DNA from: a virus
Strand: one strand, 5' to 3'
DNA: 64,000 nucleotides
IMG/VR virus record: IMGVR_UViG_3300017743_005089
Coordinates: 36,971 to 100,970 of that record
Below the pieces are notes generated by a model that had not been told where the DNA came from, did no database searches, and saw only the letters and a program-made list of their open reading frames with translations. The translations under genes and the position numbers were made by a program. Positions 1-64,000 of the stretch are shown in pieces; position 1 is the first letter of the stretch, and the number at the start of each line of letters is the position of its first letter.

Positions 1-164
1 AAAATGGCGCGCATGATTTTATCAACGGCTTATTGTGCGAAGACGAACACGAGTCTGGCGTACTAATTCACCCAGAAAAAGGAAACATAATAATAGATAG
101 GATCACTTGTGTAAACTTGAATTATATTTTAACTAAATTGAAATTGATATCTAGCGGCAAGTAA
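1..164 (+). CDS. 3' end of a hypothetical protein, truncated by the window edge
   Basis: Frame 3 is open from the edge (NGAHDFINGLLCEDEH...LISSGK) to TAA 162-164, next to the following ATG. Confidence 0.6.
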   Translation, partial: NGAHDFINGLLCEDEHESGVLIHPEKGNIIIDRITCVNLNYILTKLKLISSGK

Positions 165-165
165 A

Positions 166-462
166 ATGAATAAACTACTCTCACTTTTTTTATTACTTAA
201 TTTACTTTCATGCGCTAGTTCTAAAATGAAAACAAATACAAAACCGAAAATAGATTTACAAAAAATTTTCAAAGATGTAGATTTAAATAATGACCTAGTG
301 ATAGACCTAAACGAATCTATTATTTATTCTGAATCCATTCCCGAATATGACTATTCTAGCCCGCTTTTAATTTTTTTCATAATAACCATTATAGTCCTTT
401 CTACTTGTTTTTCTTCGGTATTAAGCTCTTGGCTCCCTAGGTTTTTTGCAAAAAAAGATTAA
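166..462 (+). CDS. Putative lipoprotein with EF-hand-like loop and C-terminal TM helix
   Basis: Signal with lipobox LLSC; DLNNDLVIDLNE loop; hydrophobic LLIFFIITIIVLSTCF. Confidence 0.6.
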   Translation: MNKLLSLFLLLNLLSCASSKMKTNTKPKIDLQKIFKDVDLNNDLVIDLNESIIYSESIPEYDYSSPLLIFFIITIIVLSTCFSSVLSSWLPRFFAKKD

Positions 463-478
463 GTTTTGATTTTTTTAA

Positions 479-507
479 TTGACTGTTTTTGTTTTTTAAG
501 GTATACT
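479..507 (+). promoter_or_regulatory. sigma70-type promoter upstream of nrdB
   Basis: TTGACT-N17-TATACT. Confidence 0.65.
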
Positions 508-546
508 TAATGATCTATTAAACAATAATATTCGTTATAAATATAT

Positions 547-1560
547 ATGAAAGATAAAACAGGAGAACTTTTAACAAATAATATAGCTGGGGTCAACAGG
601 ATACTTCCCCATAAACACAAATACGCTTGGGACCTTTTTCTTAAAAGTTGCGCCAACAATTGGATGCCCACAGAGATATCAATGCAAAACGATATTGCCC
701 AATGGAAGAATAAAGAAATAACTGAAGACGAAAAACTTTTAGTAAAAAGATGTTTGGGTTTCTTTGCTGGCAGTGAATCTCTAGTTGGCAACAATCTACT
801 ACTTTCAGCTTTTAGGTACATCACCGATGCGGAATGTAGACAGTACATCTTAAGGCAAGCTTTCGAAGAAAGCTTGCACAATTTAACAGTAGTGTATATC
901 TGTGACAGCTTGGACCTAGAAATAGATGAAGTTTACGCTGCTTATCAAAACATACCAAGCATAAAAGCTAAAGATGATTTCTTAATGAGCATAACGGACG
1001 ATATAACGTCTAACGATTTTGACTCTACCACAAAATCTGGAAAGCAAGCCATCCTAAGGAATTTCTTAACGTATTGGATTATATGTGAAGGCACTTTTTT
1101 CTTTAGTGGCTTTGCAATGCTCTTAGCCCTAGGCAGACAGAACAAACTCCAAGGAGTGTCTGATCAAATCAAGTATACATTGAGGGACGAAAGCTCTCAT
1201 ATCGCTTTTGGAACGTACTTAATAAATACGCTTATCGAGCAAAATCCATCTATTTGGACTAAATCCATCCAAGAAGAGTTTGTGGAGCATATTAAAAAAG
1301 CAGTGGAACTTGAGATAAATTATGCGCACGATGTTCTTCCCACTGGAATATTAGGTTTAAATGCAGACATGTTTGTTGATTACATGCACTACATCGGAAA
1401 CAGGAGGCTGGAAGCCATAGGCTTAGATTACAGGTTCCCTAGCGACAAAAACCCATTCCCATGGCTCGGTGAAGTCGTAGACGTTCAAGCTATGGGCAAC
1501 TTCTTTGAAAGAAGGGTTAGGGAATACCAGCAAAGCGGATCTTTAGAAGACGATTTTTAG
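547..1560 (+). CDS. nrdB: Ribonucleotide reductase small subunit, class Ic (R2c, Mn/Fe type)
   Basis: Ferritin-like ligands GSESLV, EESLH, ICEG, RDESSH; C-terminal NFFERRVREY; Glu at the first ligand and Val at the radical-Tyr position; resembles Chlamydia R2. Confidence 0.92.
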   Translation: MKDKTGELLTNNIAGVNRILPHKHKYAWDLFLKSCANNWMPTEISMQNDIAQWKNKEITEDEKLLVKRCLGFFAGSESLVGNNLLLSAFRYITDAECRQYILRQAFEESLHNLTVVYICDSLDLEIDEVYAAYQNIPSIKAKDDFLMSITDDITSNDFDSTTKSGKQAILRNFLTYWIICEGTFFFSGFAMLLALGRQNKLQGVSDQIKYTLRDESSHIAFGTYLINTLIEQNPSIWTKSIQEEFVEHIKKAVELEINYAHDVLPTGILGLNADMFVDYMHYIGNRRLEAIGLDYRFPSDKNPFPWLGEVVDVQAMGNFFERRVREYQQSGSLEDDF

Positions 1561-1564
1561 TGTA
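1560..1564 (+). promoter_or_regulatory. GTGTA upstream element, representative copy (others at 2414, 12103, 22468, 23113, 26419, 30388, 36120, 38570, 50829, 58318, 61020)
   Basis: (A/T)GTGTA plus AT-rich tract recurs at gene boundaries, mostly 9-16 nt before a start codon. Confidence 0.65.
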
Positions 1565-1574
1565 ATATATATAG

Positions 1575-1856
1575 GTGACGAAACTACCTATATATACATT
1601 AAGTAATATTAGCGGAGAGACTGGAATTCTCTATCAGCTAGACGCCTCTAAGATAAATTCTGCATCTGGAGTAGTTTCAGAATTCGACAGCAATAATATC
1701 TCTTGTTTGAATATAGACTGCCAAGACGTTGATACGAATAACATCTCTACAGCAAGCTTACAACTTAATTATGATTCTCTATCTACCTCCGACCCAGGCA
1801 TAAAAGGGGTAATATGGAGAGATTCTAATAATTTTTTAAAAATCAGCAGTGGCTAA
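1575..1856 (+). CDS. Small putative virion-associated protein
   Basis: GTG start after GTGTA element; C-terminal STSDPGIKGVIWRD..LKISSG resembles a motif common in phage structural proteins. Confidence 0.55.
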   Translation: MTKLPIYTLSNISGETGILYQLDASKINSASGVVSEFDSNNISCLNIDCQDVDTNNISTASLQLNYDSLSTSDPGIKGVIWRDSNNFLKISSG

Positions 1857-1882
1857 ACATAGTAGTTATTTTATAATAACTA

Positions 1883-2419
1883 TTGTTGAGAGACTATAAA
1901 GACAGAATACTTATAAAACTTAAGAAGAAGTGTTCCGAAGTGAACGCTGAACTTAAGGAAGTTGAGTGTATATACGATGCAGCGTTACCTATGTTTTGCG
2001 ATTCTGTAAATTTTTTTTGCAGAAACCATTCTGTCGAAAATCCACTCGACTCAATAGAAAAAGAAGACGAAAAGAGCAAAAAAGAAATAAGCTCCAACTT
2101 TAAGTCTCTTTATAGAAAGATAGCAATTCAAACCCACCCAGATAAAGGAGGACAAAATCAAGATAATATAAATAAATATCAACAAGCCACCAACGCAAAA
2201 AAAGATAGTCAAATAGATAAACTTGTATCTATAGCTAAAGATTTAAAAATCAACCTTTCGGAGTTAAAATACAGAGACATCAACTTGATTGAAGAAAGCC
2301 TAAAAGATACTGAAAATAAAATATCTCAAATCCGAGACACCTTTGTTTGGCATTGGTTTTTTTCGAACAAAAACAAAAGAACTGATATTATAGCTAAATT
2401 TGTATATAAAAAAGTGTAA
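1883..2419 (+). CDS. J-domain (DnaJ-like) protein
   Basis: FKSLYRKIAIQTHPDKGG contains the HPD motif; TATAAT at 1872 just upstream. Confidence 0.75.
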   Translation: MLRDYKDRILIKLKKKCSEVNAELKEVECIYDAALPMFCDSVNFFCRNHSVENPLDSIEKEDEKSKKEISSNFKSLYRKIAIQTHPDKGGQNQDNINKYQQATNAKKDSQIDKLVSIAKDLKINLSELKYRDINLIEESLKDTENKISQIRDTFVWHWFFSNKNKRTDIIAKFVYKKV

Positions 2420-2535
2420 TTTATCTACTGATGTACTGTAGGCTTTTATCTTTTTTTTATTATATAATTTTTGACACTTTTAATATACTTAAGAGCCAAT
2501 GGTTTTGCATGTAAAAATACTAATAACAAAACTCA

Positions 2536-2637
2536 ATGGCAATCCTAATTATAAAAAAAACTGCTCAACTGGTAGCTAAAAAGCTTTCTAAGATCAGGGT
2601 TATTCAGGAAAAGCCTCCACCCCCTCCTCCTACATAA
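2536..2637 (+). CDS. 33-aa small ORF ending in hexaproline (MAILIIKKTAQLVAKKLSKIRVIQEKPPPPPPT)
   Basis: Read by hand; stop is 2 nt before the ATG of the first island gene. Confidence 0.45.
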   Translation: MAILIIKKTAQLVAKKLSKIRVIQEKPPPPPPT

Positions 2638-2639
2638 TT

Positions 2640-3281
2640 ATGCTTGGATATGTAAAAAACAGTGTAAATAAAATAAAATATTTCTACGAATCTAATTCAT
2701 TAAAAATATTAAACTATTTAGATAAGGAGCTAGCCTACGAAGATTCCTTAAAGTATTACACGGAACAATCTCACATAAATAAATTAAACATGAATTATAA
2801 ATCTTACATTTTTTCTCAAGACATATGCAGCTTAAGTTCAATGCCAGAACCTTCCATAGAAGAGATAATAAGGATAAATAAAAAAATAACCGATCACACA
2901 TGGGGCGTAATTCTAGAGTCAGAAAAAATAAATGATATAAACATTTATATAGCTCAAATGAACAAAGTACAAATAAACGCAAGAAAGTCTAATTTTTTTG
3001 TCGTAACAGATTGTGAAGATGTATTATTAAAATTAAATGATGTTTTTAACTGGATGGGGAAGTTCCATTATATAGTTCCAAACACCTACAATGATAATAT
3101 TGACTTGGAGTATCGCCCCAGCATTAACTTTCACTGCCTCAAACATTTAGACAAGCATATATCTACCCCAAATTCTAAATATATGAAAATGCTTAAATCT
3201 ATAGGCGGCAAACAAGTAACAGTTCCAAATCCGTCAAGGGTGTTCTGTTTTAATTCAAAAAAATTGGTTCCAGGAAAATGA
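2640..3281 (+). CDS. Hypothetical protein, possibly degenerate fucosyltransferase-like
   Basis: FFVVTD resembles the F(V/L)ATD motif of GT-B fucosyltransferases; first gene of the island. Confidence 0.45.
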   Translation: MLGYVKNSVNKIKYFYESNSLKILNYLDKELAYEDSLKYYTEQSHINKLNMNYKSYIFSQDICSLSSMPEPSIEEIIRINKKITDHTWGVILESEKINDINIYIAQMNKVQINARKSNFFVVTDCEDVLLKLNDVFNWMGKFHYIVPNTYNDNIDLEYRPSINFHCLKHLDKHISTPNSKYMKMLKSIGGKQVTVPNPSRVFCFNSKKLVPGK

Positions 3282-4207
3282 AAAGGATATCGTACGTTTT
3301 AGTTTCCAGGAATGACAGGTACAACGGGGATTCTGTTGGTAGGTGTACTAATACTATCAATCACGCATGTGAGATCATTCAAAAAAACAACGTCGCAGAA
3401 GAGTCCGAAGTTGTCTTGGTAGATTGGTGTTCTAAAAAAGAACCCCTAAAAGATGCTATAAAGCATAGGTTATCCCCTCAATGCAAAGATGTTTTAAAGA
3501 TTGTTACAGTGCCACCAGACATCGCCGACAAACATCAGGGTGATTCGCCTTTTTCTGAAGTGCATGCAATGAATGTTGGTTTTAGACAAATGAGCGGCAA
3601 ACACTTTGCCAGAATTGATCAAGACACTTTGATTGGTCAAAGATTTATGGATTGGTTTTATAAAGAGTATGAGGTAAAGGATTATGGCTGGCCCTGGCCT
3701 AGGGCATCATTTTGCAGTAGAAGAAATTTGAGTGAAGATCAATCCCACCATTCAGTTTTTCGAGATTATGTATATGACCAAGCCTTATCCAAACAAGTAG
3801 AAATATGCCATGAGCACAACCATTACAGTAGATTAATGCCCAACGAGCAAATATACCCTTTTTACGGGGGGGCTGTTGGGGTAATGATGGTTGAAAAGGA
3901 TTGCTACTTAGAGCATAAAGGCTTCAACGAAAGTTTAGTTTACATGAATAGTATGGACACAGAATTCATGAATAGAATTGCTCAGAAAGAAGACGTATAC
4001 AATTTATGCCTATCCATTGATGCGGATTTTTATCACCAACACCACGACAGAGGGGACGGCGCCTCAAACGACACAACTCAACCACATGCCCAACAAGAAG
4101 GGGTTAGAAAAACCAACGAGTTAGATGTTAGAAATAAAATGATAGAAAACCCAAACCCAGACAACTGGGGCTTAATTGACGAAAATTTAGATGTAATTTT
4201 ACTATGA
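3278..4207 (+). CDS. GT-A fold glycosyltransferase (GT2/GT7C-like)
   Basis: ISYVLVSRND, VVLVDW, AMNVG, RIDQD (DxD), GFNE, YHQHH. Confidence 0.75.
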   Translation: MKRISYVLVSRNDRYNGDSVGRCTNTINHACEIIQKNNVAEESEVVLVDWCSKKEPLKDAIKHRLSPQCKDVLKIVTVPPDIADKHQGDSPFSEVHAMNVGFRQMSGKHFARIDQDTLIGQRFMDWFYKEYEVKDYGWPWPRASFCSRRNLSEDQSHHSVFRDYVYDQALSKQVEICHEHNHYSRLMPNEQIYPFYGGAVGVMMVEKDCYLEHKGFNESLVYMNSMDTEFMNRIAQKEDVYNLCLSIDADFYHQHHDRGDGASNDTTQPHAQQEGVRKTNELDVRNKMIENPNPDNWGLIDENLDVILL

Positions 4208-5055
4208 AAAACGTAGTTTATATAATAAATAATCTCCCATCGGACACCGATTTCGCGAACCCTGGTTACAAAAATGTAGCATGGGTCCCTCACTGCTTAA
4301 AGTCCTTGGAATCCTATTGTGATAAAATTAACGCAGATCTAAAGATCATATCCTCTAAAGATTTTCCAGCCTTTGCAGAGATAAATGATTACAATTTTAG
4401 CTTTTATCAAAAAAGCACTTTCATAAAGGTTTTAATGCTTCATGAATTCATGAAGACGGATTATGATAAATTTGCGCTTCTCGACCTGGACATGGTTGTA
4501 AGCAAGGATGCTGAAGATATTTTTGAAAGATACAAGGATGACCATTTTGTAATGCAGTATGGATTCAATGAAGCCGTAGTAAAAAAGAATGAAATATTTC
4601 TAAAGCAGTATTTAAAATCAATCCCTGCTGATGAATCTGTATACAGGTACAATGAAAAAACAAAAAGAAACATGCCTAAGTACAATTTAAACTTAGGATG
4701 CTATATAATGAGTAAAAAAATTGTTAGCAAGTTGACTAAAGTATTACCAGACCAGTATAGTTTCGTCTCTTTCTTAAAGGATAACAATTTAATAGACAAC
4801 CCCGTGTTAGAAGTTTTCGGAGAAAGAAAAGATTTTATAGATCAAGATTTATACGGTTTCGCTTATTCAAAAACAGACGCCCTAGATTACCACAAGCCCA
4901 TGGATTGGGTTTGGAATGCAAACTATCAGGCCTGCTTCCAAAAAGGAGATCAAAACAAAGATTTCAACCTGTGTCACCTTTGCGGCGAAGACGGCAAGCA
5001 GTTTCTTTTAGATAATTTAAATAACCCAGAAGTTATTTCTAGAATCGATGTATAG
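4204..5055 (+). CDS. GT-A glycosyltransferase (GT8/GT34-like)
   Basis: LLDLDMVV (DxD), NLGCYI, DQD, WNA, CHLCG. Confidence 0.7.
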   Translation: MKNVVYIINNLPSDTDFANPGYKNVAWVPHCLKSLESYCDKINADLKIISSKDFPAFAEINDYNFSFYQKSTFIKVLMLHEFMKTDYDKFALLDLDMVVSKDAEDIFERYKDDHFVMQYGFNEAVVKKNEIFLKQYLKSIPADESVYRYNEKTKRNMPKYNLNLGCYIMSKKIVSKLTKVLPDQYSFVSFLKDNNLIDNPVLEVFGERKDFIDQDLYGFAYSKTDALDYHKPMDWVWNANYQACFQKGDQNKDFNLCHLCGEDGKQFLLDNLNNPEVISRIDV

Positions 5056-5734
5056 CCACAAACATAAATTCATATACGTACATATACCCAAGTCTGCAGG
5101 CACCTTTGTAAAACATTATTTGCTTTCAAATATAGATTCTAACTATGAAAGTAATCAGAACCAACAGGACTATGATGATAAATACTGCGTTACCTGCGAA
5201 AGACCCCTATCATCTATAGTAAAAGAAATTCCAAATCACAAAGATTATTTTAAATTTACAGTTGTGAGAAATCCTTTTGATAGGGTCGTTTCAATGTTTT
5301 GTTACCTAGGGGGCTGGAAGTTTGACTATTTTGTCGAAAATAATATAGACTCTCCAATGATGCCCTACGTACAAGAATTCCACAAGTACTATATGTCTAA
5401 TGATTTTGATGGTTTCATAGACTGCGCCTACAAAGAAGGTCTCATTAAAAAATTTCATACTGGTTATTTCGAAAACTACATAGATAGAATAAGCGTTGAG
5501 GGAAAAATATGCATCAATAAATACTATAAGATGGAAAAGATTAAACTTTGCATTTCTGATTTGCGCAAAACTTTTAAGTTTAAAAGCAAAAAAGGGTTTA
5601 CAGATTGGAGGCAGAATAGTAGCTCAGAATATAAAAAAATAAAAAAATATAAGGACTACTACTCCCAATACAGTCGAGACTTTGTAGAAAATCATTTCGG
5701 CAGAGATTTGGATTATTTTGGCTATGGATTCTAA
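5048..5734 (+). CDS. Sulfotransferase family 2 protein
   Basis: HIPKSAGT (5'-PSB) and VRNPFDRVVS (3'-PB); D..YFGY tail. Confidence 0.85.
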   Translation: MYSHKHKFIYVHIPKSAGTFVKHYLLSNIDSNYESNQNQQDYDDKYCVTCERPLSSIVKEIPNHKDYFKFTVVRNPFDRVVSMFCYLGGWKFDYFVENNIDSPMMPYVQEFHKYYMSNDFDGFIDCAYKEGLIKKFHTGYFENYIDRISVEGKICINKYYKMEKIKLCISDLRKTFKFKSKKGFTDWRQNSSSEYKKIKKYKDYYSQYSRDFVENHFGRDLDYFGYGF

Positions 5735-6524
5735 GTTTGTAATATTTGGCCAAGAAAGAGCTGGAACGACTAGTTTAATCTCAGCATTAAACAAGAATGA
5801 TCGGATTGTCCATGAACCAATATCTTCTCTAACTGGTGATTTAGAACACAATCCTAGATATGCTAAAATAATTCAAGAGCATAAAATGGACCCCAATACT
5901 TTGCCTTATTCTAAAAACATACCTTATTTTAATAAATTTAATAATATCGCAGAAGACAAAGATAAGCTTTGGAGTTTTTTAGACTCCCTATTTTCTACCT
6001 TCGATGGAGTTAAGCACGTATGGTGCACTTCCTCAGAAGAAGGTAATGAAAATTTTCTTTATTATTGCCAGGCTCATGGAATTAAAATTATATTTCAATA
6101 TAGAGAAAGCGCTTTTTACCCTGCAGTTTCCTGGCAATTAGCTAACCAAGTTCAAGTTTGGCAACTCGGAGAAAACAAAGAGTATAAAAGTACAGTCGAC
6201 TCTTTTGATTATAAAGAACTTGAAGAACCACCCATAAAACGAAGGGTGGCTTGGTACAAAAAATACATCCCTTACTATCACTCCTTATTACCACCTGATT
6301 CTTTTACTTCTAAATACGAAGATCTTTATGGTTTGGAAAGTTATACAGAAAGGTTGAATAGATTTAACGATATAATTTATTACCTTGACGTTGAGGTTGA
6401 CATTAGTAACGTAGAAAATTTTTTATCTACAGATAGGAGGGTTTTTGGCAAAAAAGCTTACAATAAAATACCTAATTACCAAGAAATGTTTGAAAGATAC
6501 GGTCAAGAAAAAATTAAATTATGA
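5724..6524 (+). CDS. Stf0/NodH-like sulfotransferase
   Basis: FVIFGQERAGTTSL loop, HEP, R....AVS, YEDL; ATG at 5724 preferred. Confidence 0.7.
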   Translation: MDSKFVIFGQERAGTTSLISALNKNDRIVHEPISSLTGDLEHNPRYAKIIQEHKMDPNTLPYSKNIPYFNKFNNIAEDKDKLWSFLDSLFSTFDGVKHVWCTSSEEGNENFLYYCQAHGIKIIFQYRESAFYPAVSWQLANQVQVWQLGENKEYKSTVDSFDYKELEEPPIKRRVAWYKKYIPYYHSLLPPDSFTSKYEDLYGLESYTERLNRFNDIIYYLDVEVDISNVENFLSTDRRVFGKKAYNKIPNYQEMFERYGQEKIKL

Positions 6525-7408
6525 ATAATTATTACTATTTTTCTCGCGATACTGGTTGGGGTGACACTTTATGGCACCTTACTAATGCCTTGATGTATTG
6601 CGAGCAGAATAATAAAGGAATACTTATTGATATGCGCGGACATTGGGCAAGTAAAGGTAATAGTAATTTATTTGGTGAATATTTTCTCAGTATAGACACA
6701 GATATAGAAGTTATAATAAATGAAGAATGTATAGATCAGCTCAAAAAAGATGCTGAACAACATTCTGACTCTAGATTAGTAATAAAAAACCCACTTAAAT
6801 CCAAAGAAGATTCTAAAAAATTTTATGATACATTTAATAGAATTAGCGTTCACGGGACTATCGCCAAAGAAATAGATGAGATACGCAAAAAATATTTCGC
6901 AGGAAATTATATAGTTGGAATTCATGCTAGAACATCAAACGGAGAAGTTTTACCATCAAAAACTGGAAACTCAAATCGTTTTCAGGGGGAAAGAAATGCA
7001 ATACAAACTATTTTTGACGTATATAAAGAAAAAATAGATCATGTATTATTTGATTCGCCTCGTGCATTCTTAAAATCTTGTGACAACTATAAGTTTTTTG
7101 TTGCCACAGATTCAAAACAATTTGTTGATTTGTTTAAAAAAGAATACGGCAACACAATCGTAACCGAAAGATACTTCGCTCCTCCAGGTTGCGGCACTGG
7201 CCACGAAAAAGGGGATCAGTCTACAGATTTACAAATTCAGATGGAAGAAAAATACGGACGCATAAACATAGCTAAAGAAGCGTTGGTTGATTTCTACTTA
7301 CTACAGTATACAAATTTTCTATTTAAAAACTTTAGTAGATTTAATGAGTTTTGTTTGTACAAGGGTATACCAAATTTCCATATTAACTTTCAGCAAAAAT
7401 GTTATTAA
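6521..7408 (+). CDS. NodZ-like alpha-1,6-fucosyltransferase (GT23-like)
   Basis: RDTGWGDTLW..IDMRG, VGIHARTSNGE, FFVATDS, ALVDFYLL..S.F follow the NodZ motif order. Confidence 0.78.
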   Translation: MNNYYYFSRDTGWGDTLWHLTNALMYCEQNNKGILIDMRGHWASKGNSNLFGEYFLSIDTDIEVIINEECIDQLKKDAEQHSDSRLVIKNPLKSKEDSKKFYDTFNRISVHGTIAKEIDEIRKKYFAGNYIVGIHARTSNGEVLPSKTGNSNRFQGERNAIQTIFDVYKEKIDHVLFDSPRAFLKSCDNYKFFVATDSKQFVDLFKKEYGNTIVTERYFAPPGCGTGHEKGDQSTDLQIQMEEKYGRINIAKEALVDFYLLQYTNFLFKNFSRFNEFCLYKGIPNFHINFQQKCY

Positions 7409-8047
7409 ATGATTAGCCATAAACACAAATGTATATTTTTACATATCCCAAAAGTAGCAGGCACATCTGTTGAAAGGTTTTTGCGAAATGTTGACCCAAA
7501 TATACCAGCAAAAGTTTTAAGGAAGCGAGGCTTTTCTCATTTTTTAAATGACTATTTAGATTATTATGTATTTTCATTTGTCCGCAACCCATATGACCGT
7601 TTAGTTTCTGCTTGGAAATGGGGGCAACTTAAATTTGGGAAAGAAGGCGACTTGCCTTTTTACAACAAAGAACGTGCGGTATCATTCCAAGAATATGTTT
7701 TATTAACTACCGACTTTGGATATCGAAAAGACAATCAAAACTTATGGAGTGAATACGACGAATATCATACATTGCCTCAATTTAAATTTTTTCCTAATTT
7801 AAACGGAGGTCATTATTTTACAGATAAAATTAATCCTAATTTTACTTGTAATTTCATTGGGCGCTTTGAAAATTTACACGAAGATTTTAATAAGGTTTGC
7901 CCTAATATAGGGACAAAGGAATTTAAACTTCCCCATGCATACAACTCAAAAACTTTCAAAAAAACTTTTGACTGGACTGATTCATTAAAAGATAAAGTTC
8001 ATAATTATTATAAAAAAGATTTTGAATTATTTAATTATGACAAATGA
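7409..8047 (+). CDS. Sulfotransferase family 2 protein
   Basis: HIPKVAGT, VRNPYDRLVS, GRFENL, DFELFNY. Confidence 0.88.
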   Translation: MISHKHKCIFLHIPKVAGTSVERFLRNVDPNIPAKVLRKRGFSHFLNDYLDYYVFSFVRNPYDRLVSAWKWGQLKFGKEGDLPFYNKERAVSFQEYVLLTTDFGYRKDNQNLWSEYDEYHTLPQFKFFPNLNGGHYFTDKINPNFTCNFIGRFENLHEDFNKVCPNIGTKEFKLPHAYNSKTFKKTFDWTDSLKDKVHNYYKKDFELFNYDK

Positions 8048-8931
8048 AATTTTGTATATTTACTCATTTATTTTTTAGACCCAATCTTTTTCACTTTGAA
8101 GAATGGCTAAAGTATCATATTGATTTTGGCGTAGATCATTTTTATTTTTATGAAAGTTCTCATGCAGGTATTCCCTGCTTACAAAGAGATACTAAACGAG
8201 ATATAGATATCTCTATGGTTGGAGATATACCTTACAAAGAAATTTATCGACACTTTGATAAAATAAGGGAAAAATACAATAATTACTGTACTTTTATTAA
8301 ATGGTTGCCCAAGGATAAAAACGGCAATTATCTAGAGCATGATCAAATTAATGCTTATGAACAGGTTACCGCTTTTGACCACTTCTATAAAAATTACGCT
8401 AAAAAACATGACAGAGTATCAACTATAGATTGTGACGAATTTTATTATAGCGAAAAATACGACAATATAAAAAGCTTTGTCGCCCAAAACCAACAAAATA
8501 TTTTGTTATTAGGTTGTAAATTTTTTGAATCTGTATTCATCAACGTCGGCGGCCTAGTAACACAAAAAACAAAGTGCCTAGATAAATTCTCAAGGGTTGG
8601 CTCTAAGTATATATTTAATCCTAAAAACGCAAACTTAATATACAATCATTCACCTCATTTTCCGCCCGCTAAAAACAAAACTAGTGTAAATATAAACCAA
8701 GAAGAACTTTGCTTATATCATTATAAAGTTAATAAAAATGCAAAAATTTCAATAGAGCACCACGGTAAACAAAAAATGGAGTACACAGAAGACAAATCAA
8801 TTAGCGAAAAAGCTTTATACTTAAAAGATTACAACTTTATAGAAAAGCCAAAAATACAACAAAAGTTTATTGATTCAAAACAAGATATATTGGGATTAGG
8901 TTCATTTAAATGGGATGAAATACAAAATTAA
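8044..8931 (+). CDS. GT92/GT2-like glycosyltransferase
   Basis: EEWLKYHIDFGVDHFYFY, IDCDEF, LYHY. Confidence 0.75.
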   Translation: MKFCIFTHLFFRPNLFHFEEWLKYHIDFGVDHFYFYESSHAGIPCLQRDTKRDIDISMVGDIPYKEIYRHFDKIREKYNNYCTFIKWLPKDKNGNYLEHDQINAYEQVTAFDHFYKNYAKKHDRVSTIDCDEFYYSEKYDNIKSFVAQNQQNILLLGCKFFESVFINVGGLVTQKTKCLDKFSRVGSKYIFNPKNANLIYNHSPHFPPAKNKTSVNINQEELCLYHYKVNKNAKISIEHHGKQKMEYTEDKSISEKALYLKDYNFIEKPKIQQKFIDSKQDILGLGSFKWDEIQN

Positions 8932-9565
8932 AATACCGAAAGTTATTCATCAGATTTATATTGGCGAAAAACGAATTCCAGATCAACAATTAATATGGCA
9001 GCGAACCTGGAAAGATTATAACCCTGGATGGCAATTTATTTTTTGGGATGACGCAAAATTAAAAAATATAGGCTTTATTAATAAAGACGCATTTAAATAT
9101 TGCAAAAGCATAGCTTCAAAAGTTGATTTAATAAGGTATGAAATTATTTATAAATTTGGAGGCCTTTATATTGATACAGACTTTGAATGTCTAAAAAGTA
9201 TCGATTCATTTTTTCATGATAAAGATTTTATTGCATGCCGCCAAAACCCAAGTGGACCGACGATTGCTAATGGTTTTATTGCCGCTACCCCTCAACACCG
9301 AATTATCGAAAAATTAATCAATGATACTCCAAAAAGATGCGTTACTCATAAATCAAAAGGTTGCGTAGAAAAGTTCGGGCCACGTTTTCTTACCGATGTT
9401 ATAGATGAAATCTACGGTTCAGAATTTAAATATTCCAAAAATTTTGATCCAAAAAATATTTACCCTTATATGTGGACAAAAAGACATAGCCTTAATGATG
9501 ACTTTAAAAAGATTTACCCTGAATCATATGCAGTCCATCATTGGTCTAAAAGCTGGCAAAAATGA
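8915..9565 (+). CDS. GT32 (OCH1-like) glycosyltransferase
   Basis: IPKVIHQ, DLIRYEIIYKFGGLYIDTD, GP.FLT, HHWSKSW. Confidence 0.88.
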   Translation: MKYKIKIPKVIHQIYIGEKRIPDQQLIWQRTWKDYNPGWQFIFWDDAKLKNIGFINKDAFKYCKSIASKVDLIRYEIIYKFGGLYIDTDFECLKSIDSFFHDKDFIACRQNPSGPTIANGFIAATPQHRIIEKLINDTPKRCVTHKSKGCVEKFGPRFLTDVIDEIYGSEFKYSKNFDPKNIYPYMWTKRHSLNDDFKKIYPESYAVHHWSKSWQK

Positions 9566-10158
9566 TCGACCATAAAAACAAAATTATATTTGCACATATC
9601 CCAAAAACTGGCGGTACTAGTGTGGAAAAATTATTTCCTGAAGGTTTTGGTCCTCAGCACCATCCGCTATCTTGGTTCAAAAAACAGCGCCCCCATATTT
9701 ATAAAAAATATTTCAAGTTCTCCATATGCAGAAATCCTTATGACAAAATAGTTTCTGAATATTTTTGGCATGTGCATGATCCACTTAATCAATTCAAAGG
9801 TAGATTTCAATTTTTATCTTTTAATGAATTCGTTAAATTATTTTTTAAAATAGATGGTTCTTTTTTGGAATTTAAATACGATGGATGGTTTGAAATGCAT
9901 TTTGAAACACACCGCATGCCTCAAACGTTTTTCTTAGATCCCGTTTCGGATTTAGATTTTATTATAAGATTTGAAAATTTCCAAGAAGACTTCGATATCG
10001 TCTGCGAAAAAATTGCAATCCCCCAACAACAACTTCCACATCAAAACAAAACCAAACACAAATGCTATACCGAATACTACGACGACGAAACGCGAGAGAT
10101 CGTCGCAAAAAAGTACGCAAAAGACATTGAGTATTTCGGATATGAGTTTGGGTCATGA
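9562..10158 (+). CDS. Sulfotransferase family 2 protein
   Basis: HIPKTGGT, RNPYDKIVS, DIEYFGYEF. Confidence 0.88.
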   Translation: MIDHKNKIIFAHIPKTGGTSVEKLFPEGFGPQHHPLSWFKKQRPHIYKKYFKFSICRNPYDKIVSEYFWHVHDPLNQFKGRFQFLSFNEFVKLFFKIDGSFLEFKYDGWFEMHFETHRMPQTFFLDPVSDLDFIIRFENFQEDFDIVCEKIAIPQQQLPHQNKTKHKCYTEYYDDETREIVAKKYAKDIEYFGYEFGS

Positions 10159-10224
10159 ATAATTATTACTATTAAACCCCTTGATTATACTAATGTCGAA
10201 TTCCTAGACAAGCCAAATTGGTAA
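10155..10224 (+). pseudogene. Gene remnant or deletion scar
   Basis: First 19 nt are identical to the start of the 6521 gene; followed by an out-of-frame tail ending in TAA before the next ATG. Confidence 0.45.
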
Positions 10225-10225
10225 T

Positions 10226-10972
10226 ATGAATCTTAAAATTATATCATTTTGCAATTATCCTTATAGAGAAATAGCTTTAAATTGGGTCAAACATTTAAAA
10301 GCTTTATCCATAGAAAATTATGAAGTATTGTGTTTAGATCCTGAGTCTGATGAATATTTAAAGTATTATGATTGCAACTCAAGGGTTCTCGATGAATTTA
10401 ATGATGACTGGATTTCTGGATGTAAGCATACAATGCGTCGCACTTTTATATTCAAAAAGTATTTAGAAGATGGTTTTGATATTATTCATTCAGATACCGA
10501 TGCGCTTTGGCTTAAAAATCCAGTTCCTCAATTAATAGAGTCTAATAACGAAGATGTTATTGTTTCAACCGTTCGTCATAGTGAAGCATTTCCGCCAGAA
10601 GTTCGTGAAGCTTTTGGATTTACATGCTGTATGGGATGGATCTTTTTTAGAAGCAATCAAAAAACAATTAGCTACCTTGATAGGTTCTTAAACACTCGTG
10701 AGATCAAAGGGTCAGACCAGAAAAACTTCAACCAATTTCTATTGCATAATCATCCTACAACTCAACCCCATAAGTTTGGTGATAGATTAATTATAGATAA
10801 TGTCGCGGATCAGGATTACAACTACAACGAACTATCTTTATTAGCTTTAAATAAACCACTAGTTAAGCGTGGACCAATAGAAGATGACACATATGTCTGG
10901 CACCCTAATACAAGAAAAGAAGCTCAGCACAAAAAACAGTCATTCATAGATAGAAAAAAATGGCTTCTTTAG
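10226..10972 (+). CDS. GT77-like nucleotide-diphospho-sugar transferase
   Basis: ALNWV, IIHSDTDALWLKNP, MGW.FFR, DQKNFN. Confidence 0.78.
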   Translation: MNLKIISFCNYPYREIALNWVKHLKALSIENYEVLCLDPESDEYLKYYDCNSRVLDEFNDDWISGCKHTMRRTFIFKKYLEDGFDIIHSDTDALWLKNPVPQLIESNNEDVIVSTVRHSEAFPPEVREAFGFTCCMGWIFFRSNQKTISYLDRFLNTREIKGSDQKNFNQFLLHNHPTTQPHKFGDRLIIDNVADQDYNYNELSLLALNKPLVKRGPIEDDTYVWHPNTRKEAQHKKQSFIDRKKWLL

Positions 10973-11652
10973 ATAGAAAAATAATAGCAGCATTAGTTTC
11001 TGTAAATTATTCTGATTTCCTGGAATTAGTTTTACCATTTAACACTAAAATATTTGACGCTATATATGTTATCACCGCAAAAGAAGATAAAAAATGTATA
11101 GATATATGTTCAAAATACGATAATGTAAATTGCTTTATAGTTGAAAATCATATTGTAAAAAAACACGGCAACTTTAATAAAGGGGCAATCTTTAATAAAT
11201 TTTTCGATTTTTTAAATGATCGAAATTTTAATGATCTAATCTGCTTAACTGATTCTGATATCATTTTTCCACCTGAGTTTAAGTCTTTATTATGTAATCT
11301 AGAAGACCAAAACTTATACTCGCTGTCGAGGGCTTTCTGCCAAAACGAAAATCAATTCAATAGATATTCAGAGCATATTAAGTCAGGCAAATCTCATAAT
11401 ACAGGGATCGATAGAAGGGCTAGTCCAAATCTAGCTGGAATCGGATATATGCAGCTTTTTAAATTTCGAAAAGATATTCGAATGTCTGAAGATTTTGGTC
11501 ATGCTGGAAAATCAGACCACCTTTTTGTCTCCGAAAACTTTAAGCGAAAAGGTGGTGAATGCATTAATTTGAAAGAAGGCCAGTACTGCGTTCATTTAGG
11601 GGCAACAGGCACAAACTGGAAGGGAAGGCGCAGCAGAAAATGGAAAATTTAA
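10960..11652 (+). CDS. GT-A fold glycosyltransferase
   Basis: VSVNYSDFL, FNKG..FN, LTDSDI, GYMQLF, HLG...NWKGR. Confidence 0.7.
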   Translation: MASLDRKIIAALVSVNYSDFLELVLPFNTKIFDAIYVITAKEDKKCIDICSKYDNVNCFIVENHIVKKHGNFNKGAIFNKFFDFLNDRNFNDLICLTDSDIIFPPEFKSLLCNLEDQNLYSLSRAFCQNENQFNRYSEHIKSGKSHNTGIDRRASPNLAGIGYMQLFKFRKDIRMSEDFGHAGKSDHLFVSENFKRKGGECINLKEGQYCVHLGATGTNWKGRRSRKWKI

Positions 11653-12113
11653 TATCACATCTTGAGGGCCCCAATAAACATATTATTAATTTAATAAAAC
11701 TCAATGATGGGAAGGTTGTCAATTCAACAAGTAAATGGTTAAGTGATCGTTGGTTTTTACGAGAAACAAACTTTGAAAAAAACCTAACATGTGTCGAAAT
11801 TAGCCCATTTAAGAGCTCAAAAGATTCGAATGTTTTCGTTGGTAAGAAATACTTAAACCACAAAATACACAAATCTTTCCCCAAAACTCTTTTGAATATT
11901 GATTTTTTGTCAATACTTGGTCCCGATATAGCCTTAGAAACTCTATGTAAAATAAATTTTACAAAACAAAAGATTAAATATTTTTGTATAGCCATCAACC
12001 CAGTAAAAACAAAAGATTTTAAACAAAACAAAAAAGATATAGAATTATTTATGAAGGATAAGGCTAAATTTGTAAAACAAAATAGAACAGAGCTTTTGTA
12101 TAGTGTAATATAA
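11640..12113 (+). CDS. Hypothetical protein, degenerate FkbM-like methyltransferase
   Basis: IDFLSILG..ALETL.KINF....IKYFCI resembles the FkbM C-terminal IDFLSIDVEG region; no SAM-binding loop. Confidence 0.4.
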   Translation: MENLISHLEGPNKHIINLIKLNDGKVVNSTSKWLSDRWFLRETNFEKNLTCVEISPFKSSKDSNVFVGKKYLNHKIHKSFPKTLLNIDFLSILGPDIALETLCKINFTKQKIKYFCIAINPVKTKDFKQNKKDIELFMKDKAKFVKQNRTELLYSVI

Positions 12114-12118
12114 TTACT

Positions 12119-13819
12119 ATGAACAATATACAAATAAAAACAGGGGCAAATTTAAGCCGCCTACTTCAATCTACAGTAAATATTCCTCAAGCTTTTACGG
12201 AGTTAGTTAAAAATTCCATACAAAATTTTTCTACATTTTGTCGCATTGATTTCAATAGCTCAAACGTAGTCATAGTTGACGACGGGCAAGGATTTGATCA
12301 TGAAAAAGACGAAAATGGCATGAATGGATTTGAGAAGTACTTTGTTTTTGGAAATTCATACGATTTAACTGGCGGCCAAGGAGTTAAACTTGGTCAAATG
12401 GGCATAGGCGGGAAGCTTGCAAACGATAAACTTTCCCATGAAACAGATATACATTGGACTATTGAAACAAAAAACAAACACGGCAAGTGCTTTCTTGTTG
12501 AGTATAAGCCTTCTGGCACTGAATTTCTAAATGAGTATTCGCCTTCCTTAACTGAAATTACCGAAGATGATTGTTCTATTGAAACTAAATCTGGAACTAA
12601 AATTACTATAGTTACATTAAAAGAAAATATACAAAAAGATGGCTGGCCATCTGGCGCAATCAAAGGAGAGCTCTGTACATTTTTTGGCTTCCTATTGCCT
12701 CAATTGGAAAAAGAAGGCAAGAAGTTTAATATCCACCTAAATGGTGAAAGTTTAGATTTTTCTTACAAACTCCCAGGGTCTAACATTCCAATTATTAGAC
12801 GCACGTTCAATTACGATTATTACGGAGAAATAAAAACAGGAAATATTGAGTTTAGATTATCTTTGATATACAACCGTGGCATAATTAAAAATCATCCTTT
12901 AAAAAACATTGACATTATATCAAAAGTTAAGATTTGCCCATTTTATTTATCAGATCAAGACATGCTTGAATCAACCTTAAGATGGATGGAAGATAAAAAT
13001 GGTGAAGAAATTGAATTTAAAGATAAAATTTACAACGTATTCAATCAATTGATTGGTTTTATATCTTGCGATGAGTTATCAGAAGTTATGGATAACACAG
13101 GTATGCCCGCTAAAGACTTATCTCACCATGGCCTGCGAAATGACCATCCTATTACTATTCCGTTTTACAACAGAGTATACAAGGTTATAGTCGAATGGAT
13201 AGTTGAATATATAAAGTTAAATCAAGAAGAAAAAATGAATATACTTGACGCCTTAGCTAATGAAATCTCTTCAATGTTGGCTGAATATTTTGAAGACGAG
13301 GATTTCTCTGACTTATGGGACGATGAAGAAGAAGAGGAAGATGATGACGAAATCATCGAAGAAACCCCAGAAGAAGAAGAGCGTAGAGAATTAGAAAAAT
13401 TTGCTGAATATGCTATCGAAAAAGAATGGAATTTTGAACCAGAGCCCGAAGAGGAGGAAGAGGAGCCTAAACCCGAAAATAATATTCCGCCTCTTTGGAA
13501 TAAATACAAAAATCAAAAGCCAAAACAATCCAAAAGACTAAGGTATAGGATTATTGATTTCGGAGAAGAACAGAAAAAATTAATGTCTAAGGTTGATGAT
13601 ACGTCTGACTTTACTATTTTAATTAATAATAGCAATCCAAAATTCCAAAGATTTTATAAAGAAAACTCACCTTTTCTTTTATCACTGCATATATCTGAAA
13701 TGTTAATCAGGGAAATTTCTATGTACAGAAACCCACTAGCTAGACCCTCAGATATAGATGAAAGCATTAGTGATTTTTATGAAAATAAGTATTCTCAAGT
13801 AAAAGAAAAAAGTGAATAG
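12119..13819 (+). CDS. GHKL/MORC-like ATPase with long acidic tract
   Basis: ELVKNS, DDGQG, GQMGIG, GTKITI Bergerat motifs; D/E-rich stretch around aa 390-450. Confidence 0.8.
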   Translation: MNNIQIKTGANLSRLLQSTVNIPQAFTELVKNSIQNFSTFCRIDFNSSNVVIVDDGQGFDHEKDENGMNGFEKYFVFGNSYDLTGGQGVKLGQMGIGGKLANDKLSHETDIHWTIETKNKHGKCFLVEYKPSGTEFLNEYSPSLTEITEDDCSIETKSGTKITIVTLKENIQKDGWPSGAIKGELCTFFGFLLPQLEKEGKKFNIHLNGESLDFSYKLPGSNIPIIRRTFNYDYYGEIKTGNIEFRLSLIYNRGIIKNHPLKNIDIISKVKICPFYLSDQDMLESTLRWMEDKNGEEIEFKDKIYNVFNQLIGFISCDELSEVMDNTGMPAKDLSHHGLRNDHPITIPFYNRVYKVIVEWIVEYIKLNQEEKMNILDALANEISSMLAEYFEDEDFSDLWDDEEEEEDDDEIIEETPEEEERRELEKFAEYAIEKEWNFEPEPEEEEEEPKPENNIPPLWNKYKNQKPKQSKRLRYRIIDFGEEQKKLMSKVDDTSDFTILINNSNPKFQRFYKENSPFLLSLHISEMLIREISMYRNPLARPSDIDESISDFYENKYSQVKEKSE

Positions 13820-14738
13820 AGTTATTGGTAATCCTGAAAACTTTGATTTGTCTTGTGAAGAAGATCGATTTAGGTTTGGAAAAGTTGTCATAGAGAAACA
13901 AAACGGACAACTATTAAATCATTATTACGATCACTCGCCCTGGAAGTTTAGCGCAAAAAATTCAAAAGCAGTTAGTTTTATCAAGCAAATAGAAAGAGCT
14001 GATACGTCTCTTTGTTTTCCAGATTTTGAACCAATTAAAATTTATTTTATTGATTTCCCGCCAAAAGCTCAAATCATTCATGAATCAAAAGAAGCTATTT
14101 TATTCCAATCATATATAGACAAACATGAGCCAGAATGCCCACCGAATCTAAAACTTCATCCTGATTTTATTTGCTGTCCTGATTTTACTTTCTGGGATTG
14201 GTGTGGAATGAAGTATGATCAATATTTTCCTAAGGTTCAAAACGCAGGAAAATTAAAACCAACTTCTCAAAAAATGTTTTGGCGTGGTACAAAATATCCC
14301 AAGCTTCGTGGTCCATTGGTGAATCTCAGCGAAAAATATCCAGACTTAATTGACGCTCAATTCTCAAAGCCTAATAAAAATGATGCTAATTTTATATCCC
14401 TGGAAGATGCTGTTGCTGGTTATTCTTATTTTATTGACCTACAAGCTTCTGGATGGAGTCCAAGAGTTAAATATTTTCTTCAATCACATCGTTTGACTTT
14501 CTTACAAGAACGCTTTCACAAAGCTTATTATGAAAAGTATCTAGTTCCAATGGAGCATTATATTCCAATCAAAAAAGATCTTTCTGATCTTGTGGAAAAA
14601 ATTAATTGGGCAAACGATAACCCTGAACACGTTAAAGAGATTATTGATAATGCTTTTGACTTTAGTTTGACTCATTTTTCTATTGATGCTGTAAATAAAA
14701 AATGGCTTGAAGTAATTAAGGCTTCTCAAAATGCATGA
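13812..14738 (+). CDS. GT90 (CAP10/POGLUT-like) glycosyltransferase
   Basis: FWRG..R, Y.YFID..GWSPRVKYFL, LVPMEHYIP...DLSDL.EKINW. Confidence 0.82.
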   Translation: MNRVIGNPENFDLSCEEDRFRFGKVVIEKQNGQLLNHYYDHSPWKFSAKNSKAVSFIKQIERADTSLCFPDFEPIKIYFIDFPPKAQIIHESKEAILFQSYIDKHEPECPPNLKLHPDFICCPDFTFWDWCGMKYDQYFPKVQNAGKLKPTSQKMFWRGTKYPKLRGPLVNLSEKYPDLIDAQFSKPNKNDANFISLEDAVAGYSYFIDLQASGWSPRVKYFLQSHRLTFLQERFHKAYYEKYLVPMEHYIPIKKDLSDLVEKINWANDNPEHVKEIIDNAFDFSLTHFSIDAVNKKWLEVIKASQNA

Positions 14739-15390
14739 TTTATACATATTAACTACGGCAATCGATAGGCCTGATTTACATAATCAGACATTACCACCAT
14801 TTTTTGACATACTTCAAAAACAAGGCATTAATTATAAATGGTTTATTAATTTAGACTCTCCATTTAAAAAAACACAAGAAGCTGTAGATAATTTCAAAAA
14901 CTTTACTTTAGGTACTCAAGATTTACATATATCAGACAAGGCTTGTTTTTATTCAGCAGCAAAACATGTGATCACCTCGGCTTACAAGGAACTCCAAAAC
15001 TTGGATGGTTATATTATGTGGCTTGAAGATGACTGGGACTTACTTATTCCATTTAATATGAGAGAATTAATTGACGGTAATTATGAATACATTGGTTTTC
15101 ACTTTCATCACTTTTTTGAGTTTTCATTTAACCCGACTATATGGAGTAAAGATTTCTTTGTTAAAAATGTATACGAACCCTTTGCAGCCTCAGAAGAGTC
15201 CATTGATCCAGAGCAACTACTCATTAATCACCATAAACAAACGAGATCTAAAAACCCCAATCACTTAAAAAATGTGAATCGAATTAATTTCAATGGAGTA
15301 TTTGAAGACGCTGGGAGAAAATGGGGGCAACAATATAATTTAAAAAAATGGAACAAAAACAAAGTAGGAGGAAGTGTTAGTTATGCCTAA
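14731..15390 (+). CDS. GT-A-like glycosyltransferase
   Basis: TTAIDRPDL, IMWLEDDW, FSFNPTIW; island context. Confidence 0.6.
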   Translation: MHDLYILTTAIDRPDLHNQTLPPFFDILQKQGINYKWFINLDSPFKKTQEAVDNFKNFTLGTQDLHISDKACFYSAAKHVITSAYKELQNLDGYIMWLEDDWDLLIPFNMRELIDGNYEYIGFHFHHFFEFSFNPTIWSKDFFVKNVYEPFAASEESIDPEQLLINHHKQTRSKNPNHLKNVNRINFNGVFEDAGRKWGQQYNLKKWNKNKVGGSVSYA

Positions 15391-16114
15391 AGCCTCCATA
15401 ATATTATCGTCCCATAATAACTTATCCGAACTTGAGTTAAGTATTGAAAGCTTAAAATACCAAACAGAAAAAGATTTCGAAATCATTATAGCGGATGATG
15501 GATCAACGGATGGCACTATAGAATATTTAGAAGAGCAAGGCGTAAAATATTTTAGCCGCCCAAATGAAGGGTATAGATTAGCCTACATATGGAATCGTGG
15601 CGCAGAATTAGCATCTGGAGATAGATTTATCTTTGGTAACTCAGATATTATATCTCATCCCAAAAGAATCGAAGAGCATTTATTGTGCGGTGATAATCTA
15701 GTTGCTGGAATTTATCCATCAATACCCATTGATTATGTGCATACCATAACCAAACACAAGATAAAATATGATTTTTGGTCGATAGATTTAATAGCTACAG
15801 AAGACAGAAGAAAAGATTATATTTCTGGCCTAAAAAAGCCTCAGTTAAATCATGGTAAAAAAATACCACCTCGATACATGTATGGAGGGAACTGGTCTTG
15901 CCCTGCTAATGTCTTTAAAAAACTTGGTGGACTTGACGAAGGATTTAAGGGCTGGGGTGGAGAAGATTTTGATTTAGCTAGAAGAGCTCAGCTAGATGAT
16001 CGCGACGTGATACTAAACATCAACTGCATGGGCTACCACCTCGACCATGATACGGTCAATAGGGATGAAACTAGATCACTCGGCAAAGGTTACTTTAATA
16101 AAAAATGGTCATAA
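15383..16114 (+). CDS. GT2 glycosyltransferase with GT7C-like C-terminus
   Basis: EIIIADDGSTD, WNRG, GGLDEGFKGWGGEDFDL, YHLDH; ATG at 15383 preferred. Confidence 0.85.
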   Translation: MPKASIILSSHNNLSELELSIESLKYQTEKDFEIIIADDGSTDGTIEYLEEQGVKYFSRPNEGYRLAYIWNRGAELASGDRFIFGNSDIISHPKRIEEHLLCGDNLVAGIYPSIPIDYVHTITKHKIKYDFWSIDLIATEDRRKDYISGLKKPQLNHGKKIPPRYMYGGNWSCPANVFKKLGGLDEGFKGWGGEDFDLARRAQLDDRDVILNINCMGYHLDHDTVNRDETRSLGKGYFNKKWS

Positions 16115-16131
16115 CACTAACATAAAATATA

Positions 16132-16932
16132 ATGAAACCTCAAATAATAGATGCATTTATGCTGAACAACGAATTGGACGCTCTCAACTTCAGGCTCCAT
16201 GAACTAAACAAATATGTAGACAAGTTCGTAATCTATGAGAACTCATGGACTCATAGCGGCAATAAGAAACCTCTCCATTTTGAAGAAAACAAGCAAATGT
16301 TTTCTGAATTTTCTAATAAGATAGTTCACATAAAAAGCAATACACGAGGGAAAGACAACTGGAAAAGGGAGTTTGCTCAAAGATATGAAGTTTTGCTTAA
16401 AGGTGTATCTTCTCTTAATTTAAATGATAACGATATTGTTTCACTTTGTGACTTAGATGAAGTCATAGACCCTAAATTAATCTTAAACTACAAAGAAGAA
16501 TTGCCCAGCAATAGCCCGCTTTTAGTTTGCCCTCATTGGTTCAATGTTTCTTGGGATTGCTATCTTGGGGCATGGAATCATCACAGCATTGTATTTTCTT
16601 ATTGGGGGGAACTGAAAAAAAGATTAGGCCACTGGAGGGGTACGCATTGCGGATGGCGATGGGACCACCCTAAATTCCCCAAGCCAATCCAAAGAAAAGA
16701 ACTTTCTGGCTGGCATGCATCTTGGTTTATGGATCCTGAAGATTTAATTGTGAAGCTTAAAAGCTTTGCTCATAATGGCGAAGATTGGGTTTCGAAGATA
16801 TTAAAAGATATTAATATAATTGACAGCAGAATTAAAGAGGGCAAAGATGTGACTGGAAGATTTAACATTAAAAAGTTTGATTCCCCTTATCCTAGATATA
16901 AGGATTTAATTAATTATGGAATTAAAAAATAA
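16132..16932 (+). CDS. GT17 (MGAT3-like GlcNAc transferase)
   Basis: NNELD.L..RL.EL..YVD.FVI.E, W.RE..QR, DLDE, GWH.SWF, KLKSFAH. Confidence 0.85.
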   Translation: MKPQIIDAFMLNNELDALNFRLHELNKYVDKFVIYENSWTHSGNKKPLHFEENKQMFSEFSNKIVHIKSNTRGKDNWKREFAQRYEVLLKGVSSLNLNDNDIVSLCDLDEVIDPKLILNYKEELPSNSPLLVCPHWFNVSWDCYLGAWNHHSIVFSYWGELKKRLGHWRGTHCGWRWDHPKFPKPIQRKELSGWHASWFMDPEDLIVKLKSFAHNGEDWVSKILKDINIIDSRIKEGKDVTGRFNIKKFDSPYPRYKDLINYGIKK

Positions 16933-17656
16933 AACTGCTTCTATTTGTGGCTGTGCGAAAAATATAGCAGAACACTTACCTTTATCAATTTCTAAAATTG
17001 AAATGATTTCTTCTGTTTTTAAAGAAGTAAAAATTTTTATTTTCGAGAACGATTCAACAGATGATACGCTGGTAATACTTAATCAATGGGCAAGCGATAA
17101 TAAATCAGTAGAAGTTATATCGGAAAACAACATCCCACTTAAAGCCACTAAAGGGTGGTATAAAAGAGTTGAAACACTGTCTTATGCGCGCAATAAGGTT
17201 TTAGAAGCCACAAAAAAATATGAACCCGATTATTATATTATGATTGATCTGGACGAAGTTATTAGCAAGCTGAGTCTAGATGGTTTTTTAAGTTCTTTTA
17301 ATCTTGAGGTTGACTGGGACATGGTTGGAGCAAATCAAACAGGCCACTATTACGACTTGTGGGTCTTAAGAACCTTTGATGATTGGATGAATTATGACTG
17401 TTGGGAAGAATGCGTACCAAAGCATGGTTATGAAAAATGCATAGAATCAAAAAAACGAAACATTCCAATTGACTCAGAACCCATAGAGGTTTTATCCTGC
17501 TTTGGAGGCCTTGGTATCTACAAGTTCAGCCATGTAAAAAATTGCAACTATACTAAATCAGGAAAAAGAACAGTTGAACACACATATTTACACAACCAAA
17601 TGAGAGAAAAAAATAATTCTCGTTTTTTTATCAACCCCAAGATGATAGGATACTAA
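16916..17656 (+). CDS. GT69/CAP59-like mannosyltransferase-fold protein
   Basis: ENDSTDDT, L..ARN, IDLD, YYDLW.LR, V.SCFGGLGIY, EH. Confidence 0.75.
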   Translation: MELKNKTASICGCAKNIAEHLPLSISKIEMISSVFKEVKIFIFENDSTDDTLVILNQWASDNKSVEVISENNIPLKATKGWYKRVETLSYARNKVLEATKKYEPDYYIMIDLDEVISKLSLDGFLSSFNLEVDWDMVGANQTGHYYDLWVLRTFDDWMNYDCWEECVPKHGYEKCIESKKRNIPIDSEPIEVLSCFGGLGIYKFSHVKNCNYTKSGKRTVEHTYLHNQMREKNNSRFFINPKMIGY

Positions 17657-18303
17657 TGAAAAAAATTTTTAAAGTTTTTGTGTGTTGTCATAAATATATC
17701 CACAGGGTTAAAGATATAAAAGCTCGTGTCAACAAATGGAAGCTTGGTGATTACTTAATTTTTGTCGGCGGCCAAGAGCAAAAACAGTTGGAAGAAAATG
17801 TTATTCAGTTAAAATGCCGCGATCTATACGAAGATCTGCCAGAAAAAATGTTTACTATTTATAGGTATTTAGCAGGTAACGGATACGCTGATAAATATGA
17901 CTATTTCTGGAAAATAGATGATGATATTGATTTCATTAGGTGGAACGCTCATAGAGAAACACAACTCTCAGATTGTTTGGTGAATGATTACTGCGGATTA
18001 AAAGTCTTAGACAAGCCAGGAAAAAGAGGGTGGCATATCGGTAGAGTGCAAAAAGATTCGCCATGGTATAACAAAAAATACAATGGAAAATATGTTGATT
18101 GGGCTGACGGAGGATCTACTTATTTCTTAAGTTCTAATTCTATAAATAAATGGAAGAATTTTTATGAACTTTCAGATATAAGATTACACCATATATACGA
18201 AGACCTTGCAGTAGGTTTGTTTTTAAAAAAATGCAATATATTACCCATGCAAATAGACCCTTGGAAGGATAAACCTATACTGAGGTTTAATATAAATAAA
18301 TGA
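17656..18303 (+). CDS. GT31-like (beta-1,3-galactosyltransferase/Fringe) glycosyltransferase
   Basis: D.YEDLPEK, FWKIDDD, GG..YFLS, YEDLAVG. Confidence 0.8.
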   Translation: MKKIFKVFVCCHKYIHRVKDIKARVNKWKLGDYLIFVGGQEQKQLEENVIQLKCRDLYEDLPEKMFTIYRYLAGNGYADKYDYFWKIDDDIDFIRWNAHRETQLSDCLVNDYCGLKVLDKPGKRGWHIGRVQKDSPWYNKKYNGKYVDWADGGSTYFLSSNSINKWKNFYELSDIRLHHIYEDLAVGLFLKKCNILPMQIDPWKDKPILRFNINK

Positions 18304-19073
18304 AAGTGTTTAGCTCCAGCGACCAAGGTCTTTTTGGTAGTTCTTTATTTTGGGTATTGAACAGGCTGCCTTATTTTTATGATAAAAAGATGTACCCTAA
18401 CTGGGAAATACTAAACATTAACCATGGCGACCCTAATAATAATGATAATATAGTTCCTGAAATTATATATCCTATAAAATTATCAGATTTACCTTCAAAA
18501 AAAGTAAACTTAAACACGGTACCAACTCATAATTTTACAGACTTCAATCAAGCTAATTTTTATTTTAATCATTTTTTTCAATTTAATTTTGAAATAATTC
18601 AACTAGCAGACAGCATTTCTAAAAATTTTAAAAACACTCTTGGTATACATTTTAGAGGCAATGACAAAACAAAAACTAATCACGAATCTATCTGCATAAA
18701 TGAAAATCAGTTCTTTAAAAAAATAGAAAAGTTTGCTGAATCAAATAAGTTTGATAGTATTTTCTTATTGTCTGACGACATACAAATTAAAAACAATATA
18801 AAAAATCTATTGTTTGAAAAATTTAAATGCGACATCATTCTTAATGACTTCCCTTTTACTTTCCATATGGATCAAAAAAATATGGATAATAGACTTGAAT
18901 TAACCAAGCAATCTGTTGCAGAAATGCTCGCCTTATCAAAATGCAAATCAGTTCTAAAAAGCCACTCCGCCTTTTCAAGCTGGGCAAAGATAATCAACCC
19001 TGAACTCGAAATGTATCGAGTGAATGAATGCAAAAATAATTGGTTTCCTGATTACTATTTACCTGAGCTGTAA
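18300..19073 (+). CDS. Fucosyltransferase-like GT-B enzyme
   Basis: LGIHFRGNDK, IFLLSDD, EMLALSKC...SAFS. Confidence 0.72.
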   Translation: MKVFSSSDQGLFGSSLFWVLNRLPYFYDKKMYPNWEILNINHGDPNNNDNIVPEIIYPIKLSDLPSKKVNLNTVPTHNFTDFNQANFYFNHFFQFNFEIIQLADSISKNFKNTLGIHFRGNDKTKTNHESICINENQFFKKIEKFAESNKFDSIFLLSDDIQIKNNIKNLLFEKFKCDIILNDFPFTFHMDQKNMDNRLELTKQSVAEMLALSKCKSVLKSHSAFSSWAKIINPELEMYRVNECKNNWFPDYYLPEL

Positions 19074-19774
19074 TGAAAGCTCTTTGTTTTACTTTTGACC
19101 GCAATATGCCAATAATGGAATATGTTTTATATACATATTTTAAGTGCTGGCCAGATAATCCTTTTGTTTTTTACGTTCCGTGGAATGAAGTTAAACCCAG
19201 CTACTTAGTTGATAAATATGGGTCCAATAAAATAAAATTGTTACAAACAGATAGCGCGGTAAAGCCTACAATCCGAACTCTACTTTCGGCAGTTGAGCCC
19301 AATGAGTTTATATGGTGGGCTCAGGACGATAAATACATAATTGATTTTAAAAATAAACAAATTATACAAGACTTACACCAATACAATTCTCAAAATATTG
19401 GCGGATTTATGTTTACTAAAAATTCTGATGCCGAAAAAAGTCACCTTAAAACAAAAAATAATTTTGGTAAGCACGAATTGATTAAGAAAAAAAATCATCA
19501 CCAAATATTTCAGCCACAATTAATTAAAAAGGAGGTTATAGAATATCTTTACCTTCACGATTCCTTAAATGAGCATTACCCCTTACATAATCTTTATAAA
19601 ATTATGAGCTTTAAACCCATTAAAGACTTATACTCCACACAAGTTAACCACATAAGTATCGCTGAATCACTTGACCAAGGTAGAATAACATCAAATTTAG
19701 TGTATCATATGAATGAGGATAATTTTGAAATACCAGATTTACCTCGATGCAACAAAACAATGATTTATTATTAA
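19073..19774 (+). CDS. Putative glycosyltransferase-like protein
   Basis: FIWWAQDDKY DxD-like segment; island context only. Confidence 0.45.
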   Translation: MKALCFTFDRNMPIMEYVLYTYFKCWPDNPFVFYVPWNEVKPSYLVDKYGSNKIKLLQTDSAVKPTIRTLLSAVEPNEFIWWAQDDKYIIDFKNKQIIQDLHQYNSQNIGGFMFTKNSDAEKSHLKTKNNFGKHELIKKKNHHQIFQPQLIKKEVIEYLYLHDSLNEHYPLHNLYKIMSFKPIKDLYSTQVNHISIAESLDQGRITSNLVYHMNEDNFEIPDLPRCNKTMIYY

Positions 19775-19775
19775 A

Positions 19776-29315: not shown

Positions 29316-30379
29316 AAAACAAAGATATAGTACCCCTTTCCGCAAGTAAAATAAAAACCGCCCAAAGTTGCTCTTGGAAATACTGGGCTACATATCATTT
29401 AAAAGTCCCAGATAGAGGCAATGATGGCTCAAGTAGGGGCTGGATTTGCCATTTAATATTTGAATTACTTGGGGAGCCAAAGCACAAACATATTTATGAT
29501 GAGATAATTTTAAAAGATTCCATTTATCGGTGCGAGCCAATAAGAAGATTGGTGGGGTACCACGCAAAGAAACTAAACGTAAACGACGAAGAGAATTTAG
29601 AATTAATAAATAATATGACTCTAGCAGGTCTTCATTTTGATTTTTTCGGTGGAGGTGATCACGGAGACCCCGATGAAGGAATATCCGAGCAGGCATTCGA
29701 TATCACCGTCGACGAAGGAGATAAGCTTTATAGATTAAGGGGTTTTATAGATAAGCTATTCCTGTATGAAGAAAGTGGTACAGCGGTAATAAGAGACTTT
29801 AAAAGTAGTAAGCAAATCTTCAAAGGCAAAGAATTGACTGATAATTTGCAAGACTTACTGTACACTCTTGCTGTTAAAAAATTGTTCCCTCATTTCAGAA
29901 AACGTCAAGTAGAATTTCTTTTTTTAAAATTTGACCTAAACTCTAATGGCAGAGTCAAAATGAAAGATATATCAGAAGAAGAGCTTGATGGTTTAGAAAT
30001 TCATTTGACACAAATACAGAGGTTTCTAGACGACTTCGATGAGGATGATGCTATATCAAATTATGCTGGATCACAACCTTACCCTTCGGACGGTAGTTTT
30101 GGAGGTCCTTTAATGTGTGGTAAAGATGGTTACAAAATATACAAAGGGAAGCCCTTGCTAAATAAAGACGGAGACCCCGTGGTTGCGTTTATATGTCCAC
30201 ATAGAAAGCCTTTCTCTTATTATGTGTTAAAAGATTCTACTGGCAAGGTCATCAAGTCCGCCTTCGAAGAAAATAAAGATTCTTTGGTGGCTAAAGATGG
30301 AGAAAAAGTAGAATTATTTAAATACGAAGGTTGCCCCTATTGGAACAAGCCAAAAAGTGAAATAGACGACTTCTTTTAA
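29312..30379 (+). CDS. RecB/Cas4-like PD-(D/E)xK exonuclease
   Basis: LSAS.I.T...C, G...H..FE, RGFID, IRDFKS, Q...Y; three C-terminal Cys. Confidence 0.8.
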   Translation: MKNKDIVPLSASKIKTAQSCSWKYWATYHLKVPDRGNDGSSRGWICHLIFELLGEPKHKHIYDEIILKDSIYRCEPIRRLVGYHAKKLNVNDEENLELINNMTLAGLHFDFFGGGDHGDPDEGISEQAFDITVDEGDKLYRLRGFIDKLFLYEESGTAVIRDFKSSKQIFKGKELTDNLQDLLYTLAVKKLFPHFRKRQVEFLFLKFDLNSNGRVKMKDISEEELDGLEIHLTQIQRFLDDFDEDDAISNYAGSQPYPSDGSFGGPLMCGKDGYKIYKGKPLLNKDGDPVVAFICPHRKPFSYYVLKDSTGKVIKSAFEENKDSLVAKDGEKVELFKYEGCPYWNKPKSEIDDFF

Positions 30380-30406
30380 TTTTTTTTGTGTACTCATTTA
30401 TTGAAA

Positions 30407-30676
30407 ATGAATACAGTGGAAAATATTTGCTATGAATACTCGGAAGATGTTATTTTTTCTCAAGACGTTTCCTTCAATGGGTACCCAGTTTTAATAATAG
30501 CAGACATTGAGTCTAAATATGTGAAAGAGTTGTCTGAATTTCTTTCTAATCATGGCTACAAGATATCGCAAAGAAAAAAAATAAATGAAAAATTTTCTTT
30601 AATTAGATTTGAGTTAATTAATTTAAGCAAATATGATAAATTTTTTAAAAACAATAAGGAAGATATAGGGGAGTAA
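30407..30676 (+). CDS. Hypothetical protein
   Basis: ATG 30407 follows GTGTA element at 30388. Confidence 0.5.
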   Translation: MNTVENICYEYSEDVIFSQDVSFNGYPVLIIADIESKYVKELSEFLSNHGYKISQRKKINEKFSLIRFELINLSKYDKFFKNNKEDIGE

Positions 30677-30681
30677 CCTTT

Positions 30682-31857
30682 ATGTTTTTGGTATTGTTTA
30701 TATTTTTGTCGGCTGTATCTATATCTATTACAGCCGCCTACTTTAGTATTATAGGGCTTGCTACAATGTTTCCTGGATCTAAAGAAGCCATTATAATCAT
30801 GGGCGCAACACTAGAAATAGGTAAGCTTGTTGCAGCGGTATGGTTGCATAAGGAATGGCATACAGCATTCAAGTTCATTAGAAACTATTTGCTAATAGCT
30901 GTTATTGTTCTTAGCGCCATAACTAGCATGGGCATATTCGGTTTTTTATCTAGATCTCATGTTGAACACGAAGCCTCTATAGAAAAAGAACAGGCAATGC
31001 TTTCACAAATTGAGGTTAAAATACAAAGAGAAAAAGATTTTATAAATAGGAAATCAGAATTAATTAAGAAGATAGAGTTCAAAGAATCTAATGTTAATGA
31101 CCAAGGCCAAGACATAGTAAAAAGATTAGAAGAAAGAATAAATGCAATAAAAGAAGAGTCAGAATTAAACATAAAACAACAGCAAGATTTAATATCTAAA
31201 AATGAATTAAAATTAAAACAGCTTGATGAACAATTAGAATCAGCCAAAGGCTCAGGCTTATTTTCTAATGACAAAAATTATAAAAAAACTTTATCTGAAC
31301 AAAAAACCCAAAGAGAGTCTGCAACTTCTTCGATATCAGAATCAGAATCAGAAATAAAATCTATACAGAGTAGAACCCTTTCTTTGCTTGAAAGCACAAG
31401 GACTCAAATAGACTCTGCTAGCGCGCAAAAAGACATTGCGGTAGAATTAAATCCAGATATTTCAAAGTATAATAAAGAAATACAAGATGCGCAAGATAAG
31501 ATAGCTGCATTAGAATCAGAATCATTCGAATATGGTCAGGGCCTAAGGGCTCTAGAGACAGAAATGGGGCCAATCACTTATATTATTGAAGCTATTAAAG
31601 ATTGGACTGGAGCAGATCTTGATACAGGCAAGGGAATTAGGATCGTTATTATTACTTTGATATTTGTTTTTGATCCTTTGGCGATATTATTGTTAATTGC
31701 GGCAACAATGTCTTACGCAGAGATAAAAAGAAAAAAAGAAGCTGGCAATATCCCTCCTGACGTTAGAGCCATTAGGAATAAATTACTTGAAGAGATGGAA
31801 GAGTATCTGCAAGAGGGTGGCATAGCTGAACATTTTATAGAAAGAGCAAAGAAATAG
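30682..31857 (+). CDS. Membrane-anchored coiled-coil protein
   Basis: 3-4 N-terminal TMs, ~200-aa coiled coil, C-terminal TM with IFVFDPLA. Confidence 0.7.
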   Translation: MFLVLFIFLSAVSISITAAYFSIIGLATMFPGSKEAIIIMGATLEIGKLVAAVWLHKEWHTAFKFIRNYLLIAVIVLSAITSMGIFGFLSRSHVEHEASIEKEQAMLSQIEVKIQREKDFINRKSELIKKIEFKESNVNDQGQDIVKRLEERINAIKEESELNIKQQQDLISKNELKLKQLDEQLESAKGSGLFSNDKNYKKTLSEQKTQRESATSSISESESEIKSIQSRTLSLLESTRTQIDSASAQKDIAVELNPDISKYNKEIQDAQDKIAALESESFEYGQGLRALETEMGPITYIIEAIKDWTGADLDTGKGIRIVIITLIFVFDPLAILLLIAATMSYAEIKRKKEAGNIPPDVRAIRNKLLEEMEEYLQEGGIAEHFIERAKK

Positions 31858-31858
31858 C

Positions 31859-31887
31859 TTGACTATTTTAGTTATTTATGGTACTTT
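31859..31887 (+). promoter_or_regulatory. sigma70-type promoter with extended -10 (leaderless geometry)
   Basis: TTGACT-N17-TACTTT with TGn; 6 nt before ATG. Confidence 0.65.
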
Positions 31888-31893
31888 ACCTAA

Positions 31894-32688
31894 ATGACAA
31901 TTCCTATATTTAAAAGCCATTTCTCGATAGGTAAAAGCATACTTACTCTAGATTTTCCACAAGAGCTTAAAGACCAAGAAGTCAACGAAAGTCCTTGTAG
32001 TGTTTTCGACATAGTCAAGAACAATAACCTAAAAGACTTAGTATTAATAGAAGATTCATTTATAGGCTTCCTTCAGGCTCAAAAAGTATGCCAAGAATTG
32101 GGCGTCAAATTAATCTTCGGCATAAGGTTTGATGTTTGCGAAAATGCACTAGACGAAGATTCTATTAAAAATTCTAAATGTAATCATAAAATCATCATTC
32201 TCCCCAAAAACGGAGAAGGCTGCAGGGATTTAAATAAAATCTACACTGAATCAAAAACAAGATACAATAATTTTTTAGACATGAACGTTTTAAAAGACAT
32301 GTGGAATAAAGATTCTCTGTGCCTAGCTATACCTTTTTACGATTCCTTTATACACAGAAACATATCTTCCTTCAACTCTTGTGTTTTGAATTTTGACTTC
32401 ATCAATCCTACGTTCTTCCTAGAAGATAACGGGCTACCTTTTGATAATTTAATTTTAAATACAGTCGAAAAGTATTGCAGGGTTAACGATTTTAAAACAG
32501 AAAAAGTTCAATCTATTTACTATGAAAATAAAAAAGATTTCCCTTCGTATTTGGCTTACAAATTAGTTTGCTCAAGAGGTTCTTACGCTGGAAGGCAGTC
32601 GTCTCTAGAAAAGCCAAACCTTGACCACTTAGGTAGCGATGAGTTTTGCTGGGAAAGCTACGCAGACAAACATTTGAATTTAAAATGA
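31894..32688 (+). CDS. Stand-alone PHP domain of a split DNA polymerase III alpha
   Basis: KSHFSIGKSIL, KLIFG, IILPKN.EG..DLNKI resemble the DnaE N-terminus; lies upstream of a PHP-less dnaE. Confidence 0.75.
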   Translation: MTIPIFKSHFSIGKSILTLDFPQELKDQEVNESPCSVFDIVKNNNLKDLVLIEDSFIGFLQAQKVCQELGVKLIFGIRFDVCENALDEDSIKNSKCNHKIIILPKNGEGCRDLNKIYTESKTRYNNFLDMNVLKDMWNKDSLCLAIPFYDSFIHRNISSFNSCVLNFDFINPTFFLEDNGLPFDNLILNTVEKYCRVNDFKTEKVQSIYYENKKDFPSYLAYKLVCSRGSYAGRQSSLEKPNLDHLGSDEFCWESYADKHLNLK

Positions 32689-33326
32689 AAGAAAAATTAC
32701 TTAGATTTGATAATTCCCAAAGGTACATGGTCTTTGACTTTGAAACATGTAATCTAAATTTGGTCTCAAAGGACAACAAGCCATGGCAGCTAGCTTTCTT
32801 AATATATGAAGGCGAAAAACTTATAGAGTCTAATGATTACTATATTCAATGGGATGATTTAAAAATGTCAGAAGGAGCCAGAAAAGTCACAGGCTTTAAA
32901 GATTCTGTTTATAAAAAAAAATCAGTTGACCCGATTAAAGTTCTAAATCATTTTGAAAAATATTTATACGATGACTCATACATTAAGTTGGGGCACAACA
33001 TCCTTGGTTTTGATATTTATATACATAATATATTTAGAAAGTTACTGCGTCGCCCAACCGATTACTCCTATTTAAGAAAATCAATAGATACGCTTTGCAT
33101 TGCTAAAGCTATAGCTAAAGAAATTAAGTTAAACGAAGACGATGACTTTGTATCTTGGCAATTAAAATTAAATTCAGTCCATGAAAGGGGGCTAAGATTA
33201 AACCTAGGAGCATGTTGCAAAAATTATGATATAGATTTTGACCCCAAAAAACTTCATGATGCGCTTTACGACATCCAAAAAAATTATCAAGTATTCAGGA
33301 AAATGTTATGGAAAATAGAGATATAA
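32685..33326 (+). CDS. DEDDh 3'-5' exonuclease (DnaQ-like)
   Basis: VFDFET, GHN..GFD, IDTL, HDALYD; ATGA overlap start. Confidence 0.85.
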   Translation: MKEKLLRFDNSQRYMVFDFETCNLNLVSKDNKPWQLAFLIYEGEKLIESNDYYIQWDDLKMSEGARKVTGFKDSVYKKKSVDPIKVLNHFEKYLYDDSYIKLGHNILGFDIYIHNIFRKLLRRPTDYSYLRKSIDTLCIAKAIAKEIKLNEDDDFVSWQLKLNSVHERGLRLNLGACCKNYDIDFDPKKLHDALYDIQKNYQVFRKMLWKIEI

Positions 33327-33550
33327 AAAACTTAGACAATATTTTATTAAATTACGAGCTTGAACTTTCAAGCCTCAAAAACAAAACCTCTAAAGTTTTA
33401 AGGCGTTTTGTGCAAAAAGACAAGTCTTACTGGTCAAAAAACCCAAAAGAATTTGAATTCATGGTTAACAACTTGATAGAAATAACTTCGGATATAAAAT
33501 GCATTGATAAATGCAGGAATGATTCTATAATAGAATTGACTTATGAATAG
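33308..33550 (+). CDS. Hypothetical protein
   Basis: Overlaps both neighbouring genes. Confidence 0.5.
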   Translation: MENRDIKNLDNILLNYELELSSLKNKTSKVLRRFVQKDKSYWSKNPKEFEFMVNNLIEITSDIKCIDKCRNDSIIELTYE

Positions 33551-36119
33551 TTTTTTAGATAATTTTTCTGAATATGAAGACTGCTCACCTCCTGGCGTCC
33601 GACTCCCAGAAATTAAAATAACGAAACAAAATTACAAAAGTCTAGATTTAGACCCCGAAACATCCAACTTTAATTTCCTTAGAGAGCTGTGCCTAGACGG
33701 AGTCAAGAAAAAAGGCATAGACAAGCTTCCCAATAAAAAAGAATATTATACTAGGGCTAAAGAAGAGCTTAAAATATTAGATGAGTTAGGGTTCACTGAT
33801 TATATATTATTAAATTGGGATATACTTGACTTTTGCCACCAAAATAATATACCCACAGGGCCAGGTCGAGGCAGTGCGGCTGGTTCGCTAGTTCTATATT
33901 TAATAGATGTCACAAAAATTGATCCAATAAAATATGGTTTATTTTTTGAAAGGTTTGTTAGCAAGAGCAGGGCAAAGAAAATAAAAAAAGATGGCGTAAC
34001 TTATTTGGACGGAAGCTTATTGGCCGATGTTGACAATGATATTGCTTATGAACACAGGGACAGGGTAATAGAGTATATTGAAAATAAATACCCAGGAAGA
34101 ACGGCTAAAATCTTAACATTAAATACCCTGAGTAGTAAGTTATGTATTAGGGAATGTGGAAAAATTGTTGCGAACTATACAGAAATGGACATCAATTCTA
34201 TTACGGCCCACATACCTAAGACTTTTGGCAAGGTTGCTAGTATATCTTCATCTATTGATCAGTCTGAAAAATTCTCAGAATGGGCTGATCAAAACGAAGA
34301 AGTAATTAAAATAGCAAAAAAAATAGAAGGGTTGAATAAAAACTCAGGAGTACACCCGTCTGGTATCGCTATCTCTTTTGATGAACTCATAAATTTCTGC
34401 CCAATTCAAAAGGCTAATGATGGTTCTCTAGTTACAGGTTATGATATGAACTGGGTTTCCGAACTCATGGTTAAATTTGATATACTAGGCTTGAGAACTC
34501 TTAGCGTGATCTATAATACCTGTAACGCTATAGATTTAGACCCATTAAATATACCTTTGGACAAAGACGAGACGTACTATCCACTTGCTGAACTAGAATG
34601 CCCCCATGGCTTATTCCAGATAGAGGCTAGCACAAATTTCAGTGTTTGTAAAAAAATAAAACCCAGGACTCTGGAGGAATTAAGTGCTGTTATAGCTATA
34701 GCAAGACCAGGAGCGCTTGATTTCGCAGACAGCTATTCTGAATATGTGAGGTTTGGAGAATTTCAAAGTGTACATGAGTTATTTGATGAAGAGCTTAGTT
34801 ATACTGGGGGTATACCTTTGTACCAAGAACAGTTAATGAAAATGGCCGTTAAAATAGGCTTTACCCTCGATGAATCTGAGCAGCTAAGAAGGATTGTGGG
34901 TAAGAAAAAAGTAGATCAAATGCCCGAATGGAAACAGAAAATTGAGTCAAAAATAGAAGAGAATAATCTTCCAATAGAAGCTGGTGACGTGCTATGGAAG
35001 GTCGCAGAAGATAGCGCCAACTATAGTTTTAATAAATCTCACTCAATAGCTTACTCAACATTGGCGGCATGGACAATTTACCTCAAGTTTAATTATCCGA
35101 AGGAATTTTTCTTGGCTTTATTGAAAATGACTCATTCAGAGCCTACCCCTCAAGCTGAAGTTTCTAAAATTAGTCAAGAACTCTCAAGGTTTGATATTAA
35201 ACTTTTGCCCCCAAACCTCGTTAAATCCAGCATGGATTTTTCTATCGAAGGGAAAAACATAAGGTACGGATTAAGCAGTATAAAAGGTATAAGTGACAAA
35301 TCTTTAGATTCTTTACGGAAATTTCGTTCCGAAAATAATTCAACTAAATTTGATTTATTCCTGGCAGCCAAACAATCTGGACTTAATATAGGGGTTCTTT
35401 CTGCCTTAATACAGGCGGGAGCCCTAAGTGATGACTTAACTTCTGATAGATCAAAGCTTGTATTAGAAGCTCAACTATTTAATATATTAACAGATAGGGA
35501 GAAAAGGAATTTTATGACGCTTGCTGAGGCAAATGACATTGATCTTTTTGAAATATTCAAAGACGTCAAAGAGTCGTCTTTTGAAAAGATTGGGGACGAT
35601 GGAAAAGTCTTAATTAAAGAGTCTAGATACCAAACATTAAAAAAGAAATATTCTCCGTACAAAGACATATACTATAAAAATAGTAAAAGTCAAAACTTTG
35701 CTAATTGGTATTTTGAAAAAACCTTACTAGGTTTTAGTTACTCTTCTGAATTATCAAAAGTTTTCAAAGACAAAGATCAGTCCCCAAAAAATTCTCTTCA
35801 TTTTAAATCGCTGAATCCTAGGGAGTCTGCTAAATATATATTCACTGTTGTTTTTTCTAAAAAAGATAAGTCTAGAAACGGCAACCTGTACATAAAATTG
35901 GAGCTAGAAGATGAATTTGGTTCTATTGACGCTATACTTTGCGACACGCCCAGAGAGAAAAAATGCACGGCTTACTTAAAAAATAATCAAATCCCTAAAG
36001 AGGGTAGTATAATAACCCTCCATGGAGACAAAACAAACGATGGAGACGCAATATTTATAAATAATATGAAAGTAGTAGACGAAATGATTTATATGAACTT
36101 AAAAGATTTAAAAGCTTAA
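33543..36119 (+). CDS. dnaE: DNA polymerase III alpha catalytic part, lacking PHP
   Basis: GRGSAAGS, FERF, DVDND, HPSG, KFDILGL, YQEQ, FNKSH; C-terminal OB fold. Confidence 0.92.
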   Translation: MNSFLDNFSEYEDCSPPGVRLPEIKITKQNYKSLDLDPETSNFNFLRELCLDGVKKKGIDKLPNKKEYYTRAKEELKILDELGFTDYILLNWDILDFCHQNNIPTGPGRGSAAGSLVLYLIDVTKIDPIKYGLFFERFVSKSRAKKIKKDGVTYLDGSLLADVDNDIAYEHRDRVIEYIENKYPGRTAKILTLNTLSSKLCIRECGKIVANYTEMDINSITAHIPKTFGKVASISSSIDQSEKFSEWADQNEEVIKIAKKIEGLNKNSGVHPSGIAISFDELINFCPIQKANDGSLVTGYDMNWVSELMVKFDILGLRTLSVIYNTCNAIDLDPLNIPLDKDETYYPLAELECPHGLFQIEASTNFSVCKKIKPRTLEELSAVIAIARPGALDFADSYSEYVRFGEFQSVHELFDEELSYTGGIPLYQEQLMKMAVKIGFTLDESEQLRRIVGKKKVDQMPEWKQKIESKIEENNLPIEAGDVLWKVAEDSANYSFNKSHSIAYSTLAAWTIYLKFNYPKEFFLALLKMTHSEPTPQAEVSKISQELSRFDIKLLPPNLVKSSMDFSIEGKNIRYGLSSIKGISDKSLDSLRKFRSENNSTKFDLFLAAKQSGLNIGVLSALIQAGALSDDLTSDRSKLVLEAQLFNILTDREKRNFMTLAEANDIDLFEIFKDVKESSFEKIGDDGKVLIKESRYQTLKKKYSPYKDIYYKNSKSQNFANWYFEKTLLGFSYSSELSKVFKDKDQSPKNSLHFKSLNPRESAKYIFTVVFSKKDKSRNGNLYIKLELEDEFGSIDAILCDTPREKKCTAYLKNNQIPKEGSIITLHGDKTNDGDAIFINNMKVVDEMIYMNLKDLKA

Positions 36120-36133
36120 GTGTACATATAACT

Positions 36134-38542
36134 ATGGAAAACTTTCCCAATTTCACACCGAGTTGCCAAAAAATAATATCAGATTCTAAACTTTTAGCTG
36201 AGGCATGGAATCATGAAGAAGTAAATTGCGGCCACCTGCTGGTCGCTATAATGTCTTCCTCTTTGACATTTGTTAATGATTTAATGGTAGGCTTTAATGT
36301 TCCTGTCGACTCTTTTATAGAATACATAGAAGATTTTTATGCACTGGAACCTTCGAACAAAAAAGCTAAAGATTTTTATTACGGAGAAGAGGTTAAACAC
36401 TTGCTCTCTGAGGCCCATGAATTTGCAATCGAATTGGGCAACGATTATATATCTGCGGAGCATATATTTTTTATATACCTAAATAACTCTAATGGCCCCT
36501 GTTATCACTTCTTAAAGTTGCAAAAAGTTTCTCCATCAAAAGTGATGGAAGCCTTTTTGATAATATTTAAAAATCAACAAGTTTATAGTAGGAATGAATC
36601 TGGTTTAGTTCAGCCAATCGAGGAAGAGGCGGCTGGCGTTACCTCGCAATCGGGCAATGACTCCAATAGCATGCTTGAGTCTTTCTGTACAAATCTTCAC
36701 GATTTGAATGCAAAAGGTTCTTTACCTAAAGTTATAGGTAAAGATTTTGAAATGGATAGAATGTGTGAAATTTTAGGCAGAAAAATCAAAAACAATCCCC
36801 TTCTCATAGGTGATCCTGGCGTTGGTAAAACCGCAATCGTGGAAGGTTTAGTTCAAAAAATAGATGAAAGCAAGGCTCCCCCATTCTTATTAGGCAAAAA
36901 GATTTACTCAGTAGATTTGGCTTCAATGATTGCTGGTACAAAGTACAGGGGTCAATTTGAGAAAAGGCTAAAACTTTTGCTGAAAGAATGCTCCGAACTA
37001 GGGAGTATAATTTTATTTATAGATGAAGCTCATACTATTGTGGGAGCTGGAAACGCTGAAGGAACAATGGATGCATCAAATATACTGAAGCCTGCTTTGG
37101 CAAGAGGGGATCTTACAGTAATAGGTGCTACAACTTTCCCTGAATACAAAAAGAATATTGAAAAAGATATAGCTCTTAGTAGGAGATTCGAAAACATTGC
37201 AGTGGAAGAGCCCTCAACTTTAGAGTGCTACAAAATACTCAAAGGTATTAAATCCTCCTATGAAAAATTTCACGGAGTATCTTACGACAACTATATTCTC
37301 AAAAAAATAGTTTCTCTATGTGATGACTACCTGCCTCAAAGAAAGTTTCCCGACAAAGCTATAGATATAATGGACGAAGTTGGAGCTAAATTAAAAATTA
37401 AAAACTCCATGCCCACAAAAGAGATGCAAATAACTGAGGATAAAATATATAACCTCAGCGCGCAAGCTGTTGGGACAAAAAGAGAAGATGACTTGATCGA
37501 TAAATATGTTTCACTTTCTAATGATTGGGAAAAATCTTCAAGAAAAAAAGTTAGTGAAAATGATGTAATAGATTGTCTTTCCGTAAAGGCAAAGCTACCC
37601 AAAGATAACTTCCATCAAGACAAAGATGATAAGTCTTTAAGTCTTGGAAGAAAATTAAACAGAGATGTAATAAATCAAAAAGACGCCGTATCAAATATAC
37701 ATAAGTCGATATTAAGGTTTAAGCTCGGCCTTAAAGATTTAAACAAACCTATAGGCTCTTTCTTGTGCCTAGGTGCTAGCGGGGTTGGTAAAACCTGGAC
37801 AGCTAAAATGCTAGCCAAACATTATTTTGGATCAGAAAAAAACATTATAAGGTTTGATATGTCCGAGTACTCTGACAAGGTCTCTTCTGCAAAGTTAACT
37901 GGAGCATCCCCAGGGTATATAGGCTACGAAGAGGGGGGCGTTTTAATAGAAGCAATAAAAAAGAAACCTCATTGCGTCCTGCTTTTTGATGAAATAGAAA
38001 AATCCCATCCAGAAGTTCAACAACTTTTACTACAAATATTAGAAGAAGGAGAGATTCAAGATAATATAGGTACCACAGTTTACTTCAAAGACACTATTGT
38101 AATACTTACTAGTAATATTGGTTCAGAAATTACAACCAAAAGTTCTCTTGGTTTTTCCCCAAACCCAGAGTCGAATGATTCTAAAATCTACGAAGTTGCA
38201 AAAAAAATACTTAGTCCAGAATTAGTAAACAGATTGGATTCGGTTATAGTCTTTAATCACTTAGATCAAAAAGATTTATTTAAGATATTTAAATCCGAAA
38301 TAAGAAAACTTTGCTCCAAATTAAAAAAGAAAAATGTATCAATTAACATATCTGATGATGCAGCTAATTTTCTTTGCGAAGTAGCTTCGGTAGAAAAAAT
38401 GGGGGCAAGACCATTAAAAAGGTTAATAAAGTCGGAGATAGAAGACGTAATTGTTGAGCATTACTTTAAAAAGAAACAAGACAAGCAGGTTAATTTTAAT
38501 TTTTGTTTAGATGAAGATTCTATAAGTCATTCTATTTATTAA
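36134..38542 (+). CDS. ClpA/ClpC-type AAA+ ATPase
   Basis: Clp_N repeats; [13 protein letters not shown] and [13 protein letters not shown]; SLGF ClpP-docking loop; GARPL. Confidence 0.9.
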
Positions 38543-38626
38543 TAAAATATAATTCTGATCGGTAAATATGTGTATAGTATATATGCTATGCTACATATAA
38601 AAAATAGTCAAAATTAATTATATATT

Positions 38627-41515
38627 ATGGCTGAAAATAAAAAAATTACCGAATTAACTTCAGCAACTCCTTCAGGAGGCTTTGCTTTTGTTGTAGCTAC
38701 AGGTCAAGACAATTATAGAGTTTCTTATAAAGATTTATCTGAACAAAGCTCTATAGATGCTAAAACAGGATCTTTTTTAGATACTTTAACAATCAGCGGA
38801 ACCCAAGTATTGACTGGAGTTGCCGATGACCCTGCATTTCAAGACTTACAAGATCAAGTTGATCAAGGTGGCGGAGGCGGTGGAGGCGGCATAGATACCA
38901 GTACATTTGTATTTTTTTCAGATGCAGATAATTTAAACGGTTCAATATTCAAAACCTATCATTCTACTCCTACATCTGACACTCATCTTTCAGGGGTAAC
39001 AGTTGACAATACCAATGATATAAAGTTAAATATTAGATGGGATGGGCCATCTAATGATTATATGGGTACTGGCTATATTGACGGACAACAAATACCCTTA
39101 GAAAATATAGTTGAGCTTGGAGACAAAACAAGAAGATTTGAGGGCTATCTAGATAATTTAAATCTACAGGGCAAAACATCAATTGTAGCAGAAGCTAATG
39201 GGGCGACTGCAGAATTAAACTTTTCGAGTCTTGGCGCTGGACCTCAGCCTTCTTCTGTTATTATTGATGATATAACTAATGCCACTCCAGTCCAAGGCCA
39301 AGAATTAGGAACAACTTCTTTAAAAGCTGGAGACACAATAAACGTTTTTGTTGATTTTGATTTTTCTCAATACCCTGATCAACTTCAAAAACCAACTGAA
39401 ATTAAAGTTTTTAATTATGAGCTAGCAGAAGAGATAGAATACGACACTTACAACTTTGTAAATACCAATGGAGATATTCATAGAGCTACGATTCCAGTTA
39501 CCGTTTCCAACAATTCTGGAGATTTAAATGTTAGAGTTGTAGCTAAAAATGGAATAGGTACAATAGGCACAATTACAACTTCTTCTAATACGGTAAATGT
39601 AGACCAAGTGTATCCTGCGATTTCCATATCTGCACCTTCTTCTTATAATGGTAGAACAGATGGCTTAAGGCAAGGCGAGAACACGTCATTTTCTAATACT
39701 ATTTCTAATTTTGACCCTTCTTCTGGGGATACAGTTTCTTATACTATTATAGGATCTGAAATATCCATAAATGACCCCGCTACATATACAACTCAAAAAA
39801 CGGTCCAATATGTGCAGGGTATATTTTCTAATTCACCAAATGTAAATGTAGAAGCATTAAAAGTTTCAAATGGCTCCAAAAGTTCAGCTCAAACAACTGT
39901 CAGGGTTGCAAATGGACCTGTAATAAATACTTTGTCTATTGATACTAATTCAGTTTCAGCTCAGTCTCCAAATATTGCTGGAACTGGTGCTGTAAAAGGC
40001 GGTGACACAATAAATCTTTTAGCGCAAATTGATACAAATGGAATTTCTCAAAACAATATTTCAATTCAAGTATATAATGAAGGCATCTCTAATTTAGTAA
40101 ATTTCAGCAATTTCTCTAGCATTCTGCTTGGAGGAGATGTTTATCGATACACTATACCAGTAACTGTAACATCTAGCAGGAATGGATCTCTCACCGCTAA
40201 AATTATATGTAGAAATAATTACGGAACTCTTAGCGATGATCGTACCAGTTCCGACAATTATACAGTAGATAACGTTTACCCAAGTGCTTCCATAATATCA
40301 AAATCTTATCCTGCACTCAATGCGTCTACTAAAAATTATACTTTAACAGCAAATGGATCTTCAGACTATGTTTTTGCTGGAGACGCAACTGGTAATGATC
40401 CAACTCTAAACGTTAATGTTGGTGACACGCTTGTTTTTCAAAATAATACAGGCAGTCATCCTTTAGCGATAAAAGATTCTAGCAATTCTGACGTGGCAAC
40501 CCAATCTGGAACATCCTTGAACTGGACCCCAACTTCCGCTGGAACATATACTTATTATTGCGTCTCCCACCCTGGCAGCATGCTTGGAACTATTACCGTT
40601 TCATCTGTCCAGTCATTCCAACAAGCTATTAAATCTAGCGAGTCAGCCGTTGTCACAAATACTGCTTCAGGTTTTGATCAAATAGAATACTCTAGTCAAT
40701 CAAACCAGCTAACCATATCTAATCCAACAACCTTTGAAGGGCAAAAAACCGTTACATATAATAGCGGAAATTACAATATATCTTCAAACAATTTTCAAGT
40801 TAAAGCCACCAAGACTTCTAATGGAGCCGTAGTTATAGCAAATTCTAATGTAAAAATTGCTAACACTCCAATAGTTCTTTCTATTCAGAATCTAGCTTCA
40901 ACTCTTGATAGTTCTGTGGTCGGAATGACTGATGATTTTACACTGCATGGAACTCAAAACTTCCTATCAATACCATCGCTATCTACCGACGCATCTCAAA
41001 ATCCAGTCTCATCCTTATCGATTATAAGTTCTGGAACAAATCAATCTAGCAATACATTTAGAATAACAGTGAAAGATGTTGACCAAAAAGGTCAATTCAA
41101 CTGGCAAGCATCTTCTTTTAATTTAGCTAATATACCAACAACTATTATAGCAAATAATCCAAATTATAATTTAGCTGGATTTCAGCCAAGAGATATTTTT
41201 GCAGGTCCAAACAGTCTGGCTCAGGGTCTAGCGCCAATAGGAACTACAGTTTCAAATACCTCGAATTTAGTTTTGGAAAATGTTAGTAAAGGAGGTTCTG
41301 GACCAAATGGTGGAACAATGTTTACCTATAAATCTTATACAGACGGAATTCAATTAGATGCAAGCTATGATGAAGCAGATCACTTCACCGTTTGTAATTC
41401 TAATGGAGTCACAGACTCCCAAGGTGATTATGCTTTCAACCTAGACCTAAGTAATAGATCAGCTAATACCAGTACCGCAAATCCTGCTAAATTTATAATC
41501 CAAGAAACTATTTAA
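38627..41515 (+). CDS. Large virion/fibre protein with duplicated beta modules and an inserted cupredoxin domain
   Basis: KKITEL N-terminus, poly-Gly linker, internal repeat, H...YCVSHPGSM. Confidence 0.7.
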   Translation: MAENKKITELTSATPSGGFAFVVATGQDNYRVSYKDLSEQSSIDAKTGSFLDTLTISGTQVLTGVADDPAFQDLQDQVDQGGGGGGGGIDTSTFVFFSDADNLNGSIFKTYHSTPTSDTHLSGVTVDNTNDIKLNIRWDGPSNDYMGTGYIDGQQIPLENIVELGDKTRRFEGYLDNLNLQGKTSIVAEANGATAELNFSSLGAGPQPSSVIIDDITNATPVQGQELGTTSLKAGDTINVFVDFDFSQYPDQLQKPTEIKVFNYELAEEIEYDTYNFVNTNGDIHRATIPVTVSNNSGDLNVRVVAKNGIGTIGTITTSSNTVNVDQVYPAISISAPSSYNGRTDGLRQGENTSFSNTISNFDPSSGDTVSYTIIGSEISINDPATYTTQKTVQYVQGIFSNSPNVNVEALKVSNGSKSSAQTTVRVANGPVINTLSIDTNSVSAQSPNIAGTGAVKGGDTINLLAQIDTNGISQNNISIQVYNEGISNLVNFSNFSSILLGGDVYRYTIPVTVTSSRNGSLTAKIICRNNYGTLSDDRTSSDNYTVDNVYPSASIISKSYPALNASTKNYTLTANGSSDYVFAGDATGNDPTLNVNVGDTLVFQNNTGSHPLAIKDSSNSDVATQSGTSLNWTPTSAGTYTYYCVSHPGSMLGTITVSSVQSFQQAIKSSESAVVTNTASGFDQIEYSSQSNQLTISNPTTFEGQKTVTYNSGNYNISSNNFQVKATKTSNGAVVIANSNVKIANTPIVLSIQNLASTLDSSVVGMTDDFTLHGTQNFLSIPSLSTDASQNPVSSLSIISSGTNQSSNTFRITVKDVDQKGQFNWQASSFNLANIPTTIIANNPNYNLAGFQPRDIFAGPNSLAQGLAPIGTTVSNTSNLVLENVSKGGSGPNGGTMFTYKSYTDGIQLDASYDEADHFTVCNSNGVTDSQGDYAFNLDLSNRSANTSTANPAKFIIQETI

Positions 41516-41519
41516 AATT

Positions 41520-43043
41520 ATGGGAGCTTTTGAAGATTTTGTAAACGCCAACTTAGGTTTAAGAAAACCTATGATACAGGACAATGTTCCTCCTTCTCAA
41601 AGCTCTTTAGCAGCAGGTCAACCAGGATCACACTTTTTAGATACTAATACAAATTTTTTGTACGAAAAAACTGGTTATGGATCTACTGATTGGGTAAAAA
41701 TTGCTGAGTACCTAGGCCAACCAAGAGGTGGCAAGCCTAGCGGAATAGAAGGCTCCATACAATTTAATAGTGGGGAAAAATTTGCAGGTGTTAGTGATTT
41801 TTTATATTCTTCTCAAGAAAGCGTCTTAAGCGGCGTCAGTGGTAGGTTTGAATATATGCATATTGACCACGTTACTGGAGAAACTGGTCATTTTAAAGAA
41901 GAGTTAATTATCGGTGATCAAAATGCCCCAGCAAGTGATGACGTTTTTGTGGTAGACGAAGGCAATATTGAGGCGGCTGGAAAAGCTAATTTTTCTGGAC
42001 CTGTTTTTGCTCCAACACTTCGGTCGGATAATTTCTATGTTTCTGGAGATGGTCATATTTCAGGAGATCTACACATTGATGGCACGGCATTCATACACGA
42101 GTTAACAGATCAAACTTTTGCTGGAACCATACAAGGGTACACAGCAGTATTTCAAGAAGATCTTTTGCTAGGATCTAATCAGATAAACGTAGAAGATAGC
42201 TTAAATTATGTGAGCGGCAAAGTAGATACGGTCAGTGGAAATCTTGATACGGTCAGTGGAAATCTTAATACGGTCAGTGGAAATCTTGATACGGTCAGTG
42301 GAAATCTTGATACGGTCAGTGGAAACCTTGATACGGTCAGTGGAAACCTTGATACGGTTAGTGGAAACCTTGATACGGTCAGTGGAAACCTTGATACGGT
42401 TAGTGGAAACCTTGATACGGTCAGTGGAAATCTTGATACGGTTAGTGGAAATCTTAATACTACTGGTCAAAATTTACTATCCCAAATAGGTTCCTCATCT
42501 TCGTCTTTATGGACTGAAGGATCTAATAACGATATTTATTACAATAATGGTAAAGTAGGGATTGGAACGATTACCCCAAGTGCAAGGCTAGAAATTGTTG
42601 GCCCATCTGAAATATCACAATTTTTTAATGCTTACAACAATGGCGCAGGCGGCGCAACGTTTTCACGGGTAGCTAACGTCTCTCCATACAATCATTTTAT
42701 ATTCCAAAATGGGTTTGTAGGAATTGGTACTGGAAATCCTACATCAGAACTTTATGTTCATACTACAAGAGATGGAGTGGCCGCTTCTGAGGGTGGAGAT
42801 TCTGAAATAATACTTGATACTGGATCAGGTAGCGTAATTGGGAAAAATTCCATAATTAATAGTTATAGGTTTAACGCAGATTTAGTATTGAAAGTCAATA
42901 ATGCAGACGCCTTAATATTAACACGCGATGGAAAAGTTAAACTTATAGGAAAGCTAGACGATGGAACAGGTTCCACCATAGATAATTTATTGCAAACAAT
43001 TTCAGAACTGGAGAGTAGAATTTCAGCGTTAGAAAATGCTTAA
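41520..43043 (+). CDS. Tail fibre protein
   Basis: G.IQFN..G.F.G, heptad tandem repeat, two VGIGT..P...L repeats, C-terminal coiled coil. Confidence 0.75.
   Translation: MGAFEDFVNANLGLRKPMIQDNVPPSQSSLAAGQPGSHFLDTNTNFLYEKTGYGSTDWVKIAEYLGQPRGGKPSGIEGSIQFNSGEKFAGVSDFLYSSQESVLSGVSGRFEYMHIDHVTGETGHFKEELIIGDQNAPASDDVFVVDEGNIEAAGKANFSGPVFAPTLRSDNFYVSGDGHISGDLHIDGTAFIHELTDQTFAGTIQGYTAVFQEDLLLGSNQINVEDSLNYVSGKVDTVSGNLDTVSGNLNTVSGNLDTVSGNLDTVSGNLDTVSGNLDTVSGNLDTVSGNLDTVSGNLDTVSGNLDTVSGNLNTTGQNLLSQIGSSSSSLWTEGSNNDIYYNNGKVGIGTITPSARLEIVGPSEISQFFNAYNNGAGGATFSRVANVSPYNHFIFQNGFVGIGTGNPTSELYVHTTRDGVAASEGGDSEIILDTGSGSVIGKNSIINSYRFNADLVLKVNNADALILTRDGKVKLIGKLDDGTGSTIDNLLQTISELESRISALENA
42225..42455 (+). repeat. 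11 x 21-bp tandem repeat encoding (D/N)TVSGNL
   Basis: Near-identical GATACGGTCAGTGGAAATCTT units over 231 bp. Confidence 0.95.
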
Positions 43044-43053
43044 TTTTTAAATT

Positions 43054-45339
43054 ATGGGTGGCAAAAGTTTAGTACCAAGAAATAGCGGAGAAGGAGGGAT
43101 AGGTAAATCCGACACCTGGTGGGGCACGGGTTATTTTAATAATATTTATTGTGACACTGGCTACTTCGGCGATGAGCTGCTTCTTTCAGGCAGGGATGTT
43201 ATGGAAATTATTGACACCACCGTTGAAGAAAAAATAGAAGAAGTAGGTGGCGGTCCAAGGTGGGAAAGAGCAGAAACAGAAGGGAATATTTACTTCCTAA
43301 GTAATGTCGGTATAAATAACACCAACCCATCTGAAAAGCTAGATATTTCAGGTAGCGTTTTAATTTCAAATAATTTAACTGTAAGTAATTTACTTTCAGG
43401 TAGGTCTATAAATACACAAAGTTTGTCTATTAGTGGGACAGGTTTCAGTATAGTTGCCAAAGATTTAAGTCTGGACATATTGAAGGCTGGCAGCAATGTC
43501 TTCATAGAAAAAGACGAACTTCGTAGAACTGCAAAAATTCACACCTTGCATGAGCCTATAGATGAAGCCGCCGAAAGTACATCGAATACTAATAGAACTT
43601 ATGTGCAGAATATTGATCTTGATGAATATGGGCATATCATAAACATAACAACCGAAACTGAAACAGGTATAGACACCCAAAGAACTGATGATGATATAAA
43701 AGATATTGGAACTGGATTAATTGAAGAAGGCGCAAATATCACTATAGATAAAAATGCTACAAATAAAACTTTAACTTTAAATTCGCATCATCCAGTCGTA
43801 CCTAGGTCTCTAGAGAATTCTAATAATGAAGGTAGGGACTACATTCAAAATATTAAATTTGATGACTACGGACATGTCACAGGTTTAGAAATAGGAACTG
43901 AAACTATAACATCTTCACAAGTTCTTTCTGATATACGGGCTGGAGATAATGTTCGAATTTTAGAAAACAATAATGATGGAATAGATATTTTTTCAGATCA
44001 TCCAGCTACAGAAAATGTCGCAGGGTCAACACATAACCTTTTTGAAAGTAGACTTTACATAAAAGACATAAAACTTGATGAATTTGGTCACGTAACTGGA
44101 ATTTCTTCAGAAGCAGAAACGATCACTGTCGCTGATTTAAGCGACTATGTAACAAACAAATTAGTTGCGGGCGATAATATAGATTTAAACAACCATAGAG
44201 AGTTCATTAATTATAATTCTTCATTTAACTTTTCAAACTTAGATTCTAATTCTGATTTTCTATACTTTGGCGAAGGCACTGCTTGGCAAGATCCTATAAA
44301 TGGATTTTTTGTAGATTTTGGAGGTGGTAATGGTCACGACACTTTTGTTTCAGATGGAGAATCTGGATTATCTATAAATTATGAAAGCGCAAGCGTTACA
44401 ATATCTCAAAGTAGTCCATTAGTTAATAACGGCGTTCCCCCAGTATCATTATCTGGTCAGTATACAAGTTATATAGAAACAGATAGAGTATCTATTTCCT
44501 CTTCCCATGTTATCGTTAATAATGTTCCACCAAGTTCTAATAATCAAAACAGAACTTATATTCAAAATATAGATTTAGATGAGTTTGGGCACGTTAACGG
44601 CTTATCTGTTGGAACAGAATCATTTACTAAAAAAACAGACTCAGAAATCACAGATTTAGTTTACAATTTACTATCGGGAGGAGACAATATTTCTATAAAT
44701 AAAGATGACGCCAATAAAACTGTCACCATAAATTCCTCGCACATAAATATTAGCAGCCCTGCAACGAACACTAATAATTCAGGAAGGCAATATATTCAAG
44801 ATATAACTTTTGATAGTTACGGACATGCTAAATCAACTAGCTCTTCTAGTGAAAGAACTAACTCGCAAATAATCAATACAGTAGGATCGGCTTTAGTTGC
44901 TGGGGACAATATAACTATAGACACAAACACTACTGATAAAATTAAAATAAATTATGATTTAGCTAGTGAAATTCTAGAATCTGCTTATCCAGTTGGTAGC
45001 ATATATATATCCGTCAGTAACGCTAACCCTCAATTGACTTTTGGGGGCACTTGGGTTAGATTTGCGGAAGGAAGATGCCTTATTGGTTTAGATTCAAACG
45101 ATCCTGACTTTAATAATATATCTGAAACTGGTGGATCAAAAACCCACGCCCTGAATATAAACGAAATGCCCGCTCATAATCATGGAGCTACACCAGAATT
45201 CAACAATGCTTCTTCCAGGGGTACGCTCTCCTCAAACTTTAGTCTGGATGGCTCAAATATTATTGCTGCGGGAGGCGGTGCGCCTCATAATAATATGCAG
45301 CCATATATTGTCGTAGCCATGTGGAAGCGTACAGCATAA
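43054..45339 (+). CDS. Tail fibre protein with repeats and C-terminal collar-like domain
   Basis: Five (R)TYIQ.I..D.(Y/F)GH repeats; YPVGSIY, GGSKTH.L...EMP.HNH, PHNNMQPY..MWKR. Confidence 0.78.
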   Translation: MGGKSLVPRNSGEGGIGKSDTWWGTGYFNNIYCDTGYFGDELLLSGRDVMEIIDTTVEEKIEEVGGGPRWERAETEGNIYFLSNVGINNTNPSEKLDISGSVLISNNLTVSNLLSGRSINTQSLSISGTGFSIVAKDLSLDILKAGSNVFIEKDELRRTAKIHTLHEPIDEAAESTSNTNRTYVQNIDLDEYGHIINITTETETGIDTQRTDDDIKDIGTGLIEEGANITIDKNATNKTLTLNSHHPVVPRSLENSNNEGRDYIQNIKFDDYGHVTGLEIGTETITSSQVLSDIRAGDNVRILENNNDGIDIFSDHPATENVAGSTHNLFESRLYIKDIKLDEFGHVTGISSEAETITVADLSDYVTNKLVAGDNIDLNNHREFINYNSSFNFSNLDSNSDFLYFGEGTAWQDPINGFFVDFGGGNGHDTFVSDGESGLSINYESASVTISQSSPLVNNGVPPVSLSGQYTSYIETDRVSISSSHVIVNNVPPSSNNQNRTYIQNIDLDEFGHVNGLSVGTESFTKKTDSEITDLVYNLLSGGDNISINKDDANKTVTINSSHINISSPATNTNNSGRQYIQDITFDSYGHAKSTSSSSERTNSQIINTVGSALVAGDNITIDTNTTDKIKINYDLASEILESAYPVGSIYISVSNANPQLTFGGTWVRFAEGRCLIGLDSNDPDFNNISETGGSKTHALNINEMPAHNHGATPEFNNASSRGTLSSNFSLDGSNIIAAGGGAPHNNMQPYIVVAMWKRTA

Positions 45340-45351
45340 CTTTAATTAGAT

Positions 45352-48300
45352 ATGCCCACTCAAAATTTTCTACCAAGCTCTAGCGGTGAAAACTCCTTAG
45401 GGGCTTCAGATCTAAAATTTTCTGATGGTTACTTTAATTCTGGCGCTTTTGAGTCAGGAATAATAGCCGAGGCTTTTTACCTTAGAAGCAAGTTGTATCC
45501 CCATAGCTTTCTGACCATTGATGGTTTAGTTGAAGAATCCTCAGATATAAATGTTGAAAAATATTTAAATTTCCCAAAATGGAAAAGCGGAATAAATGAA
45601 GGAGGAACATTAAGCGCCGAAAACATATACAGAAATGAAAATGTCGGAATTGGCACAGATGATCCGTCCGAAAGATTACATGTACAGGGTAATTCATCAA
45701 TCACAGGAGATGTCACCGTCAAAAATTTTATGTTTTTATCTTCTTTGGATTCTGAAGATTTTTCTCTTGGCAACGAGGATTTAATTGAAAAAACAAATGA
45801 TGCGTCTGCTTCAATATATAGAGAATCCCCAACTACTTCTTTAGTTAAAAATGATGGATTAAATTTGGTTAGGTTATCCTCGCTTCACCCCCTTGTTGTT
45901 TCTGAATTCTCCAGTTCAAACAATGGTAGGTCCTATATACAGAACATAGACTTGGACAGATACGGCCATGTTACTGGACTGTCTAGCAGTCGAGAATCGT
46001 TTATCGACACTCAAGTTAGAAAAGAAAAAGTTGAAGATTTAATTGAATCTACTATTTTAAATGGTAATGAAATATCAATTATAAAAAACTCCAAAGGAAG
46101 ATTAGTTGTAAATTCAGAGCATACTTTCGTTAATTCTTGTGGAAATTCTTTTAATTCAGGCAGGACTTATTTGCAAAATTTATTTTTTGATGAATATGGC
46201 CATTGTGTATTATCCTCAAACTCTTTCGAAGATTTTGAAGCAATAGATGTTATACAGTTAATTACTGCTCAAGGAAATATGTCTTCTTCCTTGTCTAATA
46301 ATACGTTTACATTATCTTCTACTCATCCTAATGTATCTCCAGTTGCCTCTGATTCCAGTAACCCTTCAAGAACTTATATCCAAAATATTGAATTAGATGA
46401 ATTTGGACATGTATCAAGTTACTCTTCTAATTCTGAAACACTAACGATAGACGAAACTACTGATGAAATTTTAAGATTAAACCCTCCAGGAGACAATATC
46501 GAGATGGTAAAAATCGAACCATCAAATAGTATTTTAATATCTTCTAGCCATGAATCAATTTTGTCTTCAGTTAGCACAAATAACGCAGGCAGAACTTACA
46601 TAAAAGATATATCATTAGATCAATATGGCCATATTACGTCATTAAGTACTCATACTGAAACTTTTGAGCCAAGAACTGATTCTGAAATTATCAATTATGT
46701 CTCTAATAGCGCACTACAAGAAGGTTCAAATATAACTTTATCAGAGCTATCTCCATCGCCATTAAATGGTCCTCTTGATAATACTAATAGTTTCCCAAAT
46801 AATAAAACAATTCATTTGCAGCACACTTCACCCGATCTTTCAAGCATAATCAATCATGGCTCGATTAGCTATATATATTATTCGGGCATGGGTTTTGATC
46901 AACAAAATCTTCTCTTTAATCAAGGTGCGCTAAAATTTTCTGAAAATTCTTTTATAGCTCTTCCCTGGCAGGCTGCCTCATTCAGTAATGGAGAGAATTT
47001 TACGATTGACTTTTGGGTTCTAAAAGATTTTGTGAATTCACAATTTGACTACGAACACTTTATAGCTACACATAGCCCTGCAGTAAATCCAGGCTGGATT
47101 TTACAGTATCCAAATTGGTCTATAAGATTTAATACAAGCACTAGTGTTTTCGAATTTATATTTGGAAAAGGTAAAGTTTTAACCTCAGGAAGTTTTACTT
47201 TAAATAAATGGAATCACATAGCTATTGAAAGAAAAAATGGAACCATTCGTTTGTACCTTAATGGCGTATCGATCCAAGCGGCAACATACCCTGATGCCTT
47301 TAATGTTTTCGGTCTTAATGGCTCTCAGTTTCCAAATATCCCTAACACTGGGGGCAGCGGAAATTTTGAACTTGGAAATGTTGACGGAGTAGTTGGAGAT
47401 TATGGAAGCTTTAATGGTTATATCCAAGACTTTAGAATTATAAAAGGGGTGTCAGCTTATAACGGTGCTAATTTTAATCCTCAATTAATTATTTCGTCAA
47501 CTCATTCAACAAAAACAGTTGCGAAAAACAATCCAGGCTCTAATAGATTTATCCAAAATTTATCATTTGATAATCATGGCCACATCGAATCGATATCATA
47601 CAAAGAACGAACAACGGATGCAGAAATACTAGAAGCGTTCAGTGAATCTCTTAATCAGGGCACCGTTCAAACCTCTATAAATTCAAATAAAGATGAGCTT
47701 GAAATGTATGCGGTTGAAAAACTGCCAGATATTAAACCTCCTGGGTTTGTATATCTGACCGTTAATAATGATTTTGACCCAAATGATTTTAAAATAATCG
47801 TAAGTAGCGGAACTTCTAAAGTTTTGATATTATTAGATCATACAGATCCTCTAATTGATGGAGTGAACTCTAATACTATAGCTGAATTTAGTCTAAGTCC
47901 TGGGGCGACAAGAGTTGATTACATTTCTGGTGAAAATACATTAAAATTCTTGCTTAAATCTACATCCGATACTTTGTCTAGTTTTGCTGATGATTTTAAT
48001 AATATTATAGGCATGGGCCACGTAAAAACCTCTTTATTACAAGGGGGTGGCCAGGAAGATTTCCCTTTTGGCGAAACTTTTCCAGTCTCTCAAAACTTCC
48101 CAGGAAGTTGGTCTTTATTTGGCGCTGGCCAGACTTTGGTTGGCCAAGGTTCAGGTTATACTGCTGGTGATACTGGTGGATCAAAAACCCACACTTTGAC
48201 TGCAAGTGAAATGCCCATCCACAATCATGGCAATACGCCTATAATGGGCACCGATTTTGATGCTGCGGGAGGTGGATTAATAATGCATCTCAACTCTTCA

Positions 48301-49842
48301 GTTAAAGAGTCCTATGACCCTTCTAGTCCAGCGATCTGGAAAGATCTTACAGGCAATGAAAATCATATGACATTGAATAGTGTTGAGTCTAGTAACGATG
48401 ATTTAGTTTATAATCTTTTTTTTACTATTGGAGAGTCCCGAGCTTCTGTTACTTTTACTGATAGAAACTTAGATTCTGTCACAACAATAAGGTTTGAACA
48501 ATTAAACTCTGGCACTCCTCGCTGGGATTTGTCTGGCACCCAGCTCGTACTAAAATACATAAACTTTAATAACTTATCTGATTTGTCTAACTCGAACCCA
48601 GATGGCTTGACATCAGACCATTCTCTTCAATATGGAAGGGGTCTAGAGTCTTTTGACTTCGGTCAGCAAGTCGTTAACTTGAGCAACAATAATCTTGGCC
48701 TAGAATTCCAAAAAGTATATAGTAGTGGTTTAAATTTTGATAATTTGAATGCTAACGGTGTTACTGTTGAAACTAAGTCCATCTATGGACAGTCTTGGAA
48801 CCCAGAAGATCAACACTGTATGGATATGTGGGTTCGGTTTAACCCTGTAAAATTCAGAATTACTATTTATACAATGAACTCCACCTTTCCCGTAAATAAT
48901 AAAGATACCGATAAATCTGGCCTAGGAGTACAAATAAGGTTTAAAATAGGCACACAACTTACAAATTACCAAACCTTTTTTCACACAGCAGACTATAACG
49001 AAGTCATATACAAAGAGTTTACTGCATACCATCAAATTCCAACCGAAGTTCATATTAAAAATTTTGACGATGACGGCTATGGTTTTTGGAAATTGACTAT
49101 AACTCTTTATGACAGCCTAGTAGCCACGTCAGGAAACGTGCATATTTTAGCTGAGCATCCAAATGGTGCAACAGGCCAAGCTTTTGCCCGAAGTAGATTT
49201 TTTGTCGACGGAAATCAAGATAGTGGAACCCCGAAAGAGTCAATTTTTAAACTTAATGGTGCGGGAGATGTTCGTAAGAATAACCCCGACACTGGTGGAG
49301 TTGAATCATTTACTAGTGACACGCCCATGGTCTCTAGGTGGTGGCTTGGAACATTTGGGGGCCATCAGACAGGCTCAATTCATTATTTAAGAAATCAATT
49401 TGGCATATGGGGAAAAGGGCACCAGTATTCTTTAGGGCTCGGTCAAGACGGTAATTGGCATCATATAGCTGTGCAAATTGATCATGATGGTCATATGAAG
49501 TGGTTTTTAGATGGCACCCTTAAACATACTAGGACAGATGACGCTCGACCCCACACTAGTTTCGCAAATAAAAAACTCGACATAAATCCTAGCGTTGATT
49601 ATAATCAAGGAAACCCCGATGTAAACATATCCTCTATCAGGCTTTGGAATAATGGCCTAAGTACTCAAGCCATAACTTTTCTTTATAACTTAGGCAGAGA
49701 CATTTCTTTGCTTGAAAATAACCCCTGGAGAGGGCTTTTTGATACGCGCTCAGCTGGTCAAACAACTTCTAGTGGTGGCAGTCAACCCCATAATAATTTA
49801 CAGCCCTATACAGTTGTAAAAATGTGGAAGAGAGATTCTTAA
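45352..49842 (+). CDS. Long tail fibre, paralogue of 43054, with LamG-like inserts
   Basis: Same repeats and split collar motifs; two LamG-like segments (FTIDFWV..WNHIA..LYLNG; WKDLTGN..WHHIA..WFLDG). Confidence 0.78.
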   Translation: MPTQNFLPSSSGENSLGASDLKFSDGYFNSGAFESGIIAEAFYLRSKLYPHSFLTIDGLVEESSDINVEKYLNFPKWKSGINEGGTLSAENIYRNENVGIGTDDPSERLHVQGNSSITGDVTVKNFMFLSSLDSEDFSLGNEDLIEKTNDASASIYRESPTTSLVKNDGLNLVRLSSLHPLVVSEFSSSNNGRSYIQNIDLDRYGHVTGLSSSRESFIDTQVRKEKVEDLIESTILNGNEISIIKNSKGRLVVNSEHTFVNSCGNSFNSGRTYLQNLFFDEYGHCVLSSNSFEDFEAIDVIQLITAQGNMSSSLSNNTFTLSSTHPNVSPVASDSSNPSRTYIQNIELDEFGHVSSYSSNSETLTIDETTDEILRLNPPGDNIEMVKIEPSNSILISSSHESILSSVSTNNAGRTYIKDISLDQYGHITSLSTHTETFEPRTDSEIINYVSNSALQEGSNITLSELSPSPLNGPLDNTNSFPNNKTIHLQHTSPDLSSIINHGSISYIYYSGMGFDQQNLLFNQGALKFSENSFIALPWQAASFSNGENFTIDFWVLKDFVNSQFDYEHFIATHSPAVNPGWILQYPNWSIRFNTSTSVFEFIFGKGKVLTSGSFTLNKWNHIAIERKNGTIRLYLNGVSIQAATYPDAFNVFGLNGSQFPNIPNTGGSGNFELGNVDGVVGDYGSFNGYIQDFRIIKGVSAYNGANFNPQLIISSTHSTKTVAKNNPGSNRFIQNLSFDNHGHIESISYKERTTDAEILEAFSESLNQGTVQTSINSNKDELEMYAVEKLPDIKPPGFVYLTVNNDFDPNDFKIIVSSGTSKVLILLDHTDPLIDGVNSNTIAEFSLSPGATRVDYISGENTLKFLLKSTSDTLSSFADDFNNIIGMGHVKTSLLQGGGQEDFPFGETFPVSQNFPGSWSLFGAGQTLVGQGSGYTAGDTGGSKTHTLTASEMPIHNHGNTPIMGTDFDAAGGGLIMHLNSSVKESYDPSSPAIWKDLTGNENHMTLNSVESSNDDLVYNLFFTIGESRASVTFTDRNLDSVTTIRFEQLNSGTPRWDLSGTQLVLKYINFNNLSDLSNSNPDGLTSDHSLQYGRGLESFDFGQQVVNLSNNNLGLEFQKVYSSGLNFDNLNANGVTVETKSIYGQSWNPEDQHCMDMWVRFNPVKFRITIYTMNSTFPVNNKDTDKSGLGVQIRFKIGTQLTNYQTFFHTADYNEVIYKEFTAYHQIPTEVHIKNFDDDGYGFWKLTITLYDSLVATSGNVHILAEHPNGATGQAFARSRFFVDGNQDSGTPKESIFKLNGAGDVRKNNPDTGGVESFTSDTPMVSRWWLGTFGGHQTGSIHYLRNQFGIWGKGHQYSLGLGQDGNWHHIAVQIDHDGHMKWFLDGTLKHTRTDDARPHTSFANKKLDINPSVDYNQGNPDVNISSIRLWNNGLSTQAITFLYNLGRDISLLENNPWRGLFDTRSAGQTTSSGGSQPHNNLQPYTVVKMWKRDS

Positions 49843-49850
49843 TTTTTTTC

Positions 49851-49879
49851 TTGACATTTCATAATGCGCATGCTAACAT
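49851..49879 (+). promoter_or_regulatory. sigma70-type promoter with extended -10 (leaderless geometry)
   Basis: TTGACA-N17-TAACAT with TGn; 6 nt before ATG. Confidence 0.7.
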
Positions 49880-49885
49880 GTATGG

Positions 49886-50425
49886 ATGTCAAATTTATTA
49901 TCAAAAACTAAAACTTATTTAGTTGGCCACATGCAATATTTAAGTGGCCGTGATTGGAGAGAAGAAGTCACGAAAAAACTAAAAGACATAAACATCACAT
50001 GTTTTGATCCTTATAAAAAACCTTTCATTAAAGATGTTGAAGAAGATGAAGCATCAAGAATAGAAATGGAAACATGGATGAAGACAAAACAATACGACCG
50101 AGTCTCAGAAAGAATGAAAACTGTTAGATCATATGATTTAAATTTAGTAGATAGAAGTGATTTTATCATCGCAAATTTAGTTCCCGACGTTGCTAGTTGG
50201 GGGTCAGCAGAAGAAATTGTCACCGCGATCAGAATGAAAAAGCCGACATTTATCAGTATGGAAGGCGGTAAATCTAAAGCGCCTTTATGGTTGCTTGGAA
50301 TGCTCCCCCATAAATATATTTATAATTCGCTTGACGAAATCATAGAAATGTTGTATGCTATTGACAATGGAATTAAACCGATAGACTCCGATAGATGGAG
50401 ATTACTAAGAAAGGAATACAGATAA
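49886..50425 (+). CDS. Nucleoside 2-deoxyribosyltransferase / NMP hydrolase-like protein
   Basis: TYLVG.M, WR, FDP, DL..V..SD, S.GS.EE. Confidence 0.7.
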   Translation: MSNLLSKTKTYLVGHMQYLSGRDWREEVTKKLKDINITCFDPYKKPFIKDVEEDEASRIEMETWMKTKQYDRVSERMKTVRSYDLNLVDRSDFIIANLVPDVASWGSAEEIVTAIRMKKPTFISMEGGKSKAPLWLLGMLPHKYIYNSLDEIIEMLYAIDNGIKPIDSDRWRLLRKEYR

Positions 50426-50427
50426 TT

Positions 50428-50538
50428 ATGATTACAGTTTTAGCATCAACAATTCAAGAACCAATTTTTATACTTTTCTCTATAGTCGTGGTAGCAGTTA
50501 TTTTGATTGCAAAAGGCGGAGAAGTTAGAAAATTTTAA
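50428..50538 (+). CDS. 36-aa single-TM peptide
   Basis: MITVLASTIQEPIFILFSIVVVAVILIAKGGEVRKF fills the intergenic gap. Confidence 0.5.
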   Translation: MITVLASTIQEPIFILFSIVVVAVILIAKGGEVRKF

Positions 50539-50568
50539 TTTTTTTATTAACATATACATATTATACTT

Positions 50569-50829
50569 ATGAGCGATACCGAAAAGAAAAACACAGAGTG
50601 GGATGACAGGGAGCTAGGCGCCCTTTGGATTAACGTAAAACCTGGAGGAAACGACAAATACCTCACAGGTCATATCAATAATGAAAAAGTTATTGTATTT
50701 AAAAACAAGTTTAAGGATGAAAATCCCAAAGCTCCAGACTTTAGAGTTTACAAGCAAAAAGAAATGAACTCTACATCTTCTGATTCAAATGTAGAAAAAA
50801 AAGAAGAAGCCGAAGAAGACTTGATTTAG
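50569..50829 (+). CDS. DUF736-like protein, possible SSB
   Basis: LGALW, YLTG, N..K...KAPDFRV; acidic tail ending EEDLI. Confidence 0.55.
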   Translation: MSDTEKKNTEWDDRELGALWINVKPGGNDKYLTGHINNEKVIVFKNKFKDENPKAPDFRVYKQKEMNSTSSDSNVEKKEEAEEDLI

Positions 50830-50849
50830 TGTAAAATATATTTACATAT

Positions 50850-51941
50850 ATGAATACAAAATACGGACTGATCTGCAATTCAAAAATCTTAAAAGAGGAA
50901 GACCCTTCTAAAGATTTTATTGGCTTAACGAGAAAAGACTTTGGTAAAATATCTTCGGAAGAAGGTGACCAAAAAGCTCTTCAGAAATTAGGTCAAGACG
51001 TGATGCATAATTTAAACCTAACGGTTGAGATTATTGATCATTGCAGGTCAGTCGGTATTGATCATTATAGATTAAACACTTCTATTTTTGGAATTGTTTC
51101 TGATCCTGGGTTTGACATTGATTTTAAAGACCTTCCGAATGTTCCCGCTTTAACCGAAGCGATAAAAAACATTGGCAGAACCTCTATAACAAAAGGCGTG
51201 TCATTATCTATTCAACCTGATAAGTTTTGCAAGCTTATAGACGAAGAAGAGTCTGTCGTAGAAAAATCTGTTAAAGAATTGAATTTCTACTCTTGGTTTC
51301 TTGACACTCTCGGGGGTCAACCAAATATATCTTGCCCTATAACCCTTCACTTAAATTCTCAACCAGAAAAAGACGACCATGAATCTTACTGTAATTTTGC
51401 GGATAGATTTTTTGAAAATTTCCAAACTCTTGATTCTGGTACTAGAGATCGATTGGTTTTAAAGAACGCTGATCATGGTTCTTGGAGCGCGTTTAACTTA
51501 TTCAAATACATGCATGTTTATTGTTTTGAAGAACATGATTACGGATTCCCCTTGTCTTACAACAATTTGTTTGATGCTCTTAACCCCTCCAAGATTGACG
51601 ATTCAATCGTAGAGCAGCAGATTAATGTTGGAGCATTTAATGAAACTTGGAAAGGTGTTGTTCCTGTTTTTACTTGGAGCGAATCTAAAAGCGCCGAAAA
51701 CAGAAGGGCTCACGCGGAAGAGCTTTCTGGACCAATTAATGATTTCGGCTACCAAATAAAATGGGAGGTAGATGTAACAGGTAAAGACGTTTCCATTATA
51801 AAACTTTTTGACTCCGATGAAAAATCTAGAATTTCTCAAGAAGAATTAGTTAAGCTAACTAGAGGTAGATACCAAAGAGTTACCAATAATTATAATGCTT
51901 TGTATGAAGCCGCAAGAAAATCAAAAGATATTTCTGAATAA
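50850..51941 (+). CDS. UvsE/UVDE-fold protein with degenerate active site
   Basis: YGL.C, NL...I, I.HYRL, S..EL, LHLN, RLVL.N.D, RAHA, GKD scaffold; several metal ligands replaced. Confidence 0.72.
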   Translation: MNTKYGLICNSKILKEEDPSKDFIGLTRKDFGKISSEEGDQKALQKLGQDVMHNLNLTVEIIDHCRSVGIDHYRLNTSIFGIVSDPGFDIDFKDLPNVPALTEAIKNIGRTSITKGVSLSIQPDKFCKLIDEEESVVEKSVKELNFYSWFLDTLGGQPNISCPITLHLNSQPEKDDHESYCNFADRFFENFQTLDSGTRDRLVLKNADHGSWSAFNLFKYMHVYCFEEHDYGFPLSYNNLFDALNPSKIDDSIVEQQINVGAFNETWKGVVPVFTWSESKSAENRRAHAEELSGPINDFGYQIKWEVDVTGKDVSIIKLFDSDEKSRISQEELVKLTRGRYQRVTNNYNALYEAARKSKDISE

Positions 51942-51963
51942 CCTTTGTTCTTTAAAATTTTAT

Positions 51964-52332
51964 GGGCGTGTACTGGATTCGATTTAATTTGGATTAGTGC
52001 ACTGCAAGCGGGAGATTGTGTTCGGCTCCCAAAAAAAACACAACTTTTGTAACTGGCAATAAAGCTCGTGCAAAAACTTTTGGTTTCCGCAAGGCTTCCA
52101 AGGTTGCTTTAGCAGCTTAAGCGCTGCTACCTCTCCCTTCTCGACGCAGATAAAGAAGACGAGGGGTCATCTATCTGCAAGACAGAAAAGGTTTACTTGT
52201 TAATAATCTGTAAATAATTGAAACAAGTAGTTAGATGTTAATATCAATAACTATAAAAAAAATTAACTAAGCTTGTAGATGTGTATTTTTGAAGATTTAA
52301 AGACGGCGGTTCAACTCCGCCCACGTCCACCA
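51964..52332 (+). ncRNA. ssrA: tmRNA (one-piece)
   Basis: 5' GGGCGTG pairs with 3' CACGTCC-ACCA including G3:U; GGATTCGA D-loop; T-arm GGCGGTTCAACTCCGCC; tag frame 52055-52120 ends ALAA-TAA. Confidence 0.95.
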
Positions 52333-52343
52333 TTTTAAATATT

Positions 52344-52374
52344 AAGCCCCCTATTTCTAGGGGGCTTTTCTTTT
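52344..52374 (+). terminator. Intrinsic terminator after tmRNA, between convergent genes
   Basis: AAGCCCCCTA-TTTC-TAGGGGGCTT followed by a T tract. Confidence 0.85.
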
Positions 52375-52409
52375 GGAGTGTTGGCTTTAGCCGATCTAAA
52401 TATCTTATT

Positions 52410-53216
52410 TTATTCGGGGCGCTTTCCTAGTGGTTTTCCATCTTGTCCGATTTCACCCGCTCTAATTTTTGTGGCGGATACTTCTTGTAATTCTTTACTT
52501 AGTTCAATCATCTCTATGTTGTACCCAACCCCTCTTCCGTAAAAAATATCCATAATATTGGGGAGCTCGACAACTTTAATTTTATTCCCGAATTCAATGC
52601 AAGCAGATTCTATTTCTTTCTTAACTTGCTCGAAATTATATGGATTCTTATCGTCAATTCCGCCGACATCTCTTAGCGCTATACAGCATTGACCTGTTCT
52701 TCTTACAGCTTCTGCCACAAGATTTTTGTGACCAACATGAAAAGGTTGGTACCTACCAATTAAAAGCGCCGTTGGAGCCTGATTGTCCCAAGCTTCGGTT
52801 TTATTCAATTCCTTTAAGGTTTTCTCTACCCATTCTTCTGGCGTTCCAGTTGTAAGCCTTAAATCATAATTCATAGGTCTTTGAAACATCTTATTAGTAT
52901 CTTCGTATCTACCCTCCATTATACGGTCCACCCATATAACAAAGTCTGCATTAAAAGCGGCTCTAGTTTCTTGAGTCGGGCATACAAAGTCAGCTATAAC
53001 ATAAGATCCCCCCATTTTTGCCCAATCACATAGTTTCCCCATCCTTGTGGCATGAGCAAGCCTATCTTCGGCTGAAAAGCCTAGCTCGGAGTATATGTCC
53101 TGCCTTACGGCATCTGCATTGAACCATGCTGCGTTTAACTTAGATACTAATTTTTCAGCTAATGTAGTTTTTCCTGATCCAGGAAGACCCATTATGAGAA
53201 TCTTTCTTTTTGTCAT
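52410..53216 (-). CDS. APS-kinase-like P-loop domain fused to an HxGH nucleotidyltransferase
   Basis: GLPGSGKTT, NAD.VR, LGFSAEDR, FVCP; then GRYQPFHVGH, YGRGVG, SATKIR. Confidence 0.8.
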   Translation of the reverse strand: MTKRKILIMGLPGSGKTTLAEKLVSKLNAAWFNADAVRQDIYSELGFSAEDRLAHATRMGKLCDWAKMGGSYVIADFVCPTQETRAAFNADFVIWVDRIMEGRYEDTNKMFQRPMNYDLRLTTGTPEEWVEKTLKELNKTEAWDNQAPTALLIGRYQPFHVGHKNLVAEAVRRTGQCCIALRDVGGIDDKNPYNFEQVKKEIESACIEFGNKIKVVELPNIMDIFYGRGVGYNIEMIELSKELQEVSATKIRAGEIGQDGKPLGKRPE

Positions 53217-53257
53217 ACTTATTGTTACATTTATTTTTATATTTTAGGAAAAAAAAC

Positions 53258-53286
53258 TTGACTTCGATTGTATATTGTGCTAATAT
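53258..53286 (+). promoter_or_regulatory. sigma70-type promoter with extended -10
   Basis: TTGACT-N17-TAATAT with TGn; 10 nt before ATG 53297. Confidence 0.7.
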
Positions 53287-53296
53287 ATGTCTCATA

Positions 53297-53509
53297 ATGA
53301 AAACAATTTCTAAAAACTTAGTAAAAAACGAAAATGTCGTATTCGTCGTTACCAGAAGAGGCCGAAGAATTGAAGAGACAAATTATAAAACTCAGCCCGA
53401 AGCTTTATATAGAGCCGACTGCCTTTACTCAACGCTGAAAGAATGGGATCCAGGCGACCTCGATAAGATAAATATCGTGAAGACCTCCCGTCCATATAAA
53501 ATATTTTAA
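53297..53509 (+). CDS. Hypothetical protein
   Basis: ATG just after the promoter; the track's upstream extension overlaps the divergent gene. Confidence 0.6.
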   Translation: MKTISKNLVKNENVVFVVTRRGRRIEETNYKTQPEALYRADCLYSTLKEWDPGDLDKINIVKTSRPYKIF

Positions 53510-53512
53510 TTA

Positions 53513-53941
53513 ATGAAAGTTAAATTCACTAAAACCAATCCATTAGCAAAAACTCCAGAAAAAGCAAATGCAACTGATGCGGGCTTTGATCTTACAGCTA
53601 TAGCAGTGACCTATCCTTCTGACTCTTTAGGGGTGTTCATTGAGGTCTGCACTGGAATATGTCTTGAGATCCCAAAAGGTTATGTTGGTTTAGTTTTTCC
53701 TAGATCCAGCATAAGCAATACAAAGCATTTCTTGAGAAATTCTGTAGGGGTTATTGATAGCGGCTACAGAGGTGAAATAAAATTGAGGTTTTCCACTGAT
53801 GATACTAATACTTGCTATCAAATTGGAGATAAAGTAGGGCAAGTAGTTTTCATTAGGCTCCCTGTGGTTGAAATGATCGAATCAAGTGTTCTTTCTGATT
53901 CTGACAGGGGGTTAGGAGGTTTTGGGAGCACGGGCAAATGA
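53513..53941 (+). CDS. dut: Trimeric dUTPase
   Basis: AGFDL, PRSS, GVIDSGYRGEI, GQ, RG.GGFGSTG. Confidence 0.93.
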   Translation: MKVKFTKTNPLAKTPEKANATDAGFDLTAIAVTYPSDSLGVFIEVCTGICLEIPKGYVGLVFPRSSISNTKHFLRNSVGVIDSGYRGEIKLRFSTDDTNTCYQIGDKVGQVVFIRLPVVEMIESSVLSDSDRGLGGFGSTGK

Positions 53942-54138
53942 TTCTGTTTAATTATATTTTAAATAAGTTTTGCCCTTATGTAGCTATAATTTTTACTATG
54001 TCTACTTGCTTACCTTATGATCGCTGGCAGTTATATGTTATATCAGGAATGATATTCTTTATAGACAGGTTTAGCTTTAACGCGGGTTATAGTTTGGCTT
54101 ATTGCCATTCGAACAATATTGATTTAAGCAAAAAATGA
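53938..54138 (+). CDS. Small membrane protein
   Basis: Hydrophobic; ATGA overlaps on both sides. Confidence 0.5.
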   Translation: MILFNYILNKFCPYVAIIFTMSTCLPYDRWQLYVISGMIFFIDRFSFNAGYSLAYCHSNNIDLSKK

Positions 54139-54380
54139 GCATGGTTAAAAAATTTGCTCTTAAATTAAAAGAAAAACTTTTTGGCAACAAATATTACGTT
54201 GTCTATCGAAATAAAGACCAAAAGATTAAGACTTATCTGATAGGTGATATAGATTTGTACAAATCTTTTGGCAACTCAAATGAAAAAAGAGATAATGCTG
54301 GATTTAGAGCTTACTGCTTTGCTAGAAAATCCGTTAGGTCTTTTCGCCACGACAGGATAGTGTCTATTTCTAAAAAATAA
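54135..54380 (+). CDS. Stand-alone WYL-like domain protein
   Basis: Y.N......AYC..R...RSFR.DRI. Confidence 0.65.
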   Translation: MSMVKKFALKLKEKLFGNKYYVVYRNKDQKIKTYLIGDIDLYKSFGNSNEKRDNAGFRAYCFARKSVRSFRHDRIVSISKK

Positions 54381-54382
54381 TT

Positions 54383-54991
54383 TTGGATATATTTTTGTGC
54401 GTTCTTTTGGTCCTTCTTGGGTTTGGTTTCGTTTTTTACAACTTAACTAATAGTGGTAGTAACAATGATGAGATACAGCAACAAGACAAGCAAGACTTCT
54501 TGGACCAAATAAATAAATTTGTTGAAAAAGATAGAGAAAAAGATATAATACATCAAACAAGTGTAAATAATTTAACGCAAGAAATAACTTCTTTAAAAGA
54601 AAAACAGTCAGAATTATTATTAAATAACAAAGACTGGGAAAAAAATTACAATAACTTAAACGCCGAGTACTTAAAAAGAGTAGACTCACTTGAAAAAACA
54701 ATACTAGAACTTTCCGAACAAAAGAAAAAAGTCACGTCACAAAAGAAAAGTAGCGAAGTAAGACTTGGACATATAGCGGAAACCCTAGCCCCATTTTTAG
54801 AACAATTCGAATTTGACCCAGAAACCTGCACTTTCTTAGGTAAACCTATAGATTATATTTCATTTGGAGACGAAGGAATAACATTTATAGAAGTTAAAAG
54901 CGGTAAAAGCCAACTTTCAGCTAAACAAAGACACATAAGAGATTTGGTTAAAGCAAAATTGGTCTACTGGAAAGAAGTAAGGATTAAATAA
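54383..54991 (+). CDS. Membrane-anchored Holliday-junction-resolvase-like endonuclease
   Basis: N-terminal TM, coiled coil, G.IAE.LAPF, FLG.PIDY, FIEVKSG. Confidence 0.78.
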   Translation: MDIFLCVLLVLLGFGFVFYNLTNSGSNNDEIQQQDKQDFLDQINKFVEKDREKDIIHQTSVNNLTQEITSLKEKQSELLLNNKDWEKNYNNLNAEYLKRVDSLEKTILELSEQKKKVTSQKKSSEVRLGHIAETLAPFLEQFEFDPETCTFLGKPIDYISFGDEGITFIEVKSGKSQLSAKQRHIRDLVKAKLVYWKEVRIK

Positions 54992-55016
54992 ATTTTATTA
55001 ACAACAATAATACAAT

Positions 55017-55664
55017 ATGAAAACGAAAATCGTATCATTATTACTCGCCTTCGGGCTTTTTATTAACGTCGGATCTGCTGCATCTGCTAACTTAGGTTAT
55101 GCTTCTGATTATTTCTACAGAGGAATTCAAAAATCTGAAGAATCTATTCAAGCATCTTTGGAGTTTGAGAAATCAATTGCTGGACTTAACGCAAGCGCAT
55201 CAGTTTTCACCAACCAATCTGTTGATTCTAGTGCAGACACTTACATCGTTTCTGGTGGAGCCTCAAAATCTTTTGCGGACGGCTTGCTTGGCGCTTATGC
55301 AGGCTTAAATCACATTGAAGATGTAGTAGGTTTAGCTAGTTCTGAAGTAGAAATTACCGTTTCTATTAATTCGGTGCTCAGCCCCACCTTGTCTGCTTAT
55401 AGAGATCTTGATGACTCTTTGTATACGTTTGAATTGGGTTTATCTCATGGAATTGATTTAGGTTTTGCTGATCTTGGCTTAGGCGCCCTAGCTGGCAACA
55501 CAGAGACATCCAGCACTGATTCAAGAACTTATTATGTAGCTGGAGCAGAACTCAGTAAATCTCTAAACGATTCAGCTTCCATCTCAGTTTCTTCAGATTA
55601 TGTTGACGCGGAAGACATTGACAGAGAATTTGTTTTCTCTTCTGCTTTAACTCTTAAATTCTAA
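55017..55664 (+). CDS. Outer-membrane beta-barrel (TIGR02001/Gcw_chp-like porin)
   Basis: Sec signal, SDY.YRG, alternating beta strands, terminal Phe. Confidence 0.75.
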   Translation: MKTKIVSLLLAFGLFINVGSAASANLGYASDYFYRGIQKSEESIQASLEFEKSIAGLNASASVFTNQSVDSSADTYIVSGGASKSFADGLLGAYAGLNHIEDVVGLASSEVEITVSINSVLSPTLSAYRDLDDSLYTFELGLSHGIDLGFADLGLGALAGNTETSSTDSRTYYVAGAELSKSLNDSASISVSSDYVDAEDIDREFVFSSALTLKF

Positions 55665-55683
55665 CCCAAACACAATATATATT

Positions 55684-55932
55684 ATGAAAAATACATTGGA
55701 CACAATTAAAGCCTATGCTGGAGGTATTACCAGCGTTTTATTATCATTCATTGGATTACTTGTCATTTCTCAAGTTATCTTTGGCGCTTCTGCTCCTTTA
55801 AATGTAATCTCGAACCTTCAAGGAATCGTTTCTGGTTTCGTAGGTGAGGGCGCCAGCTTGGCTGGAGTTATCACCTTACTTCTTCTAGTTTCCCTACTAG
55901 GAGGTTGCGGTTCATGCTCGAAGAGTAAATAA
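55684..55932 (+). CDS. Two-TM membrane protein
   Basis: Two hydrophobic helices; between the porin and the terminator. Confidence 0.65.
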   Translation: MKNTLDTIKAYAGGITSVLLSFIGLLVISQVIFGASAPLNVISNLQGIVSGFVGEGASLAGVITLLLLVSLLGGCGSCSKSK

Positions 55933-55944
55933 ATAATTTTATTC

Positions 55945-55973
55945 TTGACTTGCCCAAGGGGATCGACTATAAT
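55945..55973 (+). promoter_or_regulatory. sigma70-type promoter overlapping the terminator hairpin
   Basis: TTGACT-N17-TATAAT. Confidence 0.5.
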
Positions 55974-55994
55974 TAGTCGGTCCCCTTTTTTTTT
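55956..55994 (+). terminator. Intrinsic terminator
   Basis: AAGGGGATCGACTA-TAAT-TAGTCGGTCCCCTT with a T9 run. Confidence 0.85.
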
Positions 55995-56069
55995 GGAAAA
56001 ATCAAGGTTTCAAAAAATTTTCCAAACAAGAGGTTGAATTATAGTGGACTATATATTATTATAAGTTAT

Positions 56070-56279
56070 ATGAAAGATGATTTTGAAGAGCCTAGCGGAC
56101 CAGGAGATTATGACGAGCAGACCGACTCATTCCGCTTCGAATTAGATGATTTAGTAGAAAGATACCTTCAGGAATTTGATATTAATACTATAACTATGAT
56201 TGGGGCTTTGACAGAAAAAATGCACGAATTAATTTCTTCTGGTAACGGGGAAATGGATATTAACCTAGACGAAGAATAA
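56070..56279 (+). CDS. Small acidic hypothetical protein
   Basis: ATG 56070 preferred; D/E-rich. Confidence 0.6.
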   Translation: MKDDFEEPSGPGDYDEQTDSFRFELDDLVERYLQEFDINTITMIGALTEKMHELISSGNGEMDINLDEE

Positions 56280-56281
56280 AC

Positions 56282-56854
56282 ATGAAAAATAAATTAATAG
56301 GCTTAACTGGTTTTGCTAGAACAGGTAAGGATACTTTTCAATCAAGGAGTTCTACTTTATTAAAAAAAATGAATGCGAATTTTATTTGCCATAGGTTTGC
56401 TTTTGCAGATGCATTAAAGCAAGAATGCGACTCCTTCCTGCTTAAAAACATAGGCATATCTTCTTTTACCGAGTATACGCCTGATAAGGAAATAATTAGA
56501 CCTTTTTTGGTTACATATGGAACCCACTTGAGGAGAAAAATGGACCCAAACTGTTGGATTAAAAAAATAGATCCTTTGATTAAAAAAATCACCTCAGACG
56601 AGTCTTGTCAAAATTTTATATTTATAACTGACGTCCGTTTTAAAAATGAAGCGGAGTGGATTAAATCACTAGGAGGGTACTTAATCAACATTCACAGGGA
56701 AGGGTTTGGACCAGCAAATATAGAGGAAAAGGATCAATCTAAGCTTATTGATCCGCTTGTTGATCATAAATTGTCTTGGCCTACCTTTGGACCGAATGAA
56801 ATACAGTCCTGCGATCCTTTTATGCTCCCTATATTGAAAAAAATTTCTGAATGA
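56282..56854 (+). CDS. Deoxynucleoside monophosphate kinase (phage type)
   Basis: IGLTG.ARTGKDT, FADALK, R..L...GT, ITDVRF.NE. Confidence 0.85.
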   Translation: MKNKLIGLTGFARTGKDTFQSRSSTLLKKMNANFICHRFAFADALKQECDSFLLKNIGISSFTEYTPDKEIIRPFLVTYGTHLRRKMDPNCWIKKIDPLIKKITSDESCQNFIFITDVRFKNEAEWIKSLGGYLINIHREGFGPANIEEKDQSKLIDPLVDHKLSWPTFGPNEIQSCDPFMLPILKKISE

Positions 56855-56878
56855 ACCCAGCAACACAGTGGACTATAT

Positions 56879-57050
56879 ATGAAATATAAATCACAAAAAA
56901 AAATACCATCAAACAGAAAAAGGTAAAAAGTCCCTATCTAAAGCTCAAAAAAAATACGATGAAGAAAATTTAGAGAAGCGTCGCGAACAAAAAAGAGAAT
57001 ATATGCGCAAAAAACGCTCTGAAAACCCTAATTATTGCAAATGGAAATGA
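56879..57050 (+). pseudogene. Basic 56-aa ORF interrupted by a +1 frameshift in an A9 run
   Basis: Removing one A joins MKYKSQKK to YHQTEKGKKSLSKAQKKYDEEN...CKWK. Confidence 0.5.
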
Positions 57051-57169
57051 CAAAGAGTAAAACAAAAACAAAAAGCGGAAACGGCAAAGGTGATGCGCCA
57101 AGAAATAATACATCTAAAAAATTTAAATCTAACTACGAAAAGATAAACTGGAAGAAGAAAAAGGCTTGA
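57047..57169 (+). CDS. 40-aa basic phage peptide
   Basis: MTKSKTKTKSGNGKGDAPRNNTSKKFKSNYEKINWKKKKA; ATGA overlap with the upstream frame. Confidence 0.6.
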   Translation: MTKSKTKTKSGNGKGDAPRNNTSKKFKSNYEKINWKKKKA

Positions 57170-57194
57170 CTTGATTGGCTCTATATTGTATAAT
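57166..57194 (+). promoter_or_regulatory. sigma70-type promoter for the operon containing the sigma-like gene
   Basis: TTGACT-N17-TATAAT; 10 nt before ATG 57205. Confidence 0.75.
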
Positions 57195-57204
57195 AATCAC
57201 CACA

Positions 57205-57651
57205 ATGGATAAATTCGTAAAAGAAGAAACTGCAGCCAAAAGAGAATATCAGACTAATTATTATATAAAAAATAAAGAATCAATAGCTGCTTATAACAAA
57301 TCTTACAGAAAAGCCAAGAAAAAAGAGTCCACAAAACTTGACTCAAAAAAAACATTCCCATACTCTCAATATTGGAAAGTTTCGTATTCATGCCTTTTTC
57401 CCAAAGGCAATTCAATCAAATTCAAATCCGTCATAATAGCTAGATCAGAGGCTAATGCAAAAAAATTTTTATTTAAAAAAATAAAAGAAGATACCCCTGA
57501 TTTAGAAGTTTCAGGCATTCGCATATCTATGTTTGACAAGTCAACCCTAATACGTGGTAAGAAAATATCCACCTTAAATTGGCTTGATATCAAAAATTCA
57601 GCTTTTCCTAATGAATTAAACGTACTCTTTAAATACAATGAAAGTAACTAA
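57205..57651 (+). CDS. Hypothetical basic protein
   Basis: ATG just after the promoter; K/Y-rich helical N-terminus. Confidence 0.6.
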   Translation: MDKFVKEETAAKREYQTNYYIKNKESIAAYNKSYRKAKKKESTKLDSKKTFPYSQYWKVSYSCLFPKGNSIKFKSVIIARSEANAKKFLFKKIKEDTPDLEVSGIRISMFDKSTLIRGKKISTLNWLDIKNSAFPNELNVLFKYNESN

Positions 57652-58315
57652 AAATCAAAAAAACGAGTACATGAATCTCCTTTCAGAGCATCAGCTTGAT
57701 ATTAAATATATCGTACTAAGGTATAGACTTCCAGGACATAAACTTTCTGTCGAAGAAATTATTTCTGAAATAAATTTTAAAGCAGCTAAACATGCAGAAA
57801 CAGCCATCATTAAAAATCTAGCCTGCTTAACTAAAGAAGGTTTCAGCAAGTTAATGTTTGCAATATGTTATAATAACATAATGAGGACTGCTCACGGGCT
57901 AAGCCAAAGAGATTTCGACAATCGCCACAAAATAGTTCCTGATAAAATAATAAATCATGACAACGGCGAAACTTTATTGAGTTTAGCTTTAAAAAGCTTA
58001 AGTTCCAACTTGTATGAAGCTTCAGAGCAGGATCTAAACCTTGAATCCAAGCAGGTGAATATTGTAAAATGGATAGAAGATTATTCTGACTTTTTGAACG
58101 AAAATGAATTAAATGTTTTCAAGCAAATGCGCAAAGGTTATTCGAAAAAAGAAATATCTAATAATATGGGCGTTAGCCACCAAATGATTTCGGTCTATCA
58201 AAAAACTTTATTTGAAAAAATTAAATCTTATATTAAGTTAGATTTTTGCACCCATTCTGATAAATCAAAAATTAAAGCGGCTTCCGAATCTATAAATCGT
58301 TTATTTTCCAAATAA
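57638..58315 (+). CDS. Sigma70-family (ECF/phage-type) sigma factor-like protein
   Basis: Region-4 HTH LNENE..VF.....GYS.KEIS..MGVS.QMIS; weak region-2-like segment EEIISE...F......I..N.I. Confidence 0.6.
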   Translation: MKVTKNQKNEYMNLLSEHQLDIKYIVLRYRLPGHKLSVEEIISEINFKAAKHAETAIIKNLACLTKEGFSKLMFAICYNNIMRTAHGLSQRDFDNRHKIVPDKIINHDNGETLLSLALKSLSSNLYEASEQDLNLESKQVNIVKWIEDYSDFLNENELNVFKQMRKGYSKKEISNNMGVSHQMISVYQKTLFEKIKSYIKLDFCTHSDKSKIKAASESINRLFSK

Positions 58316-58331
58316 TTGTGTATATATTTAC

Positions 58332-58418
58332 ATGCATGATAAAGCTTTTTTTTATTTTTTAATAGTTTTACTTTTCTTTTGTTTTTACAAGGATAACGTT
58401 GGCGAACACGAAAGCTAA
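58332..58418 (+). CDS. 28-aa hydrophobic peptide
   Basis: MHDKAFFYFLIVLLFFCFYKDNVGEHES; 9 nt after a GTGTA element. Confidence 0.35.
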   Translation: MHDKAFFYFLIVLLFFCFYKDNVGEHES

Positions 58419-58439
58419 TACGATTATATTTTTATAAAA

Positions 58440-59195
58440 ATGCCAGAGCAAAACTTAAATTTATTTATTAATACGGCTCATAAATGTGCATCCACAATGA
58501 TGCATAGAATTTTTTCGTTTATAGCTAAAAAAAACAACCTCAAATTTTGTCATGGTTTTTGTAAATCAGACCTCAAACCTTGGGCAAACATTTTTATGGC
58601 AAGAAACCCTCATGGAGAGAGCATATTGTTTGATCAACCAGCAATCAATCTAATTATATCAAGACACCCAATAGGGTCATCAATATCAAAGTATTATTCT
58701 TTTGGGTGGACGCACGAAGTGCCCCAAGGAGACGCAGACCATTTTATTGAAAGTGTACGAAAACCCATTCAAGAAAAAAGTTTAATTGAATTCGTAAAAG
58801 AAGATGTATCAGCAACAGTAAAGCATCCAAATATAACCCTTACAAATATCATAAACAAAAAAGACCTAAATGAAAAATATATATTTTTACCCTATGAACT
58901 AATTATATCCAAAAAGATTAATTTTTACGAAATAATTAAACAGGCTTGTAATTTTGATATTAATATTTCAGAAGAAGATTTTTTTAAAAAATTCTCAAAA
59001 GACTTCGATCCAGTAGAAGACAAATCGGAAGATATAGTTAACCTTCGAAGCGCTCCTCATAGAAGGTGCAGCGACCCAATGGAGTTTAAAAATAAAATTC
59101 CAGCTAATATCAGGCAAGGCATATTACTAGATTATCCAATCATAAAAGAATATGAAAACATTTTAATGAAAGAAAAAATTATAACAAACCTATGA
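58440..59195 (+). CDS. Sulfotransferase-like protein
   Basis: HKCAST loop, RHP....IS.YYS, YE, H.R. Confidence 0.65.
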   Translation: MPEQNLNLFINTAHKCASTMMHRIFSFIAKKNNLKFCHGFCKSDLKPWANIFMARNPHGESILFDQPAINLIISRHPIGSSISKYYSFGWTHEVPQGDADHFIESVRKPIQEKSLIEFVKEDVSATVKHPNITLTNIINKKDLNEKYIFLPYELIISKKINFYEIIKQACNFDINISEEDFFKKFSKDFDPVEDKSEDIVNLRSAPHRRCSDPMEFKNKIPANIRQGILLDYPIIKEYENILMKEKIITNL

Positions 59196-59211
59196 AACCT
59201 AAAATAGCACC

Positions 59212-59649
59212 ATGACTCTCAGGGAGCTAATAAAAGAATGCACTTATAAAGATGTATTCAACATTATATATAAAAAATTCCTTCAGAAAAAAAAATGTTC
59301 TAATTCAAAAATTATAGAGTATGACATACAATACAATAAAATATTTAAAGAATTAATGAACCTCCCATATAACCCAAAAGATAATTTAAAAATTTATTTA
59401 GCCAATGTTGGTCCAGAAAAAAAAATTGACATTGATGCATGCTTATTGGACGAGCTTGAAGATGAGCTTTTTTCGCTTGATTTTGTTGATTGGTCCGATA
59501 TAATAGACTTAGAATTATACGACTCAGTGAAAATGACTCGAGCCGAATGCTTGGCTCATATATTATGGGAAATAACCTTCTGGGGCTTCTCAAGAGAGGC
59601 AATCAATAAACAAAAGAAAAAAACATTCGATACAGAAAATGAAAAATGA
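59212..59649 (+). CDS. Conserved hypothetical protein
   Basis: SLDFVDW, AHILWEITFWG pattern. Confidence 0.6.
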   Translation: MTLRELIKECTYKDVFNIIYKKFLQKKKCSNSKIIEYDIQYNKIFKELMNLPYNPKDNLKIYLANVGPEKKIDIDACLLDELEDELFSLDFVDWSDIIDLELYDSVKMTRAECLAHILWEITFWGFSREAINKQKKKTFDTENEK

Positions 59650-60058
59650 TGACAGTATACGTCCTTGGGGGCATTATGAAATTTTACTTGACGAAGATTA
59701 CTGCAAAGTAAAAAGGATTTACGTCAAACCAAATCAAAGATTAAGCTACCAGTACCACCATAAAAGACAAGAAGCTTGGACCGTTGTTTCGGGTATAGCC
59801 AGAATAACTATAGACGATGAAACAAAGGATTACCATGCTGGAGATACGGTCTTGATTCCATTGGGGGCAAAACACAGAATGGCAAATCCTGAAAGTGATC
59901 AAAATATGATTTTAATCGAAGTTCAAACGGGCACTTATTTCGGAGAAGACGACATCGTAAGGGTTCAGGATGATTATGACAGGCCTGAATCTCACGAAGT
60001 TATTAACTTATGGAAACCTAAATGGGATGTAATTGAAGATGAAAAAAGTAGCGATTAG
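59639..60058 (+). CDS. Mannose-6-phosphate isomerase type II cupin domain
   Basis: RPWG.Y, VKRI.VKP, LS.Q.HH.R.E.W, HR..N, EVQ.G.Y.GEDDIVR. Confidence 0.88.
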   Translation: MKNDDSIRPWGHYEILLDEDYCKVKRIYVKPNQRLSYQYHHKRQEAWTVVSGIARITIDDETKDYHAGDTVLIPLGAKHRMANPESDQNMILIEVQTGTYFGEDDIVRVQDDYDRPESHEVINLWKPKWDVIEDEKSSD

Positions 60059-60437
60059 TGGTTATTTTGACCCAATACATATTGGTCATTTAGAATATAT
60101 TCGTTTAGCGCGAGAACTTGGCAATCATCTGATCGTCATAGTCAATAACGATAAACAAGCCTCCCTTAAAAAAGGTAAATCTTTCATGTGTGAAGATGAT
60201 AGGCTCCAAATAGTTTCCCAAATCAAAGGAGTTGACGAAGCAATATTATCTATTGATGAAGATAAAAGCGTATGCAAGACCCTTGATTTAATCAAGCCTG
60301 ATGTATTTGCTAATGGAGGCGATAGAAGCAATTCAGAAATACCAGAATTTAAAATTTGCAAACAAAACAACACTGAAGTTGTAGATGGTCTCGGTTCTAA
60401 AATCCGCTCCTCTTCAGAGCTTACGGGTATTAAATGA
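60039..60437 (+). CDS. Cytidylyl/adenylyltransferase (TagD/RfaE-like)
   Basis: SG.FDPIHIGH, VNND, R, PD.FANGGD, SSS. Confidence 0.85.
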   Translation: MKKVAISGYFDPIHIGHLEYIRLARELGNHLIVIVNNDKQASLKKGKSFMCEDDRLQIVSQIKGVDEAILSIDEDKSVCKTLDLIKPDVFANGGDRSNSEIPEFKICKQNNTEVVDGLGSKIRSSSELTGIK

Positions 60438-60943
60438 ATTTATATAAACTACCAACTCACCAAAAATCTCCCAAGATAGTCTACGGAGTTATCGAAATAG
60501 AGGAAGGCTCTAAAAATAAGTACGAGTACGATGGTGGCTTAGGGGTTTTTATGTACGACAGGTGCTTAACCTCTGCCATGGTGTATCCAGCAAGTTACGG
60601 GTTTATACCTGGAACTCTATGCGAGGATGGAGACCCTCTTGACATATTAGTTATAAGCCCAGAACCTATAAAAAGAGCAACTATTGTTGAGTGTAAAGTT
60701 GTCGGTTGCCTAGATATGGATGACGAAGGGGATAAAGATTACAAAATACTAGCAGTGCCTAATTTTTATACTCGAAAATATTGCGGACTTAAAGATATAG
60801 AAGAGTCTTTCCTTTTGATCGCAAAGAATTTCTTCGCTCATTATAAAGATTTGTCAATGAGTGGAGATAAAGTTAATATTAACGGCTGGATAGACAAAGA
60901 AGAAACCCTTAAAATAATAGAAGACAGGATTATAAAAAAATGA
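60434..60943 (+). CDS. ppa: Family I inorganic pyrophosphatase
   Basis: EI..GS.NKYE, DR, YP..YGFIP.T..EDGDPLD, DEG..D.K, FF..YK. Confidence 0.93.
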   Translation: MNLYKLPTHQKSPKIVYGVIEIEEGSKNKYEYDGGLGVFMYDRCLTSAMVYPASYGFIPGTLCEDGDPLDILVISPEPIKRATIVECKVVGCLDMDDEGDKDYKILAVPNFYTRKYCGLKDIEESFLLIAKNFFAHYKDLSMSGDKVNINGWIDKEETLKIIEDRIIKK

Positions 60944-61017
60944 CATTAATTACTATAGCGGGATTGGCGCTATTATACGCCTTTTGCTCTTGGGAAAAAT
61001 ATAATTGGCATAAATAA
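60940..61017 (+). CDS. 25-aa membrane peptide
   Basis: MTLITIAGLALLYAFCSWEKYNWHK; ATGA overlap with ppa. Confidence 0.35.
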   Translation: MTLITIAGLALLYAFCSWEKYNWHK

Positions 61018-61033
61018 TAGTGTAATTTAGTGT

Positions 61034-61243
61034 GTGCTAAGGTTTTTGCCACTATTTTTCTTAAGTGGTTGTATTGTAAAATACGACCCGAGTCCATCTG
61101 ATACGAATTTTGACCCCAACAAAAGGGATTGGGTCAAAGTGTATGAAAGAGAAATAATTATAGCTATTGAAAATGACGACAGGGACGCCTGGAATTTTTT
61201 CTGGAGAGAATATATGCTGGAAAAATCTAAAATTAATCGATAA
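61034..61243 (+). CDS. Small lipoprotein
   Basis: Lipobox LSGC; GTGTA element 9 nt upstream. Confidence 0.6.
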   Translation: MLRFLPLFFLSGCIVKYDPSPSDTNFDPNKRDWVKVYEREIIIAIENDDRDAWNFFWREYMLEKSKINR

Positions 61244-61286
61244 TTTTTTATTTAAAATATACTATAAATATTTTATCATATAAGAT

Positions 61287-63110
61287 ATGGAATATACTAA
61301 ACAACTAGCAGTTTGTTACTTTTGTACTAAAGCCGAATACTTGTCTGGAGAATTAAAAGACTCTATGAATCGCTTCTTATCTATGAAGCCTTCAAAAAAA
61401 CATTGTTTTGATCTTTTTTTTGTGTTTGATCAGGGGGATGAATCAGATTATTCTTCTATTTTAGATTTTGAGTCTCATAATAATGTTAATTCCATAACCA
61501 TTCATTCTCTGGATATTGAAGCCAAAGATAATATCTACGTTAGAAGTAGACATTCATTGAGGAAATTTAAAGAGCTTGGTGAGCCATCACTAGGGTTATC
61601 CTCTGGGCCAAATAATTTGTTTTTTAATGGTATGAATTTTTTATCAAATAAAGATTACGAAAATTATATGGTGCTCGAAGCCGACACTAGACCAGTCAAA
61701 TATTTTTGGTTTGATTTATTGATTAAAAACTCTCAAGAAGATTTTTTGATAGCAGGAAGCACTTACAAAGGAAGTCGAGAAATTCCAAAAGGAGCTCTTT
61801 GGGCTAACCATTTAAATGGTGTGGCTATTTATAAAAACTCAGAGAAAATGCATAACTTATTAAAAGACTCAAGGCAGTTGATTTTAGATAAAGTTAAAAA
61901 TCTTGAAGACAGCTGTATGGTTAATTATGATGTAGCAATTTTTTACTCAGCAAAAAATAATAATCTTGAGTCTAGTTTAATTGATACCGATTTTATCACA
62001 AACATTTCTTTAGGAGCCGACCTTAAAATAAAAGAACAAGAAATTCTTTTAAAATACAGAAAAACAATCGTGCTTCACCAAAAGATTTATAGACCCAAAA
62101 AAAAGTTTACCCTACTCACAACGCTTTATTACGACCATTCAGAAGAAAGAAGAAAAGAGTTAGCTTATTGTTTAGAGAAAAACATTAAAAATAAACATAT
62201 AGAGGATATAATAATACTTACAGAAGTTCAGAATAATAAAGGCTTTGGATCAGAAATAGATTCTTTAATAATAGATCATGGTATAGAAGTTGTTCGGGTT
62301 AAAAAAAGACCCACTTATTTTACATTTTTTGATTATGCTAATGATAACCTTTATGGCAATAAAATTATTGTAGCGAATTCAGATATTTATTTTGACAATT
62401 CTCTTGGTTTAGCTGGTGAAAATCACCATTCTCAAGATTTTTACGCCCTAACTAGATGGACGAAAACTGATGATAATAAAAGCTACTTGCCTCACGTCTT
62501 TAATTCTTCTTTTCCTATTGATAAAATTAACCATCAAGATATGGTTGGATTAAGATGGTGGTCTCCAGGAATGCATCCAGATGGTAAATGGATATCTAAA
62601 TCTAAACCTGTTAGCGCTAAATACGTAAATCTTACTGATGAAATTTGGGCAAAAGATTGTGGGATTTTTGATCAGTTTTATAATTACGAATCTAAGCATG
62701 AGTCCGCCAATTCGCCTGGAATCAATAAGGCAACAGGCGAAGCGATTATATGGAGAAATGAACATAGTGCGGATGCGTGGATTTTCGAAGCTCCATTTAA
62801 CTGCAACAGTAAAAATTATAAAATTCCGTTGGGAACTTTTAGATGCGATACTTACCTGAATTATTACTTAATTCAGGCTCATTTAAATGGCAAAATTAAT
62901 CTGTCAAACCCTTGTCTTTCGGTTAAATCTTTTCATTATGATTATTTGCGTTCTGAAGAAGATAAAAATTACGTAGAAGATAAAATAAAAAAAGATGGAA
63001 AAGATAAATTTGTTGATAATTATGAATTTAGCCCTCAATATGACAAAGATGTATCTGAAGACCCTGATCAAGTTTTACATCGATGTTTTTTGCCTTGGCA
63101 AACCTTGTAA
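61287..63110 (+). CDS. Two-domain glycosyltransferase-like protein
   Basis: Domain 1 GPN..F, LEAD, HLNG.A.Y, YD; domain 2 R..E...CL..N, NSDIYFD, ALTRW, S.DAWIF, CD, NP...H. Confidence 0.6.
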   Translation: MEYTKQLAVCYFCTKAEYLSGELKDSMNRFLSMKPSKKHCFDLFFVFDQGDESDYSSILDFESHNNVNSITIHSLDIEAKDNIYVRSRHSLRKFKELGEPSLGLSSGPNNLFFNGMNFLSNKDYENYMVLEADTRPVKYFWFDLLIKNSQEDFLIAGSTYKGSREIPKGALWANHLNGVAIYKNSEKMHNLLKDSRQLILDKVKNLEDSCMVNYDVAIFYSAKNNNLESSLIDTDFITNISLGADLKIKEQEILLKYRKTIVLHQKIYRPKKKFTLLTTLYYDHSEERRKELAYCLEKNIKNKHIEDIIILTEVQNNKGFGSEIDSLIIDHGIEVVRVKKRPTYFTFFDYANDNLYGNKIIVANSDIYFDNSLGLAGENHHSQDFYALTRWTKTDDNKSYLPHVFNSSFPIDKINHQDMVGLRWWSPGMHPDGKWISKSKPVSAKYVNLTDEIWAKDCGIFDQFYNYESKHESANSPGINKATGEAIIWRNEHSADAWIFEAPFNCNSKNYKIPLGTFRCDTYLNYYLIQAHLNGKINLSNPCLSVKSFHYDYLRSEEDKNYVEDKIKKDGKDKFVDNYEFSPQYDKDVSEDPDQVLHRCFLPWQTL

Positions 63111-63139
63111 AAAATTATTAATCTTGGAGAATAAGAATC

Positions 63140-64000
63140 ATGCAATTTAATAAAAACCCTAGCCTACTGCCAGTTTTTCATCACATCGCTAAAAGCGCGG
63201 GAACCTATGTGCTAGGTTGGATGTTTTTTTTATGCCGAAAATATTACAGTTCTTTTGGCTGCGACCCCGATTGTTGCAAAATGATTTCAATTACCTTGCC
63301 GAATGGAAAGAGTTTGTCTGCACTGTGCCATATTAATAAAAATTTAAATGACTTAGGCGATCAAATTGAAATTATTAATAGCGGTAGCTTAAAAACAAAT
63401 TCTGAATTTTTTTTAGATTTACTTTTAGCCAAAGAATTAAACCTATTTTCTGTATCGGTAGATCCTTCCTCTCCAGGATGGAATTGTGCAAAAAATTATC
63501 TATTACAAATTTTAGATATTTTAGATTTAGATCATTTGCTTAACTTTATGGTTATTAGAAACCCATACGATAGAGCGCAATCTTTATTCAACTATATTAA
63601 AAGCAATGACAGCTCACATGAACCAACACATCAATCTTATGCTTCAGATAATTTTTTAGATTTCATTTGTAGTCACGAGATGGAAGATTCGTGGATTATT
63701 AGAAATTTAATTGATTTAGACAATACTGAGGTTATCCTACCTGATCATTTTACTATTTGTGACGATGCTTATCTACAACATTTTAAAATAAAAGATATTG
63801 CTTATGCAGATGACCTCATAAACGAGGTCTTCTATAACGCTTATGGCATAAATCAAAACCACCTAAATAGGTCAAAAGTTTTAAAAAACATTAATAAAAA
63901 TAAATCTTCAGCTATTCCTAAAATTGAATTTGATGATTTACCTAAAGATGTCCAGCAAAAATTTCTAGATCGTACATGTTTGGATATAAAATTATGGGAG
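63140..64000 (+). CDS. Sulfotransferase family 2-like protein, truncated by the window end
   Basis: Read by hand: FHHIAKSAGTY and in-frame IRNPYDRAQS. Confidence 0.75.
   Translation, partial: MQFNKNPSLLPVFHHIAKSAGTYVLGWMFFLCRKYYSSFGCDPDCCKMISITLPNGKSLSALCHINKNLNDLGDQIEIINSGSLKTNSEFFLDLLLAKELNLFSVSVDPSSPGWNCAKNYLLQILDILDLDHLLNFMVIRNPYDRAQSLFNYIKSNDSSHEPTHQSYASDNFLDFICSHEMEDSWIIRNLIDLDNTEVILPDHFTICDDAYLQHFKIKDIAYADDLINEVFYNAYGINQNHLNRSKVLKNINKNKSSAIPKIEFDDLPKDVQQKFLDRTCLDIKLWE

What the first reader, a model, noticed from the sequence alone, without database searches (positions are those of the whole stretch)
52410..53216. Candidate minimal bifunctional PAPS synthase feeding seven sulfotransferases
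Seen: a 268-aa fusion of a CysC-like kinase (P-loop, LGFS.EDR, shortened lid) and an HxGH domain with GRYQPFHVGH, YGRGVG and SATKIR; it is the only minus-strand gene. The window also has seven sulfotransferase-like genes and a pyrophosphatase. Known: ATP sulfurylase is an HxGH-superfamily enzyme (RNPxHxxH, GRD, SxT.xR), metazoan PAPSS has the same kinase-first order at over twice the size, and PPase pulls the reaction. Inference: a stripped-down PAPS synthase. Main alternative: the C-domain also matches NadM-type NMN adenylyltransferases.
Basis: partly seen in the sequence, partly recalled or inferred. Interest (0 to 1): 0.85.

Follow-up and report, generated by a model that had tools for sequence, protein, structure and literature searches.

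The report
Phage mini PAPS-synthase candidate fusion
A marine phage that carries several sulfate-adding enzymes also encodes a small two-part protein, a trimmed APS kinase joined to a tiny NMNAT-like adenylyltransferase, that probably makes their sulfate donor PAPS; the same gene pair tracks the APS reductase genes of SAR11 ocean bacteria, which mostly lack any known ATP sulfurylase, but no enzyme assay exists.

Summary
The 268-aa minus-strand ORF and its two domains are real.

- **N-domain (residues 1-141):** an APS-kinase-fold P-loop kinase. It keeps K16, D35, R38, F47 and R52 but lacks about 23 lid residues.
- **C-domain (142-268):** a minimal HxGH nucleotidyltransferase. Its nearest relatives are NadM/archaeal NMN adenylyltransferases, not Sat.

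Context still favours sulfate activation:
- Of 13 near-complete fusion-bearing phage records, 10 carry Sulfotransfer_2 genes.
- None of 14 such phages has a canonical ATP sulfurylase.
- In Bradyrhizobium the gene abuts TPR-Sulfotransfer_3 genes.
- In phage phiRSL1 a kinase-only homologue clusters with a sulfotransferase-like gene.
- In 151 SAR11 genomes the (mostly split) kinase/NTase pair co-occurs with AprA (96 both, 11 pair only, 4 AprA only, 40 neither). Sat is present in only 6.

Evidence against:
- Casjensviridae phages carry the fusion next to a NADAR gene and have no detectable sulfotransferase.
- Some SAR11 genomes also have a canonical CysC.
- Only 8 of 32 independently sampled ST-bearing phage records carry a family member.

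Best reading (about 0.45): a bifunctional PAPS synthase with an unconventional sulfurylase. The activity is untested. This scan has flagged the same fusion before on related phage DNA.

The parts
52410..53216 (-). Whole gene: 268-aa kinase-nucleotidyltransferase fusion (P0001)
   Evidence: ORF found. phrog_10255 matches the full length. The AlphaFold model has pLDDT 93.9 and pTM 0.78.
52794..53216 (-). N-domain, residues 1-141: APS-kinase-like P-loop kinase with a shortened lid
   Evidence: PF01583 at 4e-12. The top ~40 listed Foldseek matches are APS kinases or APSK domains. K16, D35, R38, F47 and R52 are conserved. About 23 lid residues are missing compared with canonical CysC.
53166..53189 (-). 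P-loop GLPGSGKT (residues 10-17)
   Evidence: Read from the sequence. K16 is invariant in 55 homologues.
52413..52793 (-). C-domain, residues 142-268: minimal HxGH nucleotidyltransferase, candidate sulfate adenylyltransferase
52728..52757 (-). GRYQPFHVGH (residues 154-163), NMNAT-type HxGH motif
   Evidence: G154, Q157, H160 and H163 are invariant in alignment A2, and P158 and G162 also in A3. R155 is nearly invariant.
52521..52541 (-). YGRGVGY loop (residues 226-232); the family consensus is YGRDVGY
   Evidence: G227, R228 and G231 are invariant in 55 homologues. NMNAT profiles have no counterpart at this position.
52461..52478 (-). SATKIR (residues 247-252), the SxTxxR motif
   Evidence: R252 is invariant and S247 is nearly invariant. 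The motif aligns with SGTEIR of M. jannaschii NMNAT.
5048..5734 (+). Sulfotransfer_2 paralogue 1 (presumed PAPS consumer)
   Evidence: PF03567 at 1.2e-13. The 5'-PSB motif HIPKxxGT and the 3'-PB motif RNPxDRxVS are kept.
7409..8047 (+). Sulfotransfer_2 paralogue 2
   Evidence: PF03567 at 4.5e-17.
9562..10158 (+). Sulfotransfer_2 paralogue 3
   Evidence: PF03567 at 3.7e-14.
20316..20906 (+). Sulfotransfer_2 paralogue 4
   Evidence: PF03567 at 2.7e-14.
60434..60943 (+). Inorganic pyrophosphatase (could pull PPi-releasing reactions; the link to this gene is inferred)
   Evidence: PF00719 at 5.3e-46, 156.7 bits.

Best explanation
The gene encodes a compact bifunctional enzyme of sulfate activation.

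**Inferred steps.**
- The C-terminal domain is about 125 aa and descends from the NMNAT branch of the HxGH nucleotidyltransferases. I infer that it adenylylates sulfate (ATP + sulfate -> APS + PPi).
- The N-terminal APS-kinase-like domain then phosphorylates the 3'-OH of APS to give PAPS.
- PAPS feeds the phage's own Sulfotransfer_2 enzymes, in a host likely to lack a canonical sulfate-activation route.
- A phage pyrophosphatase may help pull the first step.
- In SAR11 bacteria the homologous, mostly split, gene pair would handle the APS made by AprBA. That would be either the reverse Sat-like reaction or conversion to PAPS.

**What is shown.** The two-domain architecture, the APS-kinase fold and its conserved residues, the NTase catalytic motifs, and the genomic associations.

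**What is not shown.** Both substrate identities, above all sulfate for the C-domain.
For: **Architecture and fold**
- The two-domain model is confident: pLDDT 93.9.
- The top ~40 listed Foldseek matches for the N-domain are APS kinases or APSK domains; a sugar kinase and T4 PNK appear only at ranks 45-47.
- PF01583 scores above its gathering cut-off.
- K16, D35, R38, F47, R52, P80 and R85 are conserved. They align with canonical CysC.
- The C-domain keeps invariant HxGH and SxTxxR motifs. It also has extra invariant or near-invariant arginines, R182 and R228, that are not part of the NMNAT profile match.

**Association with sulfotransferases**
- The window's sulfotransferases keep both PAPS-binding motifs.
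- Sulfotransfer_2 genes lie within 3 genes of the fusion in 14 viral loci, including lineages only about 44% identical.
- 24 of 46 fusion-bearing viral records carry PF03567, as do 10 of the 13 that are at least 90% complete.
- In the reverse direction, 8 of 32 independently sampled ST-bearing viral records carry a family member.
- In Bradyrhizobium and relatives the gene abuts TPR-Sulfotransfer_3 genes.
- In phage phiRSL1 a kinase-only homologue clusters with an annotated sulfotransferase-like gene.

**A gap where the sulfurylase should be**
- No PF01747 ATP sulfurylase was found in 14 phage genomes with both STs and the fusion. Ten of these are at least 90% complete.

**SAR11**
- The gene lies about 3 kb upstream of aprB-aprA, in a same-strand run of sulfur-metabolism genes.
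- Across 151 genomes: pair plus AprA 96, pair only 11, AprA only 4, neither 40. The odds ratio is 87, without phylogenetic correction.
- Sat is present in 6 of 151. Of the 96 AprA-positive genomes without Sat, 92 have the pair.
- A complete Pelagibacter chromosome has the pair, a CysC and STs, but no Sat or CysD.
- Smith et al. 2016 (PMC5069961) state that SAR11 lacks sat and cysDNCHIJ. They list 'cysC' in exactly the strains that have aprA.
- Splitting into two overlapping ORFs in most SAR11 genomes fits two linked enzyme activities.
Against: **The C-domain does not look like a sulfurylase by sequence**
- Its closest relatives are NMN adenylyltransferases. ATP sulfurylase is absent from sequence and profile searches at E<=10.
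- Against real Sat, hhalign gives only 8.7% probability.
- The sulfate-binding RNP arginine of Sat has no aligned counterpart. The motif here is the NMNAT type.

**The kinase departs from canonical CysC**
- It lacks about 23 lid residues.
- It fails the NCBIfam CysC equivalog cut-off: 41.2 bits against 138.7.

**Co-occurrence is incomplete**
- Casjensviridae phages and Stenotrophomonas phage DLP_6 carry the full fusion but have no Sulfotransfer_1, _2 or _3 match where searched. In the Casjensviridae an upstream NADAR gene overlaps the fusion gene.
- Four SAR11 genomes also have a canonical full-length CysC, so the kinase would be redundant there.
- Three of the four ST-bearing viral records that are at least 90% complete lack the family.
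- In this window the gene sits in a nucleotide-metabolism block, 30 kb from the glycan island.
- The SAR11 co-occurrence is not corrected for shared ancestry.
Confidence: 0.45

Rival explanations
1. Half right. The N-domain is a genuine APS kinase that converts host-made APS (from CysDN, Sat or AprBA) into PAPS for the sulfotransferases. The C-domain does something other than sulfate adenylylation, for example NMN/NaMN adenylyltransfer or another adenylyl or cytidylyl transfer. It is co-inherited for an unrelated or regulatory reason.
For: - All the kinase evidence applies here too.
- C-domain sequence and profile searches find only NMNATs.
- Kinase-only family members exist in phages with sulfotransferases: phiRSL1, G234 and L085/G043.
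- AprBA could supply APS in SAR11.
Against: - The two domains stay together, fused or as overlapping ORFs, across phages and Alphaproteobacteria. Catalytic motifs are invariant in both.
- In SAR11 the NTase tracks AprA rather than being universal, as an essential NAD enzyme would be.
- The C-domain lacks the second half of the NMNAT profile.
- Phages with up to 11 STs and no Sat still keep the full fusion.
Confidence: 0.2
2. The fusion makes a PAPS-like donor that is not PAPS. The NTase nucleotidylates some other phospho- or oxyanion compound X. The kinase then adds the 3'-phosphate, giving a 3'-phospho-nucleoside-5'-phospho-X donor used by sulfotransferase-fold or other transferases. Two analogies, both from my own knowledge: PPAT plus dephospho-CoA kinase in CoA synthesis, and the CysC-like cytidine diphosphoramidate kinase of Campylobacter.
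For: - The logic of an NTase paired with a 3'-kinase.
- The lid deletion and the failed CysC equivalog score suggest a changed substrate.
- The fusion occurs without sulfotransferases in Casjensviridae.
- Canonical CysC co-resides with it in some SAR11 genomes.
Against: - The window's STs keep ordinary 5'-PSB and 3'-PB motifs.
- The association with AprBA, whose product is APS itself, points to sulfate.
- No accessory genes for another donor pathway recur next to the gene.
Confidence: 0.12
3. An NAD salvage enzyme in reversed NadR order. The kinase phosphorylates nicotinamide riboside and the C-domain adenylylates NMN to NAD. In phages this could counter NAD-depleting defence.
For: - The GRYQPFHVGH motif.
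- The best PDB and NCBIfam matches for the C-domain are NadM, archaeal NMNAT and NadR.
- A NADAR gene overlaps the fusion gene in Casjensviridae.
- The local neighbours in the window are nucleotide-metabolism genes.
Against: - The kinase is APS-kinase-like. The NadR-type AAA_28 match is below its cut-off: 23.5 against 27.
- The top ~40 listed fold matches are APS kinases.
- All NMNAT equivalog cut-offs are missed by a wide margin: 31 against 397, and 21 against 181.
- Only the first half of the NMNAT profile aligns.
- No NADAR is present in this record.
- The recurrent context is sulfotransferases and AprBA, not NAD genes.
Confidence: 0.08
4. A small-molecule kinase plus cytidylyltransferase that activates a glycan substituent, for example a CDP-alcohol or NDP-sugar. 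It would resemble HldE or LicA/LicC and serve the glycan islands.
For: - PF01467 membership.
- The gene is embedded among glycosyltransferases, epimerases, UDP-galactopyranose mutase and TET-associated GT in many loci.
Against: - The kinase keeps the residues that align with the nucleotide-substrate contacts of APS kinases.
- The HxGH motif is the GRFQP (NMNAT) type, not the GxFD type of cytidylyltransferases. The window's separate NTase at 60033-60437 does have the GxFD type.
- The SAR11 AprBA association is unexplained by this reading.
Confidence: 0.08

Closest known systems
Metazoan bifunctional PAPS synthase PAPSS1/2 (PDB 1x6v, 1xjq, 2ofw)
   Same: An APS-kinase domain comes first and an HxGH-superfamily adenylyltransferase second, on one chain. 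The kinase domains superpose: the Foldseek top hits are 2ofw and 1xjq.
   Different: - PAPSS is over 600 aa, with a Sat-type sulfurylase (PF01747, an RNPxHxxH motif and a GRD loop) and a full kinase lid.
- The protein here is 268 aa.
- Its C-domain is NMNAT-like with no PF01747 signal.
- About 23 lid residues are deleted.
Canonical APS kinase CysC (PF01583, TIGR00455; for example 2yvu, 7yq0, 1m7g)
   Same: The fold, the P-loop, the Asp/Arg of the DGDxxR region, the aromatic residue plus Arg of the LGFS..DR region, and an FxxP motif.
   Different: - Only the first 91 of 152 Pfam positions match.
- The lid is shortened.
- The score is 41.2 bits against an equivalog cut-off of 138.7.
- The protein co-exists with true CysC in some SAR11 genomes.
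NadM and archaeal NMN adenylyltransferases (2qjt, 2qjo, 1f9a, 1ej2)
   Same: The GRFQPFHxGH motif, an NPF segment and the SxTxxR motif. These are the best sequence, profile and Foldseek matches for the C-domain.
   Different: - The C-domain is about 45 residues shorter.
- The profile aligns only through about position 77, and again at the SxTxxR motif.
- The intervening segment is replaced by an invariant YGRDVGY loop.
- Equivalog cut-offs are missed by a wide margin.
Sat-type ATP sulfurylase (PF01747; for example 1v47, 1r6x; SAR11 Sat)
   Different: - No sequence-level match.
- hhalign probability is 8.7%.
- The GRD loops do not align.
- There is no PUA-like N-domain.
- The C-domain is roughly a third of the size.
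PPAT plus dephospho-CoA kinase (CoA synthase logic)
   Different: The kinase here is APS-kinase-like, not CoaE-like. Genomic context is sulfotransferases and AprBA rather than CoA biosynthesis.

Membership tests
APS kinase (CysC, PF01583 / TIGR00455) | Pfam gathering score reached | tested here: met
   46.9 bits against a cut-off of 21.1, but only profile positions 5-91 of 152.
APS kinase (CysC, PF01583 / TIGR00455) | NCBIfam equivalog cut-off | tested here: not met
   TIGR00455 scores 41.2 bits against a cut-off of 138.7.
APS kinase (CysC, PF01583 / TIGR00455) | P-loop, Asp and Arg of the DGDxxR region, and aromatic plus Arg of the LGFSxxDR region | tested here: met
   K16, D35, R38, F47 and R52 align with canonical APS kinases and are invariant or nearly so in the family.
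APS kinase (CysC, PF01583 / TIGR00455) | Full-length mobile lid | tested here: not met
   Gaps of 5 and 18 residues relative to four SAR11 CysC proteins.
APS kinase (CysC, PF01583 / TIGR00455) | APS kinase fold | tested here: met
   The top ~40 listed Foldseek matches are APS kinases or APSK domains, with target-normalised TM-score up to 0.79.
APS kinase (CysC, PF01583 / TIGR00455) | Phosphorylates APS to PAPS | not testable with these tools
   This needs an enzyme assay.
Sat-type ATP sulfurylase (PF01747) | Family HMM match | tested here: not met
   No PF01747 hit in the hmmscan or in the six-frame search of the record. No ATP sulfurylase at E<=10 in PDB sequence or profile searches.
Sat-type ATP sulfurylase (PF01747) | QxRNPxHxxH motif | tested here: not met
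   The motif is GRYQPFHVGH, the NMNAT type. The His pair aligns with HxxH in hhalign, but no RNP arginine does.
Sat-type ATP sulfurylase (PF01747) | GRDHAG loop in register | tested here: not met
   hhalign places the family's YGR loop opposite Sat's Y-A-G-P segment. That lies about 22 residues before Sat's VGRDHAG. Probability is 8.7%.
Sat-type ATP sulfurylase (PF01747) | Shared catalytic-domain fold | tested here: inconclusive
NadM / archaeal NMN adenylyltransferase | GRFQPFHxGH and SxTxxR motifs | tested here: met
NadM / archaeal NMN adenylyltransferase | NCBIfam equivalog cut-offs | tested here: not met
   NF003786 scores 31.3 against 397. TIGR01527 scores 21.2 against 181.2.
NadM / archaeal NMN adenylyltransferase | Complete domain, including the second half that carries the NMN-binding segment (the role of that segment is from my own knowledge) | tested here: not met
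   The profile aligns only at positions 8-77 and at the SxTxxR motif. About 46 residues of 1f9a (64-109) face about 21 residues here.
NadR (NMNAT plus ribosylnicotinamide kinase) | NMNAT-then-kinase order, with an AAA_28-type kinase | tested here: not met
   The order is reversed. AAA_28 scores 23.5 against a cut-off of 27. TIGR01526 scores 29.9 against 341.
Bifunctional PAPS synthase (functional class) | Kinase and adenylyltransferase on one chain, co-occurring with PAPS users | tested here: met
   The co-occurrence is not universal.

The most novel reading that the evidence does not exclude
The ~125-aa NMNAT-derived domain is a third, unrecognised class of ATP sulfurylase (sulfate adenylyltransferase). 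Fused to or paired with a lid-less APS kinase, it would be the missing partner of AprBA in most SAR11 cells. It would also be the means by which their phages make PAPS to sulfate glycans in hosts that cannot otherwise activate sulfate.
Probability: 0.4. Interest if true: 0.9.

Novelty: new variant of a known kind. Interest (0 to 1): 0.7.

Why it matters
**If the C-domain adenylylates sulfate**
- It would be the smallest known enzyme for that reaction.
- It would represent an independent recruitment within the HxGH superfamily.
- It would fill a recognised gap. SAR11, among the most abundant marine bacteria, has APS reductase but no sat or cysDN (PMC5069961), so how it handles APS and obtains PAPS is unexplained.

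**For phage biology**
- It would show that large marine phages bring their own sulfate-activation step to feed multi-copy sulfotransferase islands.
- That implies sulfated virion or host-surface glycans.

**Practical value**
- The protein is small, soluble-looking and easy to assay, so the question is directly testable.
- A 268-aa PAPS synthase would also be useful for in vitro sulfation.

Tried and rejected
I used the search for related loci instead.
- **Other ST families and NADAR.** PF00685, PF13469 and NADAR (PF08719) were sought in the window's own record and none was found.
- **A single conserved neighbour.** There is none. Context is variable across 82 viral loci.
- **Literature.** Searches for phage, SAR11, APS kinase, sulfotransferase and DUF2061 found no characterisation of this family. 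Iyer et al. 2010 (PMC2938197) mention sulfotransferase/PAPS-synthetase operons in bacteria but not this protein.
- **Protein atlas.** It returned only automatically named 'cytidyltransferase' viral clusters, which adds nothing.
- **Second NTase.** The stand-alone NTase at 60033-60437 is not a paralogue of the C-domain. Only the HxGH decapeptide matches.
The match to Sat was tested and rejected.
- **High-GC genomes.** My simple ORF caller failed on these, giving 'no target ORF'. The Bradyrhizobium-type context therefore rests on the subset where the gene was called.
- **Phage lineage and host.** A DnaB-like helicase found only distant isolates. The host is not established. SAR11 is suggested only by GC content and by the homologues.
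- **Not attempted.** Complex prediction and read mapping were not run. They would not have decided the chemistry.
Full report
**Observation.** The window holds an ATG-initiated ORF of 268 aa at 52410-53216 on the minus strand.
- Pfam assigns residues 6-87 to APS_kinase. The score is 46.9 bits against a cut-off of 21.1, but only positions 5-91 of the 152-position profile match.
- Pfam assigns residues 152-176 to CTP_transf_like, with 26.5 bits against a cut-off of 21.
- NCBIfam gives sub-threshold matches to CysC models for the N-half and to NadM/archaeal NMNAT models for the C-half.
- PHROG phrog_10255 ('kinase') matches end to end at 2.6e-52.
- All the quoted motifs are present.

The context claims need trimming.
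- Four Sulfotransfer_2 genes are solid: 5048-5734, 7409-8047, 9562-10158 and 20316-20906. Two more candidates are marginal and one has no support.
- The pyrophosphatase at 60434-60943 is real.
- Locally the gene lies in a nucleotide-metabolism and repair block: a deoxyribosyltransferase-like gene, UvdE, dUTPase, a resolvase-like nuclease and a dNMP kinase. The glycan island at 2640-22467 is 30 kb away.

**The protein.** An alignment of 55 diverse full-length homologues (33-84% identity) shows conservation in both halves.
- K16, R38, G227, R228, G231 and R252 are invariant.
- D35, F47, R52, P80, R85, D106, T107, P114, G154, R155, Q157, P158, H160, G162, H163, R182, P219, Y226, V230, Y232 and S247 are nearly invariant.
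- AlphaFold gives a confident two-domain model, with pLDDT 93.9 and pTM 0.78.
- With the whole model, the top ~40 listed Foldseek matches are APS kinases or APSK domains of bifunctional enzymes. A sugar kinase and T4 polynucleotide kinase appear only at ranks 45-47.
- Aligned with four canonical CysC proteins taken from SAR11 genomes, the kinase keeps the P-loop Lys, D35, R38, R52, R85 and P114. It lacks about 23 lid residues, in gaps of 5 and 18.

**The C-domain.** I modelled it alone (pLDDT 93.8).
- By sequence and profile its only significant solved relatives are NadM and archaeal NMN adenylyltransferases: 4.5e-9 for 2qjt and 2.8e-7 for 1f9a.
- Only the first ~70 profile positions and the SxTxxR motif align. 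About 46 residues of the M. jannaschii enzyme face about 21 residues here, which include the invariant YGRDVGY loop.
- No ATP sulfurylase appears even at E<=10.
- Foldseek ranks NadM first, then PPAT and pantothenate synthetase.
The probability is 8.7%. The HxGH pair aligns with HxxH, but the YGR loop falls opposite Sat's Y-A-G-P segment, about 22 residues before VGRDHAG.
- If this domain is a sulfurylase, it derives from the NMNAT branch and not from Sat.

**Distribution.** The family is very large.
- More than 7,000 clusters at 90% identity match at E<=1e-5 among the capped set of candidates scored.
- 2,565 representatives at 50% identity match.
- Besides fusions there are kinase-only forms, NTase-only forms, and forms with the kinase joined to a DUF4118 membrane domain.
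- Among isolated phages, full fusions occur in Casjensviridae of Xylella, Stenotrophomonas and Xanthomonas, in a Clavibacter phage and in Stenotrophomonas phage DLP_6. Kinase-only forms occur in Ralstonia jumbo phages.

**Phage context.** I fetched 80 viral loci (39-91% identity) and clustered their ORFs.
- No neighbour is universal.
- The second most frequent family within three genes of the fusion is the Sulfotransfer_2 cluster, found in 14 loci. These include lineages only about 44% identical, with three different local arrangements.
- At whole-record level, 24 of 46 fusion-bearing records carry PF03567, often in 2-11 copies. So do 10 of the 13 that are at least 90% complete.
- None of 14 such phage genomes has a Sat-type sulfurylase.
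- The window's sulfotransferases retain the 5'-phosphosulfate and 3'-phosphate binding motifs. They should therefore need a 3'-phosphorylated donor.
- In phiRSL1 the kinase-only homologue lies in one cluster with two other nucleotidyltransferases and an annotated sulfotransferase-like gene.
- In the reverse direction, 8 of 32 ST-bearing viral records that were not chosen for the fusion carry a family member. Only 1 of the 4 that are at least 90% complete does.
- The gene is strongly enriched with sulfotransferases but is not obligatory for them.
- Lineages without sulfotransferases still place it among glycan genes: UDP-galactopyranose mutase, GT2, GT25, GT90, epimerases, methyltransferases and a TET-associated glycosyltransferase.

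**Cellular homologues.** A scan of species-representative genomes found the family at 50-58% identity in many Alphaproteobacteria: Pelagibacteraceae, Bradyrhizobium, Xanthobacteraceae, Hyphomicrobiaceae and others.
- In Bradyrhizobium and relatives it directly abuts TPR-Sulfotransfer_3 genes. That is a second, unrelated sulfotransferase family.
- In SAR11 it is usually two overlapping ORFs, a kinase of about 137 aa and an NTase of about 130 aa, and is fused in a minority.
- In two SAR11 genomes it lies about 3 kb upstream of aprB-aprA. The same-strand run also contains a Cys/Met PLP enzyme and an MFS transporter, and an inositol-monophosphatase-family gene lies nearby.
- Across 151 Pelagibacteraceae genomes of at least 85% completeness, strong matches to the family and AprA distribute as 96 both, 11 family only, 4 AprA only and 40 neither. 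The odds ratio is 87 and Fisher p is 7e-22, uncorrected for phylogeny.
- Sat is present in 6 of 151. Of the 96 AprA-positive genomes without Sat, 92 carry the pair.
- One of the 151 genomes (G187) is unpublished. It contributes one count to the 'both' cell, and the result does not depend on it.
- A complete Pelagibacter chromosome has the pair, a canonical CysC and sulfotransferases, but neither Sat nor CysD.
- Smith et al. 2016 (PMC5069961) state that SAR11 lacks cysDNCHIJ and sat. Their table lists 'cysC' in exactly the strains that have aprA.

**Interpretation.** The most economical reading of all contexts is that the family acts on APS.
- The kinase half most likely makes PAPS.
- The NTase half is the best available candidate for the missing ATP + sulfate <-> APS + PPi step. 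In phages it would run forward to feed sulfotransferases. In SAR11 it may run in either direction beside AprBA.
- I give the full bifunctional reading about 0.45.

**Evidence against**
- The NTase's nearest relatives are NMNATs.
- No sulfate-binding signature can be shown.
- The kinase lid is truncated, and canonical CysC co-exists with the family in four SAR11 genomes.
- Casjensviridae pair the gene with an overlapping NADAR gene, and neither they nor DLP_6 have a detectable sulfotransferase.

**Rivals**
- A true APS kinase with an unrelated NTase: 0.2.
- A PAPS-like donor of another group: 0.12.
- NadR-like NAD salvage: 0.08.
- Kinase plus cytidylyltransferase for a glycan substituent: 0.08.

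**Novelty and earlier notes.**
- No paper in the searchable library describes the family.
- This scan has flagged the same fusion on several related phage genomes. Earlier follow-up agents reached similar conclusions, including the SAR11/AprBA link.
- I ran my SAR11 and Bradyrhizobium analyses before reading those notes. They are repeats of an idea, not independent evidence.
  - the failed GRD alignment;
  - the explicit lid deletion against SAR11 CysC;
  - the Bradyrhizobium TPR-Sulfotransfer_3 adjacency;
  - the phiRSL1 cluster;
  - the reverse co-occurrence figure of 8 in 32;
  - the Casjensviridae/NADAR counter-example.

Noticed in passing
window 51964-52332 (+), hairpin 52344-52367: ARAGORN calls a phage tmRNA with a basic tag, GNKARAKTFGFRKASKVALAA. 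A GC-rich bidirectional terminator-like hairpin separates it from the convergent 3' end of the fusion gene.
   Followed up: partly
window 2640-22467: A 20-kb glycan-modification island. It holds four Sulfotransfer_2 paralogues, a NodZ-like fucosyltransferase (6521-7408), GT92-like, Gly_transf_sug, Nucleotid_trans, GT90 and epimerase/dehydratase genes, two Methyltransf_24-cluster genes, and an odd 566-aa HATPase_c_3 protein at 12119-13819.
   Followed up: partly
window 59639-60943: A module of a PMI-type cupin (59639-60058), a stand-alone GxFD-type cytidylyltransferase-like protein (60033-60437) and inorganic pyrophosphatase (60434-60943). The NTase is not a paralogue of the fusion's C-domain.
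   Followed up: partly
L043, L045, L049, L055-L059, L061, L064-L066, L071, L072, L077 (gene just downstream of the fusion): A ~70-aa DUF2061 membrane protein follows the fusion gene directly in 15 divergent phage loci. In other homologues the kinase domain is fused to the DUF4118 membrane domain. A membrane link for this family is unexplained.
   Followed up: no
L012, L014, L020, L021, L023, L024, L026, L027, L031 (neighbour of the fusion): A 426-aa DUF1501 protein (375 bits) sits next to the fusion gene on the opposite strand in 9 close relatives. Its role is unknown.
   Followed up: no
L001 5559-6735; L002 5559-6735: In Casjensviridae phages (Xylella Bacata, Stenotrophomonas Bhz60) a NADAR-domain gene overlaps the start of the fusion gene by 8 bases. 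These 56-kb genomes have no detectable sulfotransferase.
   Followed up: partly
L081-L083 (gene downstream of the fusion): A 512-aa TET-associated glycosyltransferase (PF20691) immediately follows the fusion gene (cluster 88). This hints at use in DNA hypermodification clusters in some phages.
   Followed up: no
L167 8001-8776 and about 100 other Pelagibacteraceae genomes: In most SAR11 genomes the family is two overlapping ORFs (kinase, then NTase) rather than a fusion. The pair co-occurs with aprA, and in some genomes lies within 3 kb of aprBA.
   Followed up: yes
L168 4998-10414 (Ralstonia phage phiRSL1 ORF238-ORF232): A kinase-only family member is clustered with two sugar-nucleotidyltransferase-like genes and an annotated sulfotransferase-like gene.
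   Followed up: no
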